Assembly (NCBI GenBank): GCA_013289955.1
Contig: JABCYZ010000019.1
Location: 28,090-92,089, forward strand
Length of the DNA: 64,000 nucleotides
From: Acidobacteriota bacterium
Lineage (GTDB): Bacteria > Acidobacteriota > Terriglobia > Acidiferrales > UBA7541
Direction of reading: 5' to 3'
Numbering within the stretch: position 1 is the first letter of the stretch; the number at the start of each line of letters is the position of its first letter. Shown here in pieces: positions 1 through 64,000 of the stretch. The notes beneath the pieces were generated by a model that worked only from the letters and a program-made list of their open reading frames with translations, made no database searches and was not told the origin of the DNA. Position numbers and translations under genes: made by a program.

Positions 1-213
1 CTTCCATTTCGGATCAGAGTCCGGAAAATGTGTGCCGATGTCTCCAAGGCCAGCCGCGCCGAGGAGTGCGTCGCAGAGCGCATGCGCAAGTACATCGCCG
101 TCGGAATGCCCTACGGAGCCTTTCTCAAACGGGAGCTCGATCCCGCCGACAATGAGCTTCTGACCTTCCGCGAGACGATGAAGATCGTACCCAATCCCGC
201 ACCGCACGCTCAT
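1..213 (-). CDS. ispF: 2-C-methyl-D-erythritol 2,4-cyclodiphosphate synthase, 5' part (runs off window)
   Basis: Manual translation from ATG at 213: [71 protein letters not shown]. IspF motifs GxDxH, HSDGD and GDIG. ATGA overlap with the ispD stop. Absent from the ORF track. Confidence 0.97.
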
Positions 214-926
214 GCTTTGTGACGCTCTTGTTCAAGGTAGAAGCGCGCAAGGTCCATATCGGCGGGCCTCGTGATTTTGATGTTACGCTCCGAGCCGAGC
301 ACAACGTGCACGTCGTGCCCGATGCGCTCGACGAGCCCAGCCTCATCCGAAGCGTTGACGCCATCGGCTTGCGCGCGCGCGAACGCTTCCTTGATCAGTT
401 TCATCGAGAACGCCTGCGGCGTCTGCGCCAGCACCACACGCTCGCGCGGAATCGTCCCGATAATCAGAGCGACATCTTCCGGCAAGCTGGCGCGCTTCAC
501 TTCCTTGACCGTATCCATCGCGGGAATGCCAAGAATCGCTGCCTGGCAACGCCGTGCTTCTTCGATCACGCGGGCGATCTGCTCGCGAGTAACGAAAGGC
601 CGTACGGCGTCGTGCACCAGCACAATTTCCGTATCACTAGAAACTTCCTTCAGCGCCAGCGCCACCGAATCCTGCCGCGAATCGCCGCCCCGCACCACCC
701 GGACCGTCTGCATAAATCGTTCGCCGCGGATGCGCTCTTCAAGCGACTCGACCACGTCCGCGCGCGTCGCTACAATAATATCGGTGACCAGGGGACAAGA
801 GGCGATCCTCCGGACGCTATGAATGACGAGCGGCGTCCCCTCCAACTCGAGAAACTGCTTGGGGGTTTCGGCGCCCATGCGCGTGCCGAGACCTGCGGCT
901 GGAAGAATGGCAGCTATGCGGCTCAT
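210..926 (-). CDS. ispD: 2-C-methyl-D-erythritol 4-phosphate cytidylyltransferase
   Basis: [31 protein letters not shown] and NIKITRP motifs. Likely start ATG 926 (ORF track extends to 989). Confidence 0.97.
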
Positions 927-1064
927 TTTAGACGCGGCCCAGCCAGAGGCGAAAAACGCTGAGGCCGCAAACTCCAGAGTGTACCTCAAGCGGGGGCGTC
1001 AGGCGAATCGCGGAGCGCGGATTATTCGACCCTTTCCTTCGACACAATGCTGGATGAGAGGGCT

Positions 1065-2351
1065 CTAATCGGTGTCCGGCTCCGGGAAGATGGGTCTCTG
1101 CCCGCGTTCGAGGTCGGGCGACCCCGGCAGACGAGAAGCGCTCTCGGCGCCGCCAGATAAACCGACGCGGCTCCCCGAAACGCTTTCGCCACGGCTGGCC
1201 CCAGCCGCGGCAGCGGCAGCCTGGCGCGGCGCGCCAGCGGATGGTTCAGCCCGGTCGTACAGCCGGCCAAAAATCATCTTCCCGGCCGGCGTCTGATGAA
1301 CGGAAGTGACCTGGATATCGACGCTTTTGTTGATCAAGCGCCGCGCGCCATCGACCACCACCATGGTGCCGTCGTCCAGATATGCAACGCCCTGATTAGG
1401 CTCTTTGCCCTCGCGCAAAATCAGCACGCGCATGGGTTCGCCAGGCAACACAACGGGCTTCAATGCATTGGCAAGCTGGTTCACGTTCAAGACCGCCAGC
1501 CCTTGCACCGTGGCGACTTTGTTCAGGTTGAAGTCATTGGTGACGATCTTTGCACCGAGCTGGCGTGCGAGTTCCACCAGCTTGTGATCCACGTCTCCGG
1601 CCGGAAGCAAATCCTGCTCGAGAATGCGCACACCGACGTGCGGCATCTTCTGCATACGCTCTAAGACCTCGAGACCGCGACGGCCGCGCTGCCGTTTCAG
1701 GGAATCCGGAGAATCGGCGATAAGCTGCAATTCGCGCAGCACGAATTGCGGCACGGCTAGCACGCCATCCAGGAAATGGGCTTCAGAAACGTCTGCGATG
1801 CGTCCATCAATCAGGACACTGGTGTCGAGAAGCTTGAGGGGCCCAAGCGGCCGCGGCTCTCCGGAGGGCATTGCGGCTGGAGCGGCCACATTCAGCTTTC
1901 GGCCACTCTGCGAGCCAAGCATCAGCCCCAAATAAACGAAAGCGAAGAGCGCGGCATATTCCAGAAACGCCTTGGTTGGCTCCGGCTGGCTCGTTCGGGA
2001 AATAATGAGCGTTACCAGCAGCGCCGAAAACATGCCCCAGACTGCTCCAAGCCCGCCCCCTAGCAAGCCGCCGATTCCGGCGCGGCTCAGCCGCAATTCG
2101 GCCAGCAGGATCACCAGCGCCAGAAGAAAGCCGACACCCGCGGCAGGTGCGCCGCGCAAACCGAAAGGAGTGAGCTTGTAGCAGAGCGTGGTCGCGCCCA
2201 CGATGATAAACAAGCGCACCAGCCAAAGCTCCAAGCCCTTGCCTTGCGGGAAGGTGGACGGCTTTTTTTCTCGCTCTTCGGGGACAGGTTTTAAGGAGGG
2301 CGAAGAACCAGTGTTCGAAAAACGCTGCACTTCAGGAACGGAACGGCTCAT
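1065..2351 (-). CDS. Membrane-anchored PIN/TRAM domain protein (YacL-like)
   Basis: Four N-terminal hydrophobic segments, PIN motifs LLDTSVLIDGRI and VTNDFNLNK, TRAM region GKEPNQGVAYLDDGTMVVVD. Sits upstream of ispD-ispF as yacL does in Bacillus. True start may be TTG near 2234. Confidence 0.9.
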   Translation of the reverse strand: MSRSVPEVQRFSNTGSSPSLKPVPEEREKKPSTFPQGKGLELWLVRLFIIVGATTLCYKLTPFGLRGAPAAGVGFLLALVILLAELRLSRAGIGGLLGGGLGAVWGMFSALLVTLIISRTSQPEPTKAFLEYAALFAFVYLGLMLGSQSGRKLNVAAPAAMPSGEPRPLGPLKLLDTSVLIDGRIADVSEAHFLDGVLAVPQFVLRELQLIADSPDSLKRQRGRRGLEVLERMQKMPHVGVRILEQDLLPAGDVDHKLVELARQLGAKIVTNDFNLNKVATVQGLAVLNVNQLANALKPVVLPGEPMRVLILREGKEPNQGVAYLDDGTMVVVDGARRLINKSVDIQVTSVHQTPAGKMIFGRLYDRAEPSAGAPRQAAAAAAGASRGESVSGSRVGLSGGAESASRLPGSPDLERGQRPIFPEPDTD

Positions 2352-2469
2352 ACGACCTCACAGTAAAACGATCACTGCAAAATCGGCGCCGCATCCCCTC
2401 CGGCGCGTGGCGCACATACCGGTGCGGGACGGGTATGCCACCTCAACCGAAGTTCGCATCCCCGCGGTC

Positions 2470-2498
2470 TGTATACTCCGCCATCATGTGGAAGTCAA
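2470..2498 (-). promoter_or_regulatory. sigma70-type promoter for PIN/TRAM-ispD-ispF
   Basis: Minus strand TTGACT-N17-TATACA in the alr/PIN-TRAM gap. Confidence 0.6.
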
Positions 2499-2539
2499 GG
2501 TGATGTTGAAGGATTCATAAGCGGGATTGGCGGTATCCA

Positions 2540-3769
2540 CTAATGAAAATAGAGACGCGGTACACGCTGGCTCACCGCGCACAGAAGATCGGAGGTCACG
2601 GTCCCAATGCTCCGGGCGATGACGTTCGCCGGGCGGACATGCTCGCCGTCACTGCCATAAATTGTCGCGACATCGCCGAGCTCGGCTCCCGGCACGTCGG
2701 TGACGTCAATCATCGTTACGTCCATGGAAATAATTCCCACGATGGGCGCCAGCGTGCCACGCACGAGAACACTGCCGCGATTCCCGAGCGAACGGTGGAT
2801 ACCGTCCCCGTAGCCGGCCGCAAGAACGGCAATGCGTGAAGGGCGCTTGGCGATGAACGTTTCGTTGTAGCCGACGCCCGCGCCTTCCGGAATGTTGCGA
2901 ATGTTGATGATGCGTGCGCGCAGGCTCATCACTGTCTTGAGCGGCAGCTTGGTTTCGATTTGTGGACGCAGCTCGACGGGATCGTAGCCAGGATGGTAGC
3001 CGTACAAAATCGCGCCAGGACGAACCATGTCGGCCCAAGTCTCTTGGCGCGTCGCAATGGCCGCGCTGTTTGCAAGGTGCACGATGCCGGGACTAATTCC
3101 GAGCGCCCGAAGACGGTCGAGCGCTTCGTAGAAACGCACTTCCTGCTGCCGCGTCTGCTGTCCGACACGCGTGTCGGCAAGGACCTCGGATGAAGCAAAA
3201 TGCGTGAACACGCCGCCTAATTCGAGATGCTGGCATTTGTCCAGCTGGCGTGCAAAACATTCCATGTCACTCGGCGCGATGCCCAGGCGATTCATGCCCG
3301 TGTCCATCTTCAGATGGAAGGAAACGCGCTTGCTGCCCTTCCGGGCGCCTTTCTTGGCAAGGACGCGAGCAGCGGCGCGATCAAGTAGCTTGAGCTGCTC
3401 GCAACGATGGATCACGGCCGTCAGATCGTATTCGAGAAGGCGCGACTCTTCGCCAGGCCAGAAACTTGTCAGCACAAGCACGGGCTTCCGGACACCGGCT
3501 TCGCGCACGGCGATGCCTTCTTCCGTGCAGGTGACGCCGAACCAGTCCGAGCCGGCTTTTTCGAGTGCCTCGGCCACTTGCGGGCCGCCATGGCCGTAGC
3601 CGTTGCCTTTGACGATGCAGAGGATTTTGCGGAGCGTCCTGCGCTTCTCTTCTGGAGGATTCACGAACTTGCGAATCGCGCGAAAATTTTCGGCCAGCGC
3701 GCTGAGGTCAACTTCCGCCCATACCGGACGCCTTGCTTCTTTCAGGAGACTTTTCTGTTTGCTCGACAT
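2540..3769 (-). CDS. alr: Alanine racemase
   Basis: PLP-Lys motif VKGNGYGHG, HLKMDTGMNRLG, HLANSAA, VRPG, GVGY and GIISMD. Confidence 0.96.
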   Translation of the reverse strand: MSSKQKSLLKEARRPVWAEVDLSALAENFRAIRKFVNPPEEKRRTLRKILCIVKGNGYGHGGPQVAEALEKAGSDWFGVTCTEEGIAVREAGVRKPVLVLTSFWPGEESRLLEYDLTAVIHRCEQLKLLDRAAARVLAKKGARKGSKRVSFHLKMDTGMNRLGIAPSDMECFARQLDKCQHLELGGVFTHFASSEVLADTRVGQQTRQQEVRFYEALDRLRALGISPGIVHLANSAAIATRQETWADMVRPGAILYGYHPGYDPVELRPQIETKLPLKTVMSLRARIINIRNIPEGAGVGYNETFIAKRPSRIAVLAAGYGDGIHRSLGNRGSVLVRGTLAPIVGIISMDVTMIDVTDVPGAELGDVATIYGSDGEHVRPANVIARSIGTVTSDLLCAVSQRVPRLYFH

Positions 3770-3939
3770 GGCCCTTCCGAAAAAATTAGTTTACGCCATC
3801 CGGCGGCTCTGAGCCGACGGCCACATTGGATGCCGCCAGAAAGACAACCCCCTTAGAGTGCACGCGGGGGACCTGCGGAACACGGGGAATGAGTTGTCAG
3901 AGGCCGCCGCTGTTTTCTTGTAAACCTTGCTGTGAAAGG

Positions 3940-4101
3940 ACTTACAGCGCCTGTAAGTATTTTAGAATCAACATCTGCAAAGACAGCTCCTAAAAAGCGG
4001 ATTCTAAAAGATTTAACCTCACCACGGCCTCGAGCAAATCCTGACGAAGGCGAGGCCATTCGGGAACGGCACTGTGTAAGATTGCGTGGGGATTCTTACA
4101 C
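3940..4101. repeat. Cluster of short inverted repeats in the alr-fic gap
   Basis: ACTTACAG-cgc-CTGTAAGT (3940-3958); TTTTAGAATC (3960-3969) / GATTCTAAAA (4000-4009); GGCCTCG..CGAGGCC (4026-4057); GTGTAAGA-N12-TCTTACAC (4074-4101). Confidence 0.7.
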
Positions 4102-4425
4102 GGAGATCGGATCAGGGCGGGAAATGGTTTGGGGCTTCAAATAGCAGAACGTCGGCGGCATGGGATTCAAGCCATCGTAAGCAAGGGTGATGGACTGCGA
4201 GTTCTTGAGTTCGGTGAAGGTCCTATCGAAGCGAAAACGGTCGGCGTGCTGTAGCTTTTGGAGGCCGTCACGTTGGCCCGATGGGCGACACTCTCAGCAA
4301 CGGAGTGCTCAAAACCAATTCGACGACTCTCTCGGCATCGGGTAGGAAAGAGCAGCCTCCAGGCCGATTTCCGGGGTCCGCGAGGCTCTGTAAGCTGCTG
4401 TATTTTTGTGACTTATCTCAGAAAG

Positions 4426-4497
4426 AGCATGATATGCTTGTATTCGTACGGCATTATTAGCTTGTAATAGCACGGCACAATATGCTTGTGACGGCCC
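4426..4497 (+). repeat. Three degenerate 24-bp tandem repeats upstream of the fic gene (candidate operator)
   Basis: agcatgatatGCTTGTattcgtac / ggcattattaGCTTGTaatagcac / ggcacaatatGCTTGTgacggccc. GCTTGT starts at 4436, 4460 and 4484. Adjacent units match at 17/24 and 16/24. Confidence 0.75.
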
Positions 4498-4515
4498 GGA
4501 GCACGGTGAGAGTTT

Positions 4516-6054
4516 ATGGCGGCACCGAACGAAAAACTGGCTGAATCTCTCGCTGAACTCAAAGAGCTTCAGGCGGGCGGGAGACGTGTGTTCCGCTCCG
4601 GGGACTTAAGCCGCGTTCACCGCGAGCGCCTCGTGGCAAACGGCTTTCTCCTGGAAGTGATGAAAGGGTGGCTCATTTCATCGAGCCCCGGCGCGCGCGC
4701 GGCCGACAGCACTCCGTGGTATGCGTCATTCTGGGAATTCTGCGCACGCTATTGTGACCAGCGGTTCGGCGACCAGTGGCATCTTTCCGCGGAGCAGTCG
4801 CTTTGGCTGCATGGCGAGAAAACCGTTATCCCGGAGCAGGTGGTGGCGAACAGCCCGAAGGGCACGAACCACACGATCAACCTCCTCTTCGGCACGTCTC
4901 TCTACGACCTGAAGGTGCCTGACATGCCGCCGGCGCCGAATCTCGTGATGAGAGACGGCCTGCGCCTGCTCTCGCCGGCGGCGGCGCTCGTGGGAGTGGG
5001 GGAGACTTTTTTTGCGCGGAATCCTGTGGAATCACAGGTAGTGCTGGCGAGCCTCGCCGACGCGTGGGACCTGCTTCGGCTGCTGCTCGACGGCGGCAAT
5101 TCGACAAAGGCGGGTTATCTTGCCGGCGCGTTCCGGCGCATCGGGGGCGCGGGACTGGCGGACGAGATTGTCCGCTCGATGAAGCGCGCCGGATACGATG
5201 TACGTGAAAGCGATCCGTTCGAAACCGGTCAGACAATTGGCAGGCCCAGGCCGGGGGCCGCGCCGATCGTAGGCCGCCTGGAGATGATGTGGCACGCGAC
5301 GCGCGACACGATCATCAAGAATTTCCCGAAGGCGCCGGGGGTGCCGAAGGACAGCGGCGCGTATCTGCAGGACGTCGATGAAATCTACCAGAGCGATGCG
5401 TACCACTCGCTGTCGATCGAAGGCTACTCAGTGACGCCGGATCTGATCGAGAAGGCGCGGCAGGGCGAGTGGAACCCGGACTGGAATGAAAGGGACCGCA
5501 GAGACCGCGACGCGCTGGCGGCGCGCGGTTACTGGCAGGCATTCAAGGTCGTGAAAGAATCGGTGAGCAAGGTTCTGAGGGGTGAAAATCCCGGCGCGCT
5601 CGCGCGCGCGGAACAGAAGGATTGGTACAGGGAATTGTTCCAGCCCTTTGTGACGGCGGGCTTGCTTCGCGCGGGCGATCTAGCCGGATACCGGAACAAT
5701 GCTGTCTACCTGCGAACGTCACGGTATGCACCGCCGCGGTGGGAGGCGGTGCGCGACGCCATGCCGGCGTTCTTCGATCTCCTCGAAAAAGAAACCGAGC
5801 CGTCAGTGCGTGCGGTGCTCGGGCACTGGCTATTCGGCTACATTCATCCGTATCCGGACGGAAACGGCCGCATGGCCCGCTTCCTGATGAACGTGATGCT
5901 GGCGGCGGGCGGCTATCCGTGGACGGTCATTCGCGTGCGGGACCGCAACGCATACTTGAGCGCGCTCGATCGCGCCAGCATAGATATGGACATCAAGCCG
6001 TTCACGACGCTCACGGCGCAGCGCGTGCGCTGGGCCCTAGAGAAGCACGCCTGA
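4516..6054 (+). CDS. Fic family protein with a long N-terminal (AbiEi-like) region
   Basis: Canonical Fic motif HPYPDGNGRMAR. Inhibitory (S/T)xxxE(G/N) motif SLSIEG N-terminal to the Fic core (class II). Confidence 0.92.
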   Translation: MAAPNEKLAESLAELKELQAGGRRVFRSGDLSRVHRERLVANGFLLEVMKGWLISSSPGARAADSTPWYASFWEFCARYCDQRFGDQWHLSAEQSLWLHGEKTVIPEQVVANSPKGTNHTINLLFGTSLYDLKVPDMPPAPNLVMRDGLRLLSPAAALVGVGETFFARNPVESQVVLASLADAWDLLRLLLDGGNSTKAGYLAGAFRRIGGAGLADEIVRSMKRAGYDVRESDPFETGQTIGRPRPGAAPIVGRLEMMWHATRDTIIKNFPKAPGVPKDSGAYLQDVDEIYQSDAYHSLSIEGYSVTPDLIEKARQGEWNPDWNERDRRDRDALAARGYWQAFKVVKESVSKVLRGENPGALARAEQKDWYRELFQPFVTAGLLRAGDLAGYRNNAVYLRTSRYAPPRWEAVRDAMPAFFDLLEKETEPSVRAVLGHWLFGYIHPYPDGNGRMARFLMNVMLAAGGYPWTVIRVRDRNAYLSALDRASIDMDIKPFTTLTAQRVRWALEKHA

Positions 6055-6222
6055 ACTCGGGCGAGCTGAGGAAGCGAAAGGGCTCAAGGGAGGAGCGAGC
6101 CGAACGCGGTCCATACTTATCAAGGGCTTAGGAACGAGGAGCGCAATCACCCGTCTCCGGGCCGCCGCTACAGATTCACCGGAACAAAATGAAATAACCA
6201 GAATCGTGCTGCGTGGTATCTA

Positions 6223-8058
6223 ATGGTCGGTCGTAAGAGCGGGGTTGCTCGCTCCCTTGGGAGGACTTCGATGGGATGGTTCGGCAGGTATCGGGCGCTT
6301 CTGTCTTTTGTTGGCGCGATTGGGGCGGTGTGCATATTCGGATCGCTCGTGTCGGTAGGAAGTCAGCCCAAGGCCGTCATGGCGGCGGGTGAGGCTTGTG
6401 CGAACGATGACAGCGGGTTGAAGTTGCCGGCGGGTTTTTGCGCCTCCGTATTTGCGGACGGAATCGGGCATGCGCGGCACATGGCGGCGTCAGCGAACGG
6501 AGTTTTGTATGTGAACACCTGGTCGGGACGATATTACGGCGACGACACGCCTCATGCCGGTGGGTTCCTGGTGGCGCTGCAGGACAAAGCGGGCGCGGGC
6601 AAGGCGGATGTCAACGAGCGGTTTGGCGAGACGGTCGAGAGCGGCGGGCACGGCGGGACGGGAATCGGTCTCTACAAGGATTTTGTTTATGTGGAGAGCA
6701 ACGATCGGATCGTGCGGTACGCGTTGCAGGGTGGAGCGGTTGTGCCGGGTGGAGCGGCGGAGACGATTGTTTCGGGATTGCCGCTGACCGGCGACCACCC
6801 GATGCACCCTTTTATTATTGATGCGCGCGGAGCGATGTATGTGGACGTGGCCAGCGCGACGAATTCCTGCCAGGGGAAGAATCGCACGCTGAAATCGCCG
6901 GGAATCGATCCGTGCACGGAATTGGAGACGCGCGGCGGAACCTGGAAGTATGACGCGAACAAAACGGGTCAGACATTTTCTCCGGCGGAACGATACGCGA
7001 CGGGAATTCGCAATGGGGAAGGGTTTGCCTTCGACGCCTCGGGCCGGCTGTTTGTGACGCAGCATGGGCGCGATCAACTCCATACGAACTGGCCCGAGTC
7101 TTACAAGCCGGACCAGGAGGCGACGCTGCCAGCGGAAGAGGTGGTGTTGCTGAAAGAGGGCGGAGACTACGGATGGCCGGAGTGTTACTACGATTCGTTT
7201 CTGAAGAGGCTGGTGCTTGCGCCGGAGTATGGCGGCGACGGAAAGAAGACTGGAGTTTGCGCAAAGAAGATCGAACCGGCGGCGGCGTTCCCGGCGCATT
7301 GGGCGCCAAACGGGATGGCGCATTACGACAAGGATCAATTTCCGGCGCGCTACCGCAATGGATTGTTTATCGCCTTCCATGGATCGTGGAACCGGGCACC
7401 GTATCCGCAGCAGGGATACAACGTGGTGTTTCAGCCGATGGCGGGAGAGCACGCTTCGGGACGGTGCGAGGTATTTGCGGAGGGATTCGCAGGAGCAGTG
7501 AAGTCGCCGGATGGAGCCGAGCATCGACCGAGCGGGTTGGCGGTGGGACCGGACGGGGCGCTCTATGTTTCTGATGATGTGCGAGGGCGGATTTACCGGA
7601 TTGTGTATCGCGGCGGGGCGTTCGATGAGAAGTCGGTGACCGCGTGCCCGAGCCCGACGGCGGGGCCGGGGGCAGTGGCTCAGGAGGCGGCCAAGCCGCC
7701 GGAAGGGACGCATCCGGATGCGGGCGCCGCCGCAAATCGAAAGCTTGCTGTGCCGCAAGGCGCGACCCGGGAAATGGTCGCGCTAGGGGAACGGGTTTAC
7801 CACGGACAGGCGGGCGGAGCGGCGTGCATGGGGTGCCACGGCGCGAGCGGGCAGGGGACGACGCTCGGGCCGCCGCTGCTCGGCAAGAAATGGTTGTGGA
7901 GCGATGGGAGTTTTGAAGGGATTACGAAGACGATTAACGACGGAGTGGCGCAGCCAAAGGAGTACCGGAGCCCGATGCCGGCGAAGGGCGGGGCGGAGCT
8001 TACCGACGAGCAGGTGAAGGCGGTGGGGGCCTACGTGTGGAGCCTGAGCCACCAGTAG
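6223..8058 (+). CDS. Glucose/sorbosone (PQQ-type beta-propeller) dehydrogenase fused to a C-terminal c-type cytochrome
   Basis: Signal/anchor segment; ATGIRNGEG, TQHGRD, GGDYGWP, FHGSWNR and RPSGLAVGPDGALYVSDD; C-terminal CMGCH with downstream MP axial ligand. Start may be ATG near 6271. Confidence 0.85.
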   Translation: MVGRKSGVARSLGRTSMGWFGRYRALLSFVGAIGAVCIFGSLVSVGSQPKAVMAAGEACANDDSGLKLPAGFCASVFADGIGHARHMAASANGVLYVNTWSGRYYGDDTPHAGGFLVALQDKAGAGKADVNERFGETVESGGHGGTGIGLYKDFVYVESNDRIVRYALQGGAVVPGGAAETIVSGLPLTGDHPMHPFIIDARGAMYVDVASATNSCQGKNRTLKSPGIDPCTELETRGGTWKYDANKTGQTFSPAERYATGIRNGEGFAFDASGRLFVTQHGRDQLHTNWPESYKPDQEATLPAEEVVLLKEGGDYGWPECYYDSFLKRLVLAPEYGGDGKKTGVCAKKIEPAAAFPAHWAPNGMAHYDKDQFPARYRNGLFIAFHGSWNRAPYPQQGYNVVFQPMAGEHASGRCEVFAEGFAGAVKSPDGAEHRPSGLAVGPDGALYVSDDVRGRIYRIVYRGGAFDEKSVTACPSPTAGPGAVAQEAAKPPEGTHPDAGAAANRKLAVPQGATREMVALGERVYHGQAGGAACMGCHGASGQGTTLGPPLLGKKWLWSDGSFEGITKTINDGVAQPKEYRSPMPAKGGAELTDEQVKAVGAYVWSLSHQ

Positions 8059-8130
8059 CCTTGGTGGTTTCACGCGGTCTCAGCCGGGAATAGTCAAAAC
8101 CCGCACGCCCTGGAAAAAACGCGCGACTGT

Positions 8131-8158
8131 CCCCGGCAAGCCCTTGAGCTTGCCGAGG
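8131..8158. terminator. GC-rich hairpin between convergent dehydrogenase and dnaB
   Basis: CCCGGCAAGC-ccttga-GCTTGCCGAGG. An A6 tract (T tract on minus) lies about 12 nt away. Confidence 0.5.
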
Positions 8159-8293
8159 AGTGCGAACACAACTTCTTCTCCTCGATTTCCCGAGGATCGA
8201 GTGCAGCTCTTCCCTATTCGGTTCCCGCCCGAATATCTCGGGCTAAGCGACGAGTAGCGGAAAGCGCGGCAAGCAAACTCCCTTCAAAAATGA

Positions 8294-9661
8294 CTACATG
8301 TCGCCGGGCGAGAATTGGGAGAAGGCATCGGGGGCGGCTTCCTCGAAACGCGTGAGGCGGCTGCGGAAGACGAATTTTACGTTGTCGGTCGGGCCGTTGC
8401 GCTGCTTGGCGATGCGGAGTTCGGTTTCTTCGCGTTCTTCGGGGCTGGCACCGGCTTTGAAGAAGTGGGGGCGGTAGATGAACATGACGACGTCGGCATC
8501 CTGTTCGATGGCGCCGGATTCGCGGAGGTCAGAGAGCTGAGGGCCGCGTTCGTCGCGCTCGGGGGCGCGGGTGAGCTGGCTGAGCACGAGCACAGGGATT
8601 TGCAATTCTTTCGCGAGGCCTTTGAGTCCCCGGGAGATGCTCGCGACTTCTTCCTGACGGTTTCCGAAGCGGCCGCGCGCGGTGATGAGCTGGAGATAAT
8701 CGACGATCAGCAGGGAGAGGCCTTTGTCGCGCTTGAGGCGGCGCGCTTTGGCGCCGATTTCCAGGACGCTAATGGAGCCGGCGTCATCGACCCACAGAGG
8801 GGCGTTGGAGATGACGCCGAGAGCTTCCGTCATGCTCGTCCAGTCGTTGCGATTCAGGTGGCCGGTGCGGAACTTGTGCGCATCGATCTGTGCGACCGAG
8901 GCGACCAGGCGCTGCAGGAGAGACTCCTTGGACATTTCGAGGCTGAAGATGGCCACCGGCTGGCCCGCGCGAATGGCGATGTTTTCGGCGAGGTTCAGGG
9001 CCAGCGCCGTTTTTCCCTGCGAGGGCCGCGCGGCCAGGATGAGCAGCTCGGAAGGCTGCAGGCCGGAAGTCAGCTTATCCAGCTCGACGTAGCCCGTGGG
9101 GATGCCCGTGATGCTTTTGCCTTCTTTAAAGATTTTTTCGAGGCGCTCGAAATTGTCGCGGACGATGTCCTTGACCGGAATCAAGCCGGCTTTCACGCGG
9201 TCTTCGGCAAGCAGGAAGATGGAGGATTCCGCGTTGTCCAGGATCATGTCGGCGCCGTCTTCGCCTTCAAACGCGCGCTGCTGGATGTTGTGCGTGGTGT
9301 GTATCAGGTTGCGCAGCATCGCCTTTTCCTTGACGATGCGCGCGTAGTGCTCGATGTTGGAGACCTTCGGCATGCCGTCGGCAAGAGAAGCGAGATACGG
9401 CGCGCCTCCCGAGGCCTCCAGATCGCCACGGCGATGGAGCTCTTCGGTGAGTGTAATCAGATCGATGGCTTGCTGGGCTTCGCTGAGAGCAATCATCTGC
9501 GTAAAGACGCGGCGGTGCTGGTCTAGAAAGAAATCCTCGGCCCGCAGATTTTCTATCGCGGCGTTCAAGGCGTTGTTGTCGAGCAAAATGGCGCCAAGGA
9601 CGGAGCGCTCGGCGTCCAGATTGTTCGGCAACGGTTTTTCTAGTGTCGTGTCAACGGACAT
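8294..9661 (-). CDS. dnaB: Replicative DNA helicase
   Basis: AERSVLGAIL, Walker A AARPSQGKT, FSLEMS, VDYLQL, SDLRESGAIEQDAD and KQRNGP. No intein. Confidence 0.98.
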   Translation of the reverse strand: MSVDTTLEKPLPNNLDAERSVLGAILLDNNALNAAIENLRAEDFFLDQHRRVFTQMIALSEAQQAIDLITLTEELHRRGDLEASGGAPYLASLADGMPKVSNIEHYARIVKEKAMLRNLIHTTHNIQQRAFEGEDGADMILDNAESSIFLLAEDRVKAGLIPVKDIVRDNFERLEKIFKEGKSITGIPTGYVELDKLTSGLQPSELLILAARPSQGKTALALNLAENIAIRAGQPVAIFSLEMSKESLLQRLVASVAQIDAHKFRTGHLNRNDWTSMTEALGVISNAPLWVDDAGSISVLEIGAKARRLKRDKGLSLLIVDYLQLITARGRFGNRQEEVASISRGLKGLAKELQIPVLVLSQLTRAPERDERGPQLSDLRESGAIEQDADVVMFIYRPHFFKAGASPEEREETELRIAKQRNGPTDNVKFVFRSRLTRFEEAAPDAFSQFSPGDM

Positions 9662-9898
9662 AGACGGTCCCAGCTATTCGCCTTTTCTTCGCTTTTGTAC
9701 CATTTTTCTCCGTGAGAGGGCAAGAGCGGAGTTTTTCAACGCAAAATCAAAGCTTCGCGATTCAAATTAAAATTAAATTGCATTCAAGCTGATGGGGCAT
9801 TGTGCGCGGAAGAAAGAGACACGTCAATCGCAGAGCTGTGAATCGTTTCGGAAAACGTTGCAAAACTTTTTTTGTGCGTGCTTCGAGCGTGTGTGCGC

Positions 9899-9925
9899 AA
9901 AAAAAGGGTGAGGCAAGCCCCACCC
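9899..9925 (-). terminator. Intrinsic terminator after rplI
   Basis: Minus strand GGGTGGGGC-TT-GCCTCACCC followed by T7. Confidence 0.75.
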
Positions 9926-9952
9926 CCTGCTCATTTCGGAGTATTGCCCGGA

Positions 9953-10399
9953 TTATTCTTCTTTGGCGACGTGAACGGTGACTTGAGCGGTGACGTCGCG
10001 AAAGACTTTGATGGTCACGGGGTATTCGCCGAGGGCCTTGATGGGATCGGCGATTTGGACCTGGCGCTTGTCGATCTTGAAATTCTGCGCCGCGAGGGCT
10101 TCGGCGATGTCGGCGGTGGTGACGGAGCCGAACATCTGATCGTTTTCCCCGGTCTTGCGCGTGAACTTCAGCGATACGCCATTGAGCAGAGCCGCCTGTT
10201 TTTGAGCCGCGTCCAGTTCCGTGGCGGTCTTTTTCGCAAGCGATGTGCGGATGCGTTCAATCGCTTTCAGATTGCCGGCATTGGCTTCCACGGCAAGCTT
10301 GCGCGGCAAAAGGAAATTGCGGGCGTAGCCGGGCTTGACGGTGACGACGTCGCCGCGATGGCCGAGCTTTTCGATGTCTTCTTGAAGAATGATTTGCAT
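9953..10399 (-). CDS. rplI: 50S ribosomal protein L9
   Basis: MQIILQEDIEKLGHRGDVVTVKPGYARNFLLP; QMFGSVT; IKALGEY. Confidence 0.98.
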   Translation of the reverse strand: MQIILQEDIEKLGHRGDVVTVKPGYARNFLLPRKLAVEANAGNLKAIERIRTSLAKKTATELDAAQKQAALLNGVSLKFTRKTGENDQMFGSVTTADIAEALAAQNFKIDKRQVQIADPIKALGEYPVTIKVFRDVTAQVTVHVAKEE

Positions 10400-10440
10400 G
10401 TTCTCTCTCTATGCTCCTGTTTAGCTTCGCCCGAAGAGCC

Positions 10441-10956
10441 TTACGCCTTCGGGGCCTCGGCGGAAGCGGCTGGCGCGGCGGCGGGTGATGATGCGGCTGC
10501 CGGCGTCGCGGGGTGGGCTGCAGGCGCTGCATGAGCGGCCTGCGGGACAACCTGGCGCGGGGCTTGGGTGCCGGCAGCGCTGCCTGCGAACGGCAGCAAG
10601 GCGATGTTGCGCGCGCGCTTGATGGCCACGCCGAGCCAGCGCTGGTGGCGCGAGCAAACTCCGGTCATGCGGCGCGGCAGAATCTTGCCGCGTTCCTGGA
10701 CGAACTGCGAAAGAATGTCCGCGCGCTTGTAGTCGACGAAATCCATCTTCTCGACGCAGAACTTGCAGACTTTCTTCTTGCGGAAATACTGGCGCTTGCC
10801 ACGCGGACGGCCGCCGGGACCTCCCGGACCGCCACCGCCTGGTCCGCCCTCGCGACGCGGGCCACCATGCCCTCCGCCGGGTCCGCCATGGCCGCCACCG
10901 CCTTCGCGACGCGGCGGTCCACTGTGAGACTGTGCTTGTTTCGGATCCTCTGCCAT
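10441..10956 (-). CDS. rpsR: 30S ribosomal protein S18 with long low-complexity N- and C-terminal extensions
   Basis: [35 protein letters not shown] and [12 protein letters not shown]. Confidence 0.97.
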
Positions 10957-11015
10957 ACCATCCTGCCTTTCTCTCGTAACTCAGAATTTCGTTGTTACCT
11001 TAACCCGCTGCCGCT

Positions 11016-11450
11016 TTAGCCCGCTGCGGCCGTTGGTTCCGGCGCGGGCGCGGGAGCCGGCGTTGACGCTGGTGCCGAAGCGGGAGCGCTGCGGCGCGGA
11101 CGCCGCGCGGCGCGCTGCTCGCGCTTTCCGCCGAGCTTCTTCTGGCGCTTCAAATCTTCGTCGAGCCGCACCGTCAGATACTTGATAACCACGTCCTGGA
11201 CGCGCAGACGGCGCTCGAGCTCCGCGATCAGCTCAGGGTGATTCGTGCGGATCTGTTGATAGACGTAAATGCCTTCGCGATGCTTGGCGACGCGGTAGGC
11301 AAGCTTGCGCGTGCCCCAGTGCTCGGTCTTCTCGATCTTTGCGCCCTTTTCCGCGCAAGTGTGCTCGATGCCGGTAATCACCTTCTTGATTTCGTCTTCC
11401 GGCGTTGCCGGGCGGGCGATGAAAATCAGATCGTACAGACGCTCTTCCAT
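11016..11450 (-). CDS. rpsF: 30S ribosomal protein S6
   Basis: LYDLIFIARP, WGTRKLAYRV, ELERRLRV and VIKYLTVR. Precedes rpsR. Confidence 0.97.
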   Translation of the reverse strand: MEERLYDLIFIARPATPEDEIKKVITGIEHTCAEKGAKIEKTEHWGTRKLAYRVAKHREGIYVYQQIRTNHPELIAELERRLRVQDVVIKYLTVRLDEDLKRQKKLGGKREQRAARRPRRSAPASAPASTPAPAPAPEPTAAAG

Positions 11451-11454
11451 GATG

Positions 11455-11495
11455 ACCTCTTTCCTCTTTCGGCCGATGATACCGGCGGCACTTCA
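11455..11495 (-). ncRNA. Candidate S6:S18 autoregulatory leader
   Basis: Minus strand GCCG-gtatcat-CGG followed by CCG and a purine-rich AAAGAGGAAAGAGG just before the rpsF ATG. This hairpin-then-CCG layout resembles the described S6:S18 motif. Confidence 0.45.
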
Positions 11496-11526
11496 AATCT
11501 GCTGCGAATCAACCCAGCGGAACCGT

Positions 11527-12123
11527 TCACTCTTTTTCCGGCTCTTCCGCTTCGAGCGGCTTTCGCCGGTTGAAGATGTTCATTGCCGGCTCGATTCCCT
11601 TAGCGAGAATCATTTCCACGGCGTCGCCTGCTTTGCCAATCATCTCCGCCGCTACTTCGAGCTCGGCCTTTTTCATCGGCCGCAGCACGAATTCTTTGCG
11701 GCTGCTCAGCGGATGATCCGGCCCGCAACCCAAACGAATCCGCGAAAACTCCTGCGTGCCGACGGCGCTAATCACTGAATTCGCGCCGTTGTGACTGCCG
11801 CCGCTTCCTTTGCGGTCGATGCGAATCGTTCCAAAAGGCAACTGCACTTCATCCCACATCACCAGCAAATCCACAGGGCCCAGTTCGTACTTCTCCAGCA
11901 GCTCCCGGACCGAGATGCCGCTGAGATTCATGTACGTCTGCGGCTTCGCCAGCAATACATCTTCTCCGGCGAGCCTGCCCTTGCCTACGAGCGCCTTGCC
12001 TTCGGGGCGCTCGACGCGAATCCCGCCGCGATTCGCCAGATCGTCCACCGCCAGAAATCCGAGGTTATGCGGCGTCCATTGGTACTCCGGATCAGGATTC
12101 CCAAGTCCGATGATGAGCCGCAT
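11527..12123 (-). CDS. pth: Peptidyl-tRNA hydrolase
   Basis: LIIGLGNP, TPHNLGF, KPQTYMNLSG, GGSHNG and RIRLGCG. Confidence 0.97.
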   Translation of the reverse strand: MRLIIGLGNPDPEYQWTPHNLGFLAVDDLANRGGIRVERPEGKALVGKGRLAGEDVLLAKPQTYMNLSGISVRELLEKYELGPVDLLVMWDEVQLPFGTIRIDRKGSGGSHNGANSVISAVGTQEFSRIRLGCGPDHPLSSRKEFVLRPMKKAELEVAAEMIGKAGDAVEMILAKGIEPAMNIFNRRKPLEAEEPEKE

Positions 12124-12180
12124 AGGCCTCTGCCGGGCAGCTGGCTTGCCGCCAACTGCCACGATTTACAAACTGCAGCA

Positions 12181-12903
12181 CTACTTTTTCTTCTCGCCCT
12201 TTTCGGCCTTTTCCGGTTTGGCTTCGGCTTCGGCGCCTTCTTCGCCTTCGACTTCTTTCTTGCCCTTCTTGATGACTTCGGGTTCGGCGGGCGCCGCAGC
12301 ATCGGCGGCCACGGCTTCGACGGGCTTCTCTTCTTCGACCTTGAGAGCCACGACGTGAGCCAGGACGCGTTCCGGATCGGTCAGCAGCTTCATCTTGGCG
12401 GTGTCGATCGCCAAGTCTTTGGCGCGAAGCTGGCTGTTGAGCATCAAGGCGCTGACGTCGACCTTGAATTCCGTCGGGATGTCCGCGGGCAAGCATTCGA
12501 TTTCCACTTCGCGCGTGACGACTTCGAAGACGCCGCCTTGCTGCTTCACGCCGGCGGGTTCACCGAAGGTGTGCACGGGCACGTTCACCCGCATGCGAAC
12601 GTCCATGGCCACGCGAAGAAGATCGACGTGGAGGAGATTGCCGCTCAGCGGATCGACTTGCCAATCTTTCAAGATGGCGGGTTCGTGTTTGCCGGCGAGA
12701 TCCACCTGGAAGAGCGTGTTGTGGCCGGTGGCGGAGCGGAGAATCGCGCCGATCTGCTTGGTATTGAGCGCCAGCGCGATGGAATCGCCTTTGCCGCCAT
12801 AGAGGACGGCGGGAACCTTGCCGGTCTGGCGCAGGCGCTTGGCCTCGTTTTTGCCCCGATCGGAGCGGGGCGCTCCTTCTACTACGATTTGTGTCTGAGC
12901 CAT
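12181..12903 (-). CDS. rplY: 50S ribosomal protein L25/CTC
   Basis: GKVPAVLYG, LLHVDL, GVKQQGG, CLPADIP; acidic/basic C-terminal tail. Confidence 0.97.
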   Translation of the reverse strand: MAQTQIVVEGAPRSDRGKNEAKRLRQTGKVPAVLYGGKGDSIALALNTKQIGAILRSATGHNTLFQVDLAGKHEPAILKDWQVDPLSGNLLHVDLLRVAMDVRMRVNVPVHTFGEPAGVKQQGGVFEVVTREVEIECLPADIPTEFKVDVSALMLNSQLRAKDLAIDTAKMKLLTDPERVLAHVVALKVEEEKPVEAVAADAAAPAEPEVIKKGKKEVEGEEGAEAEAKPEKAEKGEKKK

Positions 12904-12965
12904 ACTTTCATTCCTTCCGTGAAAACTTTAACTTCTACAAGCGCGGCAGACCGGAGTCGCCGCAC

Positions 12966-13910
12966 TTAAATAAACAGCTCGCTGATCGACGTTTCTTCGT
13001 GAATGGAACGGATGCCGCGGGCGAGAAGATCCGCCACGCTCAAGACCTTGATTTTGCCCATGCCCTTTGCGCCTTCGGCGAGAGGGACGGAATCCGTCGC
13101 GACCACCTCTTTGATTTGGGAGTTCGCGATGCGCTCGATGGCCGGGCCGGACAAGACGGCGTGCGTGCAGGCGGCGTAGACCTGCGTCGAGCCCTCCCGG
13201 ATGAGCGCTTCGGCGGTTTTTACAAGCGTACCGGCCGTGTCGATGATGTCGTCGACGATCAGAGTACTGCGGCCGCGGACGTCGCCGATCAGGTTCATCA
13301 CTTCGCTGACGTCTACATCGACGCGGCGTTTGTCGACGATGGCCAGCGGGGCATCCAGTTTTTTCGCGAAGAACCGAGCGCGTTCCACGCCGCCGGCATC
13401 TGGCGAAACGACCGTCAGATTCGGCAGATTCAAATGGCGGAAGTGCTCGACCAGGACCGGAGACCCGTACAAGTGATCCACCGGAACGTCGAAGTAGCCC
13501 TGAATTTGCGGCGCGTGCAGGTCCAGCGTCAATGCGCGGCTTGCGCCGGCCGTTTCAAGAAGGTCGGCGACGAGTTTTGCTGAGATGGGGACGCGGGGCT
13601 TGTCTTTGCGGTCCTGGCGCGCGTAGCAGTAATACGGCAGGACGGCCGTGATACGCCAGGCGGATGCGCGCTTGAAAGCATCGATCATCAGGAGCAGTTC
13701 GAACAGATGGTTATCGACGGGATAGCAGCACGGTTGGACGACGAAGACATCGGCGCCGCGGACGTTTTCCAGAATCTGGAAATAAATCTCGCCGTCGCTG
13801 AAGCGCCCGAGCTTGGCCTTGCCGAGAGGCACTTCCAGATGGCGGCAAATGCTCTCCGCCAGCGGCAGATTCGCTGTTCCCGAGAAAATTTTGAATCGGT
13901 CGTCGTTCAC
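12966..13910 (-). CDS. prs: Ribose-phosphate pyrophosphokinase
   Basis: FSDGE, PYYCYARQDRK, DLHAPQIQG, VSPDAGG and VDDIIDTAGT. Likely GTG start at 13910. Confidence 0.98.
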   Translation of the reverse strand: MNDDRFKIFSGTANLPLAESICRHLEVPLGKAKLGRFSDGEIYFQILENVRGADVFVVQPCCYPVDNHLFELLLMIDAFKRASAWRITAVLPYYCYARQDRKDKPRVPISAKLVADLLETAGASRALTLDLHAPQIQGYFDVPVDHLYGSPVLVEHFRHLNLPNLTVVSPDAGGVERARFFAKKLDAPLAIVDKRRVDVDVSEVMNLIGDVRGRSTLIVDDIIDTAGTLVKTAEALIREGSTQVYAACTHAVLSGPAIERIANSQIKEVVATDSVPLAEGAKGMGKIKVLSVADLLARGIRSIHEETSISELFI

Positions 13911-14045
13911 TACGCTTGTGCTCCGGCAGCCCCGGCATGGGGCTGGCACGCTTCTTGGCCCGAAATCACGTTCAACGGATCACTGGTTCCGTGCTTTGGA
14001 GACGCTGCGGATCAACCGAGGACAAACGGAGGACACTGGTCTAGG

Positions 14046-14948
14046 TCAAAGAGTGCCCTGCATTTTACGAACGTACCTGTCGCGCGAGAACGTCTCGCAA
14101 ACAAAGGTCTGATCGTCCGGAAACCCAACAGCGGCTCGGCGCGCCTTCGCTGGGCTCGGGAAAACTCCAAACACCGCCGAACCGCTACCCGCCAGCGAGG
14201 CTTCTGCAGCTCCTCGTTCGAGCAAGGCCCGCTTGATTTGAGCAAGACGGGGGTGACGCCGGAAAACGGGCCGCTCGAAATCGTTCGAGAGACCGCTTCC
14301 CTGCGCGCTCCAACATAGAGCACAGAACCTCCAAAGTTTAGGGTCTGTGGCGATTTTTGTCAATGTCAGCGGGCGCGCCTTGAGCCACTTATAGGCATCC
14401 CGAGTGGGAACCTGGATCTCCGCCGGGGAGACGATCAGCAGGGAGAGCCTGGGAATATCGGGAAGAGGGTAGATCTCGTTGCCACGGCTGACGCCAAGCG
14501 CTCGGCCACCAAAGAGGAAGAAGGGGACGTCGGCGCCGAGCGAGGAGGCGATTTCGAGCAGTTCGGGCAGCGGCAGGGTGCGTCCTGTCAGCCGCAGGTA
14601 GCCGAGCAGGGCGGCGGCGGCGTCGCTCGAACCGCCTCCCATGCCGCGGCCCGCGGGGATTGCTTTGCGCAGCTCGATCTCGACGCCGGAAGGGATTCTG
14701 AGCGCCTCGCGAAGAGCGTGGACGGCGCGGTAGACAAGATTTTTCTGAGAAGGCTCCCGGGAAAGAACGGCATTTCCCTGGATCGTGAGGGAAATACCCG
14801 GCGGCCGCGAAACGCGCAGACGCAACTCGTCGTGGAGCGAAACGGTTTGAAAAATCGTGCGGAGCTCGTGGTAGCCGTCGGGGCGTTTTCCGAGAATATC
14901 GAGGCACAGGTTGATTTTGGCAAACGCGGGGATGCGGACTTCGCGCAT
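14046..14948 (-). CDS. ispE: 4-diphosphocytidyl-2-C-methyl-D-erythritol kinase
   Basis: AKINLCL, GYHEL, IPAGRGMGGGSSDAAA, LGADVPF and LAGSGSAVF. Start ATG 14948. Confidence 0.97.
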   Translation of the reverse strand: MREVRIPAFAKINLCLDILGKRPDGYHELRTIFQTVSLHDELRLRVSRPPGISLTIQGNAVLSREPSQKNLVYRAVHALREALRIPSGVEIELRKAIPAGRGMGGGSSDAAAALLGYLRLTGRTLPLPELLEIASSLGADVPFFLFGGRALGVSRGNEIYPLPDIPRLSLLIVSPAEIQVPTRDAYKWLKARPLTLTKIATDPKLWRFCALCWSAQGSGLSNDFERPVFRRHPRLAQIKRALLERGAAEASLAGSGSAVFGVFPSPAKARRAAVGFPDDQTFVCETFSRDRYVRKMQGTL

Positions 14949-14953
14949 GCCGC

Positions 14954-17059
14954 TTACTGAGGTTTCGCGTCTTGCGGCGAGGATTTTTGCGCCACGCGGT
15001 GCTTTACCTGGGAGAGTTTCTTTTCGATTTCCGCGATTTTGTCGTTTTCGACGTCCGCAGGCAGCGAGCGATGCCATTCGGTCAGCGACTTCTCCCATTC
15101 GATGGCGGCCAGATCCATGCGGCCGGACTTGGCGTACACGTCGGCCAGGTGCGAGCGGATGGTGGCGTCGTGGCTTTCGATGGCGACGGCTTTCTGTAGC
15201 GTCGCTTCGGCATCGGCTAGTTTATTTTCGCGGAAATAGATCCAGCCAAGGCTATCGAGATACGCACCGCTGTGCGGTTCTTCTTTCAGCGCGCGCTGGA
15301 CAAGCGCCTCGGCTTCATCGAGACGAATGCCAAGATCACCAAGCATATAGCCGTAGTAGTTGAGCACAGGAGCGTTTCTCGGATTCGCTTCCAGAGTCTT
15401 TTTGAATTCGGTTTCGGCGCGGTCGTAGAATTTCTGGCGCTCGTAGATGGCTCCCAGCAGAAACCACACCATTTCATTATCGCGGGGTTCCCCTGGAATG
15501 GCTTCCGCGGTACGGGCGGCTTCTTCGGCTTCCTTGTAATGGCGGCCACGCTCGTAGACCTGCGCGATGTTCAGGTAAATTTCGCGGTCGGCTTCGGTCT
15601 TTGTGAGCTGCGAACGAAGTACCTTTACGGCTTCGTCGGTCTGGCCGTTTTCACCAAGCAGGAGCGCGTCGGAAGTGCGGAGACCTTGATCGCTGGGATA
15701 TTTTGTCAACGCTTCCTTGCCGGCCTGGAGGGCCTTCGGCAAATCTTTGGCTGCACGGTAGGTGTCCATGATCAGCATGCGCGAGCGGCGATCTTCTTCA
15801 TCGCCGAGGCGGCCCAGCTCTTCGAAGGTGTAAATGGCGGCCTGAAAATTCTGCGTGTCGCGGTAAAGCTGGCCGAGCTGCTGGTACAAAATGGCCAGCG
15901 AGCGGCGGCGCGAGGGCAGCACGGTCGATTGCGACTTGAGTCCGGTGACGGCGTCGGAGAGCACGCGAATGGCATCTTCGTAACGGCCCTGCGCTTCATA
16001 CAGCATGGCCTCGTTATACATAACTTCGAGGCTGCCGGGAGCGTACTGGCGGGCCTTCAGGAGATTTTCTTCGGCGTGATCGAGCTGGTGCAACTCCCGG
16101 TAAATCTGCGCGAGGCGCAGATAGACGTCGGAATCATCTGGCATCTGGTCGGAGAGTTTCTGATAAACGGTGAGTGCGTCGGCGAATTTTTCTTCGGCGA
16201 GAAGCGTCTGGCCCAAGCCGCGAAGGTGGCTCAGTTCAGTGGGGTCCAGGTCCGTAGCTTTCTGATAGGCGGCTTCGGCTTTCGCGAGGTCGTGCGTCTG
16301 CGTATAGGCATCGCCCAGAAGATCGAGCAAAGCAGGGGAAGGCGCACGGCTCGTAATGCTTTCCAGCAGCGAAACAGCGTCCGCGGATTTGCCTTCATCG
16401 AGGAGGAGCTGCGTCAGCTGTTCGACGGCCGCTTCGTTTTCTGGATCTTGCTTGAGGAGGCCTCGCAGCACTTCTTCGGCCTTGTCATGCTCGTTGCGCA
16501 AGCGGTAGAGCCGCGCCAGCCATAGCGCCGATTCTGAATCCGTGGAATCCAGGCGGTAGACTTCCTTGTATTGTTCGATGGCGCGTTCTGCCATGTCGGA
16601 CTGCGCACTCGAAGTCAGATTGCCCAGCATGCGCAGGTAGATCCGGCCGAGCAGACGGCGGGTGGGCAGATCATTCGGGTCGCGCTTGAGGAGTTCCTGC
16701 GCTTCCAATTCGGCCTCGTGGACGCGCTGGGTCTTCCAATACATCTCGGCCAGACGCTCGCCGATGACCGGCGACTTGGGATCGAGCGCATAAGCCTTCT
16801 TGTAGGCATCGATGGCCTGGGTAGCGTATTCCGGCTGGTTGGTGGTCTCATACTGCTGCTCGAGGAGATGCCCCATCGCGTAGTTGTAGTAAGCGTCGGC
16901 GCGAGGAGAAGGAGCGATCGGGCTTTCGGCAGGTGCGGCGGGCTTCGATTGGGTCTCGGCGTCCTTCTGGACCTGCCCTGGAACGGGAGTCTGGGCAGCG
17001 CCGAGGGCGCTGCATGCGCCCGTCAGAAGTCCAGCAAGACTGATTCTTAGTAGATTCAT
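14954..17059 (-). CDS. Exported tetratricopeptide repeat protein
   Basis: Signal peptide, many TPR-like repeats, C-terminal LNYYGYML / AYLDSLGWIYF / HLADVY block. This type of protein commonly precedes ispE. Confidence 0.88.
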   Translation of the reverse strand: MNLLRISLAGLLTGACSALGAAQTPVPGQVQKDAETQSKPAAPAESPIAPSPRADAYYNYAMGHLLEQQYETTNQPEYATQAIDAYKKAYALDPKSPVIGERLAEMYWKTQRVHEAELEAQELLKRDPNDLPTRRLLGRIYLRMLGNLTSSAQSDMAERAIEQYKEVYRLDSTDSESALWLARLYRLRNEHDKAEEVLRGLLKQDPENEAAVEQLTQLLLDEGKSADAVSLLESITSRAPSPALLDLLGDAYTQTHDLAKAEAAYQKATDLDPTELSHLRGLGQTLLAEEKFADALTVYQKLSDQMPDDSDVYLRLAQIYRELHQLDHAEENLLKARQYAPGSLEVMYNEAMLYEAQGRYEDAIRVLSDAVTGLKSQSTVLPSRRRSLAILYQQLGQLYRDTQNFQAAIYTFEELGRLGDEEDRRSRMLIMDTYRAAKDLPKALQAGKEALTKYPSDQGLRTSDALLLGENGQTDEAVKVLRSQLTKTEADREIYLNIAQVYERGRHYKEAEEAARTAEAIPGEPRDNEMVWFLLGAIYERQKFYDRAETEFKKTLEANPRNAPVLNYYGYMLGDLGIRLDEAEALVQRALKEEPHSGAYLDSLGWIYFRENKLADAEATLQKAVAIESHDATIRSHLADVYAKSGRMDLAAIEWEKSLTEWHRSLPADVENDKIAEIEKKLSQVKHRVAQKSSPQDAKPQ

Positions 17060-17507
17060 AGAAGCCCCGGAAACAAAAAGTATCCCATGCGTCTGGAACG
17101 CGGTCAAAAGCCAAGCGTACGCCGTTTCCAAGGCCCAAAGGCGCCCTTACCTAGGATGCAAGAAAATCTAAAAGAGTTGAAATGGAATCTTTGGCAGCGT
17201 TGTATTTATTAGTTGGAGGTGACTTCGCCCCAGCCCGATTTTTGCTTAGGCAGGAGCCCGCCCCGGCAAAGCCTGCGGTAGGGAAGCTCACCTGCAAGAT
17301 TTTGCATGGCTTGCCGGAAAGCGGGAAGCGAAGACGGGGAAAAGGAGCACTTCGAGTCTGACCATCCCGTGGACGGGCAGAGGAAGAACATTATTCTGAC
17401 GCGCATGGACGAGAATGCGTCGGGCCGCTCGGACCTTGTCGACGGTAAAGCAAAGACGGACATCATCGAACCGGTCTACCACCCGAGGGACGGGAGCCGG
17501 GTGCGCT

Positions 17508-19079
17508 TCAGTGCAGGAAGTGGCGTACTCCCGTGAAGACCATGGCCATTCCGAGACGGTCGGCAGCGGCGATCACATCGTTGTCGCGCACGGAGCCTCC
17601 GGGTTGAATCACGGCGGCGGCGCCGGCACGGGCGGCTTCTTCAACGCCGTCGGGGAACGGGAAAAAAGCATCCGAGGCGACGACGCTGCCGGCGAGGGGA
17701 GACTGCGCTTTCATGACCGCGATCTTTACGGAATCGACGCGGCTCATCTGGCCCGCACCGACACCGAGTGTCGCGCCGTCTTTTGCGAAAACGATAGCAT
17801 TGGATTTGACGTGCTTCGAGACTTTCCAGGCGAAGCGCATGGTTTGCATTTCCGCCTGCGTCGGCGCGCGCTTTGTCACGATCTTCAGCTCGGACTCAAC
17901 GATTTCGCCCTGGTCCGGCTGCTGCACGAGAACACCTCCAAGGATGCGCTTGAGCTGGAGTTCGCGCTCGGGATCGAGGCCGTTCGGAGGCAGTTCGAGC
18001 AACCGCAAATTCTTTTTCGAGGCGAAGATAGCCTTGGCCTCCGCCTCAAAGCCCGGGGCGGCAATGCATTCGACGAAGAGCTTCGCTACTTCTTCGGCGG
18101 TTCGGGCGTCGATCAAGCGGTTGAAGGCCAAGACGCCTCCGAACGCGGAAACCGGGTCGGTGGCGAGCGCTTTCAGGTAGGCATCGAGGAGCGTCTCGCG
18201 CTCGGCCGTGCCGCAGGGAGTGTTGTGTTTGACGATGACCGCGGCGGGCTGGCGGAATTCGGCGGCGAGGCTGCGGGCGGCTTCGAGGTCGACATAATTG
18301 TTGTAGGAGAGCTCTTTGCCTTGGAGCTGTCTTGCGGCTGCCAGGCCGGCGGGCGCGGTTCCGGCTGGGATATAGAGTGCTGCGGCTTGATGGGGATTTT
18401 CTCCGTAACGCAGGGAATCTTTCTTCTGAAGCGCGATATGCACGCGTTCCGGGAGGAGAGGCTTCTCGCCCAGTGTCAATCGTCCGGCGGCGGCCGAGAG
18501 ACGTTCGAGCTCCGTGGTGATCATGCCGTCGTACCGCGACGTGGTCGCAAATACTTTGCGCGCCAGTTCCAGGCGCGTGGGCAGCGAAGTCTCGCCGGCC
18601 GCTTCGAGCTCTTCCGCCACTCGCCCGTAATCGGCGGGATCGGTTACGACCGTGACGCTTTCGAGATTTTTCGCGGCCGAGCGCAACATTGTGGGACCGC
18701 CGATGTCGATATTTTCGATGAGCTCTTCGGGAGTCAAACCTTGCTTTGCGGCAGTGGCTTCAAACGGGTAGAGATTCACGACCACGAGGTCAATCGGCGC
18801 GATGCCGTGTTCGGCCGCTTGCTTCTGGTCCTCGGCGTGTTTGCGGCGATAGAGCAGGCCGCCGTGAACCTTTGGGTGCAGCGTCTTTACGCGGCCGCCA
18901 AGCATCTCGGGCCAGCCGGTAAAGTCGGCCACGTCGCGCACTGTGACGCCGGCTTCGCGCAGCAGCTTCGAGGTGCCGCCTGTCGAAAGGATTTCGATCT
19001 CCAGACCGGCAAGCCGCTTGGCAAACTCCACGATCCCCGTTTTATCAAACACGCTGATGAGCGCGCGCTCCACGGCCAT
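17508..19079 (-). CDS. purH: Bifunctional AICAR transformylase/IMP cyclohydrolase
   Basis: [53 protein letters not shown] and SDAFFPF. Confidence 0.98.
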
Positions 19080-19261
19080 GAATTCCTCCCGAAAAAGAAA
19101 AGCACAACAGTGTATCGGCCTGGAGGAAATTCGGAAAGTGGGAAGGGCATGGGCGCGGGTCGAGCTGTTGAAATCGGGATCCTGGCGCCCAGAACCACAA
19201 CTCGATGACTTGAACCGCGAAGGACGTTTCTACCGGGCGCTTGGATCGAGAATCGCTGCTC

Positions 19262-19894
19262 TCAGGCTTTGACGAGGGCTTTCAGCTTGACCTGGCCGTC
19301 GATGACTTCGACGACGTACTCGACATCGCGGCAATTCTTCTGCTTCTGTAAATCCTTGGTCTTTTTCAAGACAAATTCGTTAAAGCTGGAGCGCGAGAGC
19401 TTTCCGGTCTCTTCTCCCGCTTGTTGCTTGGCTTGCAGAAACGCCTGATAGAGCTGGTCGACTTTTTCCGCTTCGCGCTCCGGCTCCGAGCAGGTCACAC
19501 GAAACGAGCCTTGGGCCGCGGCTGCCGCGACCTGCGCCGGAGCTGCGGGAGCTTCGGCGGTCTTCTCGGGATTTTTGTGCGCGCGCTCGGCCTCAATGGC
19601 CTTCGCGGCTGCGCCGAAGTGACGCTGAATTTTTCCTTCTTCCTTATTCTGCGTTCTCTTGCGGAAAATATCCTTGTATTTGGCGTAGGTCTGGGTGAGG
19701 TTGTTCAGGCGGAATCGCTGACCGTACTTCAGATCGCCGCCGCGCTCGGCGTAGCGCTTGATCACCAATTCAATACGCCACTCGATTTCGGTAGGGGGTC
19801 GCTTTCTGCCGCCGCCGAAGTACTGGTCGTATTCAATTTTGAGCTGGCGGATGTCGCGTTCAAGCTGCGCCAGTTCTTCGTCGATGGTCGCCAT
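19262..19894 (-). CDS. Conserved hypothetical protein resembling the MXAN_5187 C-terminal domain family
   Basis: N-terminal LERDIRQLKIEYDQYFGG..RPP and C-terminal LYQAFLQAK..GE..VEYVVEVIDGQVKLKA. Family recalled from memory, not searched. Confidence 0.6.
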   Translation of the reverse strand: MATIDEELAQLERDIRQLKIEYDQYFGGGRKRPPTEIEWRIELVIKRYAERGGDLKYGQRFRLNNLTQTYAKYKDIFRKRTQNKEEGKIQRHFGAAAKAIEAERAHKNPEKTAEAPAAPAQVAAAAAQGSFRVTCSEPEREAEKVDQLYQAFLQAKQQAGEETGKLSRSSFNEFVLKKTKDLQKQKNCRDVEYVVEVIDGQVKLKALVKA

Positions 19895-20072
19895 GGGTGC
19901 GAAAGCCCCTGTATTAGCATGCTAGGGGGACAAGGCGAAGCCGTCAACCAGAGCAGTTGAGCGGCGCTGCGGATTGTGTATCCCACCTCGTCGGGGCGCC
20001 GGTGAGAGCGGCAGGCGCGCGGCTGGAGAATGCTTGATTGCCGAGTGGAGGGGTGTGTGCTGAAATAAGGGC

Positions 20073-21521
20073 ATGGAAGCGCGCGCGAAACAGACTCTGT
20101 CTGGCGAGCAGGCGGAGTTGCTGCGGCAAATTCCTTCGGTGGACGAGTTGCTGGCCCGGCCGCGTCTTCTGGCGCTCGCGGGGCGCGCGGATCGCGCGCT
20201 GCTCGTGGATGTTACTCGCACGGTCCTCGCTGAGCTGCGCTCGCGCATTACGGATCAGGTGAAATCGGCGGTGCTCGGCGAACTCTCGCTGCTGGCCGCC
20301 GACCCGGCTTCGCTCGAAGAGCACATCGGCTCATTTGTCGAACGCATTCTTGCCCGTTCGCTTCAGCCGGTGATTAACGCTACCGGCGTGATACTCCACA
20401 CCAATCTCGGGCGCGCTCCGCTTTCTCCGGCGGTGGTCGAGGAATTTCGACGCACCGCGACGCAATACACGAATCTCGAATACGATTTGGAAGCGGGGGC
20501 TCGGGGCAGACGCGACGTCCACACGTCGTCGCTCCTCGAGCGGCTGACGGGGGCGGAAGCAGCCATCGTCGTAAACAATTGCGCTGCGGCGGTGCTGCTT
20601 GTGCTTGCTGCATTGGCGAAGGGCAGCGAGGTGATCGTTTCGCGCGGCGAGTTGATTGAGATTGGCGACGGCTTTCGTATTCCGGAGATCATGGCGGAAA
20701 GCGGAGCAGTGCTGCGGGAAGTTGGCACCACGAATCGGACGCGGCTCGCCGACTACGAAAACGCCATCAACGAAAAAACGCGTTTGCTGCTGCGCGTGCA
20801 TCCTTCGAATTTCAGCATCGCTGGATTTGCCGAAAAACCGGCGCTCGAAGAATTGGCGGCGCTGGGCCGGCGGACTGGGCTTCCGCTTGTCGAGGATCTC
20901 GGATCGGGTTGTCTCGCCGATCTCACCCTAAGCGGAATTTCCGAGCCCCTCGTCCGGCAAAGCATCGAGGCGGGCGTATCGATTGTGATGTTTAGCGGCG
21001 ACAAACTGCTGGGCGGGCCGCAGGCGGGGATCATTGCCGGAGGAAAAGAGCTCGTCATGCGCGTGCGGCGGCATCCGCTGTTTCGCGCGCTGCGTGTCGA
21101 CAAGCTGACGACGGTGGCGCTCGAAGCTACTCTCGGCGCGTATCTGCGCTCGGGTTGGGACGAGATCCCGGCGTTGCGAATGATTCAGACGAGCGCGGCA
21201 GAGCTCGAACGGCGTTCCGAGAATCTTCTCGGCGAGCTGCGGCCCGGACTGCCGCCGGGGGAAGTGGAGATGGAAATTGTGGATGGCACTTCTTTGGCGG
21301 GCGGCGGATCTACTCCAGCACAGGCGCTGCCCACAAGGATTATTCGGATTGCCAGTGCGCGCTATTCCGCGGGGCAACTGGAACAGCGGCTGCGCCGCGC
21401 CCCCGCTGGAATCTCGGTGATCGCGCGCGTCGAAAGCGACCGGTTGGTTCTCGATCTAAGAACCGTATTCCCGGAGCAAGAACCGCTGCTCCTAGAGACA
21501 CTCGCCGCTGTGCTGCACTGA
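20073..21521 (+). CDS. selA: L-seryl-tRNA(Sec) selenium transferase
   Basis: VINATGVILHTNLGRAPL, NLEYDL, SRGELIEIGDGFRIP, EVGTTNRT and PLP-Lys motif FSGDKLLGGPQAG. Confidence 0.96.
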   Translation: MEARAKQTLSGEQAELLRQIPSVDELLARPRLLALAGRADRALLVDVTRTVLAELRSRITDQVKSAVLGELSLLAADPASLEEHIGSFVERILARSLQPVINATGVILHTNLGRAPLSPAVVEEFRRTATQYTNLEYDLEAGARGRRDVHTSSLLERLTGAEAAIVVNNCAAAVLLVLAALAKGSEVIVSRGELIEIGDGFRIPEIMAESGAVLREVGTTNRTRLADYENAINEKTRLLLRVHPSNFSIAGFAEKPALEELAALGRRTGLPLVEDLGSGCLADLTLSGISEPLVRQSIEAGVSIVMFSGDKLLGGPQAGIIAGGKELVMRVRRHPLFRALRVDKLTTVALEATLGAYLRSGWDEIPALRMIQTSAAELERRSENLLGELRPGLPPGEVEMEIVDGTSLAGGGSTPAQALPTRIIRIASARYSAGQLEQRLRRAPAGISVIARVESDRLVLDLRTVFPEQEPLLLETLAAVLH

Positions 21522-21734
21522 TTCATGGTTCGACCGCCGCTGCTTTGCTGATTTTTCCTTTTCCGGGGCTCTTGCTTCTGCGGGCGCTCCGGGTTCTTTT
21601 CCTTTCAAGATGAAACTCGAACGGCGCTTCGCGCGTCCTACGGAATGTTTCGGGCGAGTGGACGGATTCGCCCGGAACGCTGTCACACCCCTGGTTGCCT
21701 GAAAAATGTTGTGGAAAAAAAAGGAGAGAAGAGA

Positions 21735-23300
21735 ATGAGGAGAGATTGGTGCGTCCTCGCAGGAATCGTTTTTTCGGCCGGCATGGCAACGGCAGCTGCG
21801 CAGCAGCCGACAGTGCCTTCCGGCCAGCAGCCCCCGCAACAGCAGCAGCGCACGCGCACTCCAGCGGAACCGGCGGCACCAGGCGAAGGCGCGCAGGGCA
21901 AAAAAGAACGGCCTCCCGTCGCTGAAGAGAAGTCCGTGGTCACGCACCATTCGGCGCGCATCGGCGGACAAACGATCAACTACACGGCGACGGCTGCGAC
22001 GTACAACATCAAGGCGGATGACGGCACTGTGAAAGCAACGATGTTTTATGTTGCTTACACGAAGGATGGAGTGGCTGATCCGGCGAAGCGTCCTGTGAGC
22101 TTTGTTTACAACGGCGGGCCGGGGTCCGCTTCCCTCTTCACGCACATGGGCATGGGGCCGAAGCGCGTGGTGCTGACCGCCGATGGCCACGGGATGCCCG
22201 CTCCGTATACCACCACCGATAACGAAGATTCTTTTCTGGACTCCACGGACCTCGTTTTCATCGATGCGATTTCCACGGGCTACAGCCGGCCCGCACCGGG
22301 CGAGGCTACGGCGCAATTTCACGGCATCATCGAAGATGCAAACTGGTTTGCCGATTTCATCTACCAGTACATTACGCGGACCGAGCGCTGGGCCTCGCCG
22401 AAATTCTTGATTGGCGAGAGCTACGGAACGACGCGTTCCGCCGAACTTGCGGGAGTGATTCAAGAACGCCACCAGATCTACTTGAACGGGATTGCCCTGC
22501 TTTCTTCCGTGGCTTTCACGAATTGGGGAGCCGACAATCGAACGATTTTCTTTTTGCCGACCTACGTGACCACCGCCTGGTATCACCACCTGTTGTCTTC
22601 AGACCTGGAAAGCCTGCCTGTCGACCAGGTGGCGCAAAAAGCCCGCGAATTCGCGCACGGCGAATATGCGCAGGCCCTCGAAAAAGGCGACCAGCTTTCG
22701 CGAGCAGAGCACCAGAAGGTGGTCGAAGATCTCGCGCACTACACCGGGCTTTCCACCAAGTTCATCGAAGAGGCCAACCTGCGCGTGAGCCCGTTCCGCT
22801 GGTTCAAAGAACTGGAACGCGATAAGCGTCTGACGATCGGGCGGCTGGATTCGCGTTTCGAGGGCATGGAAGCCGATGCCGCCGGCGAGCGCGTCGAATA
22901 CGACCCGAGCGAGGCGTCCTACGAGGGCGCGTTCGTTGCGACATTTCACGACTATGTCCGGCGCGAATTGAAGTGGGACAGCGACGCGTACTACACCGTG
23001 AGCGCCAACGTCCGTCCGTGGGACCAGACCGGAAATACGGAAGTGGCGGAAGTTCTGCGCGCGGCGATGACCCAGCAAACGTATTTGAAAGTGCTGGTTC
23101 TCTGCGGCTACTACGACGTGGCGACACCGTTCAACGGGATTGAAAATACCTTCTCGCACATGAATCTCGAGCCGCCTGTCCGCAAGAACGTGAGTTTCGC
23201 GTACTACGAAGGCGGCCACATGATGTACATCGATGAAACCCAGCACCATAAGCTGCACAAAGACATCGATGACTTCATCAACGCGGGCTACCCGCACTAA
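21735..23300 (+). CDS. Exported S10 family serine carboxypeptidase
   Basis: Signal peptide; YNGGPGSAS, GESYG (Ser) and YEGGHMMY (His). Confidence 0.92.
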   Translation: MRRDWCVLAGIVFSAGMATAAAQQPTVPSGQQPPQQQQRTRTPAEPAAPGEGAQGKKERPPVAEEKSVVTHHSARIGGQTINYTATAATYNIKADDGTVKATMFYVAYTKDGVADPAKRPVSFVYNGGPGSASLFTHMGMGPKRVVLTADGHGMPAPYTTTDNEDSFLDSTDLVFIDAISTGYSRPAPGEATAQFHGIIEDANWFADFIYQYITRTERWASPKFLIGESYGTTRSAELAGVIQERHQIYLNGIALLSSVAFTNWGADNRTIFFLPTYVTTAWYHHLLSSDLESLPVDQVAQKAREFAHGEYAQALEKGDQLSRAEHQKVVEDLAHYTGLSTKFIEEANLRVSPFRWFKELERDKRLTIGRLDSRFEGMEADAAGERVEYDPSEASYEGAFVATFHDYVRRELKWDSDAYYTVSANVRPWDQTGNTEVAEVLRAAMTQQTYLKVLVLCGYYDVATPFNGIENTFSHMNLEPPVRKNVSFAYYEGGHMMYIDETQHHKLHKDIDDFINAGYPH

Positions 23301-23345
23301 ACGGGACTGGACTCGTGCGGCGAAAATACGGCAACATGAGCGACC

Positions 23346-24350
23346 GTGCTCGCCTTTTCTGTCTCCGCCGAGAGACTCAAAGCTGTCTCCAAGCCCTTGC
23401 CGAAGCTGCGGCCCGGTTGGGCGCTGATTCGCGTCCGGCTTGCCGGCATCTGCAATACCGACGTCGAGATCCTGCGCGGCTATCATGCGTTTCGCGGCAC
23501 GCCAGGGCATGAATTCGTCGGGGAAGTGGCCGACGTTCAAGGCGTTTCCGGCGCGCTGACGAAAAAATGGCTGGGCAGGCGCGTTGTTGGCGAAATCAAC
23601 GTGTCCTGCTCGGCTTACGGCTACCGGCCGGTTTGCGCCTTTTGCCGGCGCGGATGGAAAACTCACTGCTCGCGGCGCACGGTGCTCGGCATCGTGGCGC
23701 ATGACGGAGCTTTTGCAGAGTACCTGGCCCTGCCGCTCGAAAATCTGCATGTCGTCCCGGATTCTGTCAGCGACGAACAGGCTGTGTTTGCCGAGCCTCT
23801 TGCCGCGGCTTCTGAAATTCTCGAACAGGTGCACGCCAAGCAATTCCGCGAAGCGGCTGTGCTCGGCGATGGCAAGCTTGCGCAATTGATCGCGCTGGTT
23901 CTCTCTACAGCGGTGCCGCGCGTCGCCATGTACGGCAAGTACGAAAGGAAGCTGGCTCTCGCGCGCCGCGCCGGGATCCTAACAAAAAAAGTGCGTGGCG
24001 AGGCCTCTGACCTGAAGCGGGTGAAAGAAAGTTACGGCTTGCTAGTCGAAGCGACCGGCTCGCCTACGGGGTTCGCGCTGGCGCAACAAATGACCGAACC
24101 GCGAGGCACTCTCGTTCTGAAATCCACGTTTCATGGCGCCGCTCGTATCGAAACCTGGCCCATCGTCGTCAAGGAACTTACCGTCCTCGGCTCGCGCTGC
24201 GGCCCGTTCAGGAGAGCGATCGCTTTGCTCGGCTCCGGCAAAGTCGACCCCACCGCGCTCATCACCCGCACATTCCCAATGAAGGAAGCGGCTGGAGCGA
24301 TCCGCTTCGCTCAGAAATCCGGGGTGATGAAAGTTTTGCTGAAGGCCTAA
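23346..24350 (+). CDS. Zn-dependent medium-chain alcohol dehydrogenase-like protein
   Basis: GICNTD, GHEFVG, structural Cys cluster C-x8-C-x2-C-x7-C, VLGDGKL and LGSRCGPF. Confidence 0.88.
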   Translation: MLAFSVSAERLKAVSKPLPKLRPGWALIRVRLAGICNTDVEILRGYHAFRGTPGHEFVGEVADVQGVSGALTKKWLGRRVVGEINVSCSAYGYRPVCAFCRRGWKTHCSRRTVLGIVAHDGAFAEYLALPLENLHVVPDSVSDEQAVFAEPLAAASEILEQVHAKQFREAAVLGDGKLAQLIALVLSTAVPRVAMYGKYERKLALARRAGILTKKVRGEASDLKRVKESYGLLVEATGSPTGFALAQQMTEPRGTLVLKSTFHGAARIETWPIVVKELTVLGSRCGPFRRAIALLGSGKVDPTALITRTFPMKEAAGAIRFAQKSGVMKVLLKA

Positions 24351-24361
24351 GTCGGCTGTAC

Positions 24362-25117
24362 CTACAACCGGTTGATGCAGGACGCTACGCAGGCCGCGCC
24401 GAAACCATTGTCGATGTTCACGACGGTCACATTGGATGCGCAGGAATTGAGCATGCCCAGCAGCGCGGCGACGCCGCCAAAACTCGCGCCATAACCAACG
24501 CTGGTGGGAACCGCAATCACCGGCACCGCAACCAGTCCACCGACAACGCTCGGCAGCGCGCCTTCCATTCCAGCGACGCAGATAATCACGCGTGCTTCGG
24601 TTAGTTTTTCGCGATGCTCCAGAAGCCTGTGAATGCCCGCCACACCGACGTCGTAAAGATATTCGACGCGGTTGCCCATCATTCGCGCTGTGAGAAGCGC
24701 TTCTTCGGCGACGGGCATGTCGCTTGTGCCAGCGGAAACGACGATGATCGTTCCCTTGCCCGTAATCTCCTTGCTGCGCTCGATCGCAATCACTCCGGAC
24801 GATGCGTGGTAGTTCGCGCCTCGACTCGCGCGCTTTACGGCTCTAAAGGTCTTGGCATCCGCCCGCGTCACAAGAATATTCTGATGCGAGTCTTTCTGCC
24901 GCAGCATGGCGCGAACGATTCCCGCTACTTGCGCCGGTGTCTTGCCCTTGCCAAAAACCACTTCCGCGAACCCCTGACGCAGCGCGCGGTGATGATCTAC
25001 TTTGGCGAATCCCAAATCCTCAAACGGCAGATGCTTCAGCCGCTCGGCGGCCTTTTCGGGAGAAAAAGCGCCGAGCTTCACCAATTCCAGAATTTTCAAC
25101 AATTCCTGCTGGTTCAT
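24362..25117 (-). CDS. larB: Nickel-pincer cofactor biosynthesis carboxylase/hydrolase LarB
   Basis: [54 protein letters not shown] and [10 protein letters not shown]. Confidence 0.93.
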
Positions 25118-25216
25118 ATGGTTTGACCGCGGCAAATTCTATCACTGCATGGGCCTTCCTCCGCAGCTTGACTTGGCCGGAATCGGCTGCGAGACTGATT
25201 CCACTCACACAGAAAC

Positions 25217-25852
25217 ATGCCAGACACCCTAAAACAAGTCGTAACCGTAGGTGTGACCGGGGCAAGCGGCGCCCTTCTCGCGCAAAAAGCACTCGAATTG
25301 CTTGAGCGAGATTCGCGTGTGGCGCGCATCCATCTGGTCGTTACCGAAGCCGGTCAGCGCCTGTTCGCCGAAGAACTTGCGATTGCCTCCGGCGATTTGA
25401 AGCAACTGCCTGGCCGGCTTCTCGGCCGCCCCACGGCAAAAATCGAACTCTTGCCAAACAAAGATATCGGGGCTTCCATCGCCTCGGGCAGCTACGCTGT
25501 GGATTCGATGATTGTCGTCCCGTGCTCCATGGGCACGCTCGCGGCGATCGCCAGCGGCGTGAGCGACGATCTTGTTTCTCGCGCTGCGGACGTCATGCTC
25601 AAAGAAAACCGCAAGCTTGTTCTCTGCGTCCGCGACACGCCGTTCAGCCGGATTCATCTGGAAAATATGGTGCGCGCGCAGCAAGCGGGCGCGGTGATCA
25701 TGCCGGCAATCCCGGCGTTCTATCATCACCCGCAAACGATCGACGACCTCGTCACGCAGTATATTTTTCGGGTTCTCGCACAGATCAATCTTCGTCAGGA
25801 AAATATGTACCGCTGGACCGGCCAGCCCAGCGCCAAAAAGGCGGAGGCCTAA
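25217..25852 (+). CDS. ubiX: Flavin prenyltransferase UbiX family
   Basis: GVTGASG, ASIASGS, VPCSMGTL, RAADVMLKE, RDTP and MPAIPAFY. Confidence 0.94.
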   Translation: MPDTLKQVVTVGVTGASGALLAQKALELLERDSRVARIHLVVTEAGQRLFAEELAIASGDLKQLPGRLLGRPTAKIELLPNKDIGASIASGSYAVDSMIVVPCSMGTLAAIASGVSDDLVSRAADVMLKENRKLVLCVRDTPFSRIHLENMVRAQQAGAVIMPAIPAFYHHPQTIDDLVTQYIFRVLAQINLRQENMYRWTGQPSAKKAEA

Positions 25853-25859
25853 TCCCAGA

Positions 25860-26741
25860 ATGCCTGGACGCATCCGCACCGTGCTCGAGATGATCAAGTT
25901 TGAGCACTCCATCTTCGCGCTTCCGTTTGCACTGACGGGAGCGCTCCTGGCCGCGCGCGCTACGCATCAGCCGCCGAAAGGCTGGCCTACACTTCGCCAG
26001 TTTTTCTGGATTATCGTCGCGATGGTTGCGGCGCGTTCGGCCGCCATGACCATGAACCGCATCGCGGATGTGCGCTTCGACAAAGAAAATCCACGCACAC
26101 AAAAGCGCGCTCTCGCAACCGGCGCCCTCTCCCTTTCTTTTGCGTGGCTCTTCACGATCGTTGCGGTTGCGGTGTTTTTTGTCGCCGCTCGGCAGCTCAA
26201 TGTGCTGGCACTGAAGCTAGCGCCGCTGGCCATCGCGATTTTGTTTTTTTACTCATTCACCAAGCGCTTTACAAACTGGTCGCATCTGTTTCTGGGCTTC
26301 GCGCTCGGCATTTCACCCGCAGCCGCATGGATTGCCATCACCGGCAGTCTCGACTGGCGCATGCTGATTCTTTGCGCTGCGGTGACGATGTGGGTCGGCG
26401 GTTTCGATGTGCTTTACGCGTGCCAGGATGTCGACTACGACCAGCGAGCGGGCCTCTATTCGGTTCCCAGGCGCTTTGGCATCGCGAGCGCTCTGCTCAT
26501 TGCGCGCATCATGCATAGCGGCGTAGTCGCGCTCTTGGCTTGGCTCGCTTATAGTTTTGCGCTGCCGTGGCCGGCATGGGCGGGCATCGGGGTCGTTGCC
26601 GCGCTTCTCGGTTACGAGCATTCGCTTGTCAAACCGGGCGACCTCAGCAAGCTGGACGCTGCGTTTTTCGCCGTGAACGGTTATATTAGTCTATTGTTCC
26701 TGTTGTTCTGGGGCGCTGCGGCAGCGTTTTGGCGCGTGTGA
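25860..26741 (+). CDS. UbiA-family prenyltransferase, futalosine pathway (MqnP-like)
   Basis: MIKFEHSIFALPF, NRIADVRFDKENPRT and FDVLYACQD; multiple TM helices; lies between ubiX and mqnE. Confidence 0.9.
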   Translation: MPGRIRTVLEMIKFEHSIFALPFALTGALLAARATHQPPKGWPTLRQFFWIIVAMVAARSAAMTMNRIADVRFDKENPRTQKRALATGALSLSFAWLFTIVAVAVFFVAARQLNVLALKLAPLAIAILFFYSFTKRFTNWSHLFLGFALGISPAAAWIAITGSLDWRMLILCAAVTMWVGGFDVLYACQDVDYDQRAGLYSVPRRFGIASALLIARIMHSGVVALLAWLAYSFALPWPAWAGIGVVAALLGYEHSLVKPGDLSKLDAAFFAVNGYISLLFLLFWGAAAAFWRV

Positions 26742-26760
26742 ACGTTTCAGCGGATTCAAA

Positions 26761-27918
26761 ATGAGCGAACTGACCATCACAGACCAGCGGTTGAAGCCCA
26801 TCGCGGCAAAAGTCCTCGCGGGCGAACGCTTGAATATGGACGACGGCATCGCCCTCTATCGTTCGCCGGATCTTCTTGCGGTGGGCTGGCTGGCGAACTA
26901 CGTCCGCGAGAAGCGCCACGGCAACATCACCTATTTCAACGTCAATCGGCACATCAATCCGACGAACGTCTGCGTCGCGCACTGCAAACTCTGTGCCTTC
27001 GGTCGCGATCCCGACGCGCCAGGAGCGTACACGTTCGCGCTCGAAGAAATCTACCAGCGCGCGGAACAAGGCGTTCGGGAAGGAGCCACGGAATTTCACA
27101 TTGTCGGCGGCCTCCATCCGGATTTGTCTTTCGATCATTATCTGGAGCTTGTCCGCGGCCTCAAGCAGCGCTGCCCCACCGTGCATATCAAGGCTTTCAC
27201 GATGGTCGAAGTTCATTACTTCTCGCGCATCGCGAAACTCTCCATCGAGGAAGTTTTAGAAAAAATGAAAGCCGCGGGAGTCGATTCCTGCCCCGGCGGG
27301 GGCGCGGAAATTTTTCATCCGCGCGTGCGAAAGATCATCTGCGATCACAAAACCAGCGGCCAGATGTGGCTGAACACCGCAAAAAAGGCCCACGAGGCGG
27401 GCCTTCGTTCCAACGCCACCATGCTTTACGGACACGTCGAGACCGAAGAAGAGCGCGTCGATCACTTGATCAAATTGCGCGAATTGCAGGATGAGACGCA
27501 CGGCTTCGTCACGTTCATTCCGCTGGCGTTTCATCCGGATAACACTGCGCTCTCGCACATTCCTAAGCCGACAGGTTACGCCGATCTCCGCAACATCGCC
27601 GTCGCTCGGCTGCTTCTGGACAATTTCGATCACATCAAGGCGTATTGGATCATGCTTTCGCCGAGCATGGCGCAGATCGCTCTGCGTTTTGGCGCCAACG
27701 ATCTGGACGGCACGGTGGTGGAAGAAAAGATCTATCACGACGCCGGAGCTAAAACGTCGGAGTTCACGCCGCGCGCCGAACTCGAACGCTTGATCCGTGC
27801 CGCAGGCCGCACGCCTGTCGAGCGCGACACGCAATATCGCCCGGTGGACCGCTCGAAGATGCCGCCGCTTCCTCCGGCGCCCCGGCCGGATCTCGTATCC
27901 CTCACCTTAAACGTATAA
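26761..27918 (+). CDS. mqnE: Aminofutalosine synthase (radical SAM)
   Basis: CxxxCxxC (CVAHCKLC), FHIVGG, PGGGAEIF, NATMLYGH, FIPLAF and HIKAYW. Context with ubiX/ubiA. Confidence 0.88.
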   Translation: MSELTITDQRLKPIAAKVLAGERLNMDDGIALYRSPDLLAVGWLANYVREKRHGNITYFNVNRHINPTNVCVAHCKLCAFGRDPDAPGAYTFALEEIYQRAEQGVREGATEFHIVGGLHPDLSFDHYLELVRGLKQRCPTVHIKAFTMVEVHYFSRIAKLSIEEVLEKMKAAGVDSCPGGGAEIFHPRVRKIICDHKTSGQMWLNTAKKAHEAGLRSNATMLYGHVETEEERVDHLIKLRELQDETHGFVTFIPLAFHPDNTALSHIPKPTGYADLRNIAVARLLLDNFDHIKAYWIMLSPSMAQIALRFGANDLDGTVVEEKIYHDAGAKTSEFTPRAELERLIRAAGRTPVERDTQYRPVDRSKMPPLPPAPRPDLVSLTLNV

Positions 27919-28124
27919 GCCCGGGGCGCAGGGTATTTTCCGTGCGACAGGCCACCATTATCCCGGCGAGAAGGGTTTTTGGGGCCGTTCGGTGCCGCAG
28001 CTTGCCCGGATGTATTAGCCCAGGGGAAACCAGGGAAGAGGCAGGTCTCTCGCGTTCATTTAACCTCGGGAAATCTTAAGACTCGCCCCGAAACGCTCGT
28101 GCCCGCCGCCGCAGCTTGCTCCGC

Positions 28125-29156
28125 TCAGCGGATCGTTGCCACTTTCACCGCCACTTTGGCGAGCAGATCCTCGGGAAGCGGCGGGTAGCCTTGCTCCCCG
28201 GCCATCTTTTCGCCGCTGGTGTACACCCACTTCAGGTAATCCACGACCGCGCGGCCGCGCTCGGAATCCTTCGCGACGGCCGGAATGTAAAACCAGGTGA
28301 AGCTGCTGATGGGATAGCTGTCTTTTCCGGAGGCGTTCGTCAGCGAAATGCGGAAATTGTCCGTCACGGTGTTGGTCATTGCTTTGGCGGCGGCCGCAAT
28401 CGACCGGACGGATGGTTTCACAAACTCGCCATCCGCGTTCCGAATGCTAGCCATGTGCAAGGAGGCCTTCACTGCCGAGTTCAATTCCGTGTAGCCGAGA
28501 GCTCCGGGAGTCGCCGCCACTTTATCGAGCATATCGTCAGCCTTTCCGGCGGTTGTCCCCACAGACCAGTTCGGCGATGCACTGCGCCCTACGCGCGCAA
28601 GAAACTCCGGGCTCGCTTTTGACAGGAAATCGGAAAGAATGTAGTTCGAGCCCCGGCCGGCGGTGCGGTGCAGCAACTGGATAGGAAGCGCAGTAAGCTT
28701 GGCATCCGGATTCAGCTTTAGGAGCGAGGGATCGTTCCAGGAAGTAATCTTCCCGAGAAATATGTTCGCCAGGACGGGTCCTGAAAGGCGAAGTTCGCCG
28801 GCCATGCCCGGCAAATTGTAGATCACCACGATGCCGACCAGCACGGTGGGAAGTTCGACGATCTTGTTGGTGGACCCCTTTAGATCCTTCTCCGGAATCG
28901 GCTCGTCGCCGCCGCCAAAATCTCCCATGCCCGTCAGAACGCGCGTGGCGCCTGCGAGGCTGCCTTCCGGCAAATACCGCACCTGCACGCCGGGCTGCTG
29001 CTTGTGATACTCGTCGTTCCAGAGCAGATAGAGCGACTCCGGCATGCTTGAGCCCGTGACGACCAATACGGTGGATGCTTGCCCGTCGGTTCGGACGGGC
29101 ATGGCGATCGCCAGGGTCAGCAGAACCACACAGATGACTTTCGGAATCCGCCCCAC
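28125..29156 (-). CDS. Orphan, divergent PstS-like substrate-binding protein
   Basis: PstS-fold blocks (LRLSGPVLANIFLGKITSWND, GALGYTEL, YPISSFTW); signal peptide after GTG 29156 with GGAGG SD; no pstCAB nearby. Confidence 0.8.
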   Translation of the reverse strand: MGRIPKVICVVLLTLAIAMPVRTDGQASTVLVVTGSSMPESLYLLWNDEYHKQQPGVQVRYLPEGSLAGATRVLTGMGDFGGGDEPIPEKDLKGSTNKIVELPTVLVGIVVIYNLPGMAGELRLSGPVLANIFLGKITSWNDPSLLKLNPDAKLTALPIQLLHRTAGRGSNYILSDFLSKASPEFLARVGRSASPNWSVGTTAGKADDMLDKVAATPGALGYTELNSAVKASLHMASIRNADGEFVKPSVRSIAAAAKAMTNTVTDNFRISLTNASGKDSYPISSFTWFYIPAVAKDSERGRAVVDYLKWVYTSGEKMAGEQGYPPLPEDLLAKVAVKVATIR

Positions 29157-29610
29157 GAGATCCTCCACAGTTCCATGGGCCCAAGGACCGGAAGAAAGCG
29201 ACAACCGAACCTTCCAGTCCGACTCTATCGGAGCGCATCCGGTCTCTTGAACTGGTTCGTGGTACAGGTGTGCAGAAACCGCCACTAGAAACACCGCCGA
29301 GTGATGACTTACGCCGAGGTGATGAAGCTGTCAGGCGCGAAAAACGCGCGGAAGAAGAACCGCTGAATTACAGTCGCTTCCTGACGGGTACGCCCTGGCA
29401 GCTCTCTATACTTCCCCGCGTGCGTACCAAAGCAGGCGATTCCGCCGCCACCCCTGGTTTTGCGAGGGAAACCGGCTTGTGTATGATTGCGTGGCCGGAA
29501 ACACCGTTTACGTTCGCGGCTTGTGGCCTTTACAAATCCCCTGGCTGACTTTCAGCCCTGCTCCGGACAAGCGCATTTCGTTCCACAAATTCGCTGCTTA
29601 CAAGGAGAAA

Positions 29611-29946
29611 ATGCCGGTGCGAACGATCATCCTTCTGACCATCTCGAATATCTTCATGACCTTTGCCTGGTATGGCCACCTGAAGTACCGCACTTCCGCG
29701 CTCTGGAAAGTGATTTTAGCGAGCTGGGGGATTGCATTTTTCGAATACTGCTTCCAGGTCCCGGCGAACCGCATCGGCTCCTATGAATTCAGCACGGCCC
29801 AGCTAAAGACCATGCAGGAAGTGATCACGCTCTCGGTCTTCTCTGTTTTCTCGGTCCTCTATCTAGGCGAGAAAATAAAGTGGAACCATGCCGCGGGATT
29901 CGGATGCATCGCGATGGCCGTATTCTTCGTTTTTCACAAGTGGTAG
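29611..29946 (+). CDS. DMT superfamily small membrane protein (DUF486-like)
   Basis: SNIFMTFAWYGHLK, SWGIAFFEYCFQVPANRIG and QEVITL. AAGGAG SD before ATG 29611. Confidence 0.85.
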   Translation: MPVRTIILLTISNIFMTFAWYGHLKYRTSALWKVILASWGIAFFEYCFQVPANRIGSYEFSTAQLKTMQEVITLSVFSVFSVLYLGEKIKWNHAAGFGCIAMAVFFVFHKW

Positions 29947-29962
29947 GTCGATCGAGAGCGCT

Positions 29963-30712
29963 TCAGCGCGTCAATCGCCGCGGCGGCCACACAACCACAT
30001 CCTGGCGCTTCGCAAAATAGAGAAGCGGTTTTGCCGGCGCTACATGAATTCCGGCGGCCTCCGGCATCGTATTGTTGATTAACTCTGCTTCCGCAGCTTC
30101 CAGCGCCCACGGAGCGTGATGAATTTCACCCGAGATGACTTGTCCATCCCCGTCCCTTGTATAAAGGCAATAACGCTCCGTCAGAAAATGCTCGAGCGAT
30201 CCGGGGGCGGCCGAAAATACTTCGCCAATCGCTCGATACCGCCCGTTCCACACTCCGGAGGCCGCGCCACGGCCCGAACGTGCGCATTTGTACTCGATCC
30301 ACCCATTCCGTTTCTCGCAGGACATTCGCGCCAGAAAATACGGCAAGTGAAACCACAGACGCGCAATCGCCACCGCAATCCTGTTCCCGGCATCGAGGCT
30401 GAAGAACCACACTCCGGGTTTGCCGTCGGCCACCACGTACGTTCGCACGTTCAATTCCGGGAACGCCGAGAGCCAGGGAACCCGAGGCGTGCCACGCAGG
30501 CGCACTCCGGACATCCGAAATGGCACAACTCCCAGCCAGGCCTGCCCTTGATAAGTATCGATCTTCAACTCCCCGGGGATATGCGGGCGCAGTGCCGCCT
30601 CTTCCACGCGCCAGTGCGCAAAAAGCAGGTCGTGCCAGCTCTGCGCCATGATCCAGCGGGCCCGGGGCAGCGGCCATGGCCGGTGGGCAACTTGCTCCAG
30701 ATGGGCGCTCAC
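29963..30712 (-). CDS. YqjF/DUF2071 family protein
   Basis: MAQSWHDLLFAHW, FPELNVRTYV, GVWFFSLDA, FLTERY and IHHAPW. Confidence 0.85.
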   Translation of the reverse strand: MSAHLEQVAHRPWPLPRARWIMAQSWHDLLFAHWRVEEAALRPHIPGELKIDTYQGQAWLGVVPFRMSGVRLRGTPRVPWLSAFPELNVRTYVVADGKPGVWFFSLDAGNRIAVAIARLWFHLPYFLARMSCEKRNGWIEYKCARSGRGAASGVWNGRYRAIGEVFSAAPGSLEHFLTERYCLYTRDGDGQVISGEIHHAPWALEAAEAELINNTMPEAAGIHVAPAKPLLYFAKRQDVVVWPPRRLTR

Positions 30713-30827
30713 CGGAATTCCCTGGCCTCACTCGACATCGCCATTCGGCCAATATACCCTTCCCTATCGCTGGCGAATCGAATTCTCTGCATTCAAATCA
30801 AACGAATCGTGCAAAAGGAGCGGCGTC

Positions 30828-31253
30828 ATGCAACGCAAAGCATCGGCAGTCTGGCAAGGCGGTTTGAAGGACGGCAAAGGATCGATCTCGACCGACAGCG
30901 GCGTCCTGAAACAAACGCAATATTCTTTCAGCACGCGCTTTGAAAATGGCGTTGGCACTAATCCCGAGGAACTCCTCGCCGCGGCGCACGCCGGATGTTT
31001 CACCATGGCGCTCTCTGCGCAACTCGGCGGGGCTGGAATGACCGCGCAGAAGCTCGAAACCACCGCGACGGTATCGCTTGAGAAAGTCGGCGACGGTTTT
31101 TCGATCACCAAGAGCCATCTCGACCTGGTCGCGACGATTCCCGGGGCTGACAAGGCAAAATTTGACGCCGCCGTGAAAGCAGCCGAAACCGGCTGCCCTG
31201 TCTCAAGGCTTTTCAAGGCAGAGATCAGCGTCAGCGCGACCCTCAACTCCTGA
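30828..31253 (+). CDS. osmC: OsmC family peroxiredoxin
   Basis: RFENGVGTNPEELLAAAHAGCFTMALS and GCPVSR; AAAGGAG SD. Confidence 0.93.
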   Translation: MQRKASAVWQGGLKDGKGSISTDSGVLKQTQYSFSTRFENGVGTNPEELLAAAHAGCFTMALSAQLGGAGMTAQKLETTATVSLEKVGDGFSITKSHLDLVATIPGADKAKFDAAVKAAETGCPVSRLFKAEISVSATLNS

Positions 31254-31293
31254 TGGCATCGCCGGTCATCGTTTGCCCGGCCAAACGGATACA

Positions 31294-32457
31294 ATGCCGC
31301 ACATGATTCCAATCCCGGGTGCGTTCATCGTGGGTGTCGCGATCTTTCTGATCGTTCTGTGGGACGCGTTCGAAGCCATCATTCTGCCTCGGCGCGTCAC
31401 GCGCAAGTTCCGCTTGGCGCGCCTCTTCTACCGGTCCACCTGGAGAGTGTGGAGATTTGCTGCAAACCTTGTCTCGTCGCGCAAGGCCAGGGAATCGCTG
31501 CTTGGCTTTTACGGCCCGCTCTCTCTTCTCGTTCTCGTGGGAGTTTGGGCCTTCGGACTGGTTTTGGGATTCGGCTTCATGCAATACGGGGCCGGCTCGG
31601 CCGTGGTTATGACCGGCGGGCAGGCCGGCTTTCAGACCGACATGTATCTCAGCGGCACAACTTTTTTTACGCTCGGGCTCGGCGACGTCATTCCCCGTTC
31701 CGGTCTGGCGCGAGTTCTGGTTGTGATCGAGGCCGGTTTCGGCTTCGGCTTTCTCGCAGCCGTCATCGGTTATCTGCCGTTCATTTACGGCTCGTTTTCA
31801 AAACGTGAAGTCGACATTTCCCTGCTCGATTCGCGCGCCGGCACGCCTCCGACTGCCGGAGAGCTTCTCCGCCGTCACAGCTACCCCCACGGGCAGGAAG
31901 CGCTGCGCGAGCTCCTCAAGGATTGGGAGCACTGGTCCGCCGAATTGATGGAGAGCCACCTCTCCTATCCTGTCCTGGCCTTCTTCCGCTCGCAGCATGA
32001 CAACCAGTCCTGGGTGGCTTCGCTCACCGCCATCCTCGATACTTCGGCGCTCGTCATGGTTGGCATCGAAGGTGCCTGCGAAAAGCAGGCCGAGCTCACC
32101 TTCGCGATCGCGCGTCACGCCATCGTCGATCTTTCTCAAGTTTTCGGAACGGCGCCAGGGGCCATGCCCTACGACCGTCTGACCCCCGAACAATTGCGCC
32201 ACATCCGCGACATTCTCGCGCAGCATGGCCTGAAACTTCAGGATGGCGAGGAGGCCGACCGGCGCCTTACAGAGCTTCGTCGCATGTATGAGCCGTACAT
32301 TCACGCGCTGGCCGGGTATCTGAATCAAACACTGCCGCCCTGGATTCCCCAAAAAAAGGGCAAGGACAATTGGCAAACAACCGCCTGGGGCCAGTCGGCC
32401 GGGCTGCTTGAAAAGGAGAAGGAATCGTCCCATGCGCACGGCGACGATCATTTTTAG
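31294..32457 (+). CDS. Ion-channel-like (K+ channel family) membrane protein with a cytoplasmic C-terminal domain
   Basis: TM helices flanking pore-helix/filter YLSGTTFFTLGLGDV. Start uncertain (31273, 31294 or 31303). Confidence 0.75.
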   Translation: MPHMIPIPGAFIVGVAIFLIVLWDAFEAIILPRRVTRKFRLARLFYRSTWRVWRFAANLVSSRKARESLLGFYGPLSLLVLVGVWAFGLVLGFGFMQYGAGSAVVMTGGQAGFQTDMYLSGTTFFTLGLGDVIPRSGLARVLVVIEAGFGFGFLAAVIGYLPFIYGSFSKREVDISLLDSRAGTPPTAGELLRRHSYPHGQEALRELLKDWEHWSAELMESHLSYPVLAFFRSQHDNQSWVASLTAILDTSALVMVGIEGACEKQAELTFAIARHAIVDLSQVFGTAPGAMPYDRLTPEQLRHIRDILAQHGLKLQDGEEADRRLTELRRMYEPYIHALAGYLNQTLPPWIPQKKGKDNWQTTAWGQSAGLLEKEKESSHAHGDDHF

Positions 32458-32582
32458 AAGACTCCGATCCAGACAGGGGCACGTCACGCTGTCCCCGTTT
32501 TCAGCTAGAATTTCCTGATCCGGAGCGAAGCCGGAAATCAGAAGCGGTGTCAAAGCAAGCTTTCCAAGAACCGGAGGCCAAA

Positions 32583-33545
32583 ATGAAAGCCATCGTCGTT
32601 CACGAATTCGGCGGTCCCGAAGTCCTGAAGCTGGAAGAAATCCCCACACCCAAACCCGCTGCCGGGCAGGTCCTCGTCCGCATCCACGGCGTGGGCGTGA
32701 ATCCCTACGACACCTACATGCGCAACGGCACGTACGCCGTCAAGCCTTCCCTTCCCTATACGCCCGGCTCCGATGGCGCTGGCACGGTTGAAGCCGTGGG
32801 CCCGGGTGTCGGCAAGGTAAAGGCAGGCGATCGCGTCTATGTTGCCAAAACCGTCACCGGCGCCTACGCCGAATATGCGATCGTGCTGGAAAGCCAAGTT
32901 CATCGGCTTCCGGAAAAAGCCAGCTTCAGCCAGGGCGCAGGAGTCTGGGTGCCTTACGGGACTGCCTACCACGCGCTCTATCACTCGGCCGAGGCGAACG
33001 CTTCAGAAACGGTCCTGATTCATGGTGCCAGCGGCGGCGTCGGCATCGCCGGCGTCCAGTTAGCTCGCGCTCTGGGACTGACCGTCTTCGGCACCGCGAG
33101 CAGCCAGAAGGGTCTCGACCTCGCCAAGCGCGAAGGCGCCCATCAAGTGTTCGACCACAGCAAATCGGGTTACCTCGAAGAAATCATGAAAGCCACGGGC
33201 GGCGTCGGCGTGAACATCGTCCTCGAAATGCTGGCAAACGTAAATCTTTCCAGCGACATGAAACTTCTCTCTACCAACGGCCGCGTCATTGTCATCGGCA
33301 ACCGCGGCGAAATTACTATTAATCCCCGCGATCTTATGGGGCGCCGCGGCTCCATCCGCGCCTTCACGCTTTGGGCCCTCACGGCTCCGGAAGAAACGGA
33401 GGTCCACGCCGGAATCATCGCTGGACTTGAAAACGGGACGCTGCGCCCCGTGGTCGGCAAGGAATTGCCGCTGGCGGAAGCTTCCCGCGCCCACGTGGAG
33501 ATCCTCGAACCGGGCGCTGCCGGAAAAATCGTGCTTCTCCCTTAA
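32583..33545 (+). CDS. NADPH:quinone reductase (zeta-crystallin/MDR family)
   Basis: GVNPYD, PYTPGSDGAG, VPYGTAY and IHGASGGVG. Confidence 0.9.
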   Translation: MKAIVVHEFGGPEVLKLEEIPTPKPAAGQVLVRIHGVGVNPYDTYMRNGTYAVKPSLPYTPGSDGAGTVEAVGPGVGKVKAGDRVYVAKTVTGAYAEYAIVLESQVHRLPEKASFSQGAGVWVPYGTAYHALYHSAEANASETVLIHGASGGVGIAGVQLARALGLTVFGTASSQKGLDLAKREGAHQVFDHSKSGYLEEIMKATGGVGVNIVLEMLANVNLSSDMKLLSTNGRVIVIGNRGEITINPRDLMGRRGSIRAFTLWALTAPEETEVHAGIIAGLENGTLRPVVGKELPLAEASRAHVEILEPGAAGKIVLLP

Positions 33546-33712
33546 GAAGCAGTTCCTTGATTGCAGTGAACTCTGTGAGCGGATCGCGGTCTTCCTGCCG
33601 GGCTGGGATCCACTTTGCCCGGCTGCCGCATTGACTGTCCCCGCAGCGGCTTTATACTCGTAGGCTCACCGGATGTTGCTCGAGCCATCTGTCCGCGGAA
33701 GAAACTTGGAAC

Positions 33713-35350
33713 GTGATAACCCTGGTCCCCATCGCTGCCATTTTCGCGGCACAAACCTCCTACAGCCATTACTGGCATAAGCTGACGGACCGCACCTTCT
33801 CCGGGGTCTACCGGGCGGATGCCTTCGACCTCGCGATGATGATTCCTTATTTCCTCGTTCTCTTCATCCTCGCGGCTTACGGCCTGCACCGCTATTGGCT
33901 GGTCTACGATTATTACGTCTACGCAAAGAATGTTCCCGGCCCTCCGCCGGATATCAAAAATTGGCCGCGCGTCACCGTCCAGCTTCCCATCTTCAACGAG
34001 CGCTACGTGATCGAGCGTCTCGTCGATGCCGTCTCGCGCTTCGACTACCCGCGCGAATTGCTCGATGTCCAGGTTCTGGACGATTCGACGGACGAGACTT
34101 GCCAGGTCGCCAGCGCCTGCGTCGAGCGCCACGCGGCCCAGGGCATGCCCATCGTCTACATCCATCGCACCAATCGCCTGGGCTACAAAGCCGGCGCGCT
34201 TGAAAACGGTCTCAAGACTTCCGAGGGCGAATTCGTTGCCATCTTCGACGCCGACTTTATTCCTGAGCCTGACTTTCTGCGCCGCACCATCCCCTATTTC
34301 GTGGATCCCGCGAATGGGAGGAAAATCGGCATGGTGCAAACCCGCTGGACCTACCTGAACCGTGACTATTCGCTTCTTACACAGGTCGAAACCATCCTGC
34401 TCGATGGCCACTTCGTCGTCGAGCACGGCGCTCGCTCGCGCCGCGGCACTTTTTTCAATTTCAATGGGACGGCCGGTGTCTGGCGCCGCCAAGCGATCGA
34501 AGAAGCCGGTGGCTGGGAGCACGATACGCTCACCGAAGACACCGATCTCTCCTACCGCGCGCAGCTGAAAGGCTGGAAGTTTCTCTATCTCCCGCAAATC
34601 GAATGCGCTTCCGAATTGCCGGTGGATATGAACGGCTTCAAAGCGCAGCAAGCACGCTGGGCCAAGGGCCTGATGCAAACAGCGAAAAAAATCCTGCCCC
34701 GCGTGATGAAGTCCGACGCACCCTGGCACGTCAAAGCCGAAGCTTTTTTCCACCTCACCGCCAACATCAGCTACCCGCTCATGGTTCTCTTTTCCGTCAT
34801 GCTCCTCCCCGCCATGATCGTGCGCTTCTATCAAGGCTGGTTTCAGATGCTGGTCATCGACCTGCCTCTTTTTCTTGCCTCCACCTGCTCCATCTCGAGC
34901 TTTTACCTCGTCGCGCAAAAAGAGCTTCGCCCCAAAAACTGGTGGCGGACGTTCCTGTATATGCCGTTCGTCATGGCCACCGGTATCGGCATCTCCGTGC
35001 GCAACGCGCAAGCCGTGCTCGAAGCGATCATAGGCAAGAAAAGCGAGTTCGCCCGCACGCCCAAATTCAATATCGAAGGCAAAAAAGGCACCTTCGTCTC
35101 GAAAAAATACAGGAATAAGGCTGGCTGGATGCCCTATGCCGAAATCATCCTCGGTCTTTACTTTGCCGGCACCATCGTCTATGCCGTCACCAACGAGAAT
35201 TACGCCACCATCCCCTTCTTGCTTCTCTTCGTCTGGGGCTACCTCTATACCGGCCTGATGTCCCTTGGCCAAACCTACTTCGCCCACCTCCGTTTCGGCG
35301 TCAACGCCCCGGAAATGCGCCCGGCAGCCACTGGCGCTCCCGGCTTTTGA
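33713..35350 (+). CDS. Membrane GT2 processive glycosyltransferase (plant CslA/CslC-like)
   Basis: VQLPIFNE, DDSTD, GYKAGAL, FDADF, VQTRW, FNGTAG, TEDTDL and QQARWAKG (D,D,D,QxxRW); no PilZ domain. Confidence 0.9.
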   Translation: MITLVPIAAIFAAQTSYSHYWHKLTDRTFSGVYRADAFDLAMMIPYFLVLFILAAYGLHRYWLVYDYYVYAKNVPGPPPDIKNWPRVTVQLPIFNERYVIERLVDAVSRFDYPRELLDVQVLDDSTDETCQVASACVERHAAQGMPIVYIHRTNRLGYKAGALENGLKTSEGEFVAIFDADFIPEPDFLRRTIPYFVDPANGRKIGMVQTRWTYLNRDYSLLTQVETILLDGHFVVEHGARSRRGTFFNFNGTAGVWRRQAIEEAGGWEHDTLTEDTDLSYRAQLKGWKFLYLPQIECASELPVDMNGFKAQQARWAKGLMQTAKKILPRVMKSDAPWHVKAEAFFHLTANISYPLMVLFSVMLLPAMIVRFYQGWFQMLVIDLPLFLASTCSISSFYLVAQKELRPKNWWRTFLYMPFVMATGIGISVRNAQAVLEAIIGKKSEFARTPKFNIEGKKGTFVSKKYRNKAGWMPYAEIILGLYFAGTIVYAVTNENYATIPFLLLFVWGYLYTGLMSLGQTYFAHLRFGVNAPEMRPAATGAPGF

Positions 35351-35443
35351 GCGAAACAGCAGCCTAAGCACGGCTGATTTTGACGCTTCGGCTGGCGCTC
35401 GCGACCGTTCAACCCGCGAATTCCGCTGTTCAATGGTTTTGAG

Positions 35444-35492
35444 TTGATGTCGGACTAATCTTGTCGTATATTCACTTGCAAATGCCTTGCAA
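35444..35492 (+). promoter_or_regulatory. sigma70 promoter plus adjacent TTGCAA-N5-TTGCAA candidate operator
   Basis: TTGATG(35444)-N17-TATATT(35467); TTGCAA at 35476 and 35487. Confidence 0.5.
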
Positions 35493-35639
35493 CAACAGGC
35501 GGTCTGTTAACTGCCTGAATAGAAGCTCTGCGATTGTTTTCCGGTTCTTAGAAAGACGGATAACTCTCCAGCGACTCTAGGCTGGCTTCAAAAACCAACC
35601 CGCCAGGCGACCCGCCCGAACAACCGGGGGAAGCCGGTT

Positions 35640-38600
35640 ATGGGTTTTTACGAGGGGAACTTCAGGATGTTTCGGACCAGGCAGAACTGCTCACCAAATT
35701 TTTCTCTCAGAACTTTCAAACGCTCGGGAGACCTTGCCATATGTCTCGCCCTTGCCTTTCTGCTGCTCCTGGCCATTCCTCTCCGGGCAGGCGTCGGCGG
35801 AAGCATCTCTGGCACGGTGACGGATCCGAGCGGGGCTGCGGTCGTCAAAGCGGATATCACCATCACGAATCGCGAGACCGGACTCCGCCAAACGACCGCG
35901 ACCGATGACCGCGGGTTCTATTCCTTCCCGAGTCTCCCTATCGGCAAGTACGAACTTGAAGTCGCGAGCGCGGGGTTTCGGTCCTACCGCCGGACGGGAA
36001 TCGTCCTTGACGCGAACAGCGCTCTGAAAATCGACGCGGTCCTGAGCGTTGGCGAGAGGACGGACACCGTGTTGATCGTCGATAATCCGCTGATCGTCGA
36101 AACCATCAATACGCAGAACGGCCAAGTCGTTTCCGGCGCCCAGATGACGGCCGTGCCGCTCAACGGCCGCAGCTTTACGGATTTGCTCACCCTCCAGCCG
36201 GGCGTTGCTCCGGCCACATCCATTACTTCTGAGACCGTGCAGGACGTAGGCGCCAGCGTACTGTCTCCTTCGGGAGATTTGAATCCGGGGACCATCTCGA
36301 TCAACGGCCAGCGCGAATTTGCCAACAGTTTTATCGTCAACGGAAGCGATGTGCAGGAGGATGTAAACATGGGAACGGCCATCGTTCCCAATCTCGATTC
36401 GATTGCCGAGTTTCGCATTCTGACCAACAACTTCGATGCGGAGTACGGGGAATTCAGCGGCGGCCAGATCAACGTTGTCACCAAGTCCGGATCCAATGTA
36501 TTCCACGGCGACGTTTTTGAATTCGCCCGCAACACCGATCTCGATGCGCGCAATTATTTCTCGCCCACGCGCGGCGCCTTCGACCAAAACCAGTTTGGCG
36601 GCACCTTCGGCGGCCCGATGCAGAGGGACAAGATTTTCTTTTTCGGCGATTATCAGGGCACGCGCTCGAGGCAGGGTGTCGATACCGGACAGATTCCTGT
36701 GCCTTCCGTCGCGGACCGGTCGGGCCATCTGTCCGATCTGGCCAGCTCTTTTGTGACTACCGATGCGAATGGAAACACAGTCCCGACGACGGTCGGCGGG
36801 CCGTATTTCGCCAGCCTGCTTTCCGAAAAACTGGGTTACGCCGTTACAGCCGGCGAGCCGTATTACACGGCCGGGTGCACCAGCGCCACCTGCGTCTTTC
36901 CCGGCGCTGTAATTCCCCAAAACGCATGGTCTGCGCCGGCCACCAATCTTTTGAAGTACATTCCCGGGGCCAACAACCCAAACGGCACCTTTAGCACTTC
37001 GTCCTCGAACCTGACTCTCCGCGATGACAAAGGCGCTTACCGGCTGGATGCCGATACGCGCTGGGGCCTGCTCAGCGCCTACTATTTTCTCGACGACTGG
37101 TCGCAAGACAATCCTTATCCGATCGCACAAGGCGGAGCGAATGTCCCGGGCTTCAGCGCGCTCTATCTCGGCCGCGCGCAACTGCTCAGCTTGGGCGACA
37201 CGAAAACCATCAACTCGACGAGCCTGAATGAATTCCGCTTCAGCTATCTGCGAAACTCGAATGATCTCGGCAAACCAGTCGGCGGAGTCGGCACGAGCCT
37301 GGCCTCGCAGGGATTCCAGGTTGGCCAGGGAACACCGGGAATCGTCGCGCTCTCTCCAAAGACCGAAGGAGTCGAGAGCGTCGGCTTCAACAGCTTCACG
37401 ATGGGAACGAACACCAACGAGCTCGACCAGGCGGGCAACACCTTCCAGTGGCTGGATAACTTTTCAAAAGTGATCGGAAATCACACCCTCAAACTGGGCG
37501 GCGAATTCCACTACGATCAGGTGAATGTGAATGCCATCGCGCAGTTCAATGGCAGCTTTCTCTTTTTCGGAACCGAGACGGGATCCGATTTCGCGGACTT
37601 CCTGCTGGGGGTTCCCAGCCAGTATAACCAAAGCCAGCTTCAGCCCTTCTACGGCCGCAATAAATATCTGGGGCTCTATGGGCAAGACAGCTGGCGCGCG
37701 ACGCGAAAACTCACTCTCAATTACGGCCTGAGATGGGACCGGATCGAGCCCTGGTATGAGAAATACAACCAGATCGCCACCTTCCACGCTGGCGAGCAGT
37801 CTCTCGTTTTCCCCGGGGCTCCTCGAGGTATTCTCTATCCCACCGATCCGGGAGTGCCGCGTACCCTGGCGCCTCCTGGGAATCGCGACTTCGCCCCGCG
37901 TATCGGCCTGGCCTATTCGCCCGAGGGCAACGGCGACGGGCTGCTCGCCAAAATACTGGGCGGCCCTGGCAAGACCAGTATCCGAGCCAGCTACGGCATG
38001 TTCTATACGGCGATCGAAGCTCTGACCATCGGCGTGATGAGCGCCAATGCGCCTTATGGAACGACCTACACGAGCCCAGCTCCTCCGCTCTTTGCCACGC
38101 CGTTTGTCACGGCAGCAAACGGGCAGAATTTGGGGCAAGTTTTCCCCGTAACCCTTGCGCCGCTCGATTCCAGCGCGAGCCATCCCGACCCCAACATTGA
38201 CTGGTCCCAGTTTGAGCCCATCACGGGCCTCCCCAACTACCCTACGACGAACCGTATTCCTTACACCGAGGAATATATGCTTTCACTCGAGCGCGGCTTT
38301 GGAGCTGATACCCTGCTCAGCTTGAATTACGTTGGTACCCAGGGGCATCGGCTGCTGGTGCTCGAGGAGGCCAACCCCGGCAACCCCGCGCTTTGCCTGG
38401 AATTGAGCAATCCGGCCAATCTGGCGCCGGGACAGGTTCCTTGCGGTCCTTTTGGCGAAGACACCACCTACACCACTTCCGCAGGACAGGTCTACAATGG
38501 CACGCGCGGCCCGTTGGGATCGAACTTCGGCAGCAATGCCAACCAATCCACCATCGGCAATTCCGACTACAACGCTTTGCAAATCACCCTGCGGCACACG

Positions 38601-39278
38601 ACGAAACGTCTGAACGTGCTGGCCGGATACACGTTCAGCAAATCCGAGGACCAGTCTTCGAATATCGGCGAAGAGGTCAATCCGCTCAATCCGTCGCTCA
38701 GCAAAGCTCTCTCGGCCTTCGATGTGAAGCATAACTTCGTAGTGAGTTACAGCTATCAACTCCCTGTGGAAAAATTGTTCCGCGCGGTGAACCGCTGGAC
38801 AGAAGGCTGGGAATTGTCGGGGATCACGCGTTTCAGCTCCGGCCTTCCGGTGACGCTGGTCAACTTCGGGGACAATTCTTTGCTCGGCTCCGAGCCGAAT
38901 GGCATCAACAACTTTGGTGTCGACGAGCCCGACTACAACGGCGGCCCGCTCAGCCTCAATCACAATCCGCGCAACGGCCTCTCCTATTTCAATACATCCC
39001 AATTCAGCGAGAACGCCCTGGGCTCGGCCGGCACCGCCCGGCGCCGTTTCTTCTACGGACCCGGCATGGATAACTACGATATGGCCCTTCTCAAAAACGT
39101 GCGTCTCGACGAATCGAAGTCATTCCAATTCCGGGTCGAAGCGTTCAACGCCTTTAACCACGCCCAGTTCTTCGGCCCGCAAGCCGTCGACGGCAATATC
39201 GATAGCTCCACGTTCGGCCAGGTCATCAGCGCCGCCCCGCCGCGCCTCGTTCAGTTTGGCGCAAAATTTTTCTTCTAG
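35640..39278 (+). CDS. Oar-like TonB-dependent receptor with an N-terminal carboxypeptidase-regulatory-like domain
   Basis: Signal peptide; GSISGTVTDPSGA; LPLNGRSF-type plug (VPLNGRSFTDLL); NFDAEYGEFSGGQINVVTKSG; C-terminal FGAKFFF. Start may be ATG near 35668. Confidence 0.92.
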   Translation: MGFYEGNFRMFRTRQNCSPNFSLRTFKRSGDLAICLALAFLLLLAIPLRAGVGGSISGTVTDPSGAAVVKADITITNRETGLRQTTATDDRGFYSFPSLPIGKYELEVASAGFRSYRRTGIVLDANSALKIDAVLSVGERTDTVLIVDNPLIVETINTQNGQVVSGAQMTAVPLNGRSFTDLLTLQPGVAPATSITSETVQDVGASVLSPSGDLNPGTISINGQREFANSFIVNGSDVQEDVNMGTAIVPNLDSIAEFRILTNNFDAEYGEFSGGQINVVTKSGSNVFHGDVFEFARNTDLDARNYFSPTRGAFDQNQFGGTFGGPMQRDKIFFFGDYQGTRSRQGVDTGQIPVPSVADRSGHLSDLASSFVTTDANGNTVPTTVGGPYFASLLSEKLGYAVTAGEPYYTAGCTSATCVFPGAVIPQNAWSAPATNLLKYIPGANNPNGTFSTSSSNLTLRDDKGAYRLDADTRWGLLSAYYFLDDWSQDNPYPIAQGGANVPGFSALYLGRAQLLSLGDTKTINSTSLNEFRFSYLRNSNDLGKPVGGVGTSLASQGFQVGQGTPGIVALSPKTEGVESVGFNSFTMGTNTNELDQAGNTFQWLDNFSKVIGNHTLKLGGEFHYDQVNVNAIAQFNGSFLFFGTETGSDFADFLLGVPSQYNQSQLQPFYGRNKYLGLYGQDSWRATRKLTLNYGLRWDRIEPWYEKYNQIATFHAGEQSLVFPGAPRGILYPTDPGVPRTLAPPGNRDFAPRIGLAYSPEGNGDGLLAKILGGPGKTSIRASYGMFYTAIEALTIGVMSANAPYGTTYTSPAPPLFATPFVTAANGQNLGQVFPVTLAPLDSSASHPDPNIDWSQFEPITGLPNYPTTNRIPYTEEYMLSLERGFGADTLLSLNYVGTQGHRLLVLEEANPGNPALCLELSNPANLAPGQVPCGPFGEDTTYTTSAGQVYNGTRGPLGSNFGSNANQSTIGNSDYNALQITLRHTTKRLNVLAGYTFSKSEDQSSNIGEEVNPLNPSLSKALSAFDVKHNFVVSYSYQLPVEKLFRAVNRWTEGWELSGITRFSSGLPVTLVNFGDNSLLGSEPNGINNFGVDEPDYNGGPLSLNHNPRNGLSYFNTSQFSENALGSAGTARRRFFYGPGMDNYDMALLKNVRLDESKSFQFRVEAFNAFNHAQFFGPQAVDGNIDSSTFGQVISAAPPRLVQFGAKFFF

Positions 39279-39445
39279 CCCGAAGCCGCAATAGCTCCGA
39301 GCGCGATCAGGGGCCATACCGTTGACGCCTTACCGCTTCCTGCGCCCTGTCTTCTAAGTCCCCACAATCCGCCATTATCGTTTTGGGACCACGCGTACTG
39401 TCCCACGCACCCGCACGCTAAACTATTCGGACGGCATTATCCGGA

Positions 39446-42400
39446 GTGTTCATGCGGGGCAAGACTTCCGCCGCCTTTTTCCTGGTTATTGTGTCAGCTT
39501 TGGCGCTCGGGTCGCTTGCCGCGAAGGCAAAGACCACCGAGACGGCCCCGCTTTCCCTACCCCGCCGGCCACACTACGTCTTTCAGAAGGTCGGTGAAAA
39601 CTTCGGTCTGAGCTTCCTGACGCCGTCCTGCATCCTGCAAGACCAGGAAGGCTTCATCTGGATCGGCTCACCCGACGGCCTGCTCCGCTTTGACGGCAAT
39701 CACGTTCTGCGCTTTGGCATCGAACAAGGGCTTCCGAGCACCAATGTCAACCAGATCGTTCTGGCGCCTACCGGGCGGATCTGGATCGTCACTTCCCGAG
39801 GCGTCTCCTATATGGAAGCGGGCAAGCTTCATCAGCTGCCGCTCGCCAAGGTCTACAATTTCTTCCGGCAGCCTTCCGCCCTGGCCCTCGATCACTGGGG
39901 CAAGGTCTATCTCGCCACCGAAGGCGGCCTGCTGCGCGTCGATCCCGACCGTCCCAACGATTCCCGCCTTTGGTCGGTGGCGGATGGTTTGCCCAGCATG
40001 GAAGCAGAGTCGGTCAGCGTCACCTCCGAGGGCCGGGTTTGGTTTGCCTCCGGTCACCGCGTCGGCTGGCTTGATTCCCAGGATCATGTCCACATGTTCC
40101 CGGCACAAAGCGGCCTCGCTCACGAAACTGTGCGTAGCATTCTTGAGGACTCTGAGAAAATCCTCTGGGTTCGCACCTTGTCCCATCTCTATCGTCTGAA
40201 TCCAGGCTCGACGCACTTCCTTAACGAACTCCCAGATCTACCCCCCGCCAACGACTATGGCTCGCCCGCGCTCGATCGTTCCGGCAATCTGATGATCCCA
40301 ACGGTGGCAGGTCTCTATCGCCGCTCCGCCGGTCAGTGGGAAGTCATCGATCAAAGCCGCGGAATGGCCGTCAACGCCACTTTTGCCATCACCGAGGACC
40401 GCGAAGGCGCCTATTGGATCGGACTCGGCGGGGCGGGTATCGAGAGATGGATCGGCCGCAAAACCTGGTCCAGTTGGACACAAGCCGAAGGCCTTCCCGA
40501 TAACGTTGTGTGGTCGGAATTGCGAGACAAACGGAAGCGGCTGTGGCTCGGCACCAACACCGGCGTCGCCATGTGGGATCCCCAAGCCGATCACTGGCGC
40601 ATCTGGAAATCGAAAGACGGCCTCAACGGCTCGCTGGCCCGCGATCTTACACTTGCTCCCGACGGCGCCGTTTGGGTTCTTTGTCATCCGGGCGGACTCA
40701 CGCGCTTTGACCCCGCTACCCTGGTCCCCGAGAAAATCGCGACTCCCGAACCCTATCCGACCGGCGTTCACGTCGGCCCGGACGGCCGCATCTGGATCGC
40801 AAACGGTTCCTACGTCAAAGCGACGCGTCCCGCGCGACCCTTTCAATTCGTGGATGTGCCATTGCCTCCGGAAATCCACGAAGGCATCGGCCGCTTCGCT
40901 TCGAGCCCCGATGGCGTTCTCTGGGCCATTGGCAGGAGCGGCATCTCCCGCTTCGATGGCGAGCATTGGCTGCACTTCACGACGGCCGACGGCTTGCTGC
41001 AGGATGACGTTGTCGAAGCTGCTTCGGTCAGCCGCGATGAGGTCTGGTTTCACTACTCCGACGCCCTTGGTCTCAGTCGCCTCCGCCTCGTCGATGGAAA
41101 ACCGCGCGTCACAAACTACGGCCTGGCGGATGGGCTACCTTCTCTCGACGTTTACATGCTCGGCGCCGATCACGATGGCAACATCTGGGCCGGCGGCGCT
41201 TCTGGCCTTACCGAATTTCTCCACACTGGCCACACTCTTCGCTTCACGCAGGCCGATGGCCTCATCTGGAACGACCTGAGCGAGCGCGGCTTTTTCGCTG
41301 AAGAAGACGGCACCTTGCTCTTTGGAACCAGCGGCGGTCTTGCCCGCTATAATCCCATCTCCGCCGACGAACGCGTCGAGCCCCAGCCTCGCGTCGTGAT
41401 TACCTCGGCTCAGCTTGGCTCGCGGGATCGCCTCGGCGAACGCAATCCGGGAGCGTCGCATAGCGACAATACTTTCCGCGTGGATTTCGCGGCTCTTACC
41501 TATCGCGACCCCGAGAGCGTCCGCTGCTACTATCGCCTGGCTGGCCTTGAAAGCGAACCTAACGAAACCTCCGACCGCGAAGCTCGCTATCCCGCTCTTC
41601 CGCCCGGAGATTACAGCTTTACCGTCTCCTGCCGTTCCGCACGCGGCACGCTTAGTTCTCCCGCGGAATTCTCCTTCACGGTGATTCCTGCCTGGTGGCA
41701 AACCTGGTATTCGCGCGGCTTTGTCGTTCTCCTGGGCCTCTTCGCTCTCTACTCCCTGATGAACTACCGCACGCGCAAGCTGCAAGGCGAACGCCTGCGC
41801 CTTGAGGAGGCCGTCGCCGAGCGCAGCGAAGCCCTCGCGCAAGCCAACAAAGAACTCGAGGAAATGTCTCTCACCGATCCGCTTACCTCCGCACGCAATC
41901 GCCGTTTTTTCCAGGCCACCATCGCGAGCGATGTCAGTCAGGCCGTGCGCGCCTATTCCTCGCCCGATCCGACCCGCAGCCGCCGCAATCGCGACATCGT
42001 TTTCTATCTCATCGACGCGGACCACTTCAAAGAAATCAATGACCGCTTCGGCCACGATGCAGGCGATCAGATGCTCATCGACCTGACCACCCGCATCAGT
42101 TCCGCCATCCGCTATTCGGACGTCCTGGTCCGCTGGGGCGGCGAAGAATTCCTGGTCGTCTCCCGCTTTTGCGAGCGCAAAGAAGCCGCCACTCTCGCCG
42201 CGCGCGTCCTCTCCGCCGTTGCCGGCGAACCGTTCAAGATCAAAGGCGCGGGCGGGCTCTCTCTGAAGCGTACGGTCTCGATTGGCTGGGCCGCCTTCCC
42301 CTGGAATATGAATTCGCCCGTCGATGTTAGTTACGAAGAAGTTCTCGCCCTTGCTGACCGCGCCATGTACAAAGCCAAAAACGCCGGCCGCAACCTGGCC

Positions 42401-42541
42401 ATCGGAGCGCTCCCGCGTGAATCTGCTTCTGAGCCCCACACCGCCGTCGCGCACGGCGATTCCGAAGCCCGCGTCTCGGAAATCGCAGCCACCGCCGCCT
42501 ACATCACCACTTACGGGCTCGAGACTACTTCGATCACCTGA
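39446..42541 (+). CDS. Membrane diguanylate cyclase: periplasmic beta-propeller (Reg_prop) + Y_Y_Y + TM + GGDEF
   Basis: Repeated D.EG..W.G / .GL.S motifs; YRLAGLE..RYPALPPGDYSF; DPLTSARNRR; IDADHFKEINDRFGHDAGD; RYSD-x5-GGEEF (intact A-site and RxxD I-site). Confidence 0.92.
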   Translation: MFMRGKTSAAFFLVIVSALALGSLAAKAKTTETAPLSLPRRPHYVFQKVGENFGLSFLTPSCILQDQEGFIWIGSPDGLLRFDGNHVLRFGIEQGLPSTNVNQIVLAPTGRIWIVTSRGVSYMEAGKLHQLPLAKVYNFFRQPSALALDHWGKVYLATEGGLLRVDPDRPNDSRLWSVADGLPSMEAESVSVTSEGRVWFASGHRVGWLDSQDHVHMFPAQSGLAHETVRSILEDSEKILWVRTLSHLYRLNPGSTHFLNELPDLPPANDYGSPALDRSGNLMIPTVAGLYRRSAGQWEVIDQSRGMAVNATFAITEDREGAYWIGLGGAGIERWIGRKTWSSWTQAEGLPDNVVWSELRDKRKRLWLGTNTGVAMWDPQADHWRIWKSKDGLNGSLARDLTLAPDGAVWVLCHPGGLTRFDPATLVPEKIATPEPYPTGVHVGPDGRIWIANGSYVKATRPARPFQFVDVPLPPEIHEGIGRFASSPDGVLWAIGRSGISRFDGEHWLHFTTADGLLQDDVVEAASVSRDEVWFHYSDALGLSRLRLVDGKPRVTNYGLADGLPSLDVYMLGADHDGNIWAGGASGLTEFLHTGHTLRFTQADGLIWNDLSERGFFAEEDGTLLFGTSGGLARYNPISADERVEPQPRVVITSAQLGSRDRLGERNPGASHSDNTFRVDFAALTYRDPESVRCYYRLAGLESEPNETSDREARYPALPPGDYSFTVSCRSARGTLSSPAEFSFTVIPAWWQTWYSRGFVVLLGLFALYSLMNYRTRKLQGERLRLEEAVAERSEALAQANKELEEMSLTDPLTSARNRRFFQATIASDVSQAVRAYSSPDPTRSRRNRDIVFYLIDADHFKEINDRFGHDAGDQMLIDLTTRISSAIRYSDVLVRWGGEEFLVVSRFCERKEAATLAARVLSAVAGEPFKIKGAGGLSLKRTVSIGWAAFPWNMNSPVDVSYEEVLALADRAMYKAKNAGRNLAIGALPRESASEPHTAVAHGDSEARVSEIAATAAYITTYGLETTSIT

Positions 42542-42571
42542 CCATCCAACACTTCCCTGGGGCGGCGGTTC

Positions 42572-42613
42572 TTTACCCCGAGCCCCGAAGGGTTTACCCT
42601 GAACCTTAGAGGG
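42572..42613 (+). repeat. Tandem pair of 21-bp REP-like units
   Basis: tttaccccgagccccgaaggg / tttaccctgaaccttagaggg; 15/21 identical. Confidence 0.5.
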
Positions 42614-42630
42614 CCCCGCCCGCATGCGCG

Positions 42631-43539
42631 ATGCGCGTCCCGGTCGCGCTTCCGTGTAAACTCTCGACCGTGCCAGTTCTTTTCGAAAATTTGAAAGTTC
42701 ACAACGGCCGAATCGAACTCCATGCCATCGCCGCCGGCCCGCCAGACGGTCCCCTCGTCGTCCTGCTCCATGGCTTCCCCGAATTCTGGTATTCCTGGCA
42801 CAAACAAATCGGGCCGCTCGTCGCTGCCGGTTTCCGCGTCATCGTCCCCGATCAGCGCGGTTACAACAAAAGCTCGAAACCTCGCGGCGCCGCTTCTTAC
42901 TCGCTCTCCGGACTGACCTCCGACGTCCTCGCCATCGCCGACCAGCTCGGCCAGGACCGCGTCTTCTTAGCCGGCCACGATTGGGGTGCCGCCGTCGCCT
43001 GGGGCGCCGCCCTTCTTCACCCCCAACGTGTCGCCAAGCTTGCCATCCTCAACGTCCCCCACCCGAGCGTCATGCGCCGCTACCTAAAAACAAACCGTGG
43101 CCAGCTTCGCCGCAGTTGGTACATGTTTTTCTTCCAACTTCCCTGGCTGCCAGAAGCCGCCTTCTCTGCCTTCGACTTCCGCCTCGGCGTCCGCGCTCTT
43201 CGCCGCTCCAGCCGCCCCGACACCTTCTCTGCCGAAGATCTCGCCCAATACCGCGCCGCGTGGTCCGAGCCCGGCGCGCCGACCGGCATGATCAACTGGT
43301 ACCGCGCCGCCTTTCGCTATCCCAGCAAATTTCCTGATTCGACAGTCCACGTCCCCACACGAATCCTCTGGGGCGAGCGCGACGCCTTTCTCCTCTCTGG
43401 TATGGCCCACGACAGCCTCCGCTACTGCGACAACGCCGAACTCTACACATTCCCCAAAGCCTCTCACTGGCTGCAGCACGAAGAACCCGCCCGCGTCTCC
43501 GAGCTCCTCATCGATTTTTTCCGCGGCCGGCCGGCGTAA
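42631..43539 (+). CDS. Alpha/beta hydrolase, epoxide hydrolase-like
   Basis: HGFPEFW, DQRGY, GHDWG (Asp nucleophile) and SHWLQHE. Start uncertain. Confidence 0.9.
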   Translation: MRVPVALPCKLSTVPVLFENLKVHNGRIELHAIAAGPPDGPLVVLLHGFPEFWYSWHKQIGPLVAAGFRVIVPDQRGYNKSSKPRGAASYSLSGLTSDVLAIADQLGQDRVFLAGHDWGAAVAWGAALLHPQRVAKLAILNVPHPSVMRRYLKTNRGQLRRSWYMFFFQLPWLPEAAFSAFDFRLGVRALRRSSRPDTFSAEDLAQYRAAWSEPGAPTGMINWYRAAFRYPSKFPDSTVHVPTRILWGERDAFLLSGMAHDSLRYCDNAELYTFPKASHWLQHEEPARVSELLIDFFRGRPA

Positions 43540-43689
43540 CACGAAGATTGGGAGGAACCGGGCTTGCCCCGCACCCTACTGTCCCAGGTAAACTCGATCG
43601 TTCACCCTTAAATTTCGCCCCATCATCAGCCAACCAAACAAATCGTCTCGCACTCAAAAGTGGTACGATTTCCGCCCATGAGATCCCCT

Positions 43690-45249
43690 ATGCGATCGAC
43701 GACGACCAGAACTCTCTTGCTTCTGACCGCCCTATTTGCGGTGCTCGCGGCCGCTATTTGCAGCTCTTCTTTGTTTTCTCTGAAGCTCTCCGCCAGCATT
43801 CTCTCCCTCCGCGTAGAGCCAGGTCCGCAATCCTCTCCGGCGGCAGCAACGGATCCCGCTGCTGCCGCGCGCATCGCCCGCATTGAATCCGGCCTCCTCC
43901 CCGCCGTCGTCATCAAAGGCCAGCCTCCTCAGGCGATGACCGTCGCCGACCGCATGGCGCACTACAAGGTTCCCGGCGTCAGCGTCGCCTTCTTCGACCA
44001 CGGCCAAATTATGTGGACCAAAACCTACGGCTACGCCGATGTCGCGTCGAAGAGACCAGTCACAGCCGATACGCTTTTCCAGGCCGCCTCGATCAGCAAG
44101 CCTGTTGCCGCTCTCGCCGCGCTCCGTCTCGTAGAGGAAGGCAAACTCAGTCTCGATGAAGACGTCAATGTGAAGCTCCGCACCTGGAAAGTCCCTGAAA
44201 ACGCGTTCACCCAGAAAGAAAAAGTGACCATCCGCCGCATTCTCAGCCACAGCGCCGGACTCACTGTCCATGGTTTTGCCGGTTACGCTTCCGATGAGCC
44301 CGTTCCGACGCTCGTGCAGGTCCTCAACGGCGAAAAACCCGCCAACTCCGATCCCATCCGCGTCGATATCGTCCCCGGAACTCTCTGGCGCTATTCGGGC
44401 GGCGGCTACGTAGTCCTCGAAACGCTTCTCTCGGACGTCACGGCGAAACCCTTCCCGCAAATCATGAGCGAACTCGTTCTCCGCCCCGCCGGAATGACCC
44501 ACAGCACCTATGAGCAACCACTCCCTGAAAATCGTGCGTCAGAAGCCGCCACCCCGTATCGCTCCAGCGGCGACCCGGTAAAAGGCGGCTGGCACACGTA
44601 TCCGGAAATGGCGCCCGCGGGCCTCTGGACCACTCCCTCTGACCTCGCTCGCATGGCCATCGAAGTCCAAAACGAATACTCCGGAAAATCTTCGAAGATT
44701 CTTTCGCAGGATATGGCGCGCCAGATGCTCACTCGCCAATTCGGCACTTGGGGCCTGGGCTTCGGCCTCGAGTCTCCCGGCGAAAAGCCCCGTTTCGCTC
44801 ATGGCGGCGCCAACGAAGGCTTCCGCTGCAACATCGAAACCTCCACCGACTCCGGCCAGGGCTTCGCCGTCATGACCAACTCCGATAGCGGCGGCGAACT
44901 CACCGAAGAAATCTTCCGCGCCGTCGCCAAGGAATACGGCTGGCCCGATTACCACCCCACGGAGCACACGCTGATCAAAATCAATCCCGCCAGCTTCGCC
45001 GTCTACCCCGGCACGTACGAAATTCCCGGCATCGGCAAACTCGCCATCACGCTGAAATCGTCCGGCCTCTACGTGGAAGCCGAACCCTTCGGTCCCGACC
45101 CGATCGAACTCCTCCCCGAATCCCCCACCCAGTTCTTTGTCCTCTCCGGCGACATCACCTTCGCCTTCCACAAGGACGCCCAAGGTGCCATCACCGGCCT
45201 AACCCTTCACGCCGGTCCGCAAACCTTCGAAGCAAAAAAGACCTCCTAG
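43690..45249 (+). CDS. Exported serine hydrolase (class C beta-lactamase/S12 family) with a C-terminal DUF3471-like domain
   Basis: Signal peptide; SxxK (ASISK), LSHSAG, RYSGGGY, HGGANEG. Confidence 0.88.
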   Translation: MRSTTTRTLLLLTALFAVLAAAICSSSLFSLKLSASILSLRVEPGPQSSPAAATDPAAAARIARIESGLLPAVVIKGQPPQAMTVADRMAHYKVPGVSVAFFDHGQIMWTKTYGYADVASKRPVTADTLFQAASISKPVAALAALRLVEEGKLSLDEDVNVKLRTWKVPENAFTQKEKVTIRRILSHSAGLTVHGFAGYASDEPVPTLVQVLNGEKPANSDPIRVDIVPGTLWRYSGGGYVVLETLLSDVTAKPFPQIMSELVLRPAGMTHSTYEQPLPENRASEAATPYRSSGDPVKGGWHTYPEMAPAGLWTTPSDLARMAIEVQNEYSGKSSKILSQDMARQMLTRQFGTWGLGFGLESPGEKPRFAHGGANEGFRCNIETSTDSGQGFAVMTNSDSGGELTEEIFRAVAKEYGWPDYHPTEHTLIKINPASFAVYPGTYEIPGIGKLAITLKSSGLYVEAEPFGPDPIELLPESPTQFFVLSGDITFAFHKDAQGAITGLTLHAGPQTFEAKKTS

Positions 45250-45275
45250 CCTGTTTACCCCTCTTTCCAGCCGAA

Positions 45276-46817
45276 ATGGATTCATGCGGTTTGTCGGCTA
45301 CACCCCTGGGTTTCTCCGGTCGCCTGGTTCAGCTACAATGCTCGTCCGTTTGCTCGCGAGGTGAAAGGGTGGGTGGTCTGCCGAGGATTCCTGGAACTTG
45401 GTGTGTCTCTCCCGGGGACACGCCACGCCGTGCCCTCTTCGCCGTCTTGCTCCTCGCTTCTGTCGTTTCTTTCTGCGCCCCACAAGCCCGCTCCCAGCAA
45501 CGCCGCGAACGCGAAGCCAACAGCGTCTACGCTGCTCGCCGCGCCAAACTTAGCGCCCAAGTGGATGCTCCAATCCTTCTCTGGGGGTTCACTGGGCGCG
45601 AAGAATCCTCGCAGGCCTACGTCTTCGCGCAGGAAGAAAACTTCTACTACCTCACCGGCCACAACGAAGAAGGCGCCGGTCTTATCCTCTTACCTCCGGC
45701 GAAGAGCGGCGCAAGCCCCGTGGCATCGGGCTTGCCAAGCGAAATACTTTTTCTGCCGCCGAAGAATCCTTCCAAGGAGAAATGGAACGGTCTCCGCATG
45801 TCGCCAAGCGATCCCGGCATCGAGGCGCGCACAGGTTTCGTTTCCGTTCTGCCGTACCCCGAAATGCGCGCTACTCTCGAAAAGCTAGCGAAGGTCTATC
45901 CCGCCATCTACACCATTCTTCCCTATGAAAAGGAAAACGGCGGCTATCCCCACGAAAAAGCAGCCGTGGACTGGATTCACACCACCGTTCCGCAAGTTGC
46001 GCTGAAGGATATTCACTTCGACATCGAGGCCCTGCGCCAGATCAAATCGCCGGGCGAAATTGCCTTCCTCACAGAAGCCATCGAACTCTCGCTGGACGCG
46101 CAGCTCGCCGCGATGCGTATGATGCGTCCCGGCCTCCACGAGTATGAAATCGCCGCCAAAATGGTGGAAGTTCACGCCATGGGCGGCTCGGAAGCGGAAG
46201 GTTACGCTCCCATCGTCGGCGCCGGACCCAACTCCACCGCGCTGCACTACGACAAACTCTCGAGAAAAATCGAAGACGGTGACATCGTTGTCCTCGACGT
46301 CGGCGCGCAATACTCCGGCTACTCCGCCGACATCACCCGGACGCTTCCCGCCAACGGCAAATTCACCCCGCGCCAGCGCGAAATTTATGAAATAGTTCTG
46401 GGAGCTCAGAATGCCGCTCTGGCAGCCATCAAGCCCGGTATGGATTATTGCCAAAGAGGCTCGAAGAGCGTCCACAAAATTGCCTACGACTACATCAATT
46501 CCCATGGCAAGGACCTTCACGGCAAATCGCTAGGCCAGTATTTCATTCACGGCCTCGGCCACGATATCGGCCTCGACGTCCACGACCCGGGCGAGGCCTG
46601 CAAGCCGCTCGAGCCCGGCATGGTCGTCACCGTCGAGCCCGGCATCTACCTCCCTGAAGAAAATCTCGGCGTGCGCATCGAAGACGACATCCTCATCACC
46701 GAAACCGGCTACAAATTCCTGAGCGAACGGCTCCCGCGCAACCCCGGTGAAATCGAACAAATCATGGCCGAGGCCGCCGCCGGGCGCGCCAAAGAACTCA
46801 AGAAAGCCAACGATTGA
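45276..46817 (+). CDS. pepP: Xaa-Pro aminopeptidase (M24B), probably exported
   Basis: FYYLTG, LHY, DVGAQ..YSADITRT, HGLGHDIGLDVHD, TVEPGIY and GVRIEDD. True start probably about 45400, ahead of a signal peptide. Confidence 0.9.
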   Translation: MDSCGLSATPLGFSGRLVQLQCSSVCSRGERVGGLPRIPGTWCVSPGDTPRRALFAVLLLASVVSFCAPQARSQQRREREANSVYAARRAKLSAQVDAPILLWGFTGREESSQAYVFAQEENFYYLTGHNEEGAGLILLPPAKSGASPVASGLPSEILFLPPKNPSKEKWNGLRMSPSDPGIEARTGFVSVLPYPEMRATLEKLAKVYPAIYTILPYEKENGGYPHEKAAVDWIHTTVPQVALKDIHFDIEALRQIKSPGEIAFLTEAIELSLDAQLAAMRMMRPGLHEYEIAAKMVEVHAMGGSEAEGYAPIVGAGPNSTALHYDKLSRKIEDGDIVVLDVGAQYSGYSADITRTLPANGKFTPRQREIYEIVLGAQNAALAAIKPGMDYCQRGSKSVHKIAYDYINSHGKDLHGKSLGQYFIHGLGHDIGLDVHDPGEACKPLEPGMVVTVEPGIYLPEENLGVRIEDDILITETGYKFLSERLPRNPGEIEQIMAEAAAGRAKELKKAND

Positions 46818-46920
46818 ACGGTGTGCTAGCTCGGTGCCGTTCGTCCTGTTCAGGGCTCTGAACGAAAACGGCTTCTTGCTTCTGAAGCGACTGCCTTCGC
46901 CGGGCAACCGCGGTCTGCAA

Positions 46921-46950
46921 TTGACCTGCCTGAATGCGGCCCTCTATACT
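46921..46950 (+). promoter_or_regulatory. sigma70 promoter for efp
   Basis: TTGACC-N18-TATACT, about 120 bp upstream of the efp ATG. Confidence 0.65.
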
Positions 46951-47070
46951 GTTTATTCGCGTTGGGCGCGAACTTTTGCCCGGCGTGCCTCGAGTCATTC
47001 CGCGTGCGCCGCACCAGAGAGCGGGCTGCCTGCAGGAATTTCCGAAATTTCGCAATCGTTCAGGGAGCTT

Positions 47071-47637
47071 ATGAGCAGCGTTAAAGCCACACAACTCCGT
47101 CCCGGCATGGTGGTCCAGCACGAGGGCCAGCTTTTTACCGTTTTCAGCGTCGATCACCGCACGCCCGGCAACAAGCGCGGCTCGATGCAGACACGCATGA
47201 AGAATCTCCGGACGGGGGTCATGATTGACTACCGCTTCCGCGCCGAAGAATTCGTCGACCGCGCCATTCTCGACGAAGTCGAGTTCGAATATCTCTACAA
47301 CGAAGGCGACGAATTTCACTTCATGAACACGCAAACCTACGAACAGATGCAGATGACCCGCGAAGAGCTCGGCGAAACGGTGTACTATCTGATTCCGAAC
47401 ACAACCGTGAAGATCGAATTCTTTGAGGAAAAGCCGATCGGCGTCGATCTTCCGGACACCATGGAATTAAAAGTTACCGAAACGGAACCGACTCTGCAAA
47501 AAGCCACGGCCAGCGCGGTGATGAAGCCGGCGACGCTCGAAACCGGCCTGGTCATCCAAGTGCCGCCATTCGTAAATTCCGGCGACCGGGTCAAAGTGGA
47601 TACCACGGAAGCGCGCTACGTCCAGCGCGTTGAGTAG
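47071..47637 (+). CDS. efp: Elongation factor P
   Basis: QLRPGM, TPGNKRG, NLRTG, YLYNEG, FMNTQTYEQ, KPATLETGLVIQVPPFV and VKVDT. Confidence 0.97.
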   Translation: MSSVKATQLRPGMVVQHEGQLFTVFSVDHRTPGNKRGSMQTRMKNLRTGVMIDYRFRAEEFVDRAILDEVEFEYLYNEGDEFHFMNTQTYEQMQMTREELGETVYYLIPNTTVKIEFFEEKPIGVDLPDTMELKVTETEPTLQKATASAVMKPATLETGLVIQVPPFVNSGDRVKVDTTEARYVQRVE

Positions 47638-47723
47638 TTTCAGAAAATTCTTTTCTTGGCTTCCGTATTTGGTTTTCCGCCTCCGCAGCTAATTTCCGCG
47701 CAAGCGAAAATTAGAAGAGGCGA

Positions 47724-47749
47724 AAGAGCCCCGGGCAACCGGGGCTCTT
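47724..47749. terminator. Hairpin terminator between convergent efp and purB
   Basis: Perfect 11-bp stem AAGAGCCCCGG-GCAA-CCGGGGCTCTT. Confidence 0.75.
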
Positions 47750-47810
47750 CGTTCTTGGTACGAAGATCGTGCGCCTGCTCTTGCGCGCCGTGCCTCCAGC
47801 GCGCCCTTCC

Positions 47811-49148
47811 TCAGGCATTATTGGCGGCGGATTTTTCGCCGGCGGGATGCGCGCCGAAGACGCGGTCGAAAATGGCGTCGACGTGGCGAAGCTGCCGCTC
47901 TAGATCAAACGCGTGCGCGAGCGCCTTCGAATCGAGGTACTTTGTGATTCGCGCGTCATTCGTCACGCGCTCGCGGAAGCTCGACTCCGTCTCCCACGCG
48001 GCCATCGCGTTTTCCTGGACGGCTTTGTAAGCGTCATCGCGCGGCATGCCCTTCTCGACGAGGTCCAGCAGCAGCTGGCCGGAATACACCAGGCCGTGGG
48101 TGGATTCGAGATTGCGCAACATCCGCTCGGGGAAGACGCGCATATCGGCAATGATCCAGGTCATTTTCGCGAGCATGTAGTCGACGAGAATCGTCGAGTC
48201 CGGGAGGATGATGCGCTCGACGGAACTGTGCGAAATATCGCGTTCGTGCCAGAGCGCCACGTTTTCAAACGCTGCAATCATGTTCGAACGCACCAGCCGC
48301 GCGAGGCCGCAGATTTGTTCGCACGTCACGGGATTGCGCTTGTGCGGCATGGCGGAGCTGCCGCGCTGCTCCCCGCTGAAAGGCTCTTCCGCTTCGCGGA
48401 CTTCGGTGCGCTGCAAATGCCGGATTTCGAGGGCGATGGTTTCCAGGGTCGCCGCGATGAGCGCCAGCGCGCTGAGATACTGCGCGTGGCGATCCCTCTG
48501 AATCACCTGCGAAGCCACCGGCGCAACGCTCAAGCCGAGTCTCTTCGCGATGCGCTCTTCCATTTCCGGGCCAAGGTGTGAAGCGTTGCCAACAGCCCCG
48601 GAAATTTTCCCGACCGCCATCTGCTGGGCGGCGGCGCGAAACCGGCCGATGTTGCGCTGGTTTTCCGAGAACCAGTTCGCTATTTTTAATCCAAAAGTAA
48701 TCGGTTCCGCATGAACCCCATGGGTACGCCCGATTTGCGGTGTATTCCGAAACTGATGCGCGCGCAGATCCAACACCTCGCCGAACAACACAAGTCCCCG
48801 CTCGATGAGCTGCGAAGCTTCGCGAATCTGCAGCGCCTGGGCGGTATCAACGACGTCATTCGAAGTCAGCCCGTAGTGCAGCCAGCGCGCCGCGGCGGGA
48901 TCCCCGATGGATTCAACCACATCCATCGTGAACGCAATGACGTCATGCTTCACGCGCGCTTCGAGTTCGTGAATGCGCGGAACGTCTACTTTGGCGCGGG
49001 CTCGAATGGTCAGAGCGGCGTCTTTCGGCACAAGTCCAGCTTCGGCAAGCGTTTCCGTGGCGGCCAGCTCCACATCCAGCCATTTCTGGAAGCGATTCGC
49101 CTCGCTCCAGACCTGGCCCATCTCCTTGCGGGTGTAACGTGCGATCAA
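47811..49148 (-). CDS. purB: Adenylosuccinate lyase
   Basis: MIARYTR, KHDVIAF, HYGLTSND, GRTHGVHAEP and SSAMPHKRNP. Confidence 0.98.
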   Translation of the reverse strand: MIARYTRKEMGQVWSEANRFQKWLDVELAATETLAEAGLVPKDAALTIRARAKVDVPRIHELEARVKHDVIAFTMDVVESIGDPAAARWLHYGLTSNDVVDTAQALQIREASQLIERGLVLFGEVLDLRAHQFRNTPQIGRTHGVHAEPITFGLKIANWFSENQRNIGRFRAAAQQMAVGKISGAVGNASHLGPEMEERIAKRLGLSVAPVASQVIQRDRHAQYLSALALIAATLETIALEIRHLQRTEVREAEEPFSGEQRGSSAMPHKRNPVTCEQICGLARLVRSNMIAAFENVALWHERDISHSSVERIILPDSTILVDYMLAKMTWIIADMRVFPERMLRNLESTHGLVYSGQLLLDLVEKGMPRDDAYKAVQENAMAAWETESSFRERVTNDARITKYLDSKALAHAFDLERQLRHVDAIFDRVFGAHPAGEKSAANNA

Positions 49149-49319
49149 ACCGTCTCTCCTTGGGCGTTATTCGAGTCTCGCCCGATCAGACTATCCAAGG
49201 GCCAGCCAGATACAAGGTCCGGTATGGGCGCTTCCTCGCTCATCATACCGTAATTCAGACATACGAAGTGGCTGCAGGGAAACCAGGGGCGGCATCCGAG
49301 GAAGACCAGCCGCCCTAGG

Positions 49320-49361
49320 ATATAGATGGTCTATATGGTAGGCTATAGGCGGTCTATAGCC
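49320..49361. promoter_or_regulatory. Two tandem palindromic operators upstream of padR
   Basis: ATATAGA-tgg-TCTATAT (49320-49336) and GGCTATAG-gcggt-CTATAGCC (49341-49361); shared TATAG-N5-CTATA; centres 23 bp apart. Confidence 0.65.
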
Positions 49362-49382
49362 ATAGCGCCAGAGGAGAAATTC

Positions 49383-49736
49383 GTGCCGTATCAAAACCGG
49401 ATGGAATTGCTCCAAGGGACGCTCGACCTCCTGATCCTGCAAACTCTGATGTGGGGTCCGCGGCACGGCTACGGCATCGCCCAGGCCATTCGCGTGAACT
49501 CGGGAGAACTCCTGCAAGTCGATGCCGGATCGCTCTACCCGGCTCTGCACCGGCTCGAAAAGAAAAAATGGATCGGCGCGGAATGGAAAGTCTCGGAAAA
49601 CAAGCAGGACGTGAAGGTTTATAAACTTACGGCGGCGGGCAGGAAGCGCTTAACCGAAGAACGCACGCGGTGGGAACAGATCACGGACGCGATAGCGGGA
49701 GTGCTGAATCCTGCAAAGAAGGAGAACCAGCCATGA
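49383..49736 (+). CDS. PadR-family regulator, acidobacterial type
   Basis: LLQGTLDLLIL, HGYGIA, GSLYPALHRLE and YKLTAAGR. GTG start after GAGGAG; ATGA overlap with the permease. Confidence 0.93.
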   Translation: MPYQNRMELLQGTLDLLILQTLMWGPRHGYGIAQAIRVNSGELLQVDAGSLYPALHRLEKKKWIGAEWKVSENKQDVKVYKLTAAGRKRLTEERTRWEQITDAIAGVLNPAKKENQP

Positions 49737-52459
49737 AGCACTGGTGGAAATGGCGGAAACGAAGCGACGAGCTCGAAAAGGAGATCCGGCACCATTTGCA
49801 GATGGCGGAAACCGAGCGCCTCGAGAGAGGAGCATCAGAGTACGAAGCGCAGGCCGGAGCGCGGCGCGAATTCGGCAACGTAGGCCTGGTAAAGGAGCTG
49901 GCCCGAGACGCCTGGGGATGGCGCTGGCTCCTCGATCTGTACGAGGATTTGCGCTACGGCATGCGCACGCTCGGAAAGAGCCCGGGATTTGCGGCCACAG
50001 CGATCCTGACGCTGGCACTCGGCATCGGGGCAAACACGGCAATCTTCAGCATTCTCGATGCGGCCATCCTGAAACCCTTGCCGCTTAAGGATCCCAGCGC
50101 ATTGCTGATTATTGAATGGACGAACAGCGATTTCCCGGCCGGAGTAGATAACATAAATGGCGAGTTCAGTGAGATCCCGGGAGGCCGGGTTCGGGGCTCC
50201 TCGATCGGTGCGAACCTGTATCGCAAATTGGCGCGTGAACAAACGGATTTTGCCTCCGTCATAGGAATTGCGGACCCGGATTCCGTCGCCGTTGCTCTCG
50301 ATGCGTCCCCGGCTGAGGAGGTGAGCCTACAGTACGTCAGCGGCAATTTCTTCCAGGGGCTAGAGGCCTGGCCTCGGATTGGGCGGCCGTTCCGCGACGA
50401 GGAAGACCGCGTCGGTCAGGAGCCCGTGGTGATTGTGAGCCACCGTTTCTGGATGGAGCGGCTTGGTGGCGCGGGCGATGCGTTGAACCGCATCGTTCGC
50501 ATCAACAATGCGCCGGCGCGTATTGTTGGCGTGGCGCCGCCGGAGTTTTTTGGCCTGCGCGCCGGCCAGTGGACAGACGTTTACGCGCCGCTTGGAACGA
50601 GAGCCAGGTTTCAGCCGGGCGGAAGCAACGGCGCTGCCCAGGGCGAAGACGACCGGGATTGGTGGGTCCGTCCCGTAGGGCGGCTGAAACCCGGAACGCC
50701 GGAGTCCCTGGCCAAGATGCACATCGCCAGTCTGTTCAGCAAGCTAGCGGCCCAGGAGATGGATCTCGAGCCGTCCAAGATACCCGAATTGATCACTCTG
50801 CCGGGCGGCCGCGGCTTTCCTGCGCTCAATACCGAAGCGGCCAGGGCGCTTTGGATTTTGATGCTGCTGGTCGGAGTGCTGCTGCTCATCGTCTGCGCCA
50901 ACCTGGCGAATCTGGTGTTGTCCCGATCCGTGGTCAGACGCCGCGAGTCGGCCGTGCGCTTGGCGCTGGGTGCGACACGAGCGCGGATTTTTCGGCAGCA
51001 TTTGGTCGAGAGCGGATTGCTGGGATTTCTGGGGGGCGCTGGTGGACTTGCCTTGGGATACATCCTCGCGCAGGCCATTCAGCTATTGTTCCAGTCCGGC
51101 CGCGATCCAAGCAGCAAGTTTGATCTTCCCCTCGACCTGCGGGTGTTCGGATGCGCCGCTTTCCTCTCGATCCTCACGTCACTTCTCTTTGGCGCCATGC
51201 CAGCCGTAGAAGCTGCGCACGCTGAGCTCAGCGAGGCTCTGAAATCCCATGCGAGATCGGTCGTGGGTGGCCGGCTGCGGCTGCCGCGAGCATTGGTTTC
51301 CGTTCAGATAGCTTTGTGTTTGACGGCTCTGGTTGCGGCCGGGCTGCTGGGCCGTTCCCTCGAGAATCTGAAGTGGGCGGATGTCGGATTTGACCGGGAA
51401 AATCTTGCCTACGCTTCCATCAACCCCGGGCAGGCCGGATATTCCGCCGAGCAGATGGGCGCGTACGTGGACCGGGTGCGCGAAGAAATCGGCAGACTGC
51501 CAGGAGTTGTGAGCGTGAGCACCGTTGGGTTCCGCTTGTTATCCAGCGGCGGACAGTTGTCTCGTGTGAGCATTCCCGGGCATCCGTCTCTTACGGAGAA
51601 AGGCATGGTAACCCCAGCGCAGGCCGCAACTGAAAATTGGATCGGAGAGGGATTTTTCGAAACGCTGCACATCCCGTTGGTGGCTGGCAGGACGATTGAC
51701 CGGCGGGATATTCACCCGGACGGAGAGGCGGTAGTCGTGGATGAGCTTTTCGCACGGGATTTCTTTCCCAATGAAAATCCCATAGGACGCAGATTTGGAT
51801 TCAACCCGAAAGAGAATACTCGCTACGAAATCGCCGGCATAGTGCGAAGCACGCGCTACAACAGCCTGCGCGACGAACCGGTTCCAGCCGTTTACGAACC
51901 CTATGCTCGAGAGTCCCGGGGCCCGGTTCATTTCGCCATTCGCACGACGATCGATTCCGGCAGCCTGGCCCAGGCCGTGCGAGCGGGGATAGCTTCCGTT
52001 GATCCGGCGGTGCCAATGACCGAGTTTCACACGCAAAATGAGTTGATCGACCGGCTGCTTCGAACGGAGCGGCTCCTGGCTCTTCTGTCTGGAGCTTTTG
52101 GCGTCGTTGCGCTAACGCTCGCGGCGGTTGGAATTGGCGGTGTGCTGGCGTACGCAGTGGCTCGCCGAACAAACGAAATCGGAGTTCGCATGGCGTTGGG
52201 AGCTGCTACCACGGACGTAATGCGGATGGTCCTCCGCGATTCGCTTTGGATGGCAGGCACCGGAATTCTCATAGGGCTTCCGTGTGCCTATGCGATCGGG
52301 AAGATTTTGCGGGCGACGCTTTTCCGTCTTGAGCCCTTGGATCCCTGGACGGCGGCGCTCTCCTTTCTAACGCTGATGGCGGTTGCTCTGCTTGCAGCCT
52401 GGCTCCCGGCGCGGCGGGCGATGCGGGTCGATCCGGTGGTGGCGCTGAGGTATGAGTGA
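49733..52459 (+). CDS. Acidobacterial duplicated orphan ABC permease (ADOP/MacB-FtsX-like)
   Basis: ARREFGN, DLRYGMRTL.KSPGF, LALGIGANTAIFS, LLIVCANLANL, RLALGA and RTNEIGVRMALGA; two FtsX-like halves; no ATPase nearby. Confidence 0.92.
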   Translation: MKHWWKWRKRSDELEKEIRHHLQMAETERLERGASEYEAQAGARREFGNVGLVKELARDAWGWRWLLDLYEDLRYGMRTLGKSPGFAATAILTLALGIGANTAIFSILDAAILKPLPLKDPSALLIIEWTNSDFPAGVDNINGEFSEIPGGRVRGSSIGANLYRKLAREQTDFASVIGIADPDSVAVALDASPAEEVSLQYVSGNFFQGLEAWPRIGRPFRDEEDRVGQEPVVIVSHRFWMERLGGAGDALNRIVRINNAPARIVGVAPPEFFGLRAGQWTDVYAPLGTRARFQPGGSNGAAQGEDDRDWWVRPVGRLKPGTPESLAKMHIASLFSKLAAQEMDLEPSKIPELITLPGGRGFPALNTEAARALWILMLLVGVLLLIVCANLANLVLSRSVVRRRESAVRLALGATRARIFRQHLVESGLLGFLGGAGGLALGYILAQAIQLLFQSGRDPSSKFDLPLDLRVFGCAAFLSILTSLLFGAMPAVEAAHAELSEALKSHARSVVGGRLRLPRALVSVQIALCLTALVAAGLLGRSLENLKWADVGFDRENLAYASINPGQAGYSAEQMGAYVDRVREEIGRLPGVVSVSTVGFRLLSSGGQLSRVSIPGHPSLTEKGMVTPAQAATENWIGEGFFETLHIPLVAGRTIDRRDIHPDGEAVVVDELFARDFFPNENPIGRRFGFNPKENTRYEIAGIVRSTRYNSLRDEPVPAVYEPYARESRGPVHFAIRTTIDSGSLAQAVRAGIASVDPAVPMTEFHTQNELIDRLLRTERLLALLSGAFGVVALTLAAVGIGGVLAYAVARRTNEIGVRMALGAATTDVMRMVLRDSLWMAGTGILIGLPCAYAIGKILRATLFRLEPLDPWTAALSFLTLMAVALLAAWLPARRAMRVDPVVALRYE

Positions 52460-52653
52460 GGAAACAGGCGACGTAAGGAGTTAGAGAAGTAAAGAGCCCA
52501 GAGTCTCTGCGCGTTTCGAACTCCGCGCCTGGGAGTGGCAGAGTGGAACAATAGCGACGGTTTGATTTCGAGACATGGACTCGGCGGAACGGCGCCGCCC
52601 AGCCCTATGATATTGCCGCACTTACGGCCCAGCGTATAAAGTAGCTCTGGAAG

Positions 52654-52704
52654 TGTCCGAATTCGGACATCCCCACCTAACCGCAAAGCCCGTTTCCTGT
52701 CTAA
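52654..52704 (+). promoter_or_regulatory. 16-bp perfect palindrome plus candidate ECF promoter ahead of the sigma gene
   Basis: TGTCCGAATTCGGACA (52654-52669); AAC(52679)-N17-GTCTAA(52699). Confidence 0.5.
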
Positions 52705-52712
52705 TGATTCAG

Positions 52713-53405
52713 ATGAGCGAAAGCGCCGGAAGCACCCAAGACCGCGAGGCACTCCGGAACGCGGCCCGAGAAAGCGATGCCATCGCCGTGGAGCGCACGC
52801 TCGCCGGCGAGCGCGATGCTTTCCGAGTGCTGGTCGAGCGGCACAGCCAGCAGCTCTTCCGCCTGGCGTATCGCATGACCGGAAATGAGCATGACGCCGA
52901 GGAAGTGGTGCAAGAAGCTTTTCTCAGAGCCTATCGGAATCTCGGGCAATTCGGTTCGCGCGCGAATTTCGGCACCTGGGCGTACCGCATCGCCGCGAAT
53001 TACGCGATTGACCGCATGCGCCAAAAGCGTGTCGAGGATACGCGGCGCCAGACGCCGAGCAGCCTGGCGGAAGAGCAGGAGCAGGATCCCTTGGATTTGG
53101 TGCCGGACGAACGGCCAACTCCGGATCGTCTGGCGGGCAACACCGAGCTGAGGAAAAAGATGGAAGAGGCGTTAAAAGAGTTGAGCTCGTCGGAGCGGAC
53201 GGCGTTCGTGATGCGCCATTGGGAGGGCTGCGCGATCGAAGAGATCGCCGCGGTGCTGAAATCGACGACGAGCGCGGCGAAGAACACCGTTTTTCGTTCG
53301 GTACAGAAATTGCGGCGAGCGCTAGAACCGTATGTGGGAGCGCGGGGCCGGCTAGAGGCAAAAGCAGCCTGCGCGGCGCCGGAACCCAGGGGCACAGAAC
53401 TATGA
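52713..53405 (+). CDS. ECF RNA polymerase sigma factor
   Basis: Region 2 DAEEVVQEAFLRAY..FGTWAYRIAAN; region 4 ERTAFVMRHWEG..IEEIAAVL. Start 52704 or 52713. Confidence 0.95.
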   Translation: MSESAGSTQDREALRNAARESDAIAVERTLAGERDAFRVLVERHSQQLFRLAYRMTGNEHDAEEVVQEAFLRAYRNLGQFGSRANFGTWAYRIAANYAIDRMRQKRVEDTRRQTPSSLAEEQEQDPLDLVPDERPTPDRLAGNTELRKKMEEALKELSSSERTAFVMRHWEGCAIEEIAAVLKSTTSAAKNTVFRSVQKLRRALEPYVGARGRLEAKAACAAPEPRGTEL

Positions 53406-54193
53406 AACACCTGACAGAAGAAGAATTGATTGGCTATCGAGAGGGGGAGACTACGCAACGCGAAGCTATTGCCGAGCATTTGACGAGCTGCACCGCCTGC
53501 CGCACCGAGCTCGAGCGCATCGAAGCCGTGCTGAGCGCGCTGGATCATCTGCCTGTTCCCGAACGCGGCCCGGAGTACGGGCGCGCCGTGTGGCAGCAAA
53601 TCGCGCCGCGGCTTCCGGAAAGAGCAGGACGGGGTTGGCGTACCTGGCTCGAACCGCGCCGTTGGGTGGCCATCGGCGCAATGGCGGCCATGGTCGTCGC
53701 GGCGTTCGTCGCAGGCCGCTGGACGAAAAAACCCGATGCCGGCCCTATGGCCGCCAGCGTGGCGCAAGTTCGCGAACGCGTGCTGGTCGTGGCGGTCGGC
53801 GACCATTTGGGCAAATCAGAAATGGTGTTGATGGAACTGGCGAACGCTGCGCCGCCCGCCTCCGGGCCAAAGCAGATCAATATCTCGGCAGAACAGCAAC
53901 GAGCGGAAGATTTGCTGGATGCCAATCGCCTGTACCGCGAAACGGCCGAGCAGAATGGCGATCGAGCGCTGGCCGACGTTCTGGATGACCTCGAGCGCGT
54001 GTTAATGGACGTAGCCCATAGCCCGCAAGAAATTACGCCGGCGAAACTGGAATCGCTGCAGAAGCGCATCGAGGCGCATGGCATTTTGTTCAAAGTTCGC
54101 GTGGTCGGCAAGGAATTACAAGAAAAGCAGAACAAAACGAATTCCGCGCCAGCACAGACGGAATCGAAAGCAAGAGAGAGGAACAAGGCATGA
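53402..54193 (+). CDS. Zinc-binding (ZAS, HxxxCxxC) single-pass membrane anti-sigma factor
   Basis: HLTSCTAC; TM WVAIGAMAAMVVAAFVAG; helical C-terminal domain; ATGA coupling on both sides. Confidence 0.88.
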   Translation: MKHLTEEELIGYREGETTQREAIAEHLTSCTACRTELERIEAVLSALDHLPVPERGPEYGRAVWQQIAPRLPERAGRGWRTWLEPRRWVAIGAMAAMVVAAFVAGRWTKKPDAGPMAASVAQVRERVLVVAVGDHLGKSEMVLMELANAAPPASGPKQINISAEQQRAEDLLDANRLYRETAEQNGDRALADVLDDLERVLMDVAHSPQEITPAKLESLQKRIEAHGILFKVRVVGKELQEKQNKTNSAPAQTESKARERNKA

Positions 54194-55557
54194 GCATCGG
54201 AGAACGGACAAGCAGAGCGGTAAGAATCTGGGCGATCGCGGCGGGGTTGGTGATCGCGCCGTGGATGGCGAAGTCGGCAGTGGCCCATGGCTCTCGAGCG
54301 GCGAGCGACTCCTGGCAGGAACAGAGCAGCGCTGACCGTGAGCAGGAAGCCCGTGATCGCGAGCAGGAGAAACGCGACCGCGAAGAAGAAGCGCGCGACC
54401 GCGAACAGGAAAAGCGCGATCGCGAGCAGGAGCGGCTCGAACGGCTCGACGAACTCTACAGCGACGGCCGCGAGGCTCTCGACGAAGACCGCTACGACCG
54501 TGCCGCCGAGAAATTCAGCGAGCTTGCGTCGTTGAACGGCCCCCAGACGGATGCGGCGATGTATTGGAAGGCCTACGCCGAAAACAAGCTGGGCAAGAGA
54601 GACTCCGCGCTGGCCACGATTACCGATTTGGAGAAGAAATACGCGCAAAGCCGGTGGATAAAGGACGCCAAGGCGCTTGAAATCGAAGTCCGGCAATCGA
54701 ACGGGCAGCCCGCGCACCCTGAATCCCAGCCCGACGAAGACCTGAAAATGCTGGCCATCACCGGACTGATGAACAGTGATCCCCAGCGAGCCATGCCGTT
54801 GCTCGAAAAAGTGCTGAACGGTCCCGGCACCCCCAAGGAAAAGTCCAAGGCGCTTTTCGTGCTCGCACAAAACGGCTCGTCGCAATCGCGCGAAATTCTC
54901 GCACGCATTGCCCGCGGAGAGAGCAATCCGGACCTGCAGCGCAAAGCCGTCGAGTATCTGGGAATGTTCGGTGGACAAGAGTCGCGGCAAACGCTTGCGG
55001 CGATTTATGCGTCCACGAACGATGTCTCGGTGAAACGCGCCATTCTTCGCAGCTACATGGTCGGCGGCGACAAGGAGCACCTCTTTGCCGCGGCCAAGGG
55101 CGAGAAGGATGCGTCGCTGCGCGCGGAAGCGATCCGCCAGCTGGGCATCGTTCACGCACCGGAAGAATTACGCCAGCTTTATGCGGCCGAGACTACGCCC
55201 GAAGTGAAAAAGGACATCCTGCAGGCGTTCTTCCTCTCCGGCGACGCAAAATTCCTCGCAGAGGCAGCGCTGGGCGAAAAGGATCCGGAGATTCGCCGCA
55301 CAGCGATCCGCAATCTGGGTCTGGTCGGTTCTGCGGAGGCCAAGGAAGCGTTGCTGGCAATCTATGCGAAAGAGACTGACCGCGAGAACAAGGAGACAGT
55401 GCTCAACGCACTCTTCATTCAAGGCAACGCGCACGCGCTGGTGACGATTGCGCGAGGCGAAAAAGATCCGCAGCTTAAGAAGACGGCGGTCTCCAAACTC
55501 GCGTTGATGAATTCGAAAGAAGGTAACGATTATCTGATGGAGATTTTGCAGAAATAG
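54190..55557 (+). CDS. Exported protein: charged helical repeat + TPR + HEAT repeats
   Basis: Signal peptide; (R)DREQE(K/A) repeats; TPR-like AAMYWKAYA..KYAQSRW; HEAT units such as LQRKAVEYLG, LRAEAIRQLG and IRRTAIRNLG. Confidence 0.82.
   Translation: MSIGERTSRAVRIWAIAAGLVIAPWMAKSAVAHGSRAASDSWQEQSSADREQEARDREQEKRDREEEARDREQEKRDREQERLERLDELYSDGREALDEDRYDRAAEKFSELASLNGPQTDAAMYWKAYAENKLGKRDSALATITDLEKKYAQSRWIKDAKALEIEVRQSNGQPAHPESQPDEDLKMLAITGLMNSDPQRAMPLLEKVLNGPGTPKEKSKALFVLAQNGSSQSREILARIARGESNPDLQRKAVEYLGMFGGQESRQTLAAIYASTNDVSVKRAILRSYMVGGDKEHLFAAAKGEKDASLRAEAIRQLGIVHAPEELRQLYAAETTPEVKKDILQAFFLSGDAKFLAEAALGEKDPEIRRTAIRNLGLVGSAEAKEALLAIYAKETDRENKETVLNALFIQGNAHALVTIARGEKDPQLKKTAVSKLALMNSKEGNDYLMEILQK
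54334..54438 (+). repeat. 5 x 21-bp in-frame tandem repeat encoding DRE(Q/E)E(A/K/R)(R/L)
   Basis: gaccgtgagcaggaagcccgt / gatcgcgagcaggagaaacgc / gaccgcgaagaagaagcgcgc / gaccgcgaacaggaaaagcgc / gatcgcgagcaggagcggctc. Confidence 0.85.
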
Positions 55558-55622
55558 CTCACAGACGGATGACCTGCGGCTCGCGACTCTGGCAGTTCAG
55601 AAAGAAATGGAGTGAGGCGGAT

Positions 55623-56741
55623 ATGAAAACGTGGCACAGGATCTTGCTCGGGCAAACCATTCTCGGAGCGGTGCTATTTGCCTGCGGACCGTTGCTTGCG
55701 CGGCAGTCGGCGGAAACCCCGCAAGTGGTGAACGCAAAAATCGAAACGCGAGCAGTGAACGGATCTCTCGGGGCGACTCTCGAGAGCATCAAAGCGCAAG
55801 CGGACAAGCCGGAATGGGTCGGCTACAGCGTCGCCGAAATTACGGGCGACCGCACGGTGTGCTGCGGAAACTTCAACGATAGCTACGGCGGATGCGGCAC
55901 TTGCCGCCTCGAAAAGGAAAACGGCGTCATCGGCACGACCACGCCAAAAGACGCAACCGGCGGAACGGTCGAACTGGAGGGCTCGCGCCAGCTCGTCGTC
56001 CTCTTCCGGCTGGAAGGCAAACAGGTGATGCGCATTCGCGAAGCCTCGGAAAATTGCACGCTGGACGCAGGTGGCCTGCCGTTTATCTGGCTCACCGGCG
56101 TGAAACCTCGGGAGAGCGTGGCGCTGCTCGCCGATTTCGTCCACAAGTCAAGTTTTGAAGGTCATGGCGAACACGAAATTGGCCAGGGTGCGTTGTCGGC
56201 AATTGCCCTGCACGCGGACTCCTCAGCCGACCGAGCGCTCGAGTCATTCGTCGCCGCCGATCAGCCGGAACAGTTGCGCAAACACGCTTCCTTCTGGCTG
56301 GGAGCCTCGCGCGGCAAATCCGGTGAGGTGTTGTTAGAGGAAATGGCGAAGAGCGATCCGAGCCCCGAAGTTCGCTCGCAGGTGGCGTTCGCGCTCTCGG
56401 TGAGCCACGAGCCCGAAGCGCTCAATGAAATGATACGCATGGCCAAAGACGACAAGAGCACACACGTGCGCGGCCAGGCGCTCTTCTGGCTCGCGCAGAA
56501 GGCAGGGCAGAAAGCCATGGGCGCCATCACCGGCGCGATCGAAAACGATCCCGACACCGAAGTAAAAAAGAAAGCCGTTTTCGCCCTAAGCCAGATGCCG
56601 AAAGACGAGGGCGTGCCGAAACTCATCGAAGTAGCCAAAACCAACCGCAACCCCGAAGTGCGGAAGCAAGCCATGTTCTGGTTAGGACAGTCCAACGATC
56701 CGCGCGCGCTGGACTTTTTCGAGCAAGTGCTGTCTCGCTAG
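55623..56741 (+). CDS. Exported HEAT-repeat protein with a Cys-rich N-terminal domain
   Basis: Signal peptide; VCCGN..GCGTC; HEAT units LRKHASFWLG, VRSQVAFALS, VRGQALFWLA, VKKKAVFALS and VRKQAMFWLG. Confidence 0.82.
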   Translation: MKTWHRILLGQTILGAVLFACGPLLARQSAETPQVVNAKIETRAVNGSLGATLESIKAQADKPEWVGYSVAEITGDRTVCCGNFNDSYGGCGTCRLEKENGVIGTTTPKDATGGTVELEGSRQLVVLFRLEGKQVMRIREASENCTLDAGGLPFIWLTGVKPRESVALLADFVHKSSFEGHGEHEIGQGALSAIALHADSSADRALESFVAADQPEQLRKHASFWLGASRGKSGEVLLEEMAKSDPSPEVRSQVAFALSVSHEPEALNEMIRMAKDDKSTHVRGQALFWLAQKAGQKAMGAITGAIENDPDTEVKKKAVFALSQMPKDEGVPKLIEVAKTNRNPEVRKQAMFWLGQSNDPRALDFFEQVLSR

Positions 56742-56745
56742 GCCT

Positions 56746-57597
56746 CTAGCGCAAAAGATCCTCGAGCTGGATGCGGGAATCGGTTCTGGCGTCGCGGTAT
56801 TTCACGATGACGGCGCATTGCAGGCTGAGTCCATGTTTCGCACCCACCGGATGCGAGACAGCGCGCGAGCCGGGAACCACGATGGCTTCCTGAGGAATGA
56901 CCAGCGGCAAAGATTCGCCGGCGGTGTACACCGCGTCGCGGACGAGATCGTAGACGGGAATCGAGCGACTCAGAATCGTGCCGGTGCCGAGAACCGCGCG
57001 ATGCTTCACGACGGTTCCTTCATACACCCCCGAATTTCCTCCCACGAGCACTTCGTCTTCAATGATCACTGGCATCGCGCCTACGGGCTCGAGCACGCCG
57101 CCGATCTGTGAGCCCGCCGAAATATGGCAGTTGCGGCCAATCTGCGCGCAGCTGCCGACCAGCGCGTGCGAATCGATCATCGTGCCGTCGCCCACGTACG
57201 CGCCCACGTTGACGAACATCGGCGGCATGCAAACGACGCCACGCCCGATGTAGGAGCCATCGCGAATGCTCGAGCCGCCGGGAACGATGCGAATTCCGTC
57301 GGCGGCCGTCACGGCGCGAACCGGATACGTGGACTTGTCGATGAACGGCTGGCGCAGGGGATCGACGGACATGTCGACGGCCACACCCATCTGAAAGCCG
57401 AGAAGAATTCCCTTCTTTACCCAGGCATTGACGCGCCAGCCCGTCGGTGAGGTAGCATCCGGCTCTGCCGCGCGGACTTCGCCGCGGTTTACGGCGTCCT
57501 TGAATTCGCGGAAGAGCCGGAAGTGTTCTTCGCTGTAGTGAGCCGGAGGCTCGTCAAACAGCTTTTCGATTTGCTGCTGCCGCATGAACCCGCTCAT
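56746..57597 (-). CDS. dapD: Tetrahydrodipicolinate N-succinyltransferase
   Basis: VNAWVKKGILLGF, CMPPMFVNVGAY, VGSCAQIG, IGGVLEP and hexapeptide repeats. Confidence 0.95.
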   Translation of the reverse strand: MSGFMRQQQIEKLFDEPPAHYSEEHFRLFREFKDAVNRGEVRAAEPDATSPTGWRVNAWVKKGILLGFQMGVAVDMSVDPLRQPFIDKSTYPVRAVTAADGIRIVPGGSSIRDGSYIGRGVVCMPPMFVNVGAYVGDGTMIDSHALVGSCAQIGRNCHISAGSQIGGVLEPVGAMPVIIEDEVLVGGNSGVYEGTVVKHRAVLGTGTILSRSIPVYDLVRDAVYTAGESLPLVIPQEAIVVPGSRAVSHPVGAKHGLSLQCAVIVKYRDARTDSRIQLEDLLR

Positions 57598-58532
57598 GCG
57601 GCGGCGTGAGCGGCCGCATGGGACAGTGTGGCGGCTTCATCGGCAGGTGCGGCAGCCGTGACCAGATGGAGCGATTCGAGCACGGAGCGAATGCGCACTG
57701 CGCTTTCCGCTTTCGGCCTAACGAGGGGGAGACGCCACACCGGTTCGAGCAAACCCATCTGCGCCATGGCTGCTTTCACCGGGATGGGATTCGACTCGAC
57801 GAAGTTCACTTCCATGAGCGGATGTATGCGCCGGTGAATTTCCCGCGCGGCCGGGAAATCGCCGTCGAGAGCGAACCGCGTTAGGAGTGCCATTTCGGCC
57901 GGCATTTCGTTGGACAAGACGGAAATAACGCCGCGTCCGCCAAGAGCGATCAGCGGCAGGGTGATCGCGTCATCGCCGCTGATGACACTGAAATCGTCCG
58001 GCACGGCGTTGAGTATCGCCGACATTTGCGACATGTTCCCCGACGCTTCCTTGATGCCGACGATATTTTCAATCGCGGCGAGACGCCCTACTGTTCCAGG
58101 CTCAATGTTCACACCCGTGCGTCCCTGCACGCTATAGAGAACCATGGGGAGCGTAATGGCTTCGGCGATCGCGCGATAATGCTGGAACAGGCCTTCCTGC
58201 GTCGGTTTGTTGTAGTACGGCGTGACGGAAAGAATTCCGTCCGCGCCGATTTCCGCGAGTTCGCGCGCCAGCACGATCACTTCGGCGGTGTTGTAGCCGC
58301 CTGCGCCGGCCAGCACGGGCACGCGTCCCTTTGCCAGCTCGACGGCGATCTCGACGATGCGCAGATGCTCTTCGTGCGTCAGCGTGGGGCTTTCGCCCGT
58401 CGTGCCGCAGGGCACCAGAAAATCAATGCCCGCCTCCATCTGGCGCTTGATCAGCGCGCGTAGGGTGGGTTCATCGAGCGAACCATCGCGGCGGAATGGA
58501 GTGACGAGCGCAGTGCCTGTACCTGTAAACAT
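57594..58532 (-). CDS. dapA: 4-hydroxy-tetrahydrodipicolinate synthase
   Basis: ALVTPF, GTTGESPTL, PYYNKP, GIKEASG, SGDD and ESNPIPVK. Confidence 0.97.
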   Translation of the reverse strand: MFTGTGTALVTPFRRDGSLDEPTLRALIKRQMEAGIDFLVPCGTTGESPTLTHEEHLRIVEIAVELAKGRVPVLAGAGGYNTAEVIVLARELAEIGADGILSVTPYYNKPTQEGLFQHYRAIAEAITLPMVLYSVQGRTGVNIEPGTVGRLAAIENIVGIKEASGNMSQMSAILNAVPDDFSVISGDDAITLPLIALGGRGVISVLSNEMPAEMALLTRFALDGDFPAAREIHRRIHPLMEVNFVESNPIPVKAAMAQMGLLEPVWRLPLVRPKAESAVRIRSVLESLHLVTAAAPADEAATLSHAAAHAAA

Positions 58533-58655
58533 GGTGATTCTCCTTCTTTTTCTGAACGTCGTACTGCTTACTGCCAAAAACTGCGGATGGCGGCTGGGAG
58601 GCCGCCGCAACAAAACCAACGGCGCCGGCCTCACGGCCGACGCCAGGGAAACTCC

Positions 58656-59357
58656 TCAGAGTAATTCGCCGAGGATCTCCTTAAACTCGTAGAAACCTTT
58701 TTTCCCGGCGATCCAGCGCGCCGCTTGCAGAGCGCCACGCGCAAATCCTTCGCGGCTGCGCGCTGTGTGGCGCAGGGTGATGGTGTCCGCGAGCGAGTCG
58801 AACCCAATTTCATGCGTGCCAGGAATCGCTCCTGCCCGGTTGGAACTGAGGCTGATGGGCCGTGTGTAACCCGCGGCCTTCATCTGTTCCGCCAGTATCT
58901 TGAGCGTGCCGCTGGGGGCGTCTTTTTTCGCGGAATGGTGAATCTCCCAGCCCCAGGCTTCATACTCCGGGTGTTTGGCGATAAGAGCGGAAGCTTGCGC
59001 AACTGTTTCCAGGAAAAGATTCAGGCCCACCGAAAAGTTTGCGGCCCAGACGAGCCCGCTGCTCCCGTTGACAACCGCTTCCCGCGCCGCGTGGAGCTGT
59101 TCGAACCAGCCCGTGGTGCCGACGACCGACCTGACGCCGAGGGCGGCAAGGCGGCGGATATTTACCGGCGCAGCCTCGGGAGTGGTGAATTCAACGGCGA
59201 CGTCGCTCCCGCCGAGCGTCTCGCGGGAGAGGCCCTCGGCGCCCGAATTGTTGGCGCCAGAAAATCTTGCGCGGACTTCGAAGCCGTATTCCGGCGCGAG
59301 CCGCTCGATGAGCTTGCCCATTTTTCCGTAGCCGACGATGGCGAGGCCCTGGGTCAT
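58656..59357 (-). CDS. dapB: 4-hydroxy-tetrahydrodipicolinate reductase
   Basis: GYGKMG, VVGTTG, ANFSVG, EIHHSAKKDAPSGT and HTARSREGFARGA. Confidence 0.96.
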   Translation of the reverse strand: MTQGLAIVGYGKMGKLIERLAPEYGFEVRARFSGANNSGAEGLSRETLGGSDVAVEFTTPEAAPVNIRRLAALGVRSVVGTTGWFEQLHAAREAVVNGSSGLVWAANFSVGLNLFLETVAQASALIAKHPEYEAWGWEIHHSAKKDAPSGTLKILAEQMKAAGYTRPISLSSNRAGAIPGTHEIGFDSLADTITLRHTARSREGFARGALQAARWIAGKKGFYEFKEILGELL

Positions 59358-60376
59358 GCTTCGGCGCCTCCGGTCAGGAGAAGCTGCCTCGCCATGCGCG
59401 CGTAGATATCCACGGCTTCCGTCAGTTGTTTTTTCGGGATGCGTTCTTCGGCGGTGTGCGCCAAATGGATGCTCCCTGGACCGATCAAAAATGGCTGGCC
59501 CCACGCGCCGTTAAATGTAGGAATGTCGGTGGCGAAGGCGACGACGGTAGTGGGAAGTCCATCGAAAGCGGAGAGCCGCAACGCGGGCGTGTAGAACACT
59601 TCGCGGACTTCGGCGCGTCCCCCGGCCGCTGCCTGAACGGCTTGGCGAATTTCCTCGGGATTCCCCACCGTGCGAAACATGATTTCCGCCTGCGCGTGGT
59701 CGGCAACCACGTTTGGCGCGCGACCTCCGGCGATCGTGCCAATATTCAGGGTGCTCTGTCCCAGCAGCGGATCTTCCGGCAGCGGGATCATGCGAATGGC
59801 CCGCAAGACGTCGAGCAGCGAGTGGATCGCGGAGTGGCCCAGTTCGGGGTAAGCAGAGTGGGCAAGTTTTCCGTGCGCGGTAACTTCAAAACGCAGCGCG
59901 CCCTTGGAACCGAGAGCAAGCTGATTTTCGGTGGGCTCGCCATTAATCAGGAACCGCGCGCCACGCGGATCGGCGGCAGCCACTTTTGCGCCGGCGCTGT
60001 TGCGCTCCTCTCCGACCACAAAAAGCAATCCGAGATTTGTGACGCCGGAGTCGAGAAGCTTCCCGACGGCGGCAATCATCGCGGCGATGATGCCTTTGGC
60101 GTCGCAGGAGCCGCGTCCCCAGATGAATTCGGCATCTTCGAGGGACGGAAAAAACGGCGGCACCGTGTCCATGTGCGTCGAAAGCGTGACGATAGGTTCG
60201 CCCCAGGAGGCAAAAATGTTATCGCGGTCCGGCTCGACCGGAATGCGTTCGAGGCGGCCGGACGTGCGGGAGGCGAGCATGGACAGTTCGGCGATCAAGA
60301 AGTCCGCCACCTGTTGCTCGCGATTGGTCGTCGATTCGATATCGACAAGCGCGCGCGTAAGTTCAAAAAGATTCAT
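59354..60376 (-). CDS. M20 ArgE/DapE-like deacylase, probable succinyl-DAP desuccinylase by context
   Basis: THMDTV, GRGSCDAKG, VGEE, NGEPT and GSIHLAH; first gene of the riboswitch-led dap operon; ATGA-coupled to dapB. Confidence 0.85.
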   Translation of the reverse strand: MNLFELTRALVDIESTTNREQQVADFLIAELSMLASRTSGRLERIPVEPDRDNIFASWGEPIVTLSTHMDTVPPFFPSLEDAEFIWGRGSCDAKGIIAAMIAAVGKLLDSGVTNLGLLFVVGEERNSAGAKVAAADPRGARFLINGEPTENQLALGSKGALRFEVTAHGKLAHSAYPELGHSAIHSLLDVLRAIRMIPLPEDPLLGQSTLNIGTIAGGRAPNVVADHAQAEIMFRTVGNPEEIRQAVQAAAGGRAEVREVFYTPALRLSAFDGLPTTVVAFATDIPTFNGAWGQPFLIGPGSIHLAHTAEERIPKKQLTEAVDIYARMARQLLLTGGAEA

Positions 60377-60446
60377 TCGACCGGCTGTTTCTGGAGGGAA
60401 CGATACGAAAGGAAGGAACCACGAAGAAATGCTCGAGGCCGCTGCC

Positions 60447-60666
60447 TCTCGATAGCGCTCCATCCGGCTTTAGCACTGGCCATGGCTAAACGGCCATCTA
60501 AACGGATGACAGTGGACAGGCCTTAGACCTGTTCCCCAACCGCTGCGGCAACAGCTACCGCTGCGATTTCGGCGGAGTACAACAATCTGGCCCCTTTTGC
60601 CGCGGCCTCCGAAGCTGATCGGAACTGCTCGCCGGGCTACTCATGGCCTCCGCACCTCTACCAAGA
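60447..60666 (-). ncRNA. Lysine riboswitch (L-box) with enlarged P2 and P5
   Basis: Minus strand TAGAGGTGCG..ATGAGTA..AAAAGGGG..GCCGAA..TGGG..ACTGTCA..TGGAGCGCTA; 9-bp P1 TCTTGGTAG/CTATCGAGA; complementary L2/L3; lies upstream of the dap genes. Confidence 0.93.
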
Positions 60667-60719
60667 ACAATCCAAGTGTAGAAGAGCCGTGGGGAAAAAG
60701 CGAGTGGAATTTGGAGCGG

Positions 60720-61523
60720 CTAAAGTTCAAGCGGCTTGAGCGGAACCTCTTGCGTGGCAATGAGGAGTTCGCCGCGGAACGCACATTCGGCGGGGCGGCG
60801 ATCAAGCGCTTCTTCGGCGGAGAGGCGCGCCAGGTCGGGGTTGTTGTTTTCTTGCGACAAGTGCGCGAGGACAAGGTAGCGCGCACGCGCGTCAAAACCC
60901 TCGGGATCAGAAAGATATTCGCTGACGGCGTGATTCGAGAGGTGCCCGGTGCGGCTCAGAACACGCTGCTTGACGACCCACGGATAGGGGCCGACTTTGA
61001 GCATGTCCAGATCGTGATTTGATTCGAGCAGCAGACAATCGGCGCCGCGCAGATGAACTTTTACGAGTTCGGGCATGTAACCGAGGTCGGTGACGAGCGC
61101 CATCTTCGTGCCGTTGGTGCGGAACGTGAAACCGATGGGATCGGCGGCGTCATGCGGGATTTGAAAGGCGTGGACATCGATATCGCCAATCGTGAAGTGC
61201 TGGCCAGCCTGAATGGTCTCCACGCCGCGCAACCTCGTCGCGAGGCGGTCGGGCAGGGCGCGGTGCAGCGCGTCCATGGTCTGTTCGGTTACATAGAGAG
61301 GCGCCTTCCAAAGGCCGAGCATTTGCGGAAGGCCGTTGCAATGGTCGCTATGTTCGTGGGAGATAAGGATGCCGTCGATGCGGTCAACGTTTTGTTCGAT
61401 GGCCGCGAGGCGGGCTAAAGTTTCTCGTTTGCCGAGGCCGCAGTCCACAAGGAGTCGGGTGCGCGGCGTCTCGAGCAGTGTGATATTGCCCGAGCTGCCT
61501 GACGCCAAAATGGAAACCCGCAA
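60720..61523 (-). CDS. Metallo-beta-lactamase-fold hydrolase (YycJ/WalJ-like)
   Basis: LASGSSGN, SHEHSDH, PHDAADP, TDLG, LESNHD, GHLSN and AHLSQENN. Likely TTG start at 61523. Confidence 0.9.
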   Translation of the reverse strand: MRVSILASGSSGNITLLETPRTRLLVDCGLGKRETLARLAAIEQNVDRIDGILISHEHSDHCNGLPQMLGLWKAPLYVTEQTMDALHRALPDRLATRLRGVETIQAGQHFTIGDIDVHAFQIPHDAADPIGFTFRTNGTKMALVTDLGYMPELVKVHLRGADCLLLESNHDLDMLKVGPYPWVVKQRVLSRTGHLSNHAVSEYLSDPEGFDARARYLVLAHLSQENNNPDLARLSAEEALDRRPAECAFRGELLIATQEVPLKPLEL

Positions 61524-61722
61524 GCCGATCGGTTTCTCCTCGTGACTGCCGGAAATAGACCGCAGGGCTTTCTGGACTTCGGCCTGCGCTTCAGTGAAAA
61601 CTAATTTGAGAATGATGGCAGAGCCGTCTTCTGTCGTCAACGCTTACTATCGGCTGGAATTTTCACGTTTCACGTCCGCTATGGAAGACGGACTCGAGGT
61701 CGCTATTCTGTGAGTCGCCTTA

Positions 61723-63006
61723 CTAGCAGGACAGGCGGGAACGCTCGAGCGTGAAGCCGTTCAGCGGGCCGAGGACGGTTACGGCGATTTGGTCGGGGCG
61801 GAAGAATTCGCGGGCCAGGGATTGGACTTCGGCCAGGGTAACGGTTTCGATGGAGGCGAGGATTTCGTCGAGCGAATAAAAGCGGCCGAAGTAGAGTTCC
61901 TGGCGGGCCAGATTCGACATGCGCGACGTGGTGGATTCGAGCGAGAGCATCAGCGAACCCTTGAGATGATTTTTTGCGCGGGTGAGCTCTTCTTCGCTTA
62001 CGGCCGATTCCTTCATGGCGCGAAATTCCTTGATGGTGAGGTCGATGACCTGGCCGATGGTTTCTTTCGCTGTGCCGGCGTAAACGGTGAACATGCCGGC
62101 GTCGGAATAGGGCGTGAGCTCGCTGAAGACGGCGTAGGCCAGGCCTTCCTTTTCGCGGATGTTCTGGAAGAGGCGCGAGGACATGCCACCTCCGAGGAGA
62201 TTGTTGAGGACGGCGGCGGCGAAGCGCGCCTCATGGCCGAGCGGCAATGCCGGAACGCCGATGCAAAGATGGACTTGCTCGAGGTCGCGCTTGGTTTCGA
62301 GATGGATGGGCGCTCGGGTCACGGGAGCGGTGTGATCTTCGAGCGTGCGCGCGGGACGGAGGTCGCCGAACTCGCGCTGGACGAGCTCCAAAACCCTTTC
62401 GTGAGTGACATTCCCCGCGGCGGTGATCACGAGGTGATCGGGAGCGAACCAGTCGCGGAAACGCTCGACAAGATGATCGCGGTTGAAGGCGCGAACGGTT
62501 TCGGGGGTGCCGAGAATCGGGCGGCCTAGCGGATGCTCGGGCCAAAAGCCGCGCGTGAAAATGTCGTGAAGCTGATACTCGGGATTGTCGAGGTCCATCT
62601 TGATTTCTTCGAGGACAACCTGACGCTCTTTTTTTACATCCTGGGAATCGAACTTGGGGCGCAGGACGAGATCCGCAATGACATCAAAGGCGATGGGCAG
62701 ATGCTCGTCGAGAACCTTGGCGTTGAAGCATATTTGCTCTTTCGAGGTGAAGGCGTCGAGCATGCCGCCGACGGAATCCATTTCGCGGGCGATGGCTTCG
62801 GCGGAGCGGCGTTCCGTGCCCTTGAAGACCATGTGCTCGATGAAATGGGCGAGGCCGTTTTCTTCCTGGACTTCGCGGCGTGAGCCGTTGCGGATCCACA
62901 CGCCGACGGAGACGGAACGGACATGGGTCATCGTTTCGGTGATGACCACAAGGCCGTTGCCGAGGACGTGCTTCTGGATATCGCGGACTTCCGTGGCAGT
63001 CGCCAT
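61723..63006 (-). CDS. M16 (pitrilysin-family) zinc peptidase
   Basis: Inverted zinc motif HFIEH, FKGT, NAFT-like DAFTSKE, SSRLFQNIREKEGLAY. Confidence 0.93.
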   Translation of the reverse strand: MATATEVRDIQKHVLGNGLVVITETMTHVRSVSVGVWIRNGSRREVQEENGLAHFIEHMVFKGTERRSAEAIAREMDSVGGMLDAFTSKEQICFNAKVLDEHLPIAFDVIADLVLRPKFDSQDVKKERQVVLEEIKMDLDNPEYQLHDIFTRGFWPEHPLGRPILGTPETVRAFNRDHLVERFRDWFAPDHLVITAAGNVTHERVLELVQREFGDLRPARTLEDHTAPVTRAPIHLETKRDLEQVHLCIGVPALPLGHEARFAAAVLNNLLGGGMSSRLFQNIREKEGLAYAVFSELTPYSDAGMFTVYAGTAKETIGQVIDLTIKEFRAMKESAVSEEELTRAKNHLKGSLMLSLESTTSRMSNLARQELYFGRFYSLDEILASIETVTLAEVQSLAREFFRPDQIAVTVLGPLNGFTLERSRLSC

Positions 63007-63103
63007 AACTCAATTGTGACACAGGCGGCCTCGAAAAGCGCACGGGTTAGAGTGCCTGAGTTTTCTACCCGGAGTGCAAAAGCGCACACCAGGATTGGCT
63101 CGG

Positions 63104-63700
63104 CTACAGCAACTTCTCGTCGGGGTGGAGCTTGCCGTATTCGCTCGTGTAGTGCAGGGGGACGTCGCCGTAGGTGCCCTTTTCGCGCGTATAGACTTCG
63201 CAACTGTCGAAAGGCTTCGAGTAGACGTGGATGCTGACGGCGCGTTGATGGAACTCGGCCAGATTCAGGACCTGGTGAACTGGTTCCAGCGGATTCACGT
63301 GGACGGGATGCGCGGCGTCCATCTCGTAGATTTCCGTGGGGGCGATTTTGCAGGTGCCGCAGCTTGCGTCTTTTTCATCGACGCGGAAATTCTGGATTTT
63401 CAGGCGGCCGATGGGAGCGGACATCCAGCAGTTTTGATCGCGATGATTGTGGATGCGGCTGTGCTGCCCGATTTCCCAGCAGATGGTCATGCACTCGAAG
63501 AGATCGTTCTTGAAAATGAGATTGCGCGTGTAATTCCCTTTCGAGAAGAAGAGATATTTCTCAATAGTTTCGGGGCGGACGGCGTGGCGGATGATGTAGT
63601 CCTGAACGTTTTCGAGGGAGAAATCGCGCTCCGGAATGGCAGCGAGGCCCGTGACCCAGTCGGCGATGGCCAGTGGCTCGACGGCAAGTTGTTTTGGCAT
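63104..63700 (-). CDS. Cysteine dioxygenase (eukaryote-like)
   Basis: YTRN, ICW, IHNH, VHQV and SIHVYSKPF; 3-His iron site; start ATG 63700. Confidence 0.9.
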   Translation of the reverse strand: MPKQLAVEPLAIADWVTGLAAIPERDFSLENVQDYIIRHAVRPETIEKYLFFSKGNYTRNLIFKNDLFECMTICWEIGQHSRIHNHRDQNCWMSAPIGRLKIQNFRVDEKDASCGTCKIAPTEIYEMDAAHPVHVNPLEPVHQVLNLAEFHQRAVSIHVYSKPFDSCEVYTREKGTYGDVPLHYTSEYGKLHPDEKLL

Positions 63701-63828
63701 GGTAAGAAAATTATACCGCCGAAAAGAAGCAGAGAACCACGCAAAGAAGAAATTCGTGAGCAAAACACGATATTCTGTAGGGTGATTCGCGGTGGAACGG
63801 CGCGAAGATCGCGCCCTTGGAATGATCT

Positions 63829-64000
63829 ATGGAATTGCTTGGAAAATCGAAAGACGAGCTTCGGGAAATATGTGTGGGGATGGGCGAGCCTGCCTATCGC
63901 GGCGGGCAGATCTATCACGCGCTGTATGCGGAGAGAAAACTCGATTTTAGGTCGATGACGAATTTACCGGCGGGTTTGCGAGAAAAATTCGCGAAGGAAG
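63829..64000 (+). CDS. rlmN: Radical SAM rRNA/tRNA methyltransferase RlmN, 5' part (runs off window)
   Basis: Manual translation MELLGKSKDELREICVGMGEPAYRGGQIYHALYAERKLDFRSMTNLPAGLREKF matches the RlmN N-terminus (GEPxYRxxQI, MTNLP). Absent from the ORF track. Confidence 0.8.
   Translation, partial: MELLGKSKDELREICVGMGEPAYRGGQIYHALYAERKLDFRSMTNLPAGLREKFAKE

Follow-up and report, generated by a model that had tools for sequence, protein, structure and literature searches.

A single-gene cassette with a predicted AbiEi-fold module, a FICD-like Fic domain and an upstream repeat array that covaries with one residue of the protein

The stretch of Acidobacteriota DNA analysed here (64,000 nucleotides, referred to below as the window) carries a single ORF that encodes a Fic domain behind an N-terminal half of a different kind and that begins just downstream of a set of tandem repeats. 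The locus raises the question of whether repeats and gene form one unit, in which the protein reads the sequence in front of its own start codon, and of what such a unit would do. The initial annotation had proposed an AbiEi-like repressor, an autoinhibited Fic toxin and an operator array packed into one accessory locus. All features described below lie on the forward strand, and coordinates are those of the window.

Fic domain and N-terminal module of the encoded protein

The ORF at 4516..6054 runs from an ATG start to a TGA stop and encodes 512 amino acids, in which a predicted AbiEi-fold module precedes a Fic domain; the full-length protein is modelled by AlphaFold with a pLDDT of 93.8 and a pTM of 0.91. 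The C-terminal domain (aa 250–511, 5263..6048) is matched by the Pfam Fic family PF02661 (9.7e-14; 52.4 bits, cut-off 24) and by the SoFic model of PADLOC, and FICD is the top solved relative of this half of the protein both among PDB sequences (5e-17) and by fold. The catalytic motif HPYPDGNGRMAR (aa 444–455, 5845..5880), which contains His444 and is read directly from the ORF, fits the pattern HxFx(D/E)GNGRxxR and is intact in 145 of the 147 family proteins. An inhibitory-helix motif, SLSIEG with Glu302 (aa 298–303, 5407..5424), lies N-terminal to the Fic core in the same chain and aligns to TVAIEG of FICD, the inhibitory helix YHTVAIEG pairing with YHSLSIEG of the window protein; this motif is kept in all 147. 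Both motifs had been picked out in the initial annotation and both are present as described, the inhibitory one in the same place as in human FICD. By its sequence, the domain is assigned as an intact, FICD-like class II Fic domain.

The N-terminal 235 residues are modelled with a pLDDT of 95 and divide into a winged helix-turn-helix (aa 1–62, 4516..4701; helices at 4–18 and 33–41, a strand at 25–27 and the wing strands at 45–55), delimited by the AlphaFold secondary structure and by Foldseek comparison with the winged helix of AbiEi, and a second domain (aa 63–235, 4702..5220). The top PDB match of this model in Foldseek is the AbiEi structure 6Y8Q (E = 6.9e-5, probability 1.0), followed by the AbiEi-family protein Rv2827c (1ZEL; E = 4e-3, probability 1.0), with alignments of 234–269 columns that cover both domains and TM-scores of 0.42–0.52. 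The N-terminal half is thus modelled as a two-domain AbiEi fold, an N-terminal winged helix followed by the AbiEi C-terminal domain. The strings on which the initial annotation had based its AbiEi assignment are present (RERLVANGFLLEVMKGWL at aa 36–53, LSAEQSLWLHG at aa 90–100 and DGLRLLSPAAALV at aa 147–159), but sequence comparison does not bear the assignment out: the AbiEi models of Pfam (AbiEi_1/3/4) and PADLOC gave no match to the window protein at E ≤ 1, NCBIfam returned no AbiEi link for it, among 60 diverse family members Pfam had no AbiEi match at E ≤ 0.01, and AbiEi was absent even at E ≤ 10 when the family profile was searched against PDB sequences. With hhalign, the profile of the N-terminal module reached at most 3.6% probability against 273 neighbouring proteins, one PADLOC AbiEi among them. 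AbiEi structures head the Foldseek list and the sequence models are silent, and the likeness to AbiEi is therefore one of fold.

The two halves are joined by a linker (aa 236–249, 5221..5262), in which the confidence of the model is lower (pLDDT around 85). In one relative, L091, the protein is split into two genes, and the break falls exactly at this linker.

The repeat array and its covariation with residue 119

The operator array of the initial annotation, for which no coordinates had been given, is real: three 24-bp repeats lie head to tail at 4427–4450, 4451–4474 and 4475–4498, ending 17 nt before the ATG, and comparison across the family marks them as a putative operator array. Tandem 24-nt repeats stand just 5′ of the ATG in nearly all loci of the family, in 3–6 copies with a mode of 4 and with the consensus rGCAyaATAtrCTTGTAttngcAC, and distant relatives (42–55% identity) have repeats of their own, 23–24 nt long and with different cores. 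The motif CAYNATNNRCTTGTR occurs three times in the array and once more, with one mismatch, elsewhere in the window, giving 4 matches in 64 kb against 0.63 expected by chance; neither further operators nor a second copy of the gene were found in the window. Between array and gene, a Shine-Dalgarno-like GGTGAGAG can be read at 4505..4512, 3 nt 5′ of the ATG, and relatives carry GAGAG or GGAG at the equivalent position. Upstream of the repeats, conservation of a leader (4386..4426) is confined to the closest relatives (L001, L004 and L005), such that the edge of homology in blastn falls at 4386–4391 in these loci as opposed to 4421–4437 in most others; this leader is possibly part of the promoter. 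A scan for the sigma-70 consensus detected no promoter-like site within 4000–6300, and the pairing of a −35 element TTGACT in the third-last repeat with a −10 element TAATAT in the second-last, at a spacing of 15 nt, is too weak to claim. A look for transcripts turned up no RNA run that contains the locus.

The base that precedes CTTGTA, at repeat position 11, is either G or A, and it is concordant among the repeats of a locus in 97% of cases, as against a G:A ratio of 57:43 between loci. No other repeat position is concordant beyond expectation and, because position 11 alone is uniform, simple gene conversion is rejected as the cause of the uniformity within loci. The identity of this base is matched by a single residue of the protein: residue 119 is His in 41/41 loci of the G type and Asn in 30/30 of the A type (71/71), giving a mutual information of 0.98 bit, which equals the full entropy of the classes. 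The next-ranked columns, 112 and 121, both fall with residue 119 in a β-hairpin of the second domain (aa 108–122, QVVANSPKGTNHTIN, 4837..4881; His119 codon CAC at 4870–4872), which we propose as the base-reading element, and the best columns of the Fic domain and of the winged helix reach 0.43 and 0.39 bit. Linkage through recombination at the 5′ end is an unlikely source of the signal, since residues 1–62, which are encoded nearer to the repeats, reach only this 0.39 bit. A tree from which the hairpin columns were left out calls for no fewer than 12 independent switches between His and Asn.

A hold-out set of metagenome loci gave the same correspondence in 64/64 cases (His with G in 33, Asn with A in 31), and the sole apparent exception has a different type of hairpin, GARNK, and a core of CGCCTA or CGCTTA. 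Other hairpin variants in the family likewise go together with altered repeat cores, Gln119 being paired with a TATTGT core in two unrelated loci and Lys119 with AyCCTA in two loci. Because His or Asn at residue 119 tracks G or A in the repeat over 135 loci, the cassette protein very probably binds its own repeats. As a comparison of sequences, the covariation, which is the new result of this analysis, indicates that the repeat sequence is recognized and stops short of showing repression, or binding of DNA rather than RNA. It suggests that bases are read by the second domain and not by the winged helix alone, and the operator code that it provides in silico makes possible an inexpensive and incisive test of DNA reading by AbiEi-fold proteins.

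Distribution of the cassette and its possible roles

The family is large and uncharacterized. Its N-terminal module forms 1,230 clusters at 50% identity, and close relatives number in the thousands in soil metagenomes and occur in Acidobacteriota, Proteobacteria, Verrucomicrobiota, Spirochaetota and Cyanobacteriota, annotated at source only as 'Fic', 'fido' or 'DUF1488'. The segment shared between the window and about 80 loci in several phyla extends only from 4386/4437 to around 6049, that is, over repeats and gene, and the genomic contexts of the repeat-bearing relatives are unrelated to each other. Among the two nearest ORFs on each side at about 70 loci there is no recurring family, in agreement with the single-gene system originally proposed; no AbiEii (DUF1814) nucleotidyltransferase gene is adjacent, and tblastn with the DUF1488 tail of the long relatives never found a separate DUF1488 gene near the loci, the tail always being fused. 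Contigs from four independent soil-metagenome runs extend without gaps over the array of three repeats and over the junction of the 3′ truncation in the window locus and, consequently, the locus is not an assembly artefact. The atypical G-rich codon use reported earlier does not hold, as GC content is 0.63 for the gene and about 0.60 for the flanking DNA, and the GC skew is no higher than that of the next gene. Some relatives adjoin Gabija, SIR2, ArdC, relaxase or integrase genes, but the window copy lies between alr and a GSDH-cytochrome c gene in housekeeping surroundings, and neighbourhoods elsewhere are mostly ordinary, with only scattered defence and mobile-element genes.

We consider it probable, if some way from assured, that the whole is explained by one gene that moves horizontally together with its own operator as a self-contained cassette, which represses itself and has a role of the toxin-antitoxin or abortive infection type. 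In the mechanism we propose, one protomer would bind each 24-bp repeat through the N-terminal 235 residues. Recognition of the conserved half-site GCAyaAT is tentatively assigned to the winged helix, itself conserved, and the hairpin of the second domain would recognize the core rCTTGTA, at a distance of roughly one turn of the double helix, where His119 would touch the G at position 11. Head-to-tail filling of the three repeats, ancestrally four, would repress transcription of the gene, and the level of the enzyme would thereby be kept low. Within the enzyme, Glu302 of the FICD-like domain would gate its own AMP-transferase site, and loss of either repression or autoinhibition would release AMPylation of a cellular target. 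By analogy, a fused, autoregulated module of the toxin-antitoxin or abortive infection type is the most likely role, and a function as a toxin-antitoxin or against phage is plausible. A defence or addiction module of this kind would be a new single-gene architecture and a clear case of repeated specificity switching; in any event, the cassette offers a compact natural system in which to study the coupling between DNA binding, autoregulation and a FICD-like AMPylation switch.

A more far-reaching version, which we regard as unlikely to hold in all its parts together, would make the family a new class of single-chain, self-repressing toxin-antitoxin or abortive infection modules. The AbiEi-fold module, when bound head to tail on the 24-bp array, would both stop transcription and hold the FICD-like AMPylase inactive; one residue of the hairpin would set operator specificity (His for G, Asn for A, Gln or Lys for other cores); and the repeated flips of residue 119 would prevent cross-repression among cassettes that share a cell. 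If true, the cassettes would in effect fall into incompatibility groups of a defence gene.

The favoured role has to be weighed against the possibility that the protein is a dedicated, autoregulated regulator or sensor and not a toxin, with its Fic domain acting as a regulatory AMPylase or deAMPylase, as a nucleotide sensor or as a reversible, FICD-like modifier of a housekeeping target. The inhibitory Glu of FICD is required for deAMPylation, and the constancy of this residue in the family (147/147) is, as far as sequence can tell, as compatible with an enzyme that is regulated or deAMPylating as it is with a toxin. In several distant lineages the catalytic His is replaced by Lys, Arg, Gln or Tyr, and these still have the DNA-binding module, SLSxEG and the repeats; the family can therefore dispense with AMPylation. 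The housekeeping setting of the window and the ordinary character of most other neighbourhoods point the same way, as does the precedent of a DNA-switched bifunctional Fic enzyme, CbFic2 of C. burnetii, in which DNA binding toggles AMPylation and deAMPylation (PMC10628234). Against this, the cassette's own operator is the only one found in the 64-kb window, and a regulator with no regulon beyond itself needs an effector function. The distribution of the cassette is also patchy, with transfer between phyla as for selfish or defence modules, and some copies stand next to Gabija, SIR2 and mobile-element genes. Taken together, we hold the regulator or sensor reading to be somewhat unlikely.

A different question is whether the particular copy in the window still functions. 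Alignment with relatives shows that it is a truncated derivative of an ancestor of about 605 aa that has lost one repeat and a DUF1488 tail, a point that had escaped the initial annotation. A deletion of about 238 nt and a 1-nt frameshift removed the DUF1488 domain: PF07369 is absent from the C terminus of the ORF, which ends in EKHA and the stop codon, and when window positions 6040–6100 are aligned with L001 and L024, an out-of-frame remnant of the ancestral tail (…SGELRKRKGSRE) is seen at 6055..6093. The array has three repeats as compared with four in the closest relatives, and its third unit, when set beside the four repeats found in L001 and in L024, turns out to combine ancestral units 3 and 4 by recombination. 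Moreover, residue 184 is Trp in place of a Ser that is conserved in most of the family, and of the 17 polymorphisms within the window lineage 10 are non-synonymous and 7 synonymous. The copy may be decaying, and all of these features would suit a remnant without current function, bound to become a pseudogene after the loss of its C-terminal domain and one operator. Such a remnant is difficult to reconcile with a 512-aa frame that is open and has both motifs intact, and with the occurrence of the same truncated form in at least four independent samples and in a cluster of 27 sequences of 98% identity. In addition, many relatives of 511–531 aa naturally do without DUF1488, so the short architecture is viable, and we judge the remnant explanation to be improbable.

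The covariation by itself does not separate DNA from RNA, and a tandem array directly 5′ of a putative toxin gene could in principle act as RNA, either as a leader bound for translational control or as a processed, ToxI-like RNA that neutralizes the enzyme. No terminator, however, separates the repeats from the gene, there was no match in Rfam, and the predicted folding of the leader is no stronger than that of shuffled sequence (z = +0.32); the predicted binding module shows the winged-helix fold of AbiEi, a fold known to bind duplex DNA, and Fic is not an endoribonuclease. These data make a role as RNA very improbable. Tandem direct repeats of about 22–24 bp are plasmid iteron-like, and binding of the array by another factor (as host-factor sites, iterons or recombination sites), its association with the gene being incidental, is scarcely credible in view of the perfect and repeatedly evolved match between residue 119 and position 11 at 135 loci, the lack of a conserved gene nearby and the movement of the repeats with the gene into unrelated contexts.

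Comparison with known systems

The N-terminal module, as modelled, has the two-domain fold of AbiEi (COG5340; S. agalactiae 6Y8Q and M. tuberculosis Rv2827c, 1ZEL), which serves the type IV AbiE system as antitoxin and autorepressor, although the protein is not a detectable member of the AbiEi sequence families. Full-length AbiEi is needed for repression of its own promoter, and its site was predicted by Dy et al. to be 23 bp per monomer (PMC3985639), close to the 24-bp repeat of the window. The AbiEi sites lie within the promoter region of its own gene, and the repeats of the window stand upstream of theirs. The sites of AbiEi form one inverted pair (23-3-23), whereas those of the family are 3–6 direct repeats arranged head to tail, and AbiEi is paired with the nucleotidyltransferase AbiEii (DUF1814), where the window module is instead fused to Fic. 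The window protein resembles FICD/HYPE, a class II Fic protein, in its Fic motif and in an inhibitory helix of the form (S/T)xxxE(G/N) on the N-terminal side, but it carries a predicted DNA-binding module in place of the membrane anchor and TPR repeats of FICD. A type III toxin-antitoxin of the ToxIN kind was also considered and rejected, as terminator, Rfam family and RNA structure are lacking and the protein is a Fic enzyme.

Fic enzymes that bind DNA within one polypeptide provide another comparison. CccR of Y. pseudotuberculosis, an HTH-bearing Fic protein, acts as a repressor at its own promoter and as a toxin through AMPylation of FtsZ (PMC9755527), and SoFic is a single-gene, Fic-based abortive infection defence (PMC12249575). 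These two proteins and CbFic2 combine Fic enzyme and DNA binding in a single chain, as the window protein is predicted to do, but their winged helix-turn-helix is C-terminal, in contrast to the N-terminal two-domain AbiEi-fold module of the window protein, and the portions of the papers available for the three mention no tandem 24-bp operator array. The PADLOC SoFic model covers only the Fic domain (aa 290–507, profile positions 56–263 of 361), and the match to the NCBIfam SoFic model reaches 25 of the 550 bits that its cut-off requires; judged by sequence, the window protein does not have the SoFic architecture of a Fic domain followed by a C-terminal winged helix with a full-length model match.

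In fused single-chain toxin-antitoxins such as CapRel SJ46 and EzeT, toxin and neutralizing or regulatory domains are likewise joined in one polypeptide that forms a single-gene accessory module. The layout of the window protein, one gene with several domains, is similar, but the domains are unrelated, and the antitoxin domains of CapRel SJ46 and EzeT are not known to bind DNA as autorepressors at an array of operators. Finally, mobile mystery proteins A and B (TIGR02612/TIGR02613) bring together an HTH regulator and a Fic protein on mobile DNA, and the window protein has a weak NCBIfam match to mob_myst_B (2.7e-4), far below the family cut-off. Those systems consist of two genes with an HTH of the XRE type, as opposed to the single gene and other HTH type found here, and it is the split relative, L091, that resembles their two-gene layout.

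Domain architecture of the window gene

A single long ORF of 512 aa occupies window 4516-6054 on the plus strand, and direct reading recovers in it every string quoted in the initial annotation: the Fic motif HPYPDGNGRMAR (aa 444-455), the inhibitory motif SLSIEG (aa 298-303) and, within the N-terminal half, RERLVANGFLLEVMKGWL, LSAEQSLWLHG and DGLRLLSPAAALV. The sole Pfam match to the protein is Fic (aa 368-462, 9.7e-14), the PADLOC SoFic model matches it only across aa 290-507, and human FICD is the nearest solved relative by sequence (5e-17), its inhibitory helix YHTVAIEG aligning against YHSLSIEG of the window protein. On the strength of the Pfam and FICD matches and the aligned helix, the C-terminal half is by sequence an intact class II Fic domain, as had been proposed. 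The top structural matches of the full-length AlphaFold model (pLDDT 93.8, pTM 0.91) are likewise FICD, C. elegans Fic-1 and BT_2513, and the catalytic motif is kept in 145/147 family proteins, the inhibitory motif in 147/147. The atypical G-rich codon use suggested earlier did not stand up, as the composition of the gene is ordinary (GC 0.63 vs ~0.60 in its surroundings, with a skew not exceeding that of the next gene).

For aa 1-250, Pfam, NCBIfam and PADLOC hold no model matching at E<=1. An exhaustive search with this segment gave 1,230 clusters at 50% identity, and 60 diverse members of this N-module family contained no match to the AbiEi Pfam families. The AlphaFold model built on the resulting alignment (pLDDT 95, pTM 0.88) comprises a winged helix-turn-helix (H4-18, E25-27, H33-41, wing E45-55) and an alpha/beta domain (aa 63-224). 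Its best Foldseek matches in the PDB are S. agalactiae AbiEi (6Y8Q, E 6.9e-5, probability 1.0) and the AbiEi-family protein Rv2827c of M. tuberculosis (1ZEL, E 4e-3, probability 1.0), each aligned across both domains, with moderate TM-scores of 0.42-0.52; all matches ranked below these have E>=0.06. Searching PDB sequences with a profile did not reveal the relation, and an hhalign comparison with 273 neighbouring proteins, one of them a PADLOC AbiEi, likewise failed to link the module to AbiEi. Because Foldseek succeeds while sequence-profile methods fail, the AbiEi likeness noted in the initial annotation is supported by the modelled fold but not as membership of the sequence family.

The repeat array and its covariation with residue 119

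The predicted operator array is present as three 24-nt repeats, arranged head-to-tail at 4427-4498 just 5' of the ATG, with no other exact occurrence of the motif within the 64-kb window. Between alr and the cassette, the intergenic DNA that includes these AT-rich repeats drops to a GC of 0.53 (window 4001-4500). Relatives at 80 loci from species-representative genomes (66-76% protein identity) come chiefly from Acidobacteriota but also from Verrucomicrobiota, Spirochaetota, several Proteobacteria and one cyanobacterial MAG, certain of them on megabase-size contigs. DNA homology to the window extends from the repeats, or from a little ahead of them, as far as the gene's 3' end; the sequences on either side are unrelated. 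Repeats are found in nearly all loci, most commonly as four units (51/79 loci) of consensus rGCAyaATAtrCTTGTAttngcAC, and the array ends ~15-25 nt upstream of the start codon. Since no family recurs across loci among the two nearest ORFs on each side, the conserved unit is the repeats plus one gene, in keeping with the self-contained system first envisaged.

Repeat position 11, the base before CTTG, divides the loci G:A = 57:43 and agrees in 97% of repeat pairs within a locus. Gene conversion was rejected as the cause of this uniformity, as the remaining variable positions are no more uniform within a locus than expected by chance. When each protein column was scored against the G/A class, residue 119 was His in 41/41 G loci and Asn in 30/30 A loci, a mutual information of 0.98 bit that equals the class entropy. 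The next-ranked columns, 112 (0.53) and 121 (0.50), both lie within the same beta-hairpin (aa 108-122), and the best columns in the Fic domain and the winged helix reach 0.43 and 0.39. The class switches at least 12 times on a neighbour-joining tree made with the hairpin columns removed. The rule also holds in loci missed by the repeat finder and in a hold-out set of metagenome loci obtained with a different query (His+G, n=33; Asn+A, n=31), where the sole apparent exception combines a hairpin of another type (GARNK, with Arg inserted) with a CGCCTA/CGCTTA core, as in the relative L083. L083 and L162 form a rare subtype with an inserted-Arg hairpin (GARNN or GARNK), in which CGCCTA or CGCTTA replaces CTTGTA in all four units.

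Across the wider family, position 119 is occupied by Asn, Gln, Lys, Arg, His, Ser or Thr; TATTGT cores accompany two otherwise distant Gln119 proteins, and AyCCTA cores two Lys119 proteins. Relatives on viral contigs (42-53% identity) have 23-24-nt repeats, own to each. Asn prefers adenine and His guanine in textbook side-chain recognition. The covariation of residue 119 with the repeat core, together with its hold-out and wider-family support, is strong computational evidence that the second-domain hairpin touches the core. The GCAyaAT half of the repeat and the winged-helix sequence are each stable across distant relatives, and we infer that the winged helix may read this half, about one turn from the core. 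Such a two-domain reading of the 24-nt repeat agrees with work on AbiEi, where the full-length protein was required, along with a basic surface that spans both domains, and each 23-bp site was proposed to take one monomer (PMC3985639).

Derived state and setting of the window copy

Close relatives are mostly ~605 aa, with a C-terminal DUF1488 domain, a unique fold of unknown function (PMC2954204). In the window gene this domain was removed by a ~238-nt deletion and a 1-nt frameshift, leaving an out-of-frame remnant of the ancestral tail (…SGELRKRKGSRE) at 6055-6093, and the array has three repeats vs four in the closest relatives, the third combining the head of unit 3 with the tail of unit 4. 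Both features are real, since contigs from four independent soil-metagenome runs cross deletion and array gap-free and a cluster of 27 sequences of 512 aa is 98% identical. The short form is also viable, because a natural length of 511-531 aa is seen in about half of the more remote relatives, near which no DUF1488 was found. Codon 184 (window 5065-5067) encodes Trp in the window but Ser in most of the family and in same-lineage variants from other soil samples, and may be damaging in this allele; with 10 non-synonymous vs 7 synonymous polymorphisms, it gives signs of relaxed constraint in the lineage.

The cassette lies between alr (alanine racemase, 2540-3769, minus strand) and dnaB (8294-9661, minus strand), amid ispD, prs and ispE, and is followed on its own strand by a glucose/sorbosone-dehydrogenase-cytochrome c gene (6223-8058). 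As alr adjoins dnaB directly in E. coli, the cassette, and perhaps the dehydrogenase gene too, seem to have been inserted into a block of housekeeping genes (ispD, PIN-TRAM, alr, dnaB, prs, ispE). The 428-aa, YacL-like PIN-TRAM protein beside ispD (1065-2351, minus strand) itself looks like an ordinary housekeeping gene and not a toxin-antitoxin toxin. No tRNA genes were found in the whole 64-kb window.

Proposed function and comparison with known systems

Analysed in silico, the cassette is mobile and comprises one gene, and its predicted AbiEi-fold DNA reader is matched to its own upstream array. The array would be the operator and the protein its own repressor, as for AbiEi (PMC3985639) and the Fic-HTH protein CccR (PMC9755527); autoregulation through the repeats is highly probable. 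Action of the repeats at the RNA level is unlikely, because the leader has no terminator and no Rfam family and its fold scores z = +0.32. The stand-alone 250-aa AbiEi-fold protein of the locus L089 (894-2688; Gln119, four ACTATTGTAAT-type repeats upstream) is followed by a polyphosphate kinase 2 gene in place of a Fic domain, which hints that a repressor-plus-operator module can join other cargo.

The Fic domain could be a gated toxin whose release arrests growth, by analogy with SoFic, an abortive-infection defence (PMC12249575), and DNA binding may additionally switch the enzyme, as described for CbFic2 (PMC10628234). A toxin-antitoxin or defence role is put forward tentatively. It is favoured by the patchy distribution across phyla and by some copies that adjoin Gabija, SIR2, ArdC, relaxase or integrase genes; one relative, at the locus L002, directly adjoins a Gabija pair (GajA-like OLD/TOPRIM ATPase and UvrD helicase), a protein with a SIR2 domain and a restriction-type helicase (9859-16191), with ArdC and ParB-like genes upstream, which makes a defence-island or mobile-element context. 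It is favoured too by a relative in a low-GC organism that is split into two genes (L091, 327-1825), in which a 237-aa AbiEi-fold gene is followed after 6 nt by a 259-aa Fic gene, an order resembling a classical toxin-antitoxin operon; three 24-nt repeats with a ATTACTCC core lie upstream, and the break, which rests on a single contig and may be a frameshift, coincides exactly with the linker of the fused form. Against such a role, most neighbourhoods are ordinary, that of the window copy included, and distant subfamilies (P0136, P0163, P0174, P0188, P0245; L084, L086) replace the catalytic His with Lys, Arg, Gln or Tyr while retaining the N-terminal module, SLSxEG and the upstream repeats, and so look like pseudo-enzyme lineages.

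SoFic, CccR and CbFic2 are already known as Fic enzymes fused to DNA-binding domains, and AbiEi is already known as an autorepressor. Full-text literature searches found no paper that links a Fic fusion with AbiEi or COG5340, nor one describing the present family, and source annotations call the relatives 'Fic', 'fido', 'DUF1488' or 'hypothetical'. New relative to these systems are the AbiEi-fold module N-terminal to a FICD-like Fic domain, the putative operator of tandem 24-bp direct repeats and a specificity rule that relates one residue to one base.

Follow-up and report, generated by a model that had tools for sequence, protein, structure and literature searches.

A conserved acidobacterial operon that joins an ECF sigma factor and its membrane anti-sigma factor to two HEAT-repeat proteins, probably the periplasmic partners and output of an uncharacterised envelope signalling loop

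Four genes and their products

The stretch of DNA that was analysed (the window, 64,000 nucleotides) comes from a soil acidobacterium. Between 52713 and 56741, its plus strand encodes four co-oriented ORFs in the order ECF sigma factor, single-pass anti-sigma factor, and two HEAT-repeat proteins, called here HEAT1 and HEAT2 (Table 1). ATGA overlaps, read directly in the sequence, join the sigma gene to the anti-sigma gene and the anti-sigma gene to HEAT1. HEAT2 starts 65 nt past HEAT1. The longer HEAT2 of the gene-caller, beginning at 55569, was considered less likely; a GGAG Shine-Dalgarno sequence lies ahead of the start at 55623. Across loci, the sigma and anti-sigma genes overlapped by 4 nt at 63 of 81 junctions, and the anti-sigma and HEAT1 genes at 41 of 87; between HEAT1 and HEAT2 the gap had a median of 41 nt. 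Inside the operon region, no sigma-70-like promoter or terminator signal above background was found. Together the four genes make up a single, conserved and translationally coupled unit. A literature search found no paper describing an operon of this composition.

Table 1. Positions of the genes, protein regions and upstream elements in the window
Feature	Nucleotides	Residues	Strand	Remarks
Palindrome TGTCCGAATTCGGACA	52654..52669		.	perfect, 16 bp; just upstream of -35 element
ECF-type promoter	52675..52705		+	extended -35 ACCTAACCGC (52675-52684), 11-nt spacer, extended -10 CCTGTCTAAT (52696-52705)
Gap from -10 to ATG	52706..52715		+	7 nt to ATG at 52713; no Shine-Dalgarno
ECF (group 4) sigma factor, SigW/RpoE-like	52713..53405	230 aa	+	Pfam, TIGR02937 and PDB matches
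Single-pass anti-sigma factor	53402..54193	263 aa	+	class-I ZAS domain, TM helix, periplasmic domain
ZAS motif	53477-53500	H26-x3-C30-x2-C33	+	plus invariant H3
TM helix	about 53663-53722	about 87-107	+	one hydrophobic 19-mer
Anti-sigma periplasmic domain	53723-54190	155 residues	+	some residues invariant
HEAT1	54190..55557	455 aa	+	HEAT_2, sub-threshold TPR matches; no cysteine
HEAT1 signal-peptide-like N-terminus		1-32	+	heuristic
HEAT1 E/R-rich charged stretch		about 47-86	+	
HEAT1 TPR-like region	54448-54669	87-160	+	below Pfam cut-offs
HEAT1 HEAT solenoid		about 180-455	+	Pfam HEAT_2
HEAT2	55623..56741	372 aa	+	HEAT_2, AF2 model
HEAT2 putative signal peptide		1-26	+	heuristic
HEAT2 alpha/beta N-domain	55710-56162	30-180	+	
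HEAT2 Cys loop	55860-55904	C80, C81, C91, C94	+	further cysteine C145
HEAT2 HEAT solenoid	56178-56738	186-372	+	

The sigma factor matched Pfam Sigma70_r2 (5.8e-22, residues 40-106) and Sigma70_r4_2 (7.5e-10, residues 149-200). Regions 2 and 4 were the only ones found by Pfam, without region 1.1 or 3, which is the composition of ECF group 4. TIGR02937 (sigma70-ECF) scored 110.5 bits against a cut-off of 42.9, and no equivalog cut-off of NCBIfam was reached. The best PDB sequence matches were SigW (5wuq_A, 7.1e-25), AlgU (6in7, 2.1e-24) and RpoE (1or7, 2.9e-20).

The HxxxCxxC motif of the anti-sigma factor was found in 84 of 87 orthologues, and H3, H26, C30 and C33 were invariant in the alignment A3; in the orthologue L173 the motif is lost, yet the whole operon is kept. 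When the A3 profile was searched against the PDB, it matched RsiW (5wuq_C, 6.9e-7), RslA (3hug_B, 0.0022), ChrR (2q1z_B, 0.0056) and DdvA (0.0086). The single sequence reached only E=0.067 with Pfam zf-HC2. By its motif and its relationship to solved anti-sigma domains, the protein belongs to the class I ZAS anti-sigma factors, and as judged from sequence the sigma/anti-sigma pair is SigW/RsiW-like. It may be noted that the ZAS motif leaves space for a cytoplasmic redox input. The periplasmic domain matched nothing in the PDB or Pfam. The genome also encodes an RseP-type site-2 M50 metalloprotease, a 447-aa ORF with HEWGH located after dxr (G000 C6).

Both downstream products are HEAT-repeat proteins. 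Pfam HEAT_2 matched HEAT1 at 3.8e-22 and HEAT2 at 1.1e-20, and the bit scores of the two (78.8 and 74.2) lie above the cut-off of 27.7. Residues 87-156 of HEAT1 gave matches to TPR_16 (24.6 bits, cut-off 32.7), YfiO (20.9, cut-off 25), TIGR03302 (21, cut-off 81.4) and TIGR02795 (18.1, cut-off 90.1), and also to TPR_19 below the Pfam cut-off. This region looks TPR-like, without support for membership of the BamD or YbgF families. The E/R stretch is lineage-specific; other HEAT1 orthologues have a Gly-rich spacer or none in its place.

HEAT2 was modelled with AF2 at a pLDDT of 81.2 for the full-length protein and 80.7 for the N-domain alone, and the model has 13 paired helices at residues 186-371. 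By Foldseek, the HEAT part alone matched PDB folds, e.g. alphaRep (5e-7); for the N-domain, the best E-value against PDB folds was 0.09, with TM scores of at most 0.21. A profile of the N-domain also found no match in the PDB or Pfam, and a search of 1.84 billion proteins returned 868 representative matches. Hence no relative of known structure or family could be detected for the N-terminal Cys-loop domain of HEAT2. Its C81, C94 and C145 are conserved in at least 95% of cases. Some distant orthologues (L172, L179 and L180) lack HEAT2 cysteines, so universal Cys-based sensing by HEAT2 is unlikely. The operon's most conserved stretch is residues 281-360 of HEAT2, with an identity (0.82-0.89) above that of sigma regions 2 and 4; such constraint would be compatible with a fixed protein-protein interface.

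Export was assessed by a heuristic consisting of a hydrophobic 10-mer scoring at least 1.8 in the first 45 residues, a basic n-region and AxA-like sites. It was satisfied by 78 of 90 HEAT1 and 85 of 97 HEAT2 orthologues, the failures being mostly start-codon misassignments. No twin-arginine motif was found at either N-terminus. HEAT1 and HEAT2 gave no match to MucB_RseB; only HEAT and TPR families were recovered, and the folds matched by HEAT2 were those of alphaRep and HEAT proteins. Any likeness to RseB and MucB is one of proposed function.

Much of what a sequence-only reading of this locus had described was recovered in these analyses, namely four co-oriented genes with the first three ATGA-coupled, a cytoplasmic HxxxCxxC followed by a single TM helix (one hydrophobic segment), and a Cys cluster on the second HEAT protein. 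The signal peptides that it assigned to both HEAT proteins are signal-peptide-like by the above heuristic. For HEAT1 it had proposed a solenoid with a TPR and a charged helix; the solenoid and the charged stretch were found, but the TPR matches stayed sub-threshold.

Promoter, distribution and regulon

Directly upstream of the sigma gene lie an AAC-containing -35 element and a GTC-containing -10 element, the AAC and CGT/GTC pattern of ECF promoters, which are usually autoregulated. The layout is ACCTAACCGC-N11-CCTGTCTAAT-N7-ATG, with the core AAC-N17-GTC. Sixty-six related loci carry the motif, 63 of them with a common spacing. Among these 63, the motif is near-invariant, with at most a few substitutions per position, and the spacer and upstream DNA vary. 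In distant families, CTAAC..N..(C/T)GTCTAA was found at 10 of 17 loci and near variants at 4 more. A near-invariant ECF-type promoter ahead of the sigma gene implies autoregulation, and we infer that the promoter is used by the operon's own sigma factor.

Almost all orthologues, those of distant families included, have GTCTAA at a distance of 8 nt from the ATG. An upstream ATG at 52704 shares nucleotides with the -10 element, and other loci do not conserve it. The promoter lies so close to the start codon that the sigma mRNA would be leaderless or nearly so, the transcription start being a predicted one. Apart from the window, the palindrome was seen in its nearest relatives alone (L030, L031 and L064, with an imperfect copy in L035); it was absent in other loci and is probably not part of the conserved module.

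All four genes were present and identically ordered at 14 of 14 same-genus loci and at each of about 80 further related loci with enough contig. In distant Acidobacteriota families, at 30-55% identity, the order was kept in 17 of 20 loci. The arrangement is therefore far beyond chance; flanking genes are shared only among members of the same taxonomic order. The anti-sigma periplasmic domain occurs in 74 of 401 Acidobacteriota genomes, and 10-18% of the sampled genomes of the phylum carry the module. When sampling was centred on the anti-sigma factor, a HEAT1-like gene was found downstream in 19 of 20 loci, which makes HEAT1 a near-obligate neighbour of its anti-sigma family. A HEAT2-like gene followed in about half of these loci, so HEAT2 is accessory; HEAT2 also occurs alone, without the sigma pair, in two genomes.

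In a genome-wide PWM scan, the operon's own promoter scored 30.9 bits, compared with 19.9 for the next match. The latter precedes a gene for an exported beta-lactamase-family protein, at a locus absent from relatives. Carrier genomes contain about one strict promoter match each, and additional matches were no commoner than those of a reversed-pattern control. The motif was thus found to be convincing only at the operon itself, although targets with weaker promoters would escape such a search. Consequently, the HEAT proteins are the only visible output.

These data bear on three further claims of the sequence-only reading. That the HEAT genes would be conserved with the sigma pair is borne out strongly across the phylum. 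Their treatment as a pair needs correction, since the two are not equivalent. That they act as a sensor is an incomplete description, since they are the visible output as well. Many other HEAT-repeat ORFs are encoded in the source genome and its relatives, and for this reason the idea that HEAT repeats are mostly cytoplasmic lends weak support to any surprise at the putatively exported ones.

A proposed signalling loop and its alternatives

Our preferred reading, which we hold tentatively at a probability of roughly 0.45, is that the HEAT proteins bind the anti-sigma periplasmic domain as negative co-regulators and are at the same time the induced output, in a loop like those of CpxP and RseB. 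At rest, the sigma factor would be kept at the membrane by the zinc-motif domain of the anti-sigma factor. HEAT1 would cap the anti-sigma periplasmic domain and HEAT2 would dock through its extremely conserved C-terminal repeats, and this capping would shield the anti-sigma factor from site-1 and site-2 proteolysis. The HEAT proteins would be titrated off the anti-sigma factor by damage or by a ligand arising from the envelope, and this cue, sensed at the HEAT2 Cys loop, might be thiol-reactive, redox or metal in nature. The uncapped anti-sigma factor would then be degraded and the sigma factor would transcribe its own operon, whereupon fresh HEAT proteins would handle the ligand and re-silence the system.

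It is also possible, though on balance unlikely, that the anti-sigma factor senses by its own periplasmic domain and that HEAT1 and HEAT2 are sigma-induced effectors without feedback, such as periplasmic binding, chaperone or scaffold proteins. Effector genes inside ECF operons are known, and B. subtilis sigV-rsiV-oatA would be a precedent for an operon with its own effector. The restriction of the promoter motif to the operon, which leaves the HEAT proteins as the only visible induction products, is in keeping with such a role, as is the occurrence of HEAT2 without the sigma pair. On the other hand, the anti-sigma periplasmic domain and HEAT1 have stayed together through deep divergence, in 19 of 20 loci, their genes often meet in the 4-nt overlap more typical of stoichiometric partners, and the Pfam and TIGR/NCBIfam models identify no enzymatic domain and no known binding domain in either HEAT protein.

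The nearly universal HxxxCxxC, its invariant residues and the relationship to ZAS proteins would also suit a cytoplasmic switch in which the zinc site senses thiol oxidation, as in RsrA and RshA, with the HEAT proteins outside the input. We consider this improbable. In RsiW and other membrane-bound ZAS proteins, zinc is structural and control is by proteolysis, and RsiW is the closest relative here. Moreover, L173 has the whole operon without the motif, and such a switch would leave unexplained the conserved TM helix and a periplasmic domain of 155 residues with invariant positions. Very improbable, in our estimate, is a role of HEAT1 and HEAT2 as periplasmic scaffolds of an outer-membrane or cell-wall machine whose level is tuned by the sigma pair without a dedicated signal. 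The matches of HEAT1 residues 78-160 to BamD/YfiO and YbgF TPR models would point that way, as would the very high conservation of the HEAT2 C-terminus, but these TPR matches are generic and fall below curated cut-offs. Occurrence in just 10-18% of sampled genomes is a poor fit to a core machine, and no envelope-assembly genes are conserved beside the module.

Among known systems, B. subtilis SigW/RsiW (PDB 5WUQ) is the best solved-structure match for both operon partners. It shares the autoregulated promoter and a single-pass anti-sigma factor with H-x3-C-x2-C and an N-terminal fourth ligand position, which is C3 in RsiW and the invariant H3 in the acidobacterial protein. RsiW is controlled through PrsW and RasP proteolysis. 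Its periplasmic domain is unrelated to the one described here, however, and no exported HEAT proteins are encoded in the SigW operon. The regulon of SigW is large, but for the acidobacterial sigma factor the searches recovered just the promoter of its own operon. The order of sigma factor, membrane anti-sigma factor and putative periplasmic protein in an autoregulated operon recalls E. coli rpoE-rseA-rseB(-rseC) and Pseudomonas algU-mucA-mucB, in which RseB and MucB bind the outer domain of the anti-sigma factor and gate its proteolysis. The sigma factors are related and an RseP-type protease is present, but HEAT1 and HEAT2 are predicted alpha-solenoids without the RseB/MucB fold, and RseA lacks the zinc motif.

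Cupriavidus CnrY-CnrX-CnrH is likewise a three-part ECF system in one autoregulated operon, with CnrX as a separate all-helical periplasmic metal sensor acting on the membrane anti-sigma factor. CnrH is only a distant match to the sigma factor (4cxf, 6.8e-11), no similarity was detected between CnrX or CnrY and the acidobacterial proteins, and Cnr drives a separate efflux operon. As a functional analogue of the HEAT proteins we propose E. coli CpxP (likewise PspA of the Psp system), an all-helical periplasmic protein that inhibits a membrane sensor and is its most strongly induced output. This analogy draws only on the apparent operon-only regulon; there is no relationship in sequence or fold, and Cpx belongs to the two-component rather than the ECF systems.

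It is probable that both HEAT proteins are periplasmic partners in, as well as the output of, a so far uncharacterised loop of envelope signalling. Under the reading that we prefer, it would be a homeostatic loop in which "sensor equals output", unrelated to CpxP or RseB.

Organization and distribution of the operon

The sequence-only reading had described four co-oriented genes, the first three of them ATGA-coupled, and both ATGA overlaps could indeed be read directly in the sequence. The genes encode a sigma factor, an anti-sigma factor, a HEAT-repeat protein with a TPR-like part (HEAT1) and a HEAT-repeat protein with a Cys-loop N-terminal domain (HEAT2). Overlaps of 4 nt were present at 63 of 81 sigma/anti-sigma junctions and at 41 of 87 anti-sigma/HEAT1 junctions. 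By reading of the sequence, GGAG precedes the HEAT2 start, which lies 65 nt past the end of HEAT1; the median gap between these two genes in orthologous loci was 41 nt. When a sigma-70-like promoter was sought within the operon region, none was found, and terminator-like hairpins there did not exceed the background. The junction statistics are consistent with translational coupling.

Features of the sigma/anti-sigma/HEAT operon and its upstream DNA (window coordinates)
Feature	Position	Strand	Description
Palindrome TGTCCGAATTCGGACA	52654-52669		perfect, 16 bp; 5 nt upstream of the extended -35
Conserved promoter blocks	52675-52684 and 52696-52705	+	from the 69-locus alignment
P0001, sigma	52713-53405	+	230 aa; Pfam Sigma70_r2 and r4_2 only; TIGR02937 above cut-off
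P0002, anti-sigma	53402-54193	+	263 aa; H26-x3-C30-x2-C33; one hydrophobic segment, ~87-107; 155-residue C-terminal domain
P0003, HEAT1	54190-55557	+	455 aa; signal-peptide-like N-terminus, E/R-rich stretch, sub-threshold TPR 87-156, HEAT repeats
P0004, HEAT2	55623-56741	+	372 aa; predicted signal peptide, 150-residue domain, HEAT repeats
HEAT2 residues 281-360	56463-56702		last three HEAT repeats

The four-gene order was kept in all 14 same-genus loci with enough contig, and in all 80 further species-representative loci with sufficient contig among the matches listed. The scan for related loci returned more than 575 among the matches listed. The HEAT2 N-domain was detected in 38 of 401 sampled Acidobacteriota genomes (27 of 228 genera). 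Twenty of its loci, from many families and with 30-55% protein identity, were inspected; 17 had the complete four-gene order, one was broken by a contig end and two were solitary HEAT2 genes. With the anti-sigma periplasmic domain as the query, 74 of the 401 genomes were recovered. In 20 loci centred on this domain, a HEAT1-like gene was found downstream in 19 and a HEAT2-like gene in about half; hence, sigma, anti-sigma and HEAT1 form the conserved core, to which HEAT2 is often added as a fourth member. The HEAT genes are thus syntenic with the sigma pair in distant loci, as the sequence-only reading had asked to be checked. The module occurs in roughly 10-18% of the sampled species of Acidobacteriota. 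Conservation of the flanks (PadR/ADOP permease upstream, dap genes downstream) did not reach beyond the taxonomic order.

Some loci departed from the common arrangement. In two of them (L071:3510-5945, and L069) a permease gene of the ADOP/MacB type, of 811 aa in L071, separates HEAT1 from HEAT2 and is co-oriented with them, so this junction tolerates insertion. In a Terriglobia MAG (L108:2302-6229) the same place is taken by a gene for a third, putatively exported HEAT protein of 305 aa, which is a copy of the C-terminal part of HEAT1. HEAT1 of that locus has a Gly-rich spacer instead of the E/R-rich stretch, which marks the spacer as a variable, lineage-specific linker. In two other genomes (G323:C22:294310 and G403:C27:8657) the HEAT2 N-domain, ~1.3 kb downstream of the anti-sigma match, belongs to open frames of 773-782 aa, which may encode either a fusion of HEAT1 with HEAT2 or an enlarged HEAT2. 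It may also be noted that six loci (L030, L062, L068, L074, L103, L105) with operons 57-90% identical to that of the window carry the NCBI labels Verrucomicrobiia, Candidatus Cybelea, Eisenbacteria or Limnocylindrales (SMAG series). The bins probably belong to Acidobacteriota and are mislabelled, and they give no evidence for a wider range. One member of the sigma cluster of another genome (G298) is labelled Edaphobacter.

The promoter and the targets of the sigma factor

For 69 loci, the 110 nt preceding the sigma start were aligned. The pattern ACCTAACCGC-N11-CCTGTCTAAT-N7-ATG was conserved, and the spacer and the DNA beyond the -35 block were divergent. The core is AAC-N17-GTC, the classical ECF layout. 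Distant families kept CTAAC...(C/T)GTCTAA, with the ATG 8 nt (range 7-11) after GTCTAA. No Shine-Dalgarno sequence was found between the -10 element and the sigma ATG. An alternative start at ATG 52704 was rejected; it overlaps the -10 element and lacks conservation. We infer that the promoter is autoregulated and that the sigma mRNA, starting at ~52711-52713, is leaderless or nearly so.

The palindrome upstream was present in the nearest relatives only (L030, L031 and L064, and imperfectly in L035). Being missing in the other loci, it stands outside the conserved promoter and may serve as an operator specific to this lineage or form a hairpin. A different palindrome, CATAGTCTAACTATG (CATAG-N5-CTATG), precedes two PadR-ADOP permease pairs elsewhere in the window's own genome (contigs C11:1196-1223 and C13:53234-53261) and may be a PadR operator.

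Targets were searched with strict, relaxed and PWM patterns in the window's own genome and 24-40 relatives, with a reversed-pattern control. With the strict pattern, carrier genomes of the genus had about one match each, and the ten other sampled genera had none. Additional strict matches were no commoner than with the reversed-pattern control, and the relaxed pattern gave no surplus over it. The two-block PWM scored the operon promoter at 30.9 bits in its own genome vs 19.9 for the next match, below which the scores formed a continuum. Since no second target rose above the control, the operon itself would be the only supported target of the sigma factor on these computational grounds, where motif searches would miss weak promoters.

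The second-best PWM match, C3:29506-29533 (CCTAACCGCAA...CGTCTAT, 19.9 bits), lies ~20 nt before a gene for an exported 379-aa serine hydrolase of the beta-lactamase family. A counterpart of this locus was sought in six relatives and none was found. Another match, TAACCTATCC-N10-GCGTCTAA at C6:96255-96282, falls within the 3' part of dxr, ~390 nt before a gene for an RseP-type site-2 protease, and five close genomes share it, down to a rare TTA Leu codon. It was considered as a promoter of rseP and rejected because the coding flanks are equally conserved, which points to coding constraint. The match is thus probably not a promoter; rseP may have a sigma-dependent one.

Properties of the encoded proteins

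The sigma factor belongs to the ECF class by the membership test applied, and its best solved relatives were SigW (5wuq, 7.1e-25), AlgU and RpoE. The anti-sigma has a ZAS domain by its motif and profile matches. A profile of 24 anti-sigma N-termini matched RsiW (6.9e-7), followed by RslA, ChrR and DdvA; H3, H26, C30 and C33 were invariant in it. Sigma and anti-sigma alike are typical of families already known. The cytoplasmic HxxxCxxC noticed earlier was retained in 84 of 87 orthologues, and the single TM helix agreed with the one hydrophobic segment. The periplasmic domain of the anti-sigma had no match in the PDB or Pfam, apart from PDB matches to designed helical bundles, which were dismissed as chance. 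Its conserved positions are H135, R176, Y178, R179 and E198. Like HEAT1, this domain is without cysteine, as read in the sequence.

HEAT1 and HEAT2 carry predicted export signals, as judged by a sequence heuristic. A lipoprotein assignment for HEAT2 (LFAC, residues 18-21) was discarded, the Cys not being conserved among orthologues. Neither protein was found to belong to the RseB/MucB family. A TPR and a charged helix had been claimed for one HEAT protein. The latter stood as the E/R-rich stretch of HEAT1, while the TPR remained sub-threshold, and this part of HEAT1 also fell below the BamD and YbgF thresholds.

The full-length AF2 model of HEAT2 (pLDDT 81.2) consists of an alpha/beta N-domain and 13 paired helices, with low confidence for the Cys loop (residues 83-120). 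When the model was compared with the PDB by Foldseek, only HEAT and alphaRep proteins were obtained. The N-domain was also modelled alone from 41 diverse sequences (pLDDT 80.7). Its fold had no match in the PDB (best E-value 0.09, TM at most 0.21), nor did its profile, and no Pfam family was assigned in any of the 41 members. A search of 1.84 billion representatives with this domain gave 868 proteins, nearly all of ~350-390 aa with the same N-domain and HEAT layout, or fragments. The cysteine cluster noticed earlier in one HEAT protein was located in the HEAT2 N-domain of the window (C80, C81, C91, C94, C145). Among the collected orthologues, conservation of C81, C94 and C145 is at least 95%; most cysteines are missing in three distant HEAT2 proteins (L172, L179, L180). 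Within the operon, conservation is highest at HEAT2 residues 281-360 (VRGQALFWLAQK..., VKKKAVFALSQ..., VRKQAMFWLGQS...), where the identity is 0.82-0.89, above that of sigma regions 2 and 4 (about 100 orthologues).

A second case of a HEAT protein beside a transmembrane signalling protein was seen in the same genome (C26:68987-71913), where the gene after that of a Ser/Thr protein kinase (545 aa) encodes a membrane-anchored HEAT-repeat protein (343 aa). No homologue of HEAT1 or HEAT2 occurred within 5-6 kb of the five M56 (BlaR1-type) genes of the genome, and the two solitary HEAT2 genes had no BlaR1-type neighbour.

Possible roles of the HEAT proteins

Our analysis shows an operon that is conserved, translationally coupled and self-promoted. 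It encodes a SigW/RsiW-like pair and two proteins with predicted export signals, and HEAT1 is a close companion of this anti-sigma family. In the sequence-only reading the exported HEAT pair was a periplasmic sensor or chaperone controlling the anti-sigma. Because no output other than the HEAT proteins is visible, a titration loop, in which they would be both restraint and output, reconciles this idea with an output role; we give it a probability of about 0.45. The HEAT proteins would share a compartment with the C-terminal domain of the anti-sigma and bind there, HEAT1 as a cap and HEAT2 docking via its invariant C-terminal repeats. Jointly they would hold back cleavage of the anti-sigma; the genome encodes an RseP-type protease. 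A periplasmic cue would titrate them off the anti-sigma, the freed sigma would then transcribe its own operon, and newly made HEAT proteins would soak up the cue and return the switch to rest. In function, CpxP and RseB are the nearest analogues; by Pfam and fold searches the HEAT proteins are unrelated to either.

The main rival gives the HEAT proteins an output role only. It shares with the titration loop the restricted set of supported targets, and the linkage of HEAT1 to one anti-sigma family speaks against it; we regard it as possible but doubtful. A cytoplasmic redox switch acting through the zinc motif of the anti-sigma, whose residues are strongly kept, appears quite improbable, and a structural role of the HEAT proteins as an envelope scaffold more improbable still. 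In a bolder form of the titration loop, which we hold to be unlikely as a whole, HEAT1 and HEAT2 would together represent a class of co-sensors not recognised before, namely periplasmic solenoids serving SigW/RsiW-like ECF systems. The periplasmic domain of the anti-sigma would itself be new, with HEAT1 as its obligate cap, and the HEAT2 N-domain would have a new fold that reads a cue, whether thiol-reactive, redox or metal. As both sensor and only output, the pair would form a self-contained periplasmic buffering circuit, expressed from a leaderless, self-activated sigma mRNA.

In agreement with the sequence-only reading, no paper on an ECF system with exported HEAT partners was found by full-text literature searches, and the main text of the ECF re-classification paper makes no mention of HEAT. 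The module is real, widespread in Acidobacteriota and uncharacterised, and is an elaboration of the familiar theme of ECF sigma, anti-sigma and periplasmic partner.

Among the classes of bacterial signal transduction, ECF sigma factors rank third by size. To our knowledge, the sensed signal and the accessory proteins of most ECF groups are unknown, above all in Acidobacteriota, which dominate many soils and are hard to grow. The promoter is conserved and specific enough for a reporter to be built straight from the sequence, and the conserved, probably leaderless arrangement is relevant to translation initiation in this phylum. The periplasmic partners of anti-sigma factors form a short list, namely RseB, CnrX and the lipoprotein CseA. 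If the HEAT proteins are sensors, alpha-solenoids would join this list, a family of ~870 cluster representatives with an unassigned domain would receive its first function, and the operon would provide a clear case in which an ECF circuit has its own sensor as the only output.

Follow-up and report, generated by a model that had tools for sequence, protein, structure and literature searches.

How can a lysine riboswitch control its genes when neither a terminator nor an SD sequence is apparent behind the aptamer? The question is raised by a locus on the minus strand of the window, by which we mean the whole stretch of 64,000 nucleotides that was analysed. An earlier note on this DNA had described an enlarged lysine riboswitch with two insertions and an atypical expression platform, possibly acting through Rho loading or RNase access rather than through intrinsic termination. 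The coordinates of the features discussed below are collected in Table 1.

Identity of the riboswitch and its operon

A cmscan search gave a match to the Lysine family of Rfam (RF00168) on the minus strand, running from 60668 to 60445, with 72.5 bits (E 5e-17) against a gathering score of 30 bits and with positions 1-182 of the 182-position model covered; in the Rfam scan of the whole window this was the sole match above its gathering score. The call of a lysine riboswitch thus passes the covariance-model check, and the span of 60376-60666 given for it earlier fits, the motifs quoted there being minus-strand sequence. The former estimate of about 220 nt stands: the aptamer measures 224 nt in the cmscan alignment, to be set against the 182 positions of the model. 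The excess is found at two sites of the alignment, namely the upper P2 region (57 versus 42 nt) and the loop of P5 (an insert of 27 nt). Judged from its sequence, the element is a genuine lysine riboswitch and an ordinary member of the family with clade-specific peripheral variation, and presumably it binds L-lysine.

The first gene that would be regulated encodes an M20 deacylase of the ArgE/DapE family, probably DapE: the top profiles of the protein are succinyl-diaminopimelate desuccinylase models, with scores below their cut-offs, and its close homologues carry the name of Candidatus Acidiferrum hydrolases. Downstream lie dapB, dapA and dapD. An ORF of 369 aa that starts from ATG 60463 inside the aptamer, in the frame of the M20 gene, was set aside as an ORF-calling artefact, because the spacing between aptamer and start codon shifts by 1-2 nt in the relatives and such differences would break the frame.

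Relatives were collected by a search with the M20 protein, keeping one genome per species, which yielded 80 loci (65-93% protein identity), nearly all from Acidobacteriota MAGs labelled Acidiferrum, Acidoferrum or Acidiferrales. A full-length Lysine match (46-98 bits) is located directly upstream of the M20 gene in 70 of the 80 loci, and dapB comes directly after the M20 gene in 62 of these 70 riboswitch loci; conversely, the riboswitch-less loci with a full upstream flank are also without a downstream dapB (9 of 9). The presence of the riboswitch follows that of dapB, so the RNA tracks the dap-operon context and not the M20 gene itself, and among the 80 loci it was found only where the M20 gene heads a dap cluster. 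Lysine riboswitches before biosynthesis operons have already been reported in Acidobacteria (PMC5584792).

Table 1. Features of the lysine riboswitch locus, with positions in the window, strand and the basis of each assignment.
Feature	Position	Strand	Basis
-10-like hexamer TACACT (putative)	60675..60680	-	conserved TAnACT/TAnnnT
Lysine riboswitch aptamer (RF00168), 224 nt	60445..60668	-	72.5 bits, full model; 89.9% of cells paired
P1 5' strand, UUCUUGGUAG	60658..60667	-	helix 1: 10 pairs, 95.9% paired
P2 domain: base helix GCGGA/UCCGC, GGCC/GGCC, AUGAGUA loop-E region, upper helices, L2	60572..60653	-	sub-fold; helices 2-5
L2 kissing-loop bases CAGCU	60613..60617	-	helix 6: 86% paired, 5/5 compensatory
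Insertion 1: 12-nt bulge AGAUUGUUGUAC in P2 3' strand	60577..60588	-	sub-fold and alignment
P3 hairpin	60539..60567	-	sub-fold; helix 7: 92.5% paired, 8/9 pairs compensatory
L3 kissing-loop bases AGCUG	60552..60556	-	helix 6
P4 hairpin	60514..60535	-	sub-fold; helix 8: 93.9% paired
P5, extended, 48 nt, 18 bp	60461..60508	-	sub-fold; helices 9 and 10
Insertion 2: P5 extension, UUUAG/CUAAA and distal stem-loop	60467..60502	-	27-nt insert relative to model; helix 10
P1 3' strand, CUAUCGAGAG, common to the anti-P1 helix	60446..60455	-	alignment and energy model
Predicted anti-P1 (antisequester-like) helix, 28 bp, GGAUGGAGCGCUAUCGAGAGG... with ...CCUUCCUUUCGUAUCGUUCCCUCC	60393..60465	-	MFE folds and alignment
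Apical hairpin of the anti-P1 helix, possible in both states, weak (-7.6 kcal/mol)	60411..60446	-	folds
Pyrimidine tract UUCCUUCCUUUCGUAUCGUUCCCUCC, candidate Rho/RNase entry site once released	60393..60418	-	composition and predicted accessibility
Conserved AGAAA directly after the anti-P1 helix	60388..60392	-	'CCAGAAA' columns nearly invariant; two RNA contigs end at 60388-60391
M20 ArgE/DapE-family deacylase (probable DapE), first regulated gene, ATG 60376, no SD	59354..60376	-	profile match and SD inspection
dapB, ATG overlapping the M20 stop codon (ATGA), GGAGG 10 nt upstream	58656..59357	-	profile match and SD inspection
dapA (58532-57594) and dapD (57597-56746)	56746..58532	-	TIGR00674 347 bits, NF008808 299 bits, both above cut-offs

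Architecture of the aptamer

The secondary structure of the window aptamer was taken from folds of its sub-domains and then counted on an alignment of 71 sequences, to which all pairing figures refer. Over the aptamer fold 89.9% of the cells are paired, against 30-46% in controls with slid partners; each helix is 79-97% paired, and 48 of the 73 pairs show compensatory changes on both sides. The five-helix junction of P1-P5 and the L2-L3 kissing loop are both covariation-supported. The junction and core columns AGAGGUGC, CCGAA, UGG, ACUGUCA and GGAGCGCUA are invariant or at least 90% conserved, which bears out the former statement that all core motifs are present; the AUGAGUA / AAAGGGG sequences of the putative loop-E and K-turn motifs in P2 are present and conserved as well. 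P1, previously described as a 9-bp helix, does form, but 10 bp are possible (60667-60658 with 60455-60446, 96% paired). The proposed complementarity of L2 and L3 holds for CAGCU (60617-60613) with AGCUG (60556-60552), where all five pairs are compensatory, but GCAGTT, offered as an alternative, is not the partner. Among the versions of this contact in the alignment are CAGCU/AGCUG, CCGCU/AGCG, UUCGG/CCGAA and AUUGAG/CUCAAU.

The bulge reported in P2 is a real insertion, of 12 nt rather than about 11 according to both sub-fold and alignment. In the sub-fold it sits in the 3' strand, flanked by the GGCC/GGCC segment and the base helix GCGGA/UCCGC, and the same site holds 2-47 nt over the 71 sequences; the longer inserts look hairpin-like when judged by eye. 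The extended P5, for which about 50 nt had been given, agrees with the 48 nt and the 18-bp hairpin of the sub-fold, its length across the clade being 17-64 nt by alignment-based counts. In the roughly 45 sequences with an extension, 6 of the 7 pairs of its distal stem show compensatory changes, so this stem is a maintained helix. The extension had been thought to derive from a local duplication of CCGTTTAG; this repeat is private to the window, the relatives with an extension reading GGCCGCAUUGCGGCC or similar, and its absence from them means that local duplication is not the origin of the P5 extension.

The enlarged aptamer, earlier called a structural variant, is not special to this locus. 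Total aptamer length runs from 182 nt in L077, which scores 98.3 bits and has neither insertion, to 270 nt in L028, and the close relatives, with 219-232 nt, have the window form as their common form; the latter thus is the usual one in a genus-level clade and one point on an order-wide continuum of 182-270 nt. On the evidence of the alignment both insertions are peripheral, tolerated and length-variable, and the core is canonical. The 3' strand of P2 and L5 can be regarded as two hot spots that take up 0-60 extra nucleotides with the core undisturbed, an architectural diversity that the standard Rfam annotation masks and that is useful for structural modelling and for better covariance models.

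Expression platform

In the fold of the 3' leader, the 3' strand of P5, J5/1 and the 3' strand of P1 make up the 5' arm of a long, imperfect helix, here called the anti-P1 helix, which cannot coexist with P1, J5/1 or the base of P5. Over the 71 sequences it is 87.0% paired (51-60% in slid controls), with both-side changes in 11 of its pairs; at columns 10/82, for instance, the G-to-A change in GGAUG(G/A)AGCG is mirrored by a C-to-U change in the tract, giving 42 G:C, 12 A:U and 12 G:U. The energy of the helix is -32.6 kcal/mol, against -9.9 for P1, and the nearest-neighbour model favours the anti-P1 conformer over the enforced aptamer fold by about 15 kcal/mol. An advantage of this size argues for a kinetic, co-transcriptional decision, and we infer that the switch would be under kinetic control. 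The earlier note had overlooked the anti-P1 helix, which is the principal feature of this platform.

The segment behind the aptamer had been described as a pyrimidine-rich, G-poor tract. As to pyrimidine content, the tract (60418-60393) does rank in the top 0.3% of 50-nt windows, but it holds 22% G next to 34% C, and this moderate C-over-G bias places it only in about the top 7%. Pairing of the tract with the purine-rich strand of the aptamer is in itself enough to account for this composition. In the folding model the tract serves primarily as the 3' arm of the conserved anti-P1 helix, the strand that would unfold the aptamer. The possibility that it is a repeated genomic motif was considered and dismissed, TTCCTTCCTTTC having a single occurrence in the window. 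A 5-bp GAGGC/GCCTC hairpin, the only structure formerly recognized downstream of the aptamer, exists in the window but is not the structure that is conserved: it is 77% paired, yet no more than 26 of 70 relatives retain its A-U pair. A larger and better conserved helix contains it, and as a functional element it was rejected in favour of the 28-bp helix.

The earlier note was right that no intrinsic terminator stands at this hairpin and that no clear SD precedes the M20 gene. The terminator scan of the leader was empty, there being no G+C-rich hairpin with a U-tract of the kind that marks a terminator-type platform, and the local hairpin (-7.6 kcal/mol) has no U-tract. Canonical intrinsic terminators are found elsewhere in the window (e.g., at 58645-58620), so the absence is specific to this leader. 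An SD is likewise absent before ATG 60376, while dapB (GGAGG) and dapA (AAGGAG) have clear ones. When the 3' strand of P1 was withheld, RNAalifold found no conserved structure from P1 to +46 (consensus -0.46 kcal/mol), and hence no conserved helix that would sequester the start codon; of 200 shuffles of the region downstream of P1, 195 fold better than the native sequence. A platform of the SD-sequestering type is absent from this leader and is predicted only for the subgroup L028/L031-L034 of the relatives.

Predicted unpaired probabilities were compared between ligand-free and P1-formed models in 69 sequences. That of the tract rises from 0.28 in the ligand-free to 0.52 in the P1-formed state (p = 8e-13), whereas that of the start region (-18 to +5) is equal in the two (0.49 vs 0.51, p = 0.07); once P1 has formed, neither the tract nor the start region is predicted to have structure. 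The predicted structure therefore contains what a direct Rho-type platform calls for, a pyrimidine-rich segment that is single-stranded only in the ligand state, albeit with a modest C-over-G bias.

Promoter and transcripts

A sigma-70 scan returned no full promoter. In the alignment nearly all 70 loci have TAnACT or TAnnnT upstream of P1, always at the same distance, and transcription likely starts about 7 nt downstream of this hexamer, near 60668; the 5' ends of RNA contigs are found at 60663-60667. The RNA data consist of assembled, unitig-like contigs from soil metatranscriptomes that derive from relatives with 90-99% identity. The contigs of run X25 span only 60446-60664, at a depth of about 90-500, with none in the platform or the CDS, and the depth in the other runs is below this. 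Run X31 has one contig (60445-60664), X20 and X23 have leader-only contigs, and all three have none in the CDS. Two further runs, X42 and X29, have contigs that stop just past the long helix (60391 and 60388, respectively); the contigs of X27, X28 and X35 continue past the leader into the CDS and keep their depth there. The contigs agree, if weakly, with a mixture of truncated and read-through transcripts, as unitig-like contigs break at strain divergence, which coincides with the aptamer borders, and contig depth is a poor measure.

Regulatory model and alternatives

Given a leader with no terminator and with neither an SD nor an SD-sequestering helix, Rho loading or RNase access is the most economical output. 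Without lysine, the tract would invade P1 and zip up the 28-bp helix with the P5-3'/J5-1/P1-3' strand; the binding pocket would be destroyed, the tract hidden, and the operon transcribed and translated (ON). With lysine, P1 would be locked and the tract left single-stranded, so that some 70 nt of pyrimidine-rich, poorly structured and SD-less RNA would precede the start codon. Rho could then load on the exposed tract and cause early termination, and/or the tract could suffer RNase E-type cleavage (OFF), which would leave a stable, trimmed aptamer fragment. By analogy with E. coli lysC, Rho or RNase is a plausible reader of the exposed tract. We see an even chance that lysine-gated exposure of the tract, with a Rho-centred output with or without RNase, shuts off expression in response to lysine. 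The scales are equally balanced for the joint statement that the lysine riboswitch controls the M20(dapE-like)-dapB(-dapA-dapD) operon of a Candidatus Acidiferrum-like acidobacterium and that the whole Rho/RNase explanation applies. A scan of 10 large ORFs in the window turned up no rho; alr, dnaB, selA and purB were matched, and six gave no or weak matches. Canonical terminators exist in this genome, and a use of Rho would not be forced by missing alternatives.

Repression might also be purely nucleolytic, the exposed tract and AGAAA being cut, once lysine is bound, by an enzyme of the RNase E/G type with no part for Rho. This reading draws on the same structural evidence as the Rho-centred one, from which the present data do not separate it; E. 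coli lysC moreover uses RNase E at a region also used by Rho (PMC10946432), and aptamer-only RNA fragments occur in the metatranscriptomes. The large stability edge of the anti-P1 conformer, however, suggests a short kinetic window, better suited to a co-transcriptional reader than to post-transcriptional decay, and we deem nuclease action without Rho unlikely. Translational control, in which the bound-state tract or the folded aptamer would cut 30S binding at the SD-less start and the free-state helix would open an AGAAA...AUG landing site, appears rather unlikely too. In its favour is the subgroup L028/L031-L034, which has an additional block of purines that includes an SD-like AAAGG: in the MFE folds of L028, L031 and L033 the released tract pairs with this block and the GUG start, which it is predicted to sequester, and start-region accessibility falls in the bound-state model of L028 and L031-L034. 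AGAAA is conserved, and in the window MFE the AUG is covered by a weak UCGUUC/GAAUGA pairing of 6 bp. Yet the M20 start has no SD, the consensus of -0.46 kcal/mol leaves no conserved helix over the start, and in the window and most relatives the start region is equally accessible in the two states (p = 0.07). Where an SD exists, the same tract can, in these models, act as an anti-SD, with translational control within the family. One clade in which the tract serves either as exposed entry site or as anti-SD would offer a snapshot of a change in expression-platform type.

Two further explanations carry far less weight. The site of a non-canonical intrinsic termination would be the apical hairpin (60446-60411), behind which comes the U-rich UUUCGUAUCGUU. 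Being a portion of the long helix, the hairpin shares in its conservation, and the run behind it is moderately U-rich, but with three internal mismatches, -7.6 kcal/mol and no proper U-tract it escaped the terminator scan, and being possible in both ligand states it would not be regulated, all of which makes this improbable. A reading of the enlarged aptamer as a relic, decaying or without function, is barely credible: nothing beyond its unusual length speaks for it, and against it stand the score of 72.5 bits, core columns that are all invariant across 71 sequences, covariation in every helix, the tight tie to the dap operon context and the transcription seen in the metatranscriptome contigs. 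Returning to lysine-gated exposure of the tract, a broader version of it goes further and is more tentative, with somewhat less than an even chance: the Acidiferrales lysine riboswitch would have lost both classical output devices and work by tract exposure alone, read by Rho and/or RNase, and the site on the P2 3' strand would be an undescribed docking place for an accessory hairpin of 2-47 nt. With no terminator, no SD and one conserved alternative helix, the leader makes a simple natural test case for factor-dependent (Rho/RNase) riboswitch output outside Proteobacteria, in an abundant and hardly cultured soil lineage.

Comparison with known riboswitches

The reference aptamers of the lysine riboswitch or L box (RF00168) are those of Thermotoga maritima asd and Bacillus subtilis lysC. 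The window aptamer shares with them the full model match, the five-helix junction, the J1/2, J2/3, J4/5 and J5/1 motifs, the AUGAGUA loop-E region, the L2-L3 kissing loop and a location upstream of lysine-biosynthesis genes. It differs in its length (224 nt against about 180 nt), in the 12-nt bulge of the P2 3' strand between base helix and loop-E segment, and in a P5 that is 27 nt longer. B. subtilis lysC, furthermore, has an intrinsic terminator, whereas the window leader has none.

The closest parallel in expression platform is E. coli lysC, for which control of translation, control by RNase E and direct control by Rho have been described (Caron, 2012; Ghosh et al., 2024, PMC10946432). In the ligand-free state of that riboswitch an antisequestering stem, which uses the 3' strand of P1, hides a C-rich rut/RNase E region, and lysine, by locking P1, exposes the overlapping rut and RNase E sites (PMC10946432). 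Common to both systems is a ligand-free stem that employs the P1 3' strand and hides a pyrimidine-rich region. E. coli lysC also possesses an SD-sequestering stem, whereas the window has no SD and no conserved sequestering helix, and the dependence on Rho and RNase E is experimental in E. coli lysC but proposed by analogy for the window.

Outside the lysine family, Rho-dependent riboswitches are said to include those of Salmonella mgtA and E. coli ribB (Hollands, 2012) and of E. coli thiC (Chauvier, 2017). The FMN riboswitch of Corynebacterium glutamicum is Rho-dependent as well (PMC4288175). These four and the window would share a logic in which the ligand controls whether an unstructured C/U-rich segment of a terminator-less leader is exposed, although ligand and aptamer class are different. 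Unlike in mgtA, ribB, thiC and the C. glutamicum FMN riboswitch, the segment that is predicted to be exposed in the window is the very strand that would otherwise unfold the aptamer.

Transcript start and start codon

A hexamer of the form TAnACT or TAnnnT is conserved 7-12 nt 5' of P1 in the window, with an equivalent site in nearly all of the 70 related Acidobacteriota loci (designated L0xx) in which the M20 gene follows the lysine riboswitch. It probably is the -10 box, which would place the transcript start almost exactly at P1; a matching -35 element was not recognised. An ATG inside the aptamer shares the frame of the M20 gene, and the 369-aa open reading frame that begins there was rejected as spurious. 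The same false N-terminal extension, or a similar one, is probably present in a number of 369-380-aa database entries.

Features in and around the riboswitch leader and the dapB/dapA gap
Feature	Position	Strand
Conserved hexamer	60675-60680	minus
Segment lacking in the RNA contig of run X9	60466-60504
In-frame ATG in the aptamer	60463 (region 60374-60463)	minus
AGAAA	60388-60392	minus
First dapB/dapA hairpin	58620-58645	minus
Further dapB/dapA hairpin and U run	ca. 58575-58610	minus
Acido-Lenti-1 sRNA (RF01687)	L062:1011-1080	minus

The leader and its variants

Immediately 3' of the anti-P1 helix lies AGAAA, near-invariant in the clade and with no obvious pairing partner. RNA polymerase could pause or terminate there, an RNase could cut there, or the A-rich motif could be where ribosomes land. 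In one subgroup (L028, L031, L033 and L034; also L032, L039 and L040) a purine-rich insertion of 12-22 nt (…GACGGACAGAAAAGGC…) separates the pyrimidine tract from the start codon, which frequently is GUG. For L028, L031 and L033 the tract released when P1 forms is predicted to pair with an SD-like AAAGG and the start codon; on this modelling, the subgroup appears to have moved the same platform towards SD sequestration. In two other relatives, L049 and L051, 50-170 additional nt lie between platform and M20 start, with GGTTGACCGCTTTGCGGTCACGCA as a direct repeat in L049; a small mobile element or a repeat element could account for each of these segments. A single relative, L062, carries an Acido-Lenti-1 sRNA (39.9 bits) about 160 nt 5' of its lysine riboswitch.

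In addition, an RNA contig from the soil metatranscriptome run X9 lacks exactly the P5 extension (37 nt). It derives from a relative that co-occurs there and has a short P5, and both P5 length variants are thus expressed in the same soil.

The dapB-dapA gap

The 123 nt between dapB and dapA hold a strong hairpin resembling a terminator, with 9 G-C pairs among its 11 bp and UUGGUUUUGU after it; 3' of this lies a further G+C hairpin with a U run. Given these hairpins, dapB may be the last gene of the riboswitch-controlled transcript, or dapA-dapD may have a separate attenuator.

What the first reader, a model, noticed from the sequence alone, without database searches (positions are those of the whole stretch)
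63104..63700. Bacterial cysteine dioxygenase with the eukaryotic Cys-Tyr crosslink residues
Seen: YTRN (Arg60 type), ICW, HNHRDQNC (Cys five residues after the second Fe-His, the position of mammalian Cys93), VHQV, and AVSIHVYSKPFDSC versus mammalian AVSLHLYSPPFDTC (Ser153-His155-Tyr157, Cys164). Known: characterised bacterial CDOs such as B. subtilis CdoA have Gly at the Cys93 position and lack the crosslink. Inference: a bacterial enzyme able to form the Cys-Tyr cofactor, relevant to the origin of the animal/fungal CDO.
Basis: partly seen in the sequence, partly recalled or inferred. Interest (0 to 1): 0.65.

Follow-up and report, generated by a model that had tools for sequence, protein, structure and literature searches.

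The report
Acidobacterial cysteine dioxygenase with crosslink cysteine
A soil Acidobacteriota genome encodes a cysteine dioxygenase that carries the cysteine and tyrosine which animal enzymes fuse into a built-in cofactor; this is real and common in this phylum, but such "Cys-type" bacterial enzymes have already been noted in the literature.

Summary
Window 63104-63700 (- strand) is a 198-aa CDO_I protein. It matches mammalian CDO far better than B. subtilis CdoA, both in sequence (E 3.5e-18 against 0.06) and in fold (TM 0.82-0.91).

It is not a rarity. The Cys is invariant in 120/120 close homologues. About 70% of 130 CDO_I homologues read from 401 Acidobacteriota genomes have Cys93 plus Tyr157. 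The gene sits in conserved rlmN/CDO/M16 synteny in 80/80 related genomes. Its clade, with named members from four phyla, is strongly monophyletic and separate from the eukaryote clade. A sister relation to eukaryotes is recovered only weakly.

One clade-specific difference stands out: rat Pro159 is Lys or Arg here.

Novelty is limited. Schultz et al. 2023 and a 2026 Bordetella pertussis paper already report putatively crosslink-capable bacterial CDOs, and engineered Gly-to-Cys bacterial enzymes do crosslink. No native bacterial crosslink has been demonstrated in what I could read.

Verdict: a new member of a known kind, of moderate interest.

The parts
63104..63700 (-). CDS of a 198-aa Arg-type cysteine dioxygenase (CDO_I), stop codon 63104-63106 included
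   Evidence: AF2 model pLDDT 94.3. Foldseek top 23 hits are mammalian CDO1.
63428..63430 (-). Codon TGC for Cys91, equivalent to rat Cys93 (thioether donor)
   Evidence: Alignments. Invariant in 120/120 close homologues and in 116/117 profile hits.
63221..63223 (-). Codon TAC for Tyr160, equivalent to rat Tyr157 (Ser-His-Tyr motif and crosslink partner)
63443..63451 (-). His84-Asn85-His86, the first two iron ligands (rat His86/His88)
63275..63277 (-). His142, the third iron ligand (rat His140)
63524..63532 (-). Tyr57-Thr58-Arg59 (rat Tyr58/Arg60), which bind the substrate carboxylate and mark the enzyme as Arg-type
63227..63235 (-). Ser156-Ile157-His158 of the Ser-His-Tyr network (rat Ser153/His155)
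63200..63202 (-). Cys167, equivalent to rat Cys164
   Evidence: Cys in 49/50 rows of the bacterial clade and 20/20 eukaryote rows, but Leu or Met in the outgroups.
63215..63217 (-). Lys162 in place of rat Pro159, a signature of this clade (Arg or Lys in 99/128 sequences)
63701..63828 (.). Divergent intergenic region between CDO and rlmN. A TATAAT hexamer lies at 63710-63715 (- strand), 10-15 nt before the ATG, and there is no Shine-Dalgarno sequence.
   Evidence: The consensus promoter scan found no full sigma-70 site.
61723..63006 (-). Downstream M16 peptidase gene. It is syntenic with CDO in 76/80 related loci and is possibly co-transcribed.
   Evidence: A 288-nt soil metatranscriptome contig, 100% identical, spans 62968-63237.

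Best explanation
The gene encodes a native, vertically inherited Fe(II)-dependent thiol dioxygenase of the Arg-type, that is, an authentic L-cysteine dioxygenase. Three histidines (H84, H86, H142) hold the iron. Cysteine is expected to bind through its thiolate and amine, with its carboxylate held by Arg59, Tyr57 and Tyr160. O2 then converts it to cysteine sulfinate. Cys91 sits where mammalian Cys93 does, so during turnover it most likely forms the same autocatalytic thioether with Tyr160 and acts as a catalytic amplifier.

Shown: residue identity, fold, conservation, synteny and in-situ transcription. Inferred: the substrate, the activity and the crosslink.
For: - Family: Pfam CDO_I, 63.8 bits against a cut-off of 23.
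- Similarity to rat CDO1: 29% identity over 195 aa, with 7 gap positions, E 5e-22. Against BsCDO: 24% over 124 aa, E 9e-7.
- PDB phmmer: mammalian CDO at 3.5e-18, bacterial CDO structures at 0.02-0.07.
- Structure: AF2 pLDDT 94.3. Foldseek top 23 hits are mammalian CDO1 with TM 0.82-0.91 and rmsd 2.1-2.6 A; the MDOs and BsCDO score lower.
- Active site: all first- and second-sphere residues map one to one except Pro159 to Lys.
- Conservation: Cys91, Tyr160 and Cys167 are invariant in 120 close homologues. Cys91 is Cys in 116 of 117 more distant profile hits, and Arg59 and Cys167 are kept in all 117.
- Native gene: rlmN/CDO/M16 synteny in 80/80 and 76/80 loci. GC3 is 0.759, against 0.762 for the neighbour. 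It is the single CDO_I copy in the genome.
- Transcription: a metatranscriptome contig overlaps the 3' end of the gene.
- Crosslink precedent: putting Cys at this position in bacterial scaffolds suffices for crosslinking (PDB 4wvz 'artificial crosslinked thiol dioxygenase G95C'; title of Schultz 2023).
Against: - There is no biochemical evidence.
- The di-proline after Tyr157, which PMC8503633 suggests may orient the phenol, is Ser-Lys-Pro here. The local geometry of Tyr160 could therefore differ.
- I could not read model coordinates to measure the Cys91-Tyr160 distance.
- Gly-to-Cys variants of BsCDO and PaMDO lost activity, so Cys at this site is not automatically beneficial.
- The genomic neighbours are housekeeping genes (peptidases, dap genes) and give no pathway support.
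- No NCBIfam equivalog matches.
Confidence: 0.62

Rival explanations
1. It is a thiol dioxygenase, but its physiological substrate is not L-cysteine. Candidates are another carboxylate-bearing thiol, D-Cys, homocysteine, 3-mercaptopropionate or mercaptosuccinate. The clade-specific Lys or Arg next to the active-site Tyr would reshape the pocket.
For: Pro159 is replaced by Lys or Arg in 99/128 clade members, while eukaryotes and outgroups keep Ser-Pro-Pro. The CDO_I family includes 3-MPA and ergothioneine dioxygenases. There is no sulfur-metabolism context.
Against: Arg59 and Tyr57 are retained. The MDO hallmarks, Gln at position 60 and Arg near position 164, are absent, since the query has Arg and Cys there. 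The fold is much closer to CDO1 than to the MDOs (TM 0.82-0.84 against 0.65-0.70).
Confidence: 0.15
2. It is a genuine CDO, but Cys91 stays a free thiol. It would be conserved for another reason, such as second-sphere tuning, pH optimum or redox sensing, and no thioether would form natively.
For: Cys and Gly interchange at least 5 times on a 76-row tree, so the residue is not essential for the family. The missing di-proline might mis-position Tyr160. The Bordetella study also lacks direct crosslink evidence.
Against: Engineered Cys at this site crosslinks in two unrelated bacterial scaffolds. Cys is invariant, together with Tyr160, across hundreds of homologues.
Confidence: 0.18
3. The gene is a recent horizontal acquisition from a eukaryote, the explanation proposed in the literature for Cys-type CDOs of Gram-negative pathogens.
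For: It is more similar to mammalian CDO than to characterised bacterial CDOs. The HGT idea is cited in PMC13689094.
Against: The bacterial clade (50 rows, support 100/95) and the eukaryote clade (20 rows, 100/99) are reciprocally monophyletic. Synteny is conserved in 80 species. Composition is native. The clade has its own signatures, Gln89 and Lys/Arg162.
Confidence: 0.03

Closest known systems
Mammalian cysteine dioxygenase type 1 (rat, mouse or human CDO1; PDB 2B5H, 2ATF, 2IC1)
   Same: Same length (198 against 200 aa) and same fold (TM 0.82-0.91). It shares the 3-His iron site, Tyr58/Arg60, Ser-His-Tyr, Cys93, Cys164 and Trp77.
   Different: Only 29% identity. Pro159 becomes Lys, the Ser three residues after the second His becomes Gln, and there is a small insertion before His142. 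The crosslink is unproven here.
Bacillus subtilis CdoA/YubC (PDB 3EQE, 4QM8/9), the characterised bacterial Arg-type CDO
   Same: Arg-type enzyme with the 3-His site and Ser-His-Tyr. It is a bacterial cysteine-degrading enzyme.
   Different: BsCDO has Gly82 where the query has Cys91 and Met where the query has Cys167. It is 161 aa, without the N- and C-terminal parts. Identity is only 24% over 124 aa.
Putatively crosslinked bacterial CDOs reported earlier: Bordetella pertussis BP2871/BP3011 (PMC13689094) and the set found by Schultz et al. 2023
   Same: Bacterial CDO homologues with Cys at the Cys93 position. In B. pertussis the Cys-to-Gly mutant is cysteine-sensitive.
   Different: Those are mainly from Gram-negative pathogens and were suggested to be host-derived. 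A Vibrio campbellii Cys-type homologue that I read (HDHLNTSC, Ser-Pro-Pro, no Cys164) falls outside the query's clade. The relation to the Bordetella proteins themselves was not tested, because I had no sequence for them.
Gln-type 3-mercaptopropionate dioxygenases (P. aeruginosa 4TLF, A. vinelandii 6XB9, R. eutropha 4QMA)
   Same: Same superfamily, with the 3-His site and the Ser-His-Tyr motif.
   Different: The query has Arg rather than Gln at position 60 and Cys rather than Arg near position 164. The fold match is weaker (TM 0.65-0.70).

Membership tests
Cysteine dioxygenase type I (Pfam PF05995), Arg-type authentic CDO | Significant match to the family profile over its full length | tested here: met
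   63.8 bits against a cut-off of 23; profile positions 14-169 of 170.
Cysteine dioxygenase type I (Pfam PF05995), Arg-type authentic CDO | Cupin fold with a 3-His facial triad (rat H86, H88, H140) | tested here: met
   H84, H86 and H142 align. The model has TM 0.82-0.91 to CDO1 structures.
Cysteine dioxygenase type I (Pfam PF05995), Arg-type authentic CDO | Arg60 (not Gln) with Tyr58 for binding the cysteine carboxylate | tested here: met
   Y57-T58-R59-N60, invariant in the family.
Cysteine dioxygenase type I (Pfam PF05995), Arg-type authentic CDO | Ser153-His155-Tyr157 hydrogen-bond network | tested here: met
   S156, H158 and Y160 are invariant.
Cysteine dioxygenase type I (Pfam PF05995), Arg-type authentic CDO | Ser158-Pro159-Pro160 (di-proline) after the Tyr | tested here: not met
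   The query has S161-K162-P163. In the clade this position is Arg 50, Lys 49 and Leu 19 of 128.
Cysteine dioxygenase type I (Pfam PF05995), Arg-type authentic CDO | Conversion of L-cysteine and O2 to cysteine sulfinate | not testable with these tools
   This needs an enzyme assay.
Crosslinked (Cys-Tyr cofactor) CDO, eukaryote type | Cys five residues after the second iron His (Cys93), together with Tyr157 | tested here: met
   C91 and Y160. Invariant among close homologues.
Crosslinked (Cys-Tyr cofactor) CDO, eukaryote type | A thioether bond actually formed between the two side chains | not testable with these tools
   This needs an SDS-PAGE doublet, MS or a crystal structure. Model coordinates could not be read to measure distances.
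Gln-type 3-mercaptopropionate dioxygenase | Gln at the Arg60 position and a relocated Arg near position 164/168 | tested here: not met
   The query has Arg59 and Cys167. The definition is taken from PMC8050391.

The most novel reading that the evidence does not exclude
The Cys-Tyr cofactor is not a eukaryote invention, and these bacteria did not borrow it from hosts. On this reading, the free-living bacterial clade (Acidobacteriota, Planctomycetota, Chloroflexota and a Deltaproteobacteria MAG) natively forms the crosslink and is the closest bacterial lineage to eukaryote CDO. Eukaryotes would then have inherited a Cys93/Cys164-type CDO from such bacteria, and Gly-type enzymes would be repeated secondary losses.
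Probability: 0.3. Interest if true: 0.55.

Novelty: new member of a known kind. Interest (0 to 1): 0.38.

Why it matters
If the crosslink forms, this abundant soil-bacterial enzyme would be a natural prokaryotic model for biogenesis of the Cys-Tyr cofactor. In the papers I could read, no native bacterial crosslink has yet been shown biochemically.

The phylum survey also corrects a textbook simplification, "bacterial CDOs have Gly". In Acidobacteriota the Cys type dominates.

The result bears on where eukaryote CDO came from, and on cysteine-to-sulfinate or sulfite turnover by a dominant soil phylum.

The Pro159-to-Lys/Arg signature offers a testable handle on how the Tyr is positioned.

Tried and rejected
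- **First AF2 model.** A run on a shallow 43-sequence alignment gave pLDDT 62.5 and was discarded. I replaced it with a 128-sequence alignment.
- **NCBIfam.** No hit.
- **Papers not held.** Driggers 2015, Dominy 2006, Driggers 2016 and Schultz 2023 could not be read. What I say about Schultz 2023 comes from its citation in PMC13689094.
- **Bordetella supplement.** Not held, so the Bordetella sequences could not be placed in the tree.
- **Literature searches.** A search for '8QFL' was useless. A search for 'cysteine dioxygenase' plus 'Acidobacteria' found nothing relevant.
- **Sister relation to eukaryotes.** A first tree suggested that the query's clade is a well-supported sister to eukaryote CDO. 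Adding further acidobacterial lineages made the backbone weak or unresolved, so I do not claim a robust sister relation.
- **Promoter scan.** No full sigma-70 promoter was found.
- **Downstream genes.** Sulfite-oxidase-family and PLP-decarboxylase genes exist in the genome, but they are too unspecific to define a downstream pathway.
- **Earlier-findings look-up.** It returned only an unrelated window.

Full report
**What is there.** The - strand of window 63104-63700 holds an ORF of 198 codons, from ATG 63700 to stop TAG 63104-63106. The ORF lister's longer form, starting at TTG 63763, adds an implausible N-terminus. Homologues are almost all 198 aa, so I take the ATG as the start. Pfam assigns the protein to CDO_I (PF05995) at 63.8 bits against a cut-off of 23. 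NCBIfam has no model for it.

| Query | Rat CDO1 |
|---|---|
| Y57 / R59 | Y58 / R60 |
| C74 / W75 | C76 / W77 |
| H84 / H86 | H86 / H88 |
| C91 | C93 |
| H142 | H140 |
| S156 / H158 / Y160 | S153 / H155 / Y157 |
| C167 | C164 |

The best PDB matches are all mammalian CDO1 (E 3.5e-18). Bacterial structures appear only at E 0.02-0.07; these are B. subtilis CdoA and an actinobacterial ergothioneine dioxygenase. It aligns with 24% identity over 124 residues, with Gly at the Cys93 column and Met at the Cys164 column. Rat CDO1 aligns end to end at 29% identity.

**Structure.** A first AlphaFold run on a shallow alignment was poor (pLDDT 62.5). With 128 homologues of 41-88% identity the model reached pLDDT 94.3 and pTM 0.89. 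Foldseek against the PDB returned mammalian CDO1 as the top 23 hits, with TM 0.82-0.91 and rmsd 2.1-2.6 A over about 190 columns. Gln-type 3-mercaptopropionate dioxygenases follow at TM 0.65-0.70, and BsCDO at TMq 0.67. I could not read coordinates, so the Cys91-Tyr160 distance was not measured.

**How common it is.**
- The 120 closest database clusters (79-91% identity) all read HNHR[DG]QNC and S.H.YS.P...C.
- A profile search with more distant relatives gave 117 proteins. Of these, 116 have Cys at the Cys93 position, and all have Arg60 and Cys164.
- Named sources are Candidatus Acidoferrum/Acidiferrum, Sulfotelmatobacter, Angelobacter and other Acidobacteriota.
- 180 matching stretches in species-representative genomes carry a close relative.
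- In an even sample of 401 Acidobacteriota genomes, 143 have a CDO_I gene. I read 130 of the 147 matches. Of these, 91 (70%) have Cys93 plus Tyr157, and 83 carry the full Arg60/Cys93/Tyr157/Cys164 set. 34 have Gly and 5 have something else.
- Outside the phylum, same-clade 50%-identity clusters carry names from Planctomycetota, Dehalococcoidia and a Deltaproteobacteria MAG.

**A native gene.** In the 80 related loci, rlmN lies divergently upstream in 80/80 and an M16 peptidase lies downstream in 76/80. GC3 of the gene (0.759) equals that of its neighbour (0.762). The genome has one CDO_I copy. The downstream genes are peptidases, an MBL-fold protein and dapB/dapA/dapD, so the context says nothing about sulfur metabolism. 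A 288-nt contig from a soil metatranscriptome, identical to the window, spans the 3' end of the gene, the spacer and the start of the M16 gene. This suggests transcription in situ and perhaps co-transcription, although DNA carry-over cannot be excluded.

**Phylogeny.**
- The first careful ML tree had 76 rows. It separates three groups, each with strong support: the query's bacterial clade (50 rows, 100/95), a eukaryote clade (20 rows, 99/91) and Gly-type outgroups including BsCDO (98/90). The eukaryote clade contains rat CDO1 and the intact domain of multi-domain protist proteins.
- I then added the other acidobacterial lineages. Both clades stayed monophyletic (100/95 and 100/99), but the node joining them had only 87/33 support. 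Further Cys-bearing lineages appeared on the backbone.
- Neither group is nested in the other, which argues against recent transfer in either direction. The query's clade is the nearest bacterial group to eukaryote CDO in my sample, but that sister relation is not robust.
- My sample was drawn by similarity to the query and lacks fungi and most animals.
- Cys and non-Cys states change at least 5 times on the 76-row tree, consistent with a one-base TGC/GGC switch.
- A Vibrio campbellii homologue with Cys at the same position (HDHLNTSC, Ser-Pro-Pro, no Cys164) falls outside the query's clade. Cys-type enzymes therefore occur in several bacterial lineages.

**Differences from eukaryote CDO.** The clade has its own signatures. 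Gln replaces Ser three residues after the second His (H.H..Q.C). Rat Pro159 is Arg (50), Lys (49) or Leu (19) in 128 sequences, whereas eukaryotes and outgroups keep Ser-Pro-Pro. PMC8503633 suggests that the Pro159-Pro160 pair may help orient Tyr157. From my own recollection, not verified here, Ser158-Pro159 is a cis-peptide in rat CDO. The consequence of Lys162 is unknown. It is the main reason to keep an alternative-substrate or no-crosslink reading open.

**Mechanism proposed.** I propose an Fe(II) 3-His thiol dioxygenase that binds L-cysteine through thiolate and amine, with the carboxylate held by Arg59, Tyr57 and Tyr160, and converts it to cysteine sulfinate. During turnover Cys91 would be oxidised and couple to Tyr160, as in mammals (mechanism summarised in PMC11951088). 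Two engineered bacterial enzymes support the idea that Cys at this position is sufficient for crosslinking. One is P. aeruginosa MDO G95C (PDB 4wvz, titled 'artificial crosslinked'). The other is B. subtilis CDO G82C (title of Schultz et al. 2023, cited). Activity, substrate and crosslink remain inferences.

**What is already known.** PMC8050391 states the usual view that bacterial forms use an unmodified Tyr. PMC4019311 says only that 'many' bacterial CDOs lack the Cys. PMC13689094 (2026) reports that both B. pertussis CDO homologues have the Cys and that Cys-to-Gly mutants are cysteine-sensitive, and it admits there is no direct crosslink evidence. It also cites a bioinformatic analysis by Schultz et al. 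2023 that found putatively crosslink-capable CDOs in Gram-negative pathogens, possibly acquired from eukaryote hosts. The general idea is therefore published. I found no paper on acidobacterial CDOs.

**What my analysis adds.**
- The Cys type is the majority in a dominant soil phylum.
- This clade also shares Cys164 and the full-length architecture with eukaryotes.
- It is a deep, free-living, vertically inherited lineage, not a host-derived gene.
- It carries a Pro159-to-Lys/Arg change.

**Verdict.** This is a new member of a known kind. Interest is moderate (0.38), because it offers a convenient natural test of a bacterial Cys-Tyr cofactor and a lead on the origin of eukaryote CDO.

Noticed in passing
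window 63701-63720 (- strand); L003-L027 upstream of position 4001: A TATAAT hexamer sits 10-15 nt before the CDO start codon, with no Shine-Dalgarno sequence between them. It is kept at the same distance in 24 of the 25 related loci printed (one reads TATACT), and an exact TATAAT lies within 40 nt upstream in 32/80. This suggests a leaderless or near-leaderless mRNA.
   Followed up: partly
P0131 (Balamuthia mandrillaris KAL6052534.1, 924 aa), P0141 (Fabomonas tropica, 811 aa) and about 25 other 50%-identity clusters: Proteins of 400-924 aa, two of them named from protists, carry two to four tandem CDO_I domains. In most, the best-matching domain, usually the second, keeps the intact H.H....C and S.H.YSPP...C motifs; several other domains have lost the Cys or the Ser-His-Tyr motif.
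   Followed up: partly
L201, L185, L209, L202, L195, L187, L189, L190 (Acidobacteriota genomes): A second, very divergent acidobacterial CDO_I clade also has Arg60, Cys93, Tyr157 and Cys164. Its stem branch is long (about 2.2 changes per site) and its Pfam E-values are only 1e-9 to 1e-11. Its function is unknown.
   Followed up: partly
L213 2905-3507 (Vibrio campbellii NZ_CP050465.1): An unannotated 200-aa CDO homologue with HDHLNTSC (Cys at the Cys93 position), Ser-Pro-Pro and no Cys164. It lies on a 2-Mb replicon listed as a plasmid and groups with short acidobacterial Cys/Gly-type proteins.
   Followed up: partly
window 56746-61640 (- strand): Downstream of CDO and the M16 peptidase lie an MBL-fold hydrolase, an M20 peptidase (dapE-like), dapB, dapA and a dapD-like tetrahydrodipicolinate acyltransferase. 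Together they form a co-directional lysine-biosynthesis cluster.
   Followed up: no
L093 (G239:C26:361559-362062): One same-class genome has its Cys-type CDO gene interrupted by an in-frame TAA, which may be a pseudogene or a sequencing error.
   Followed up: no
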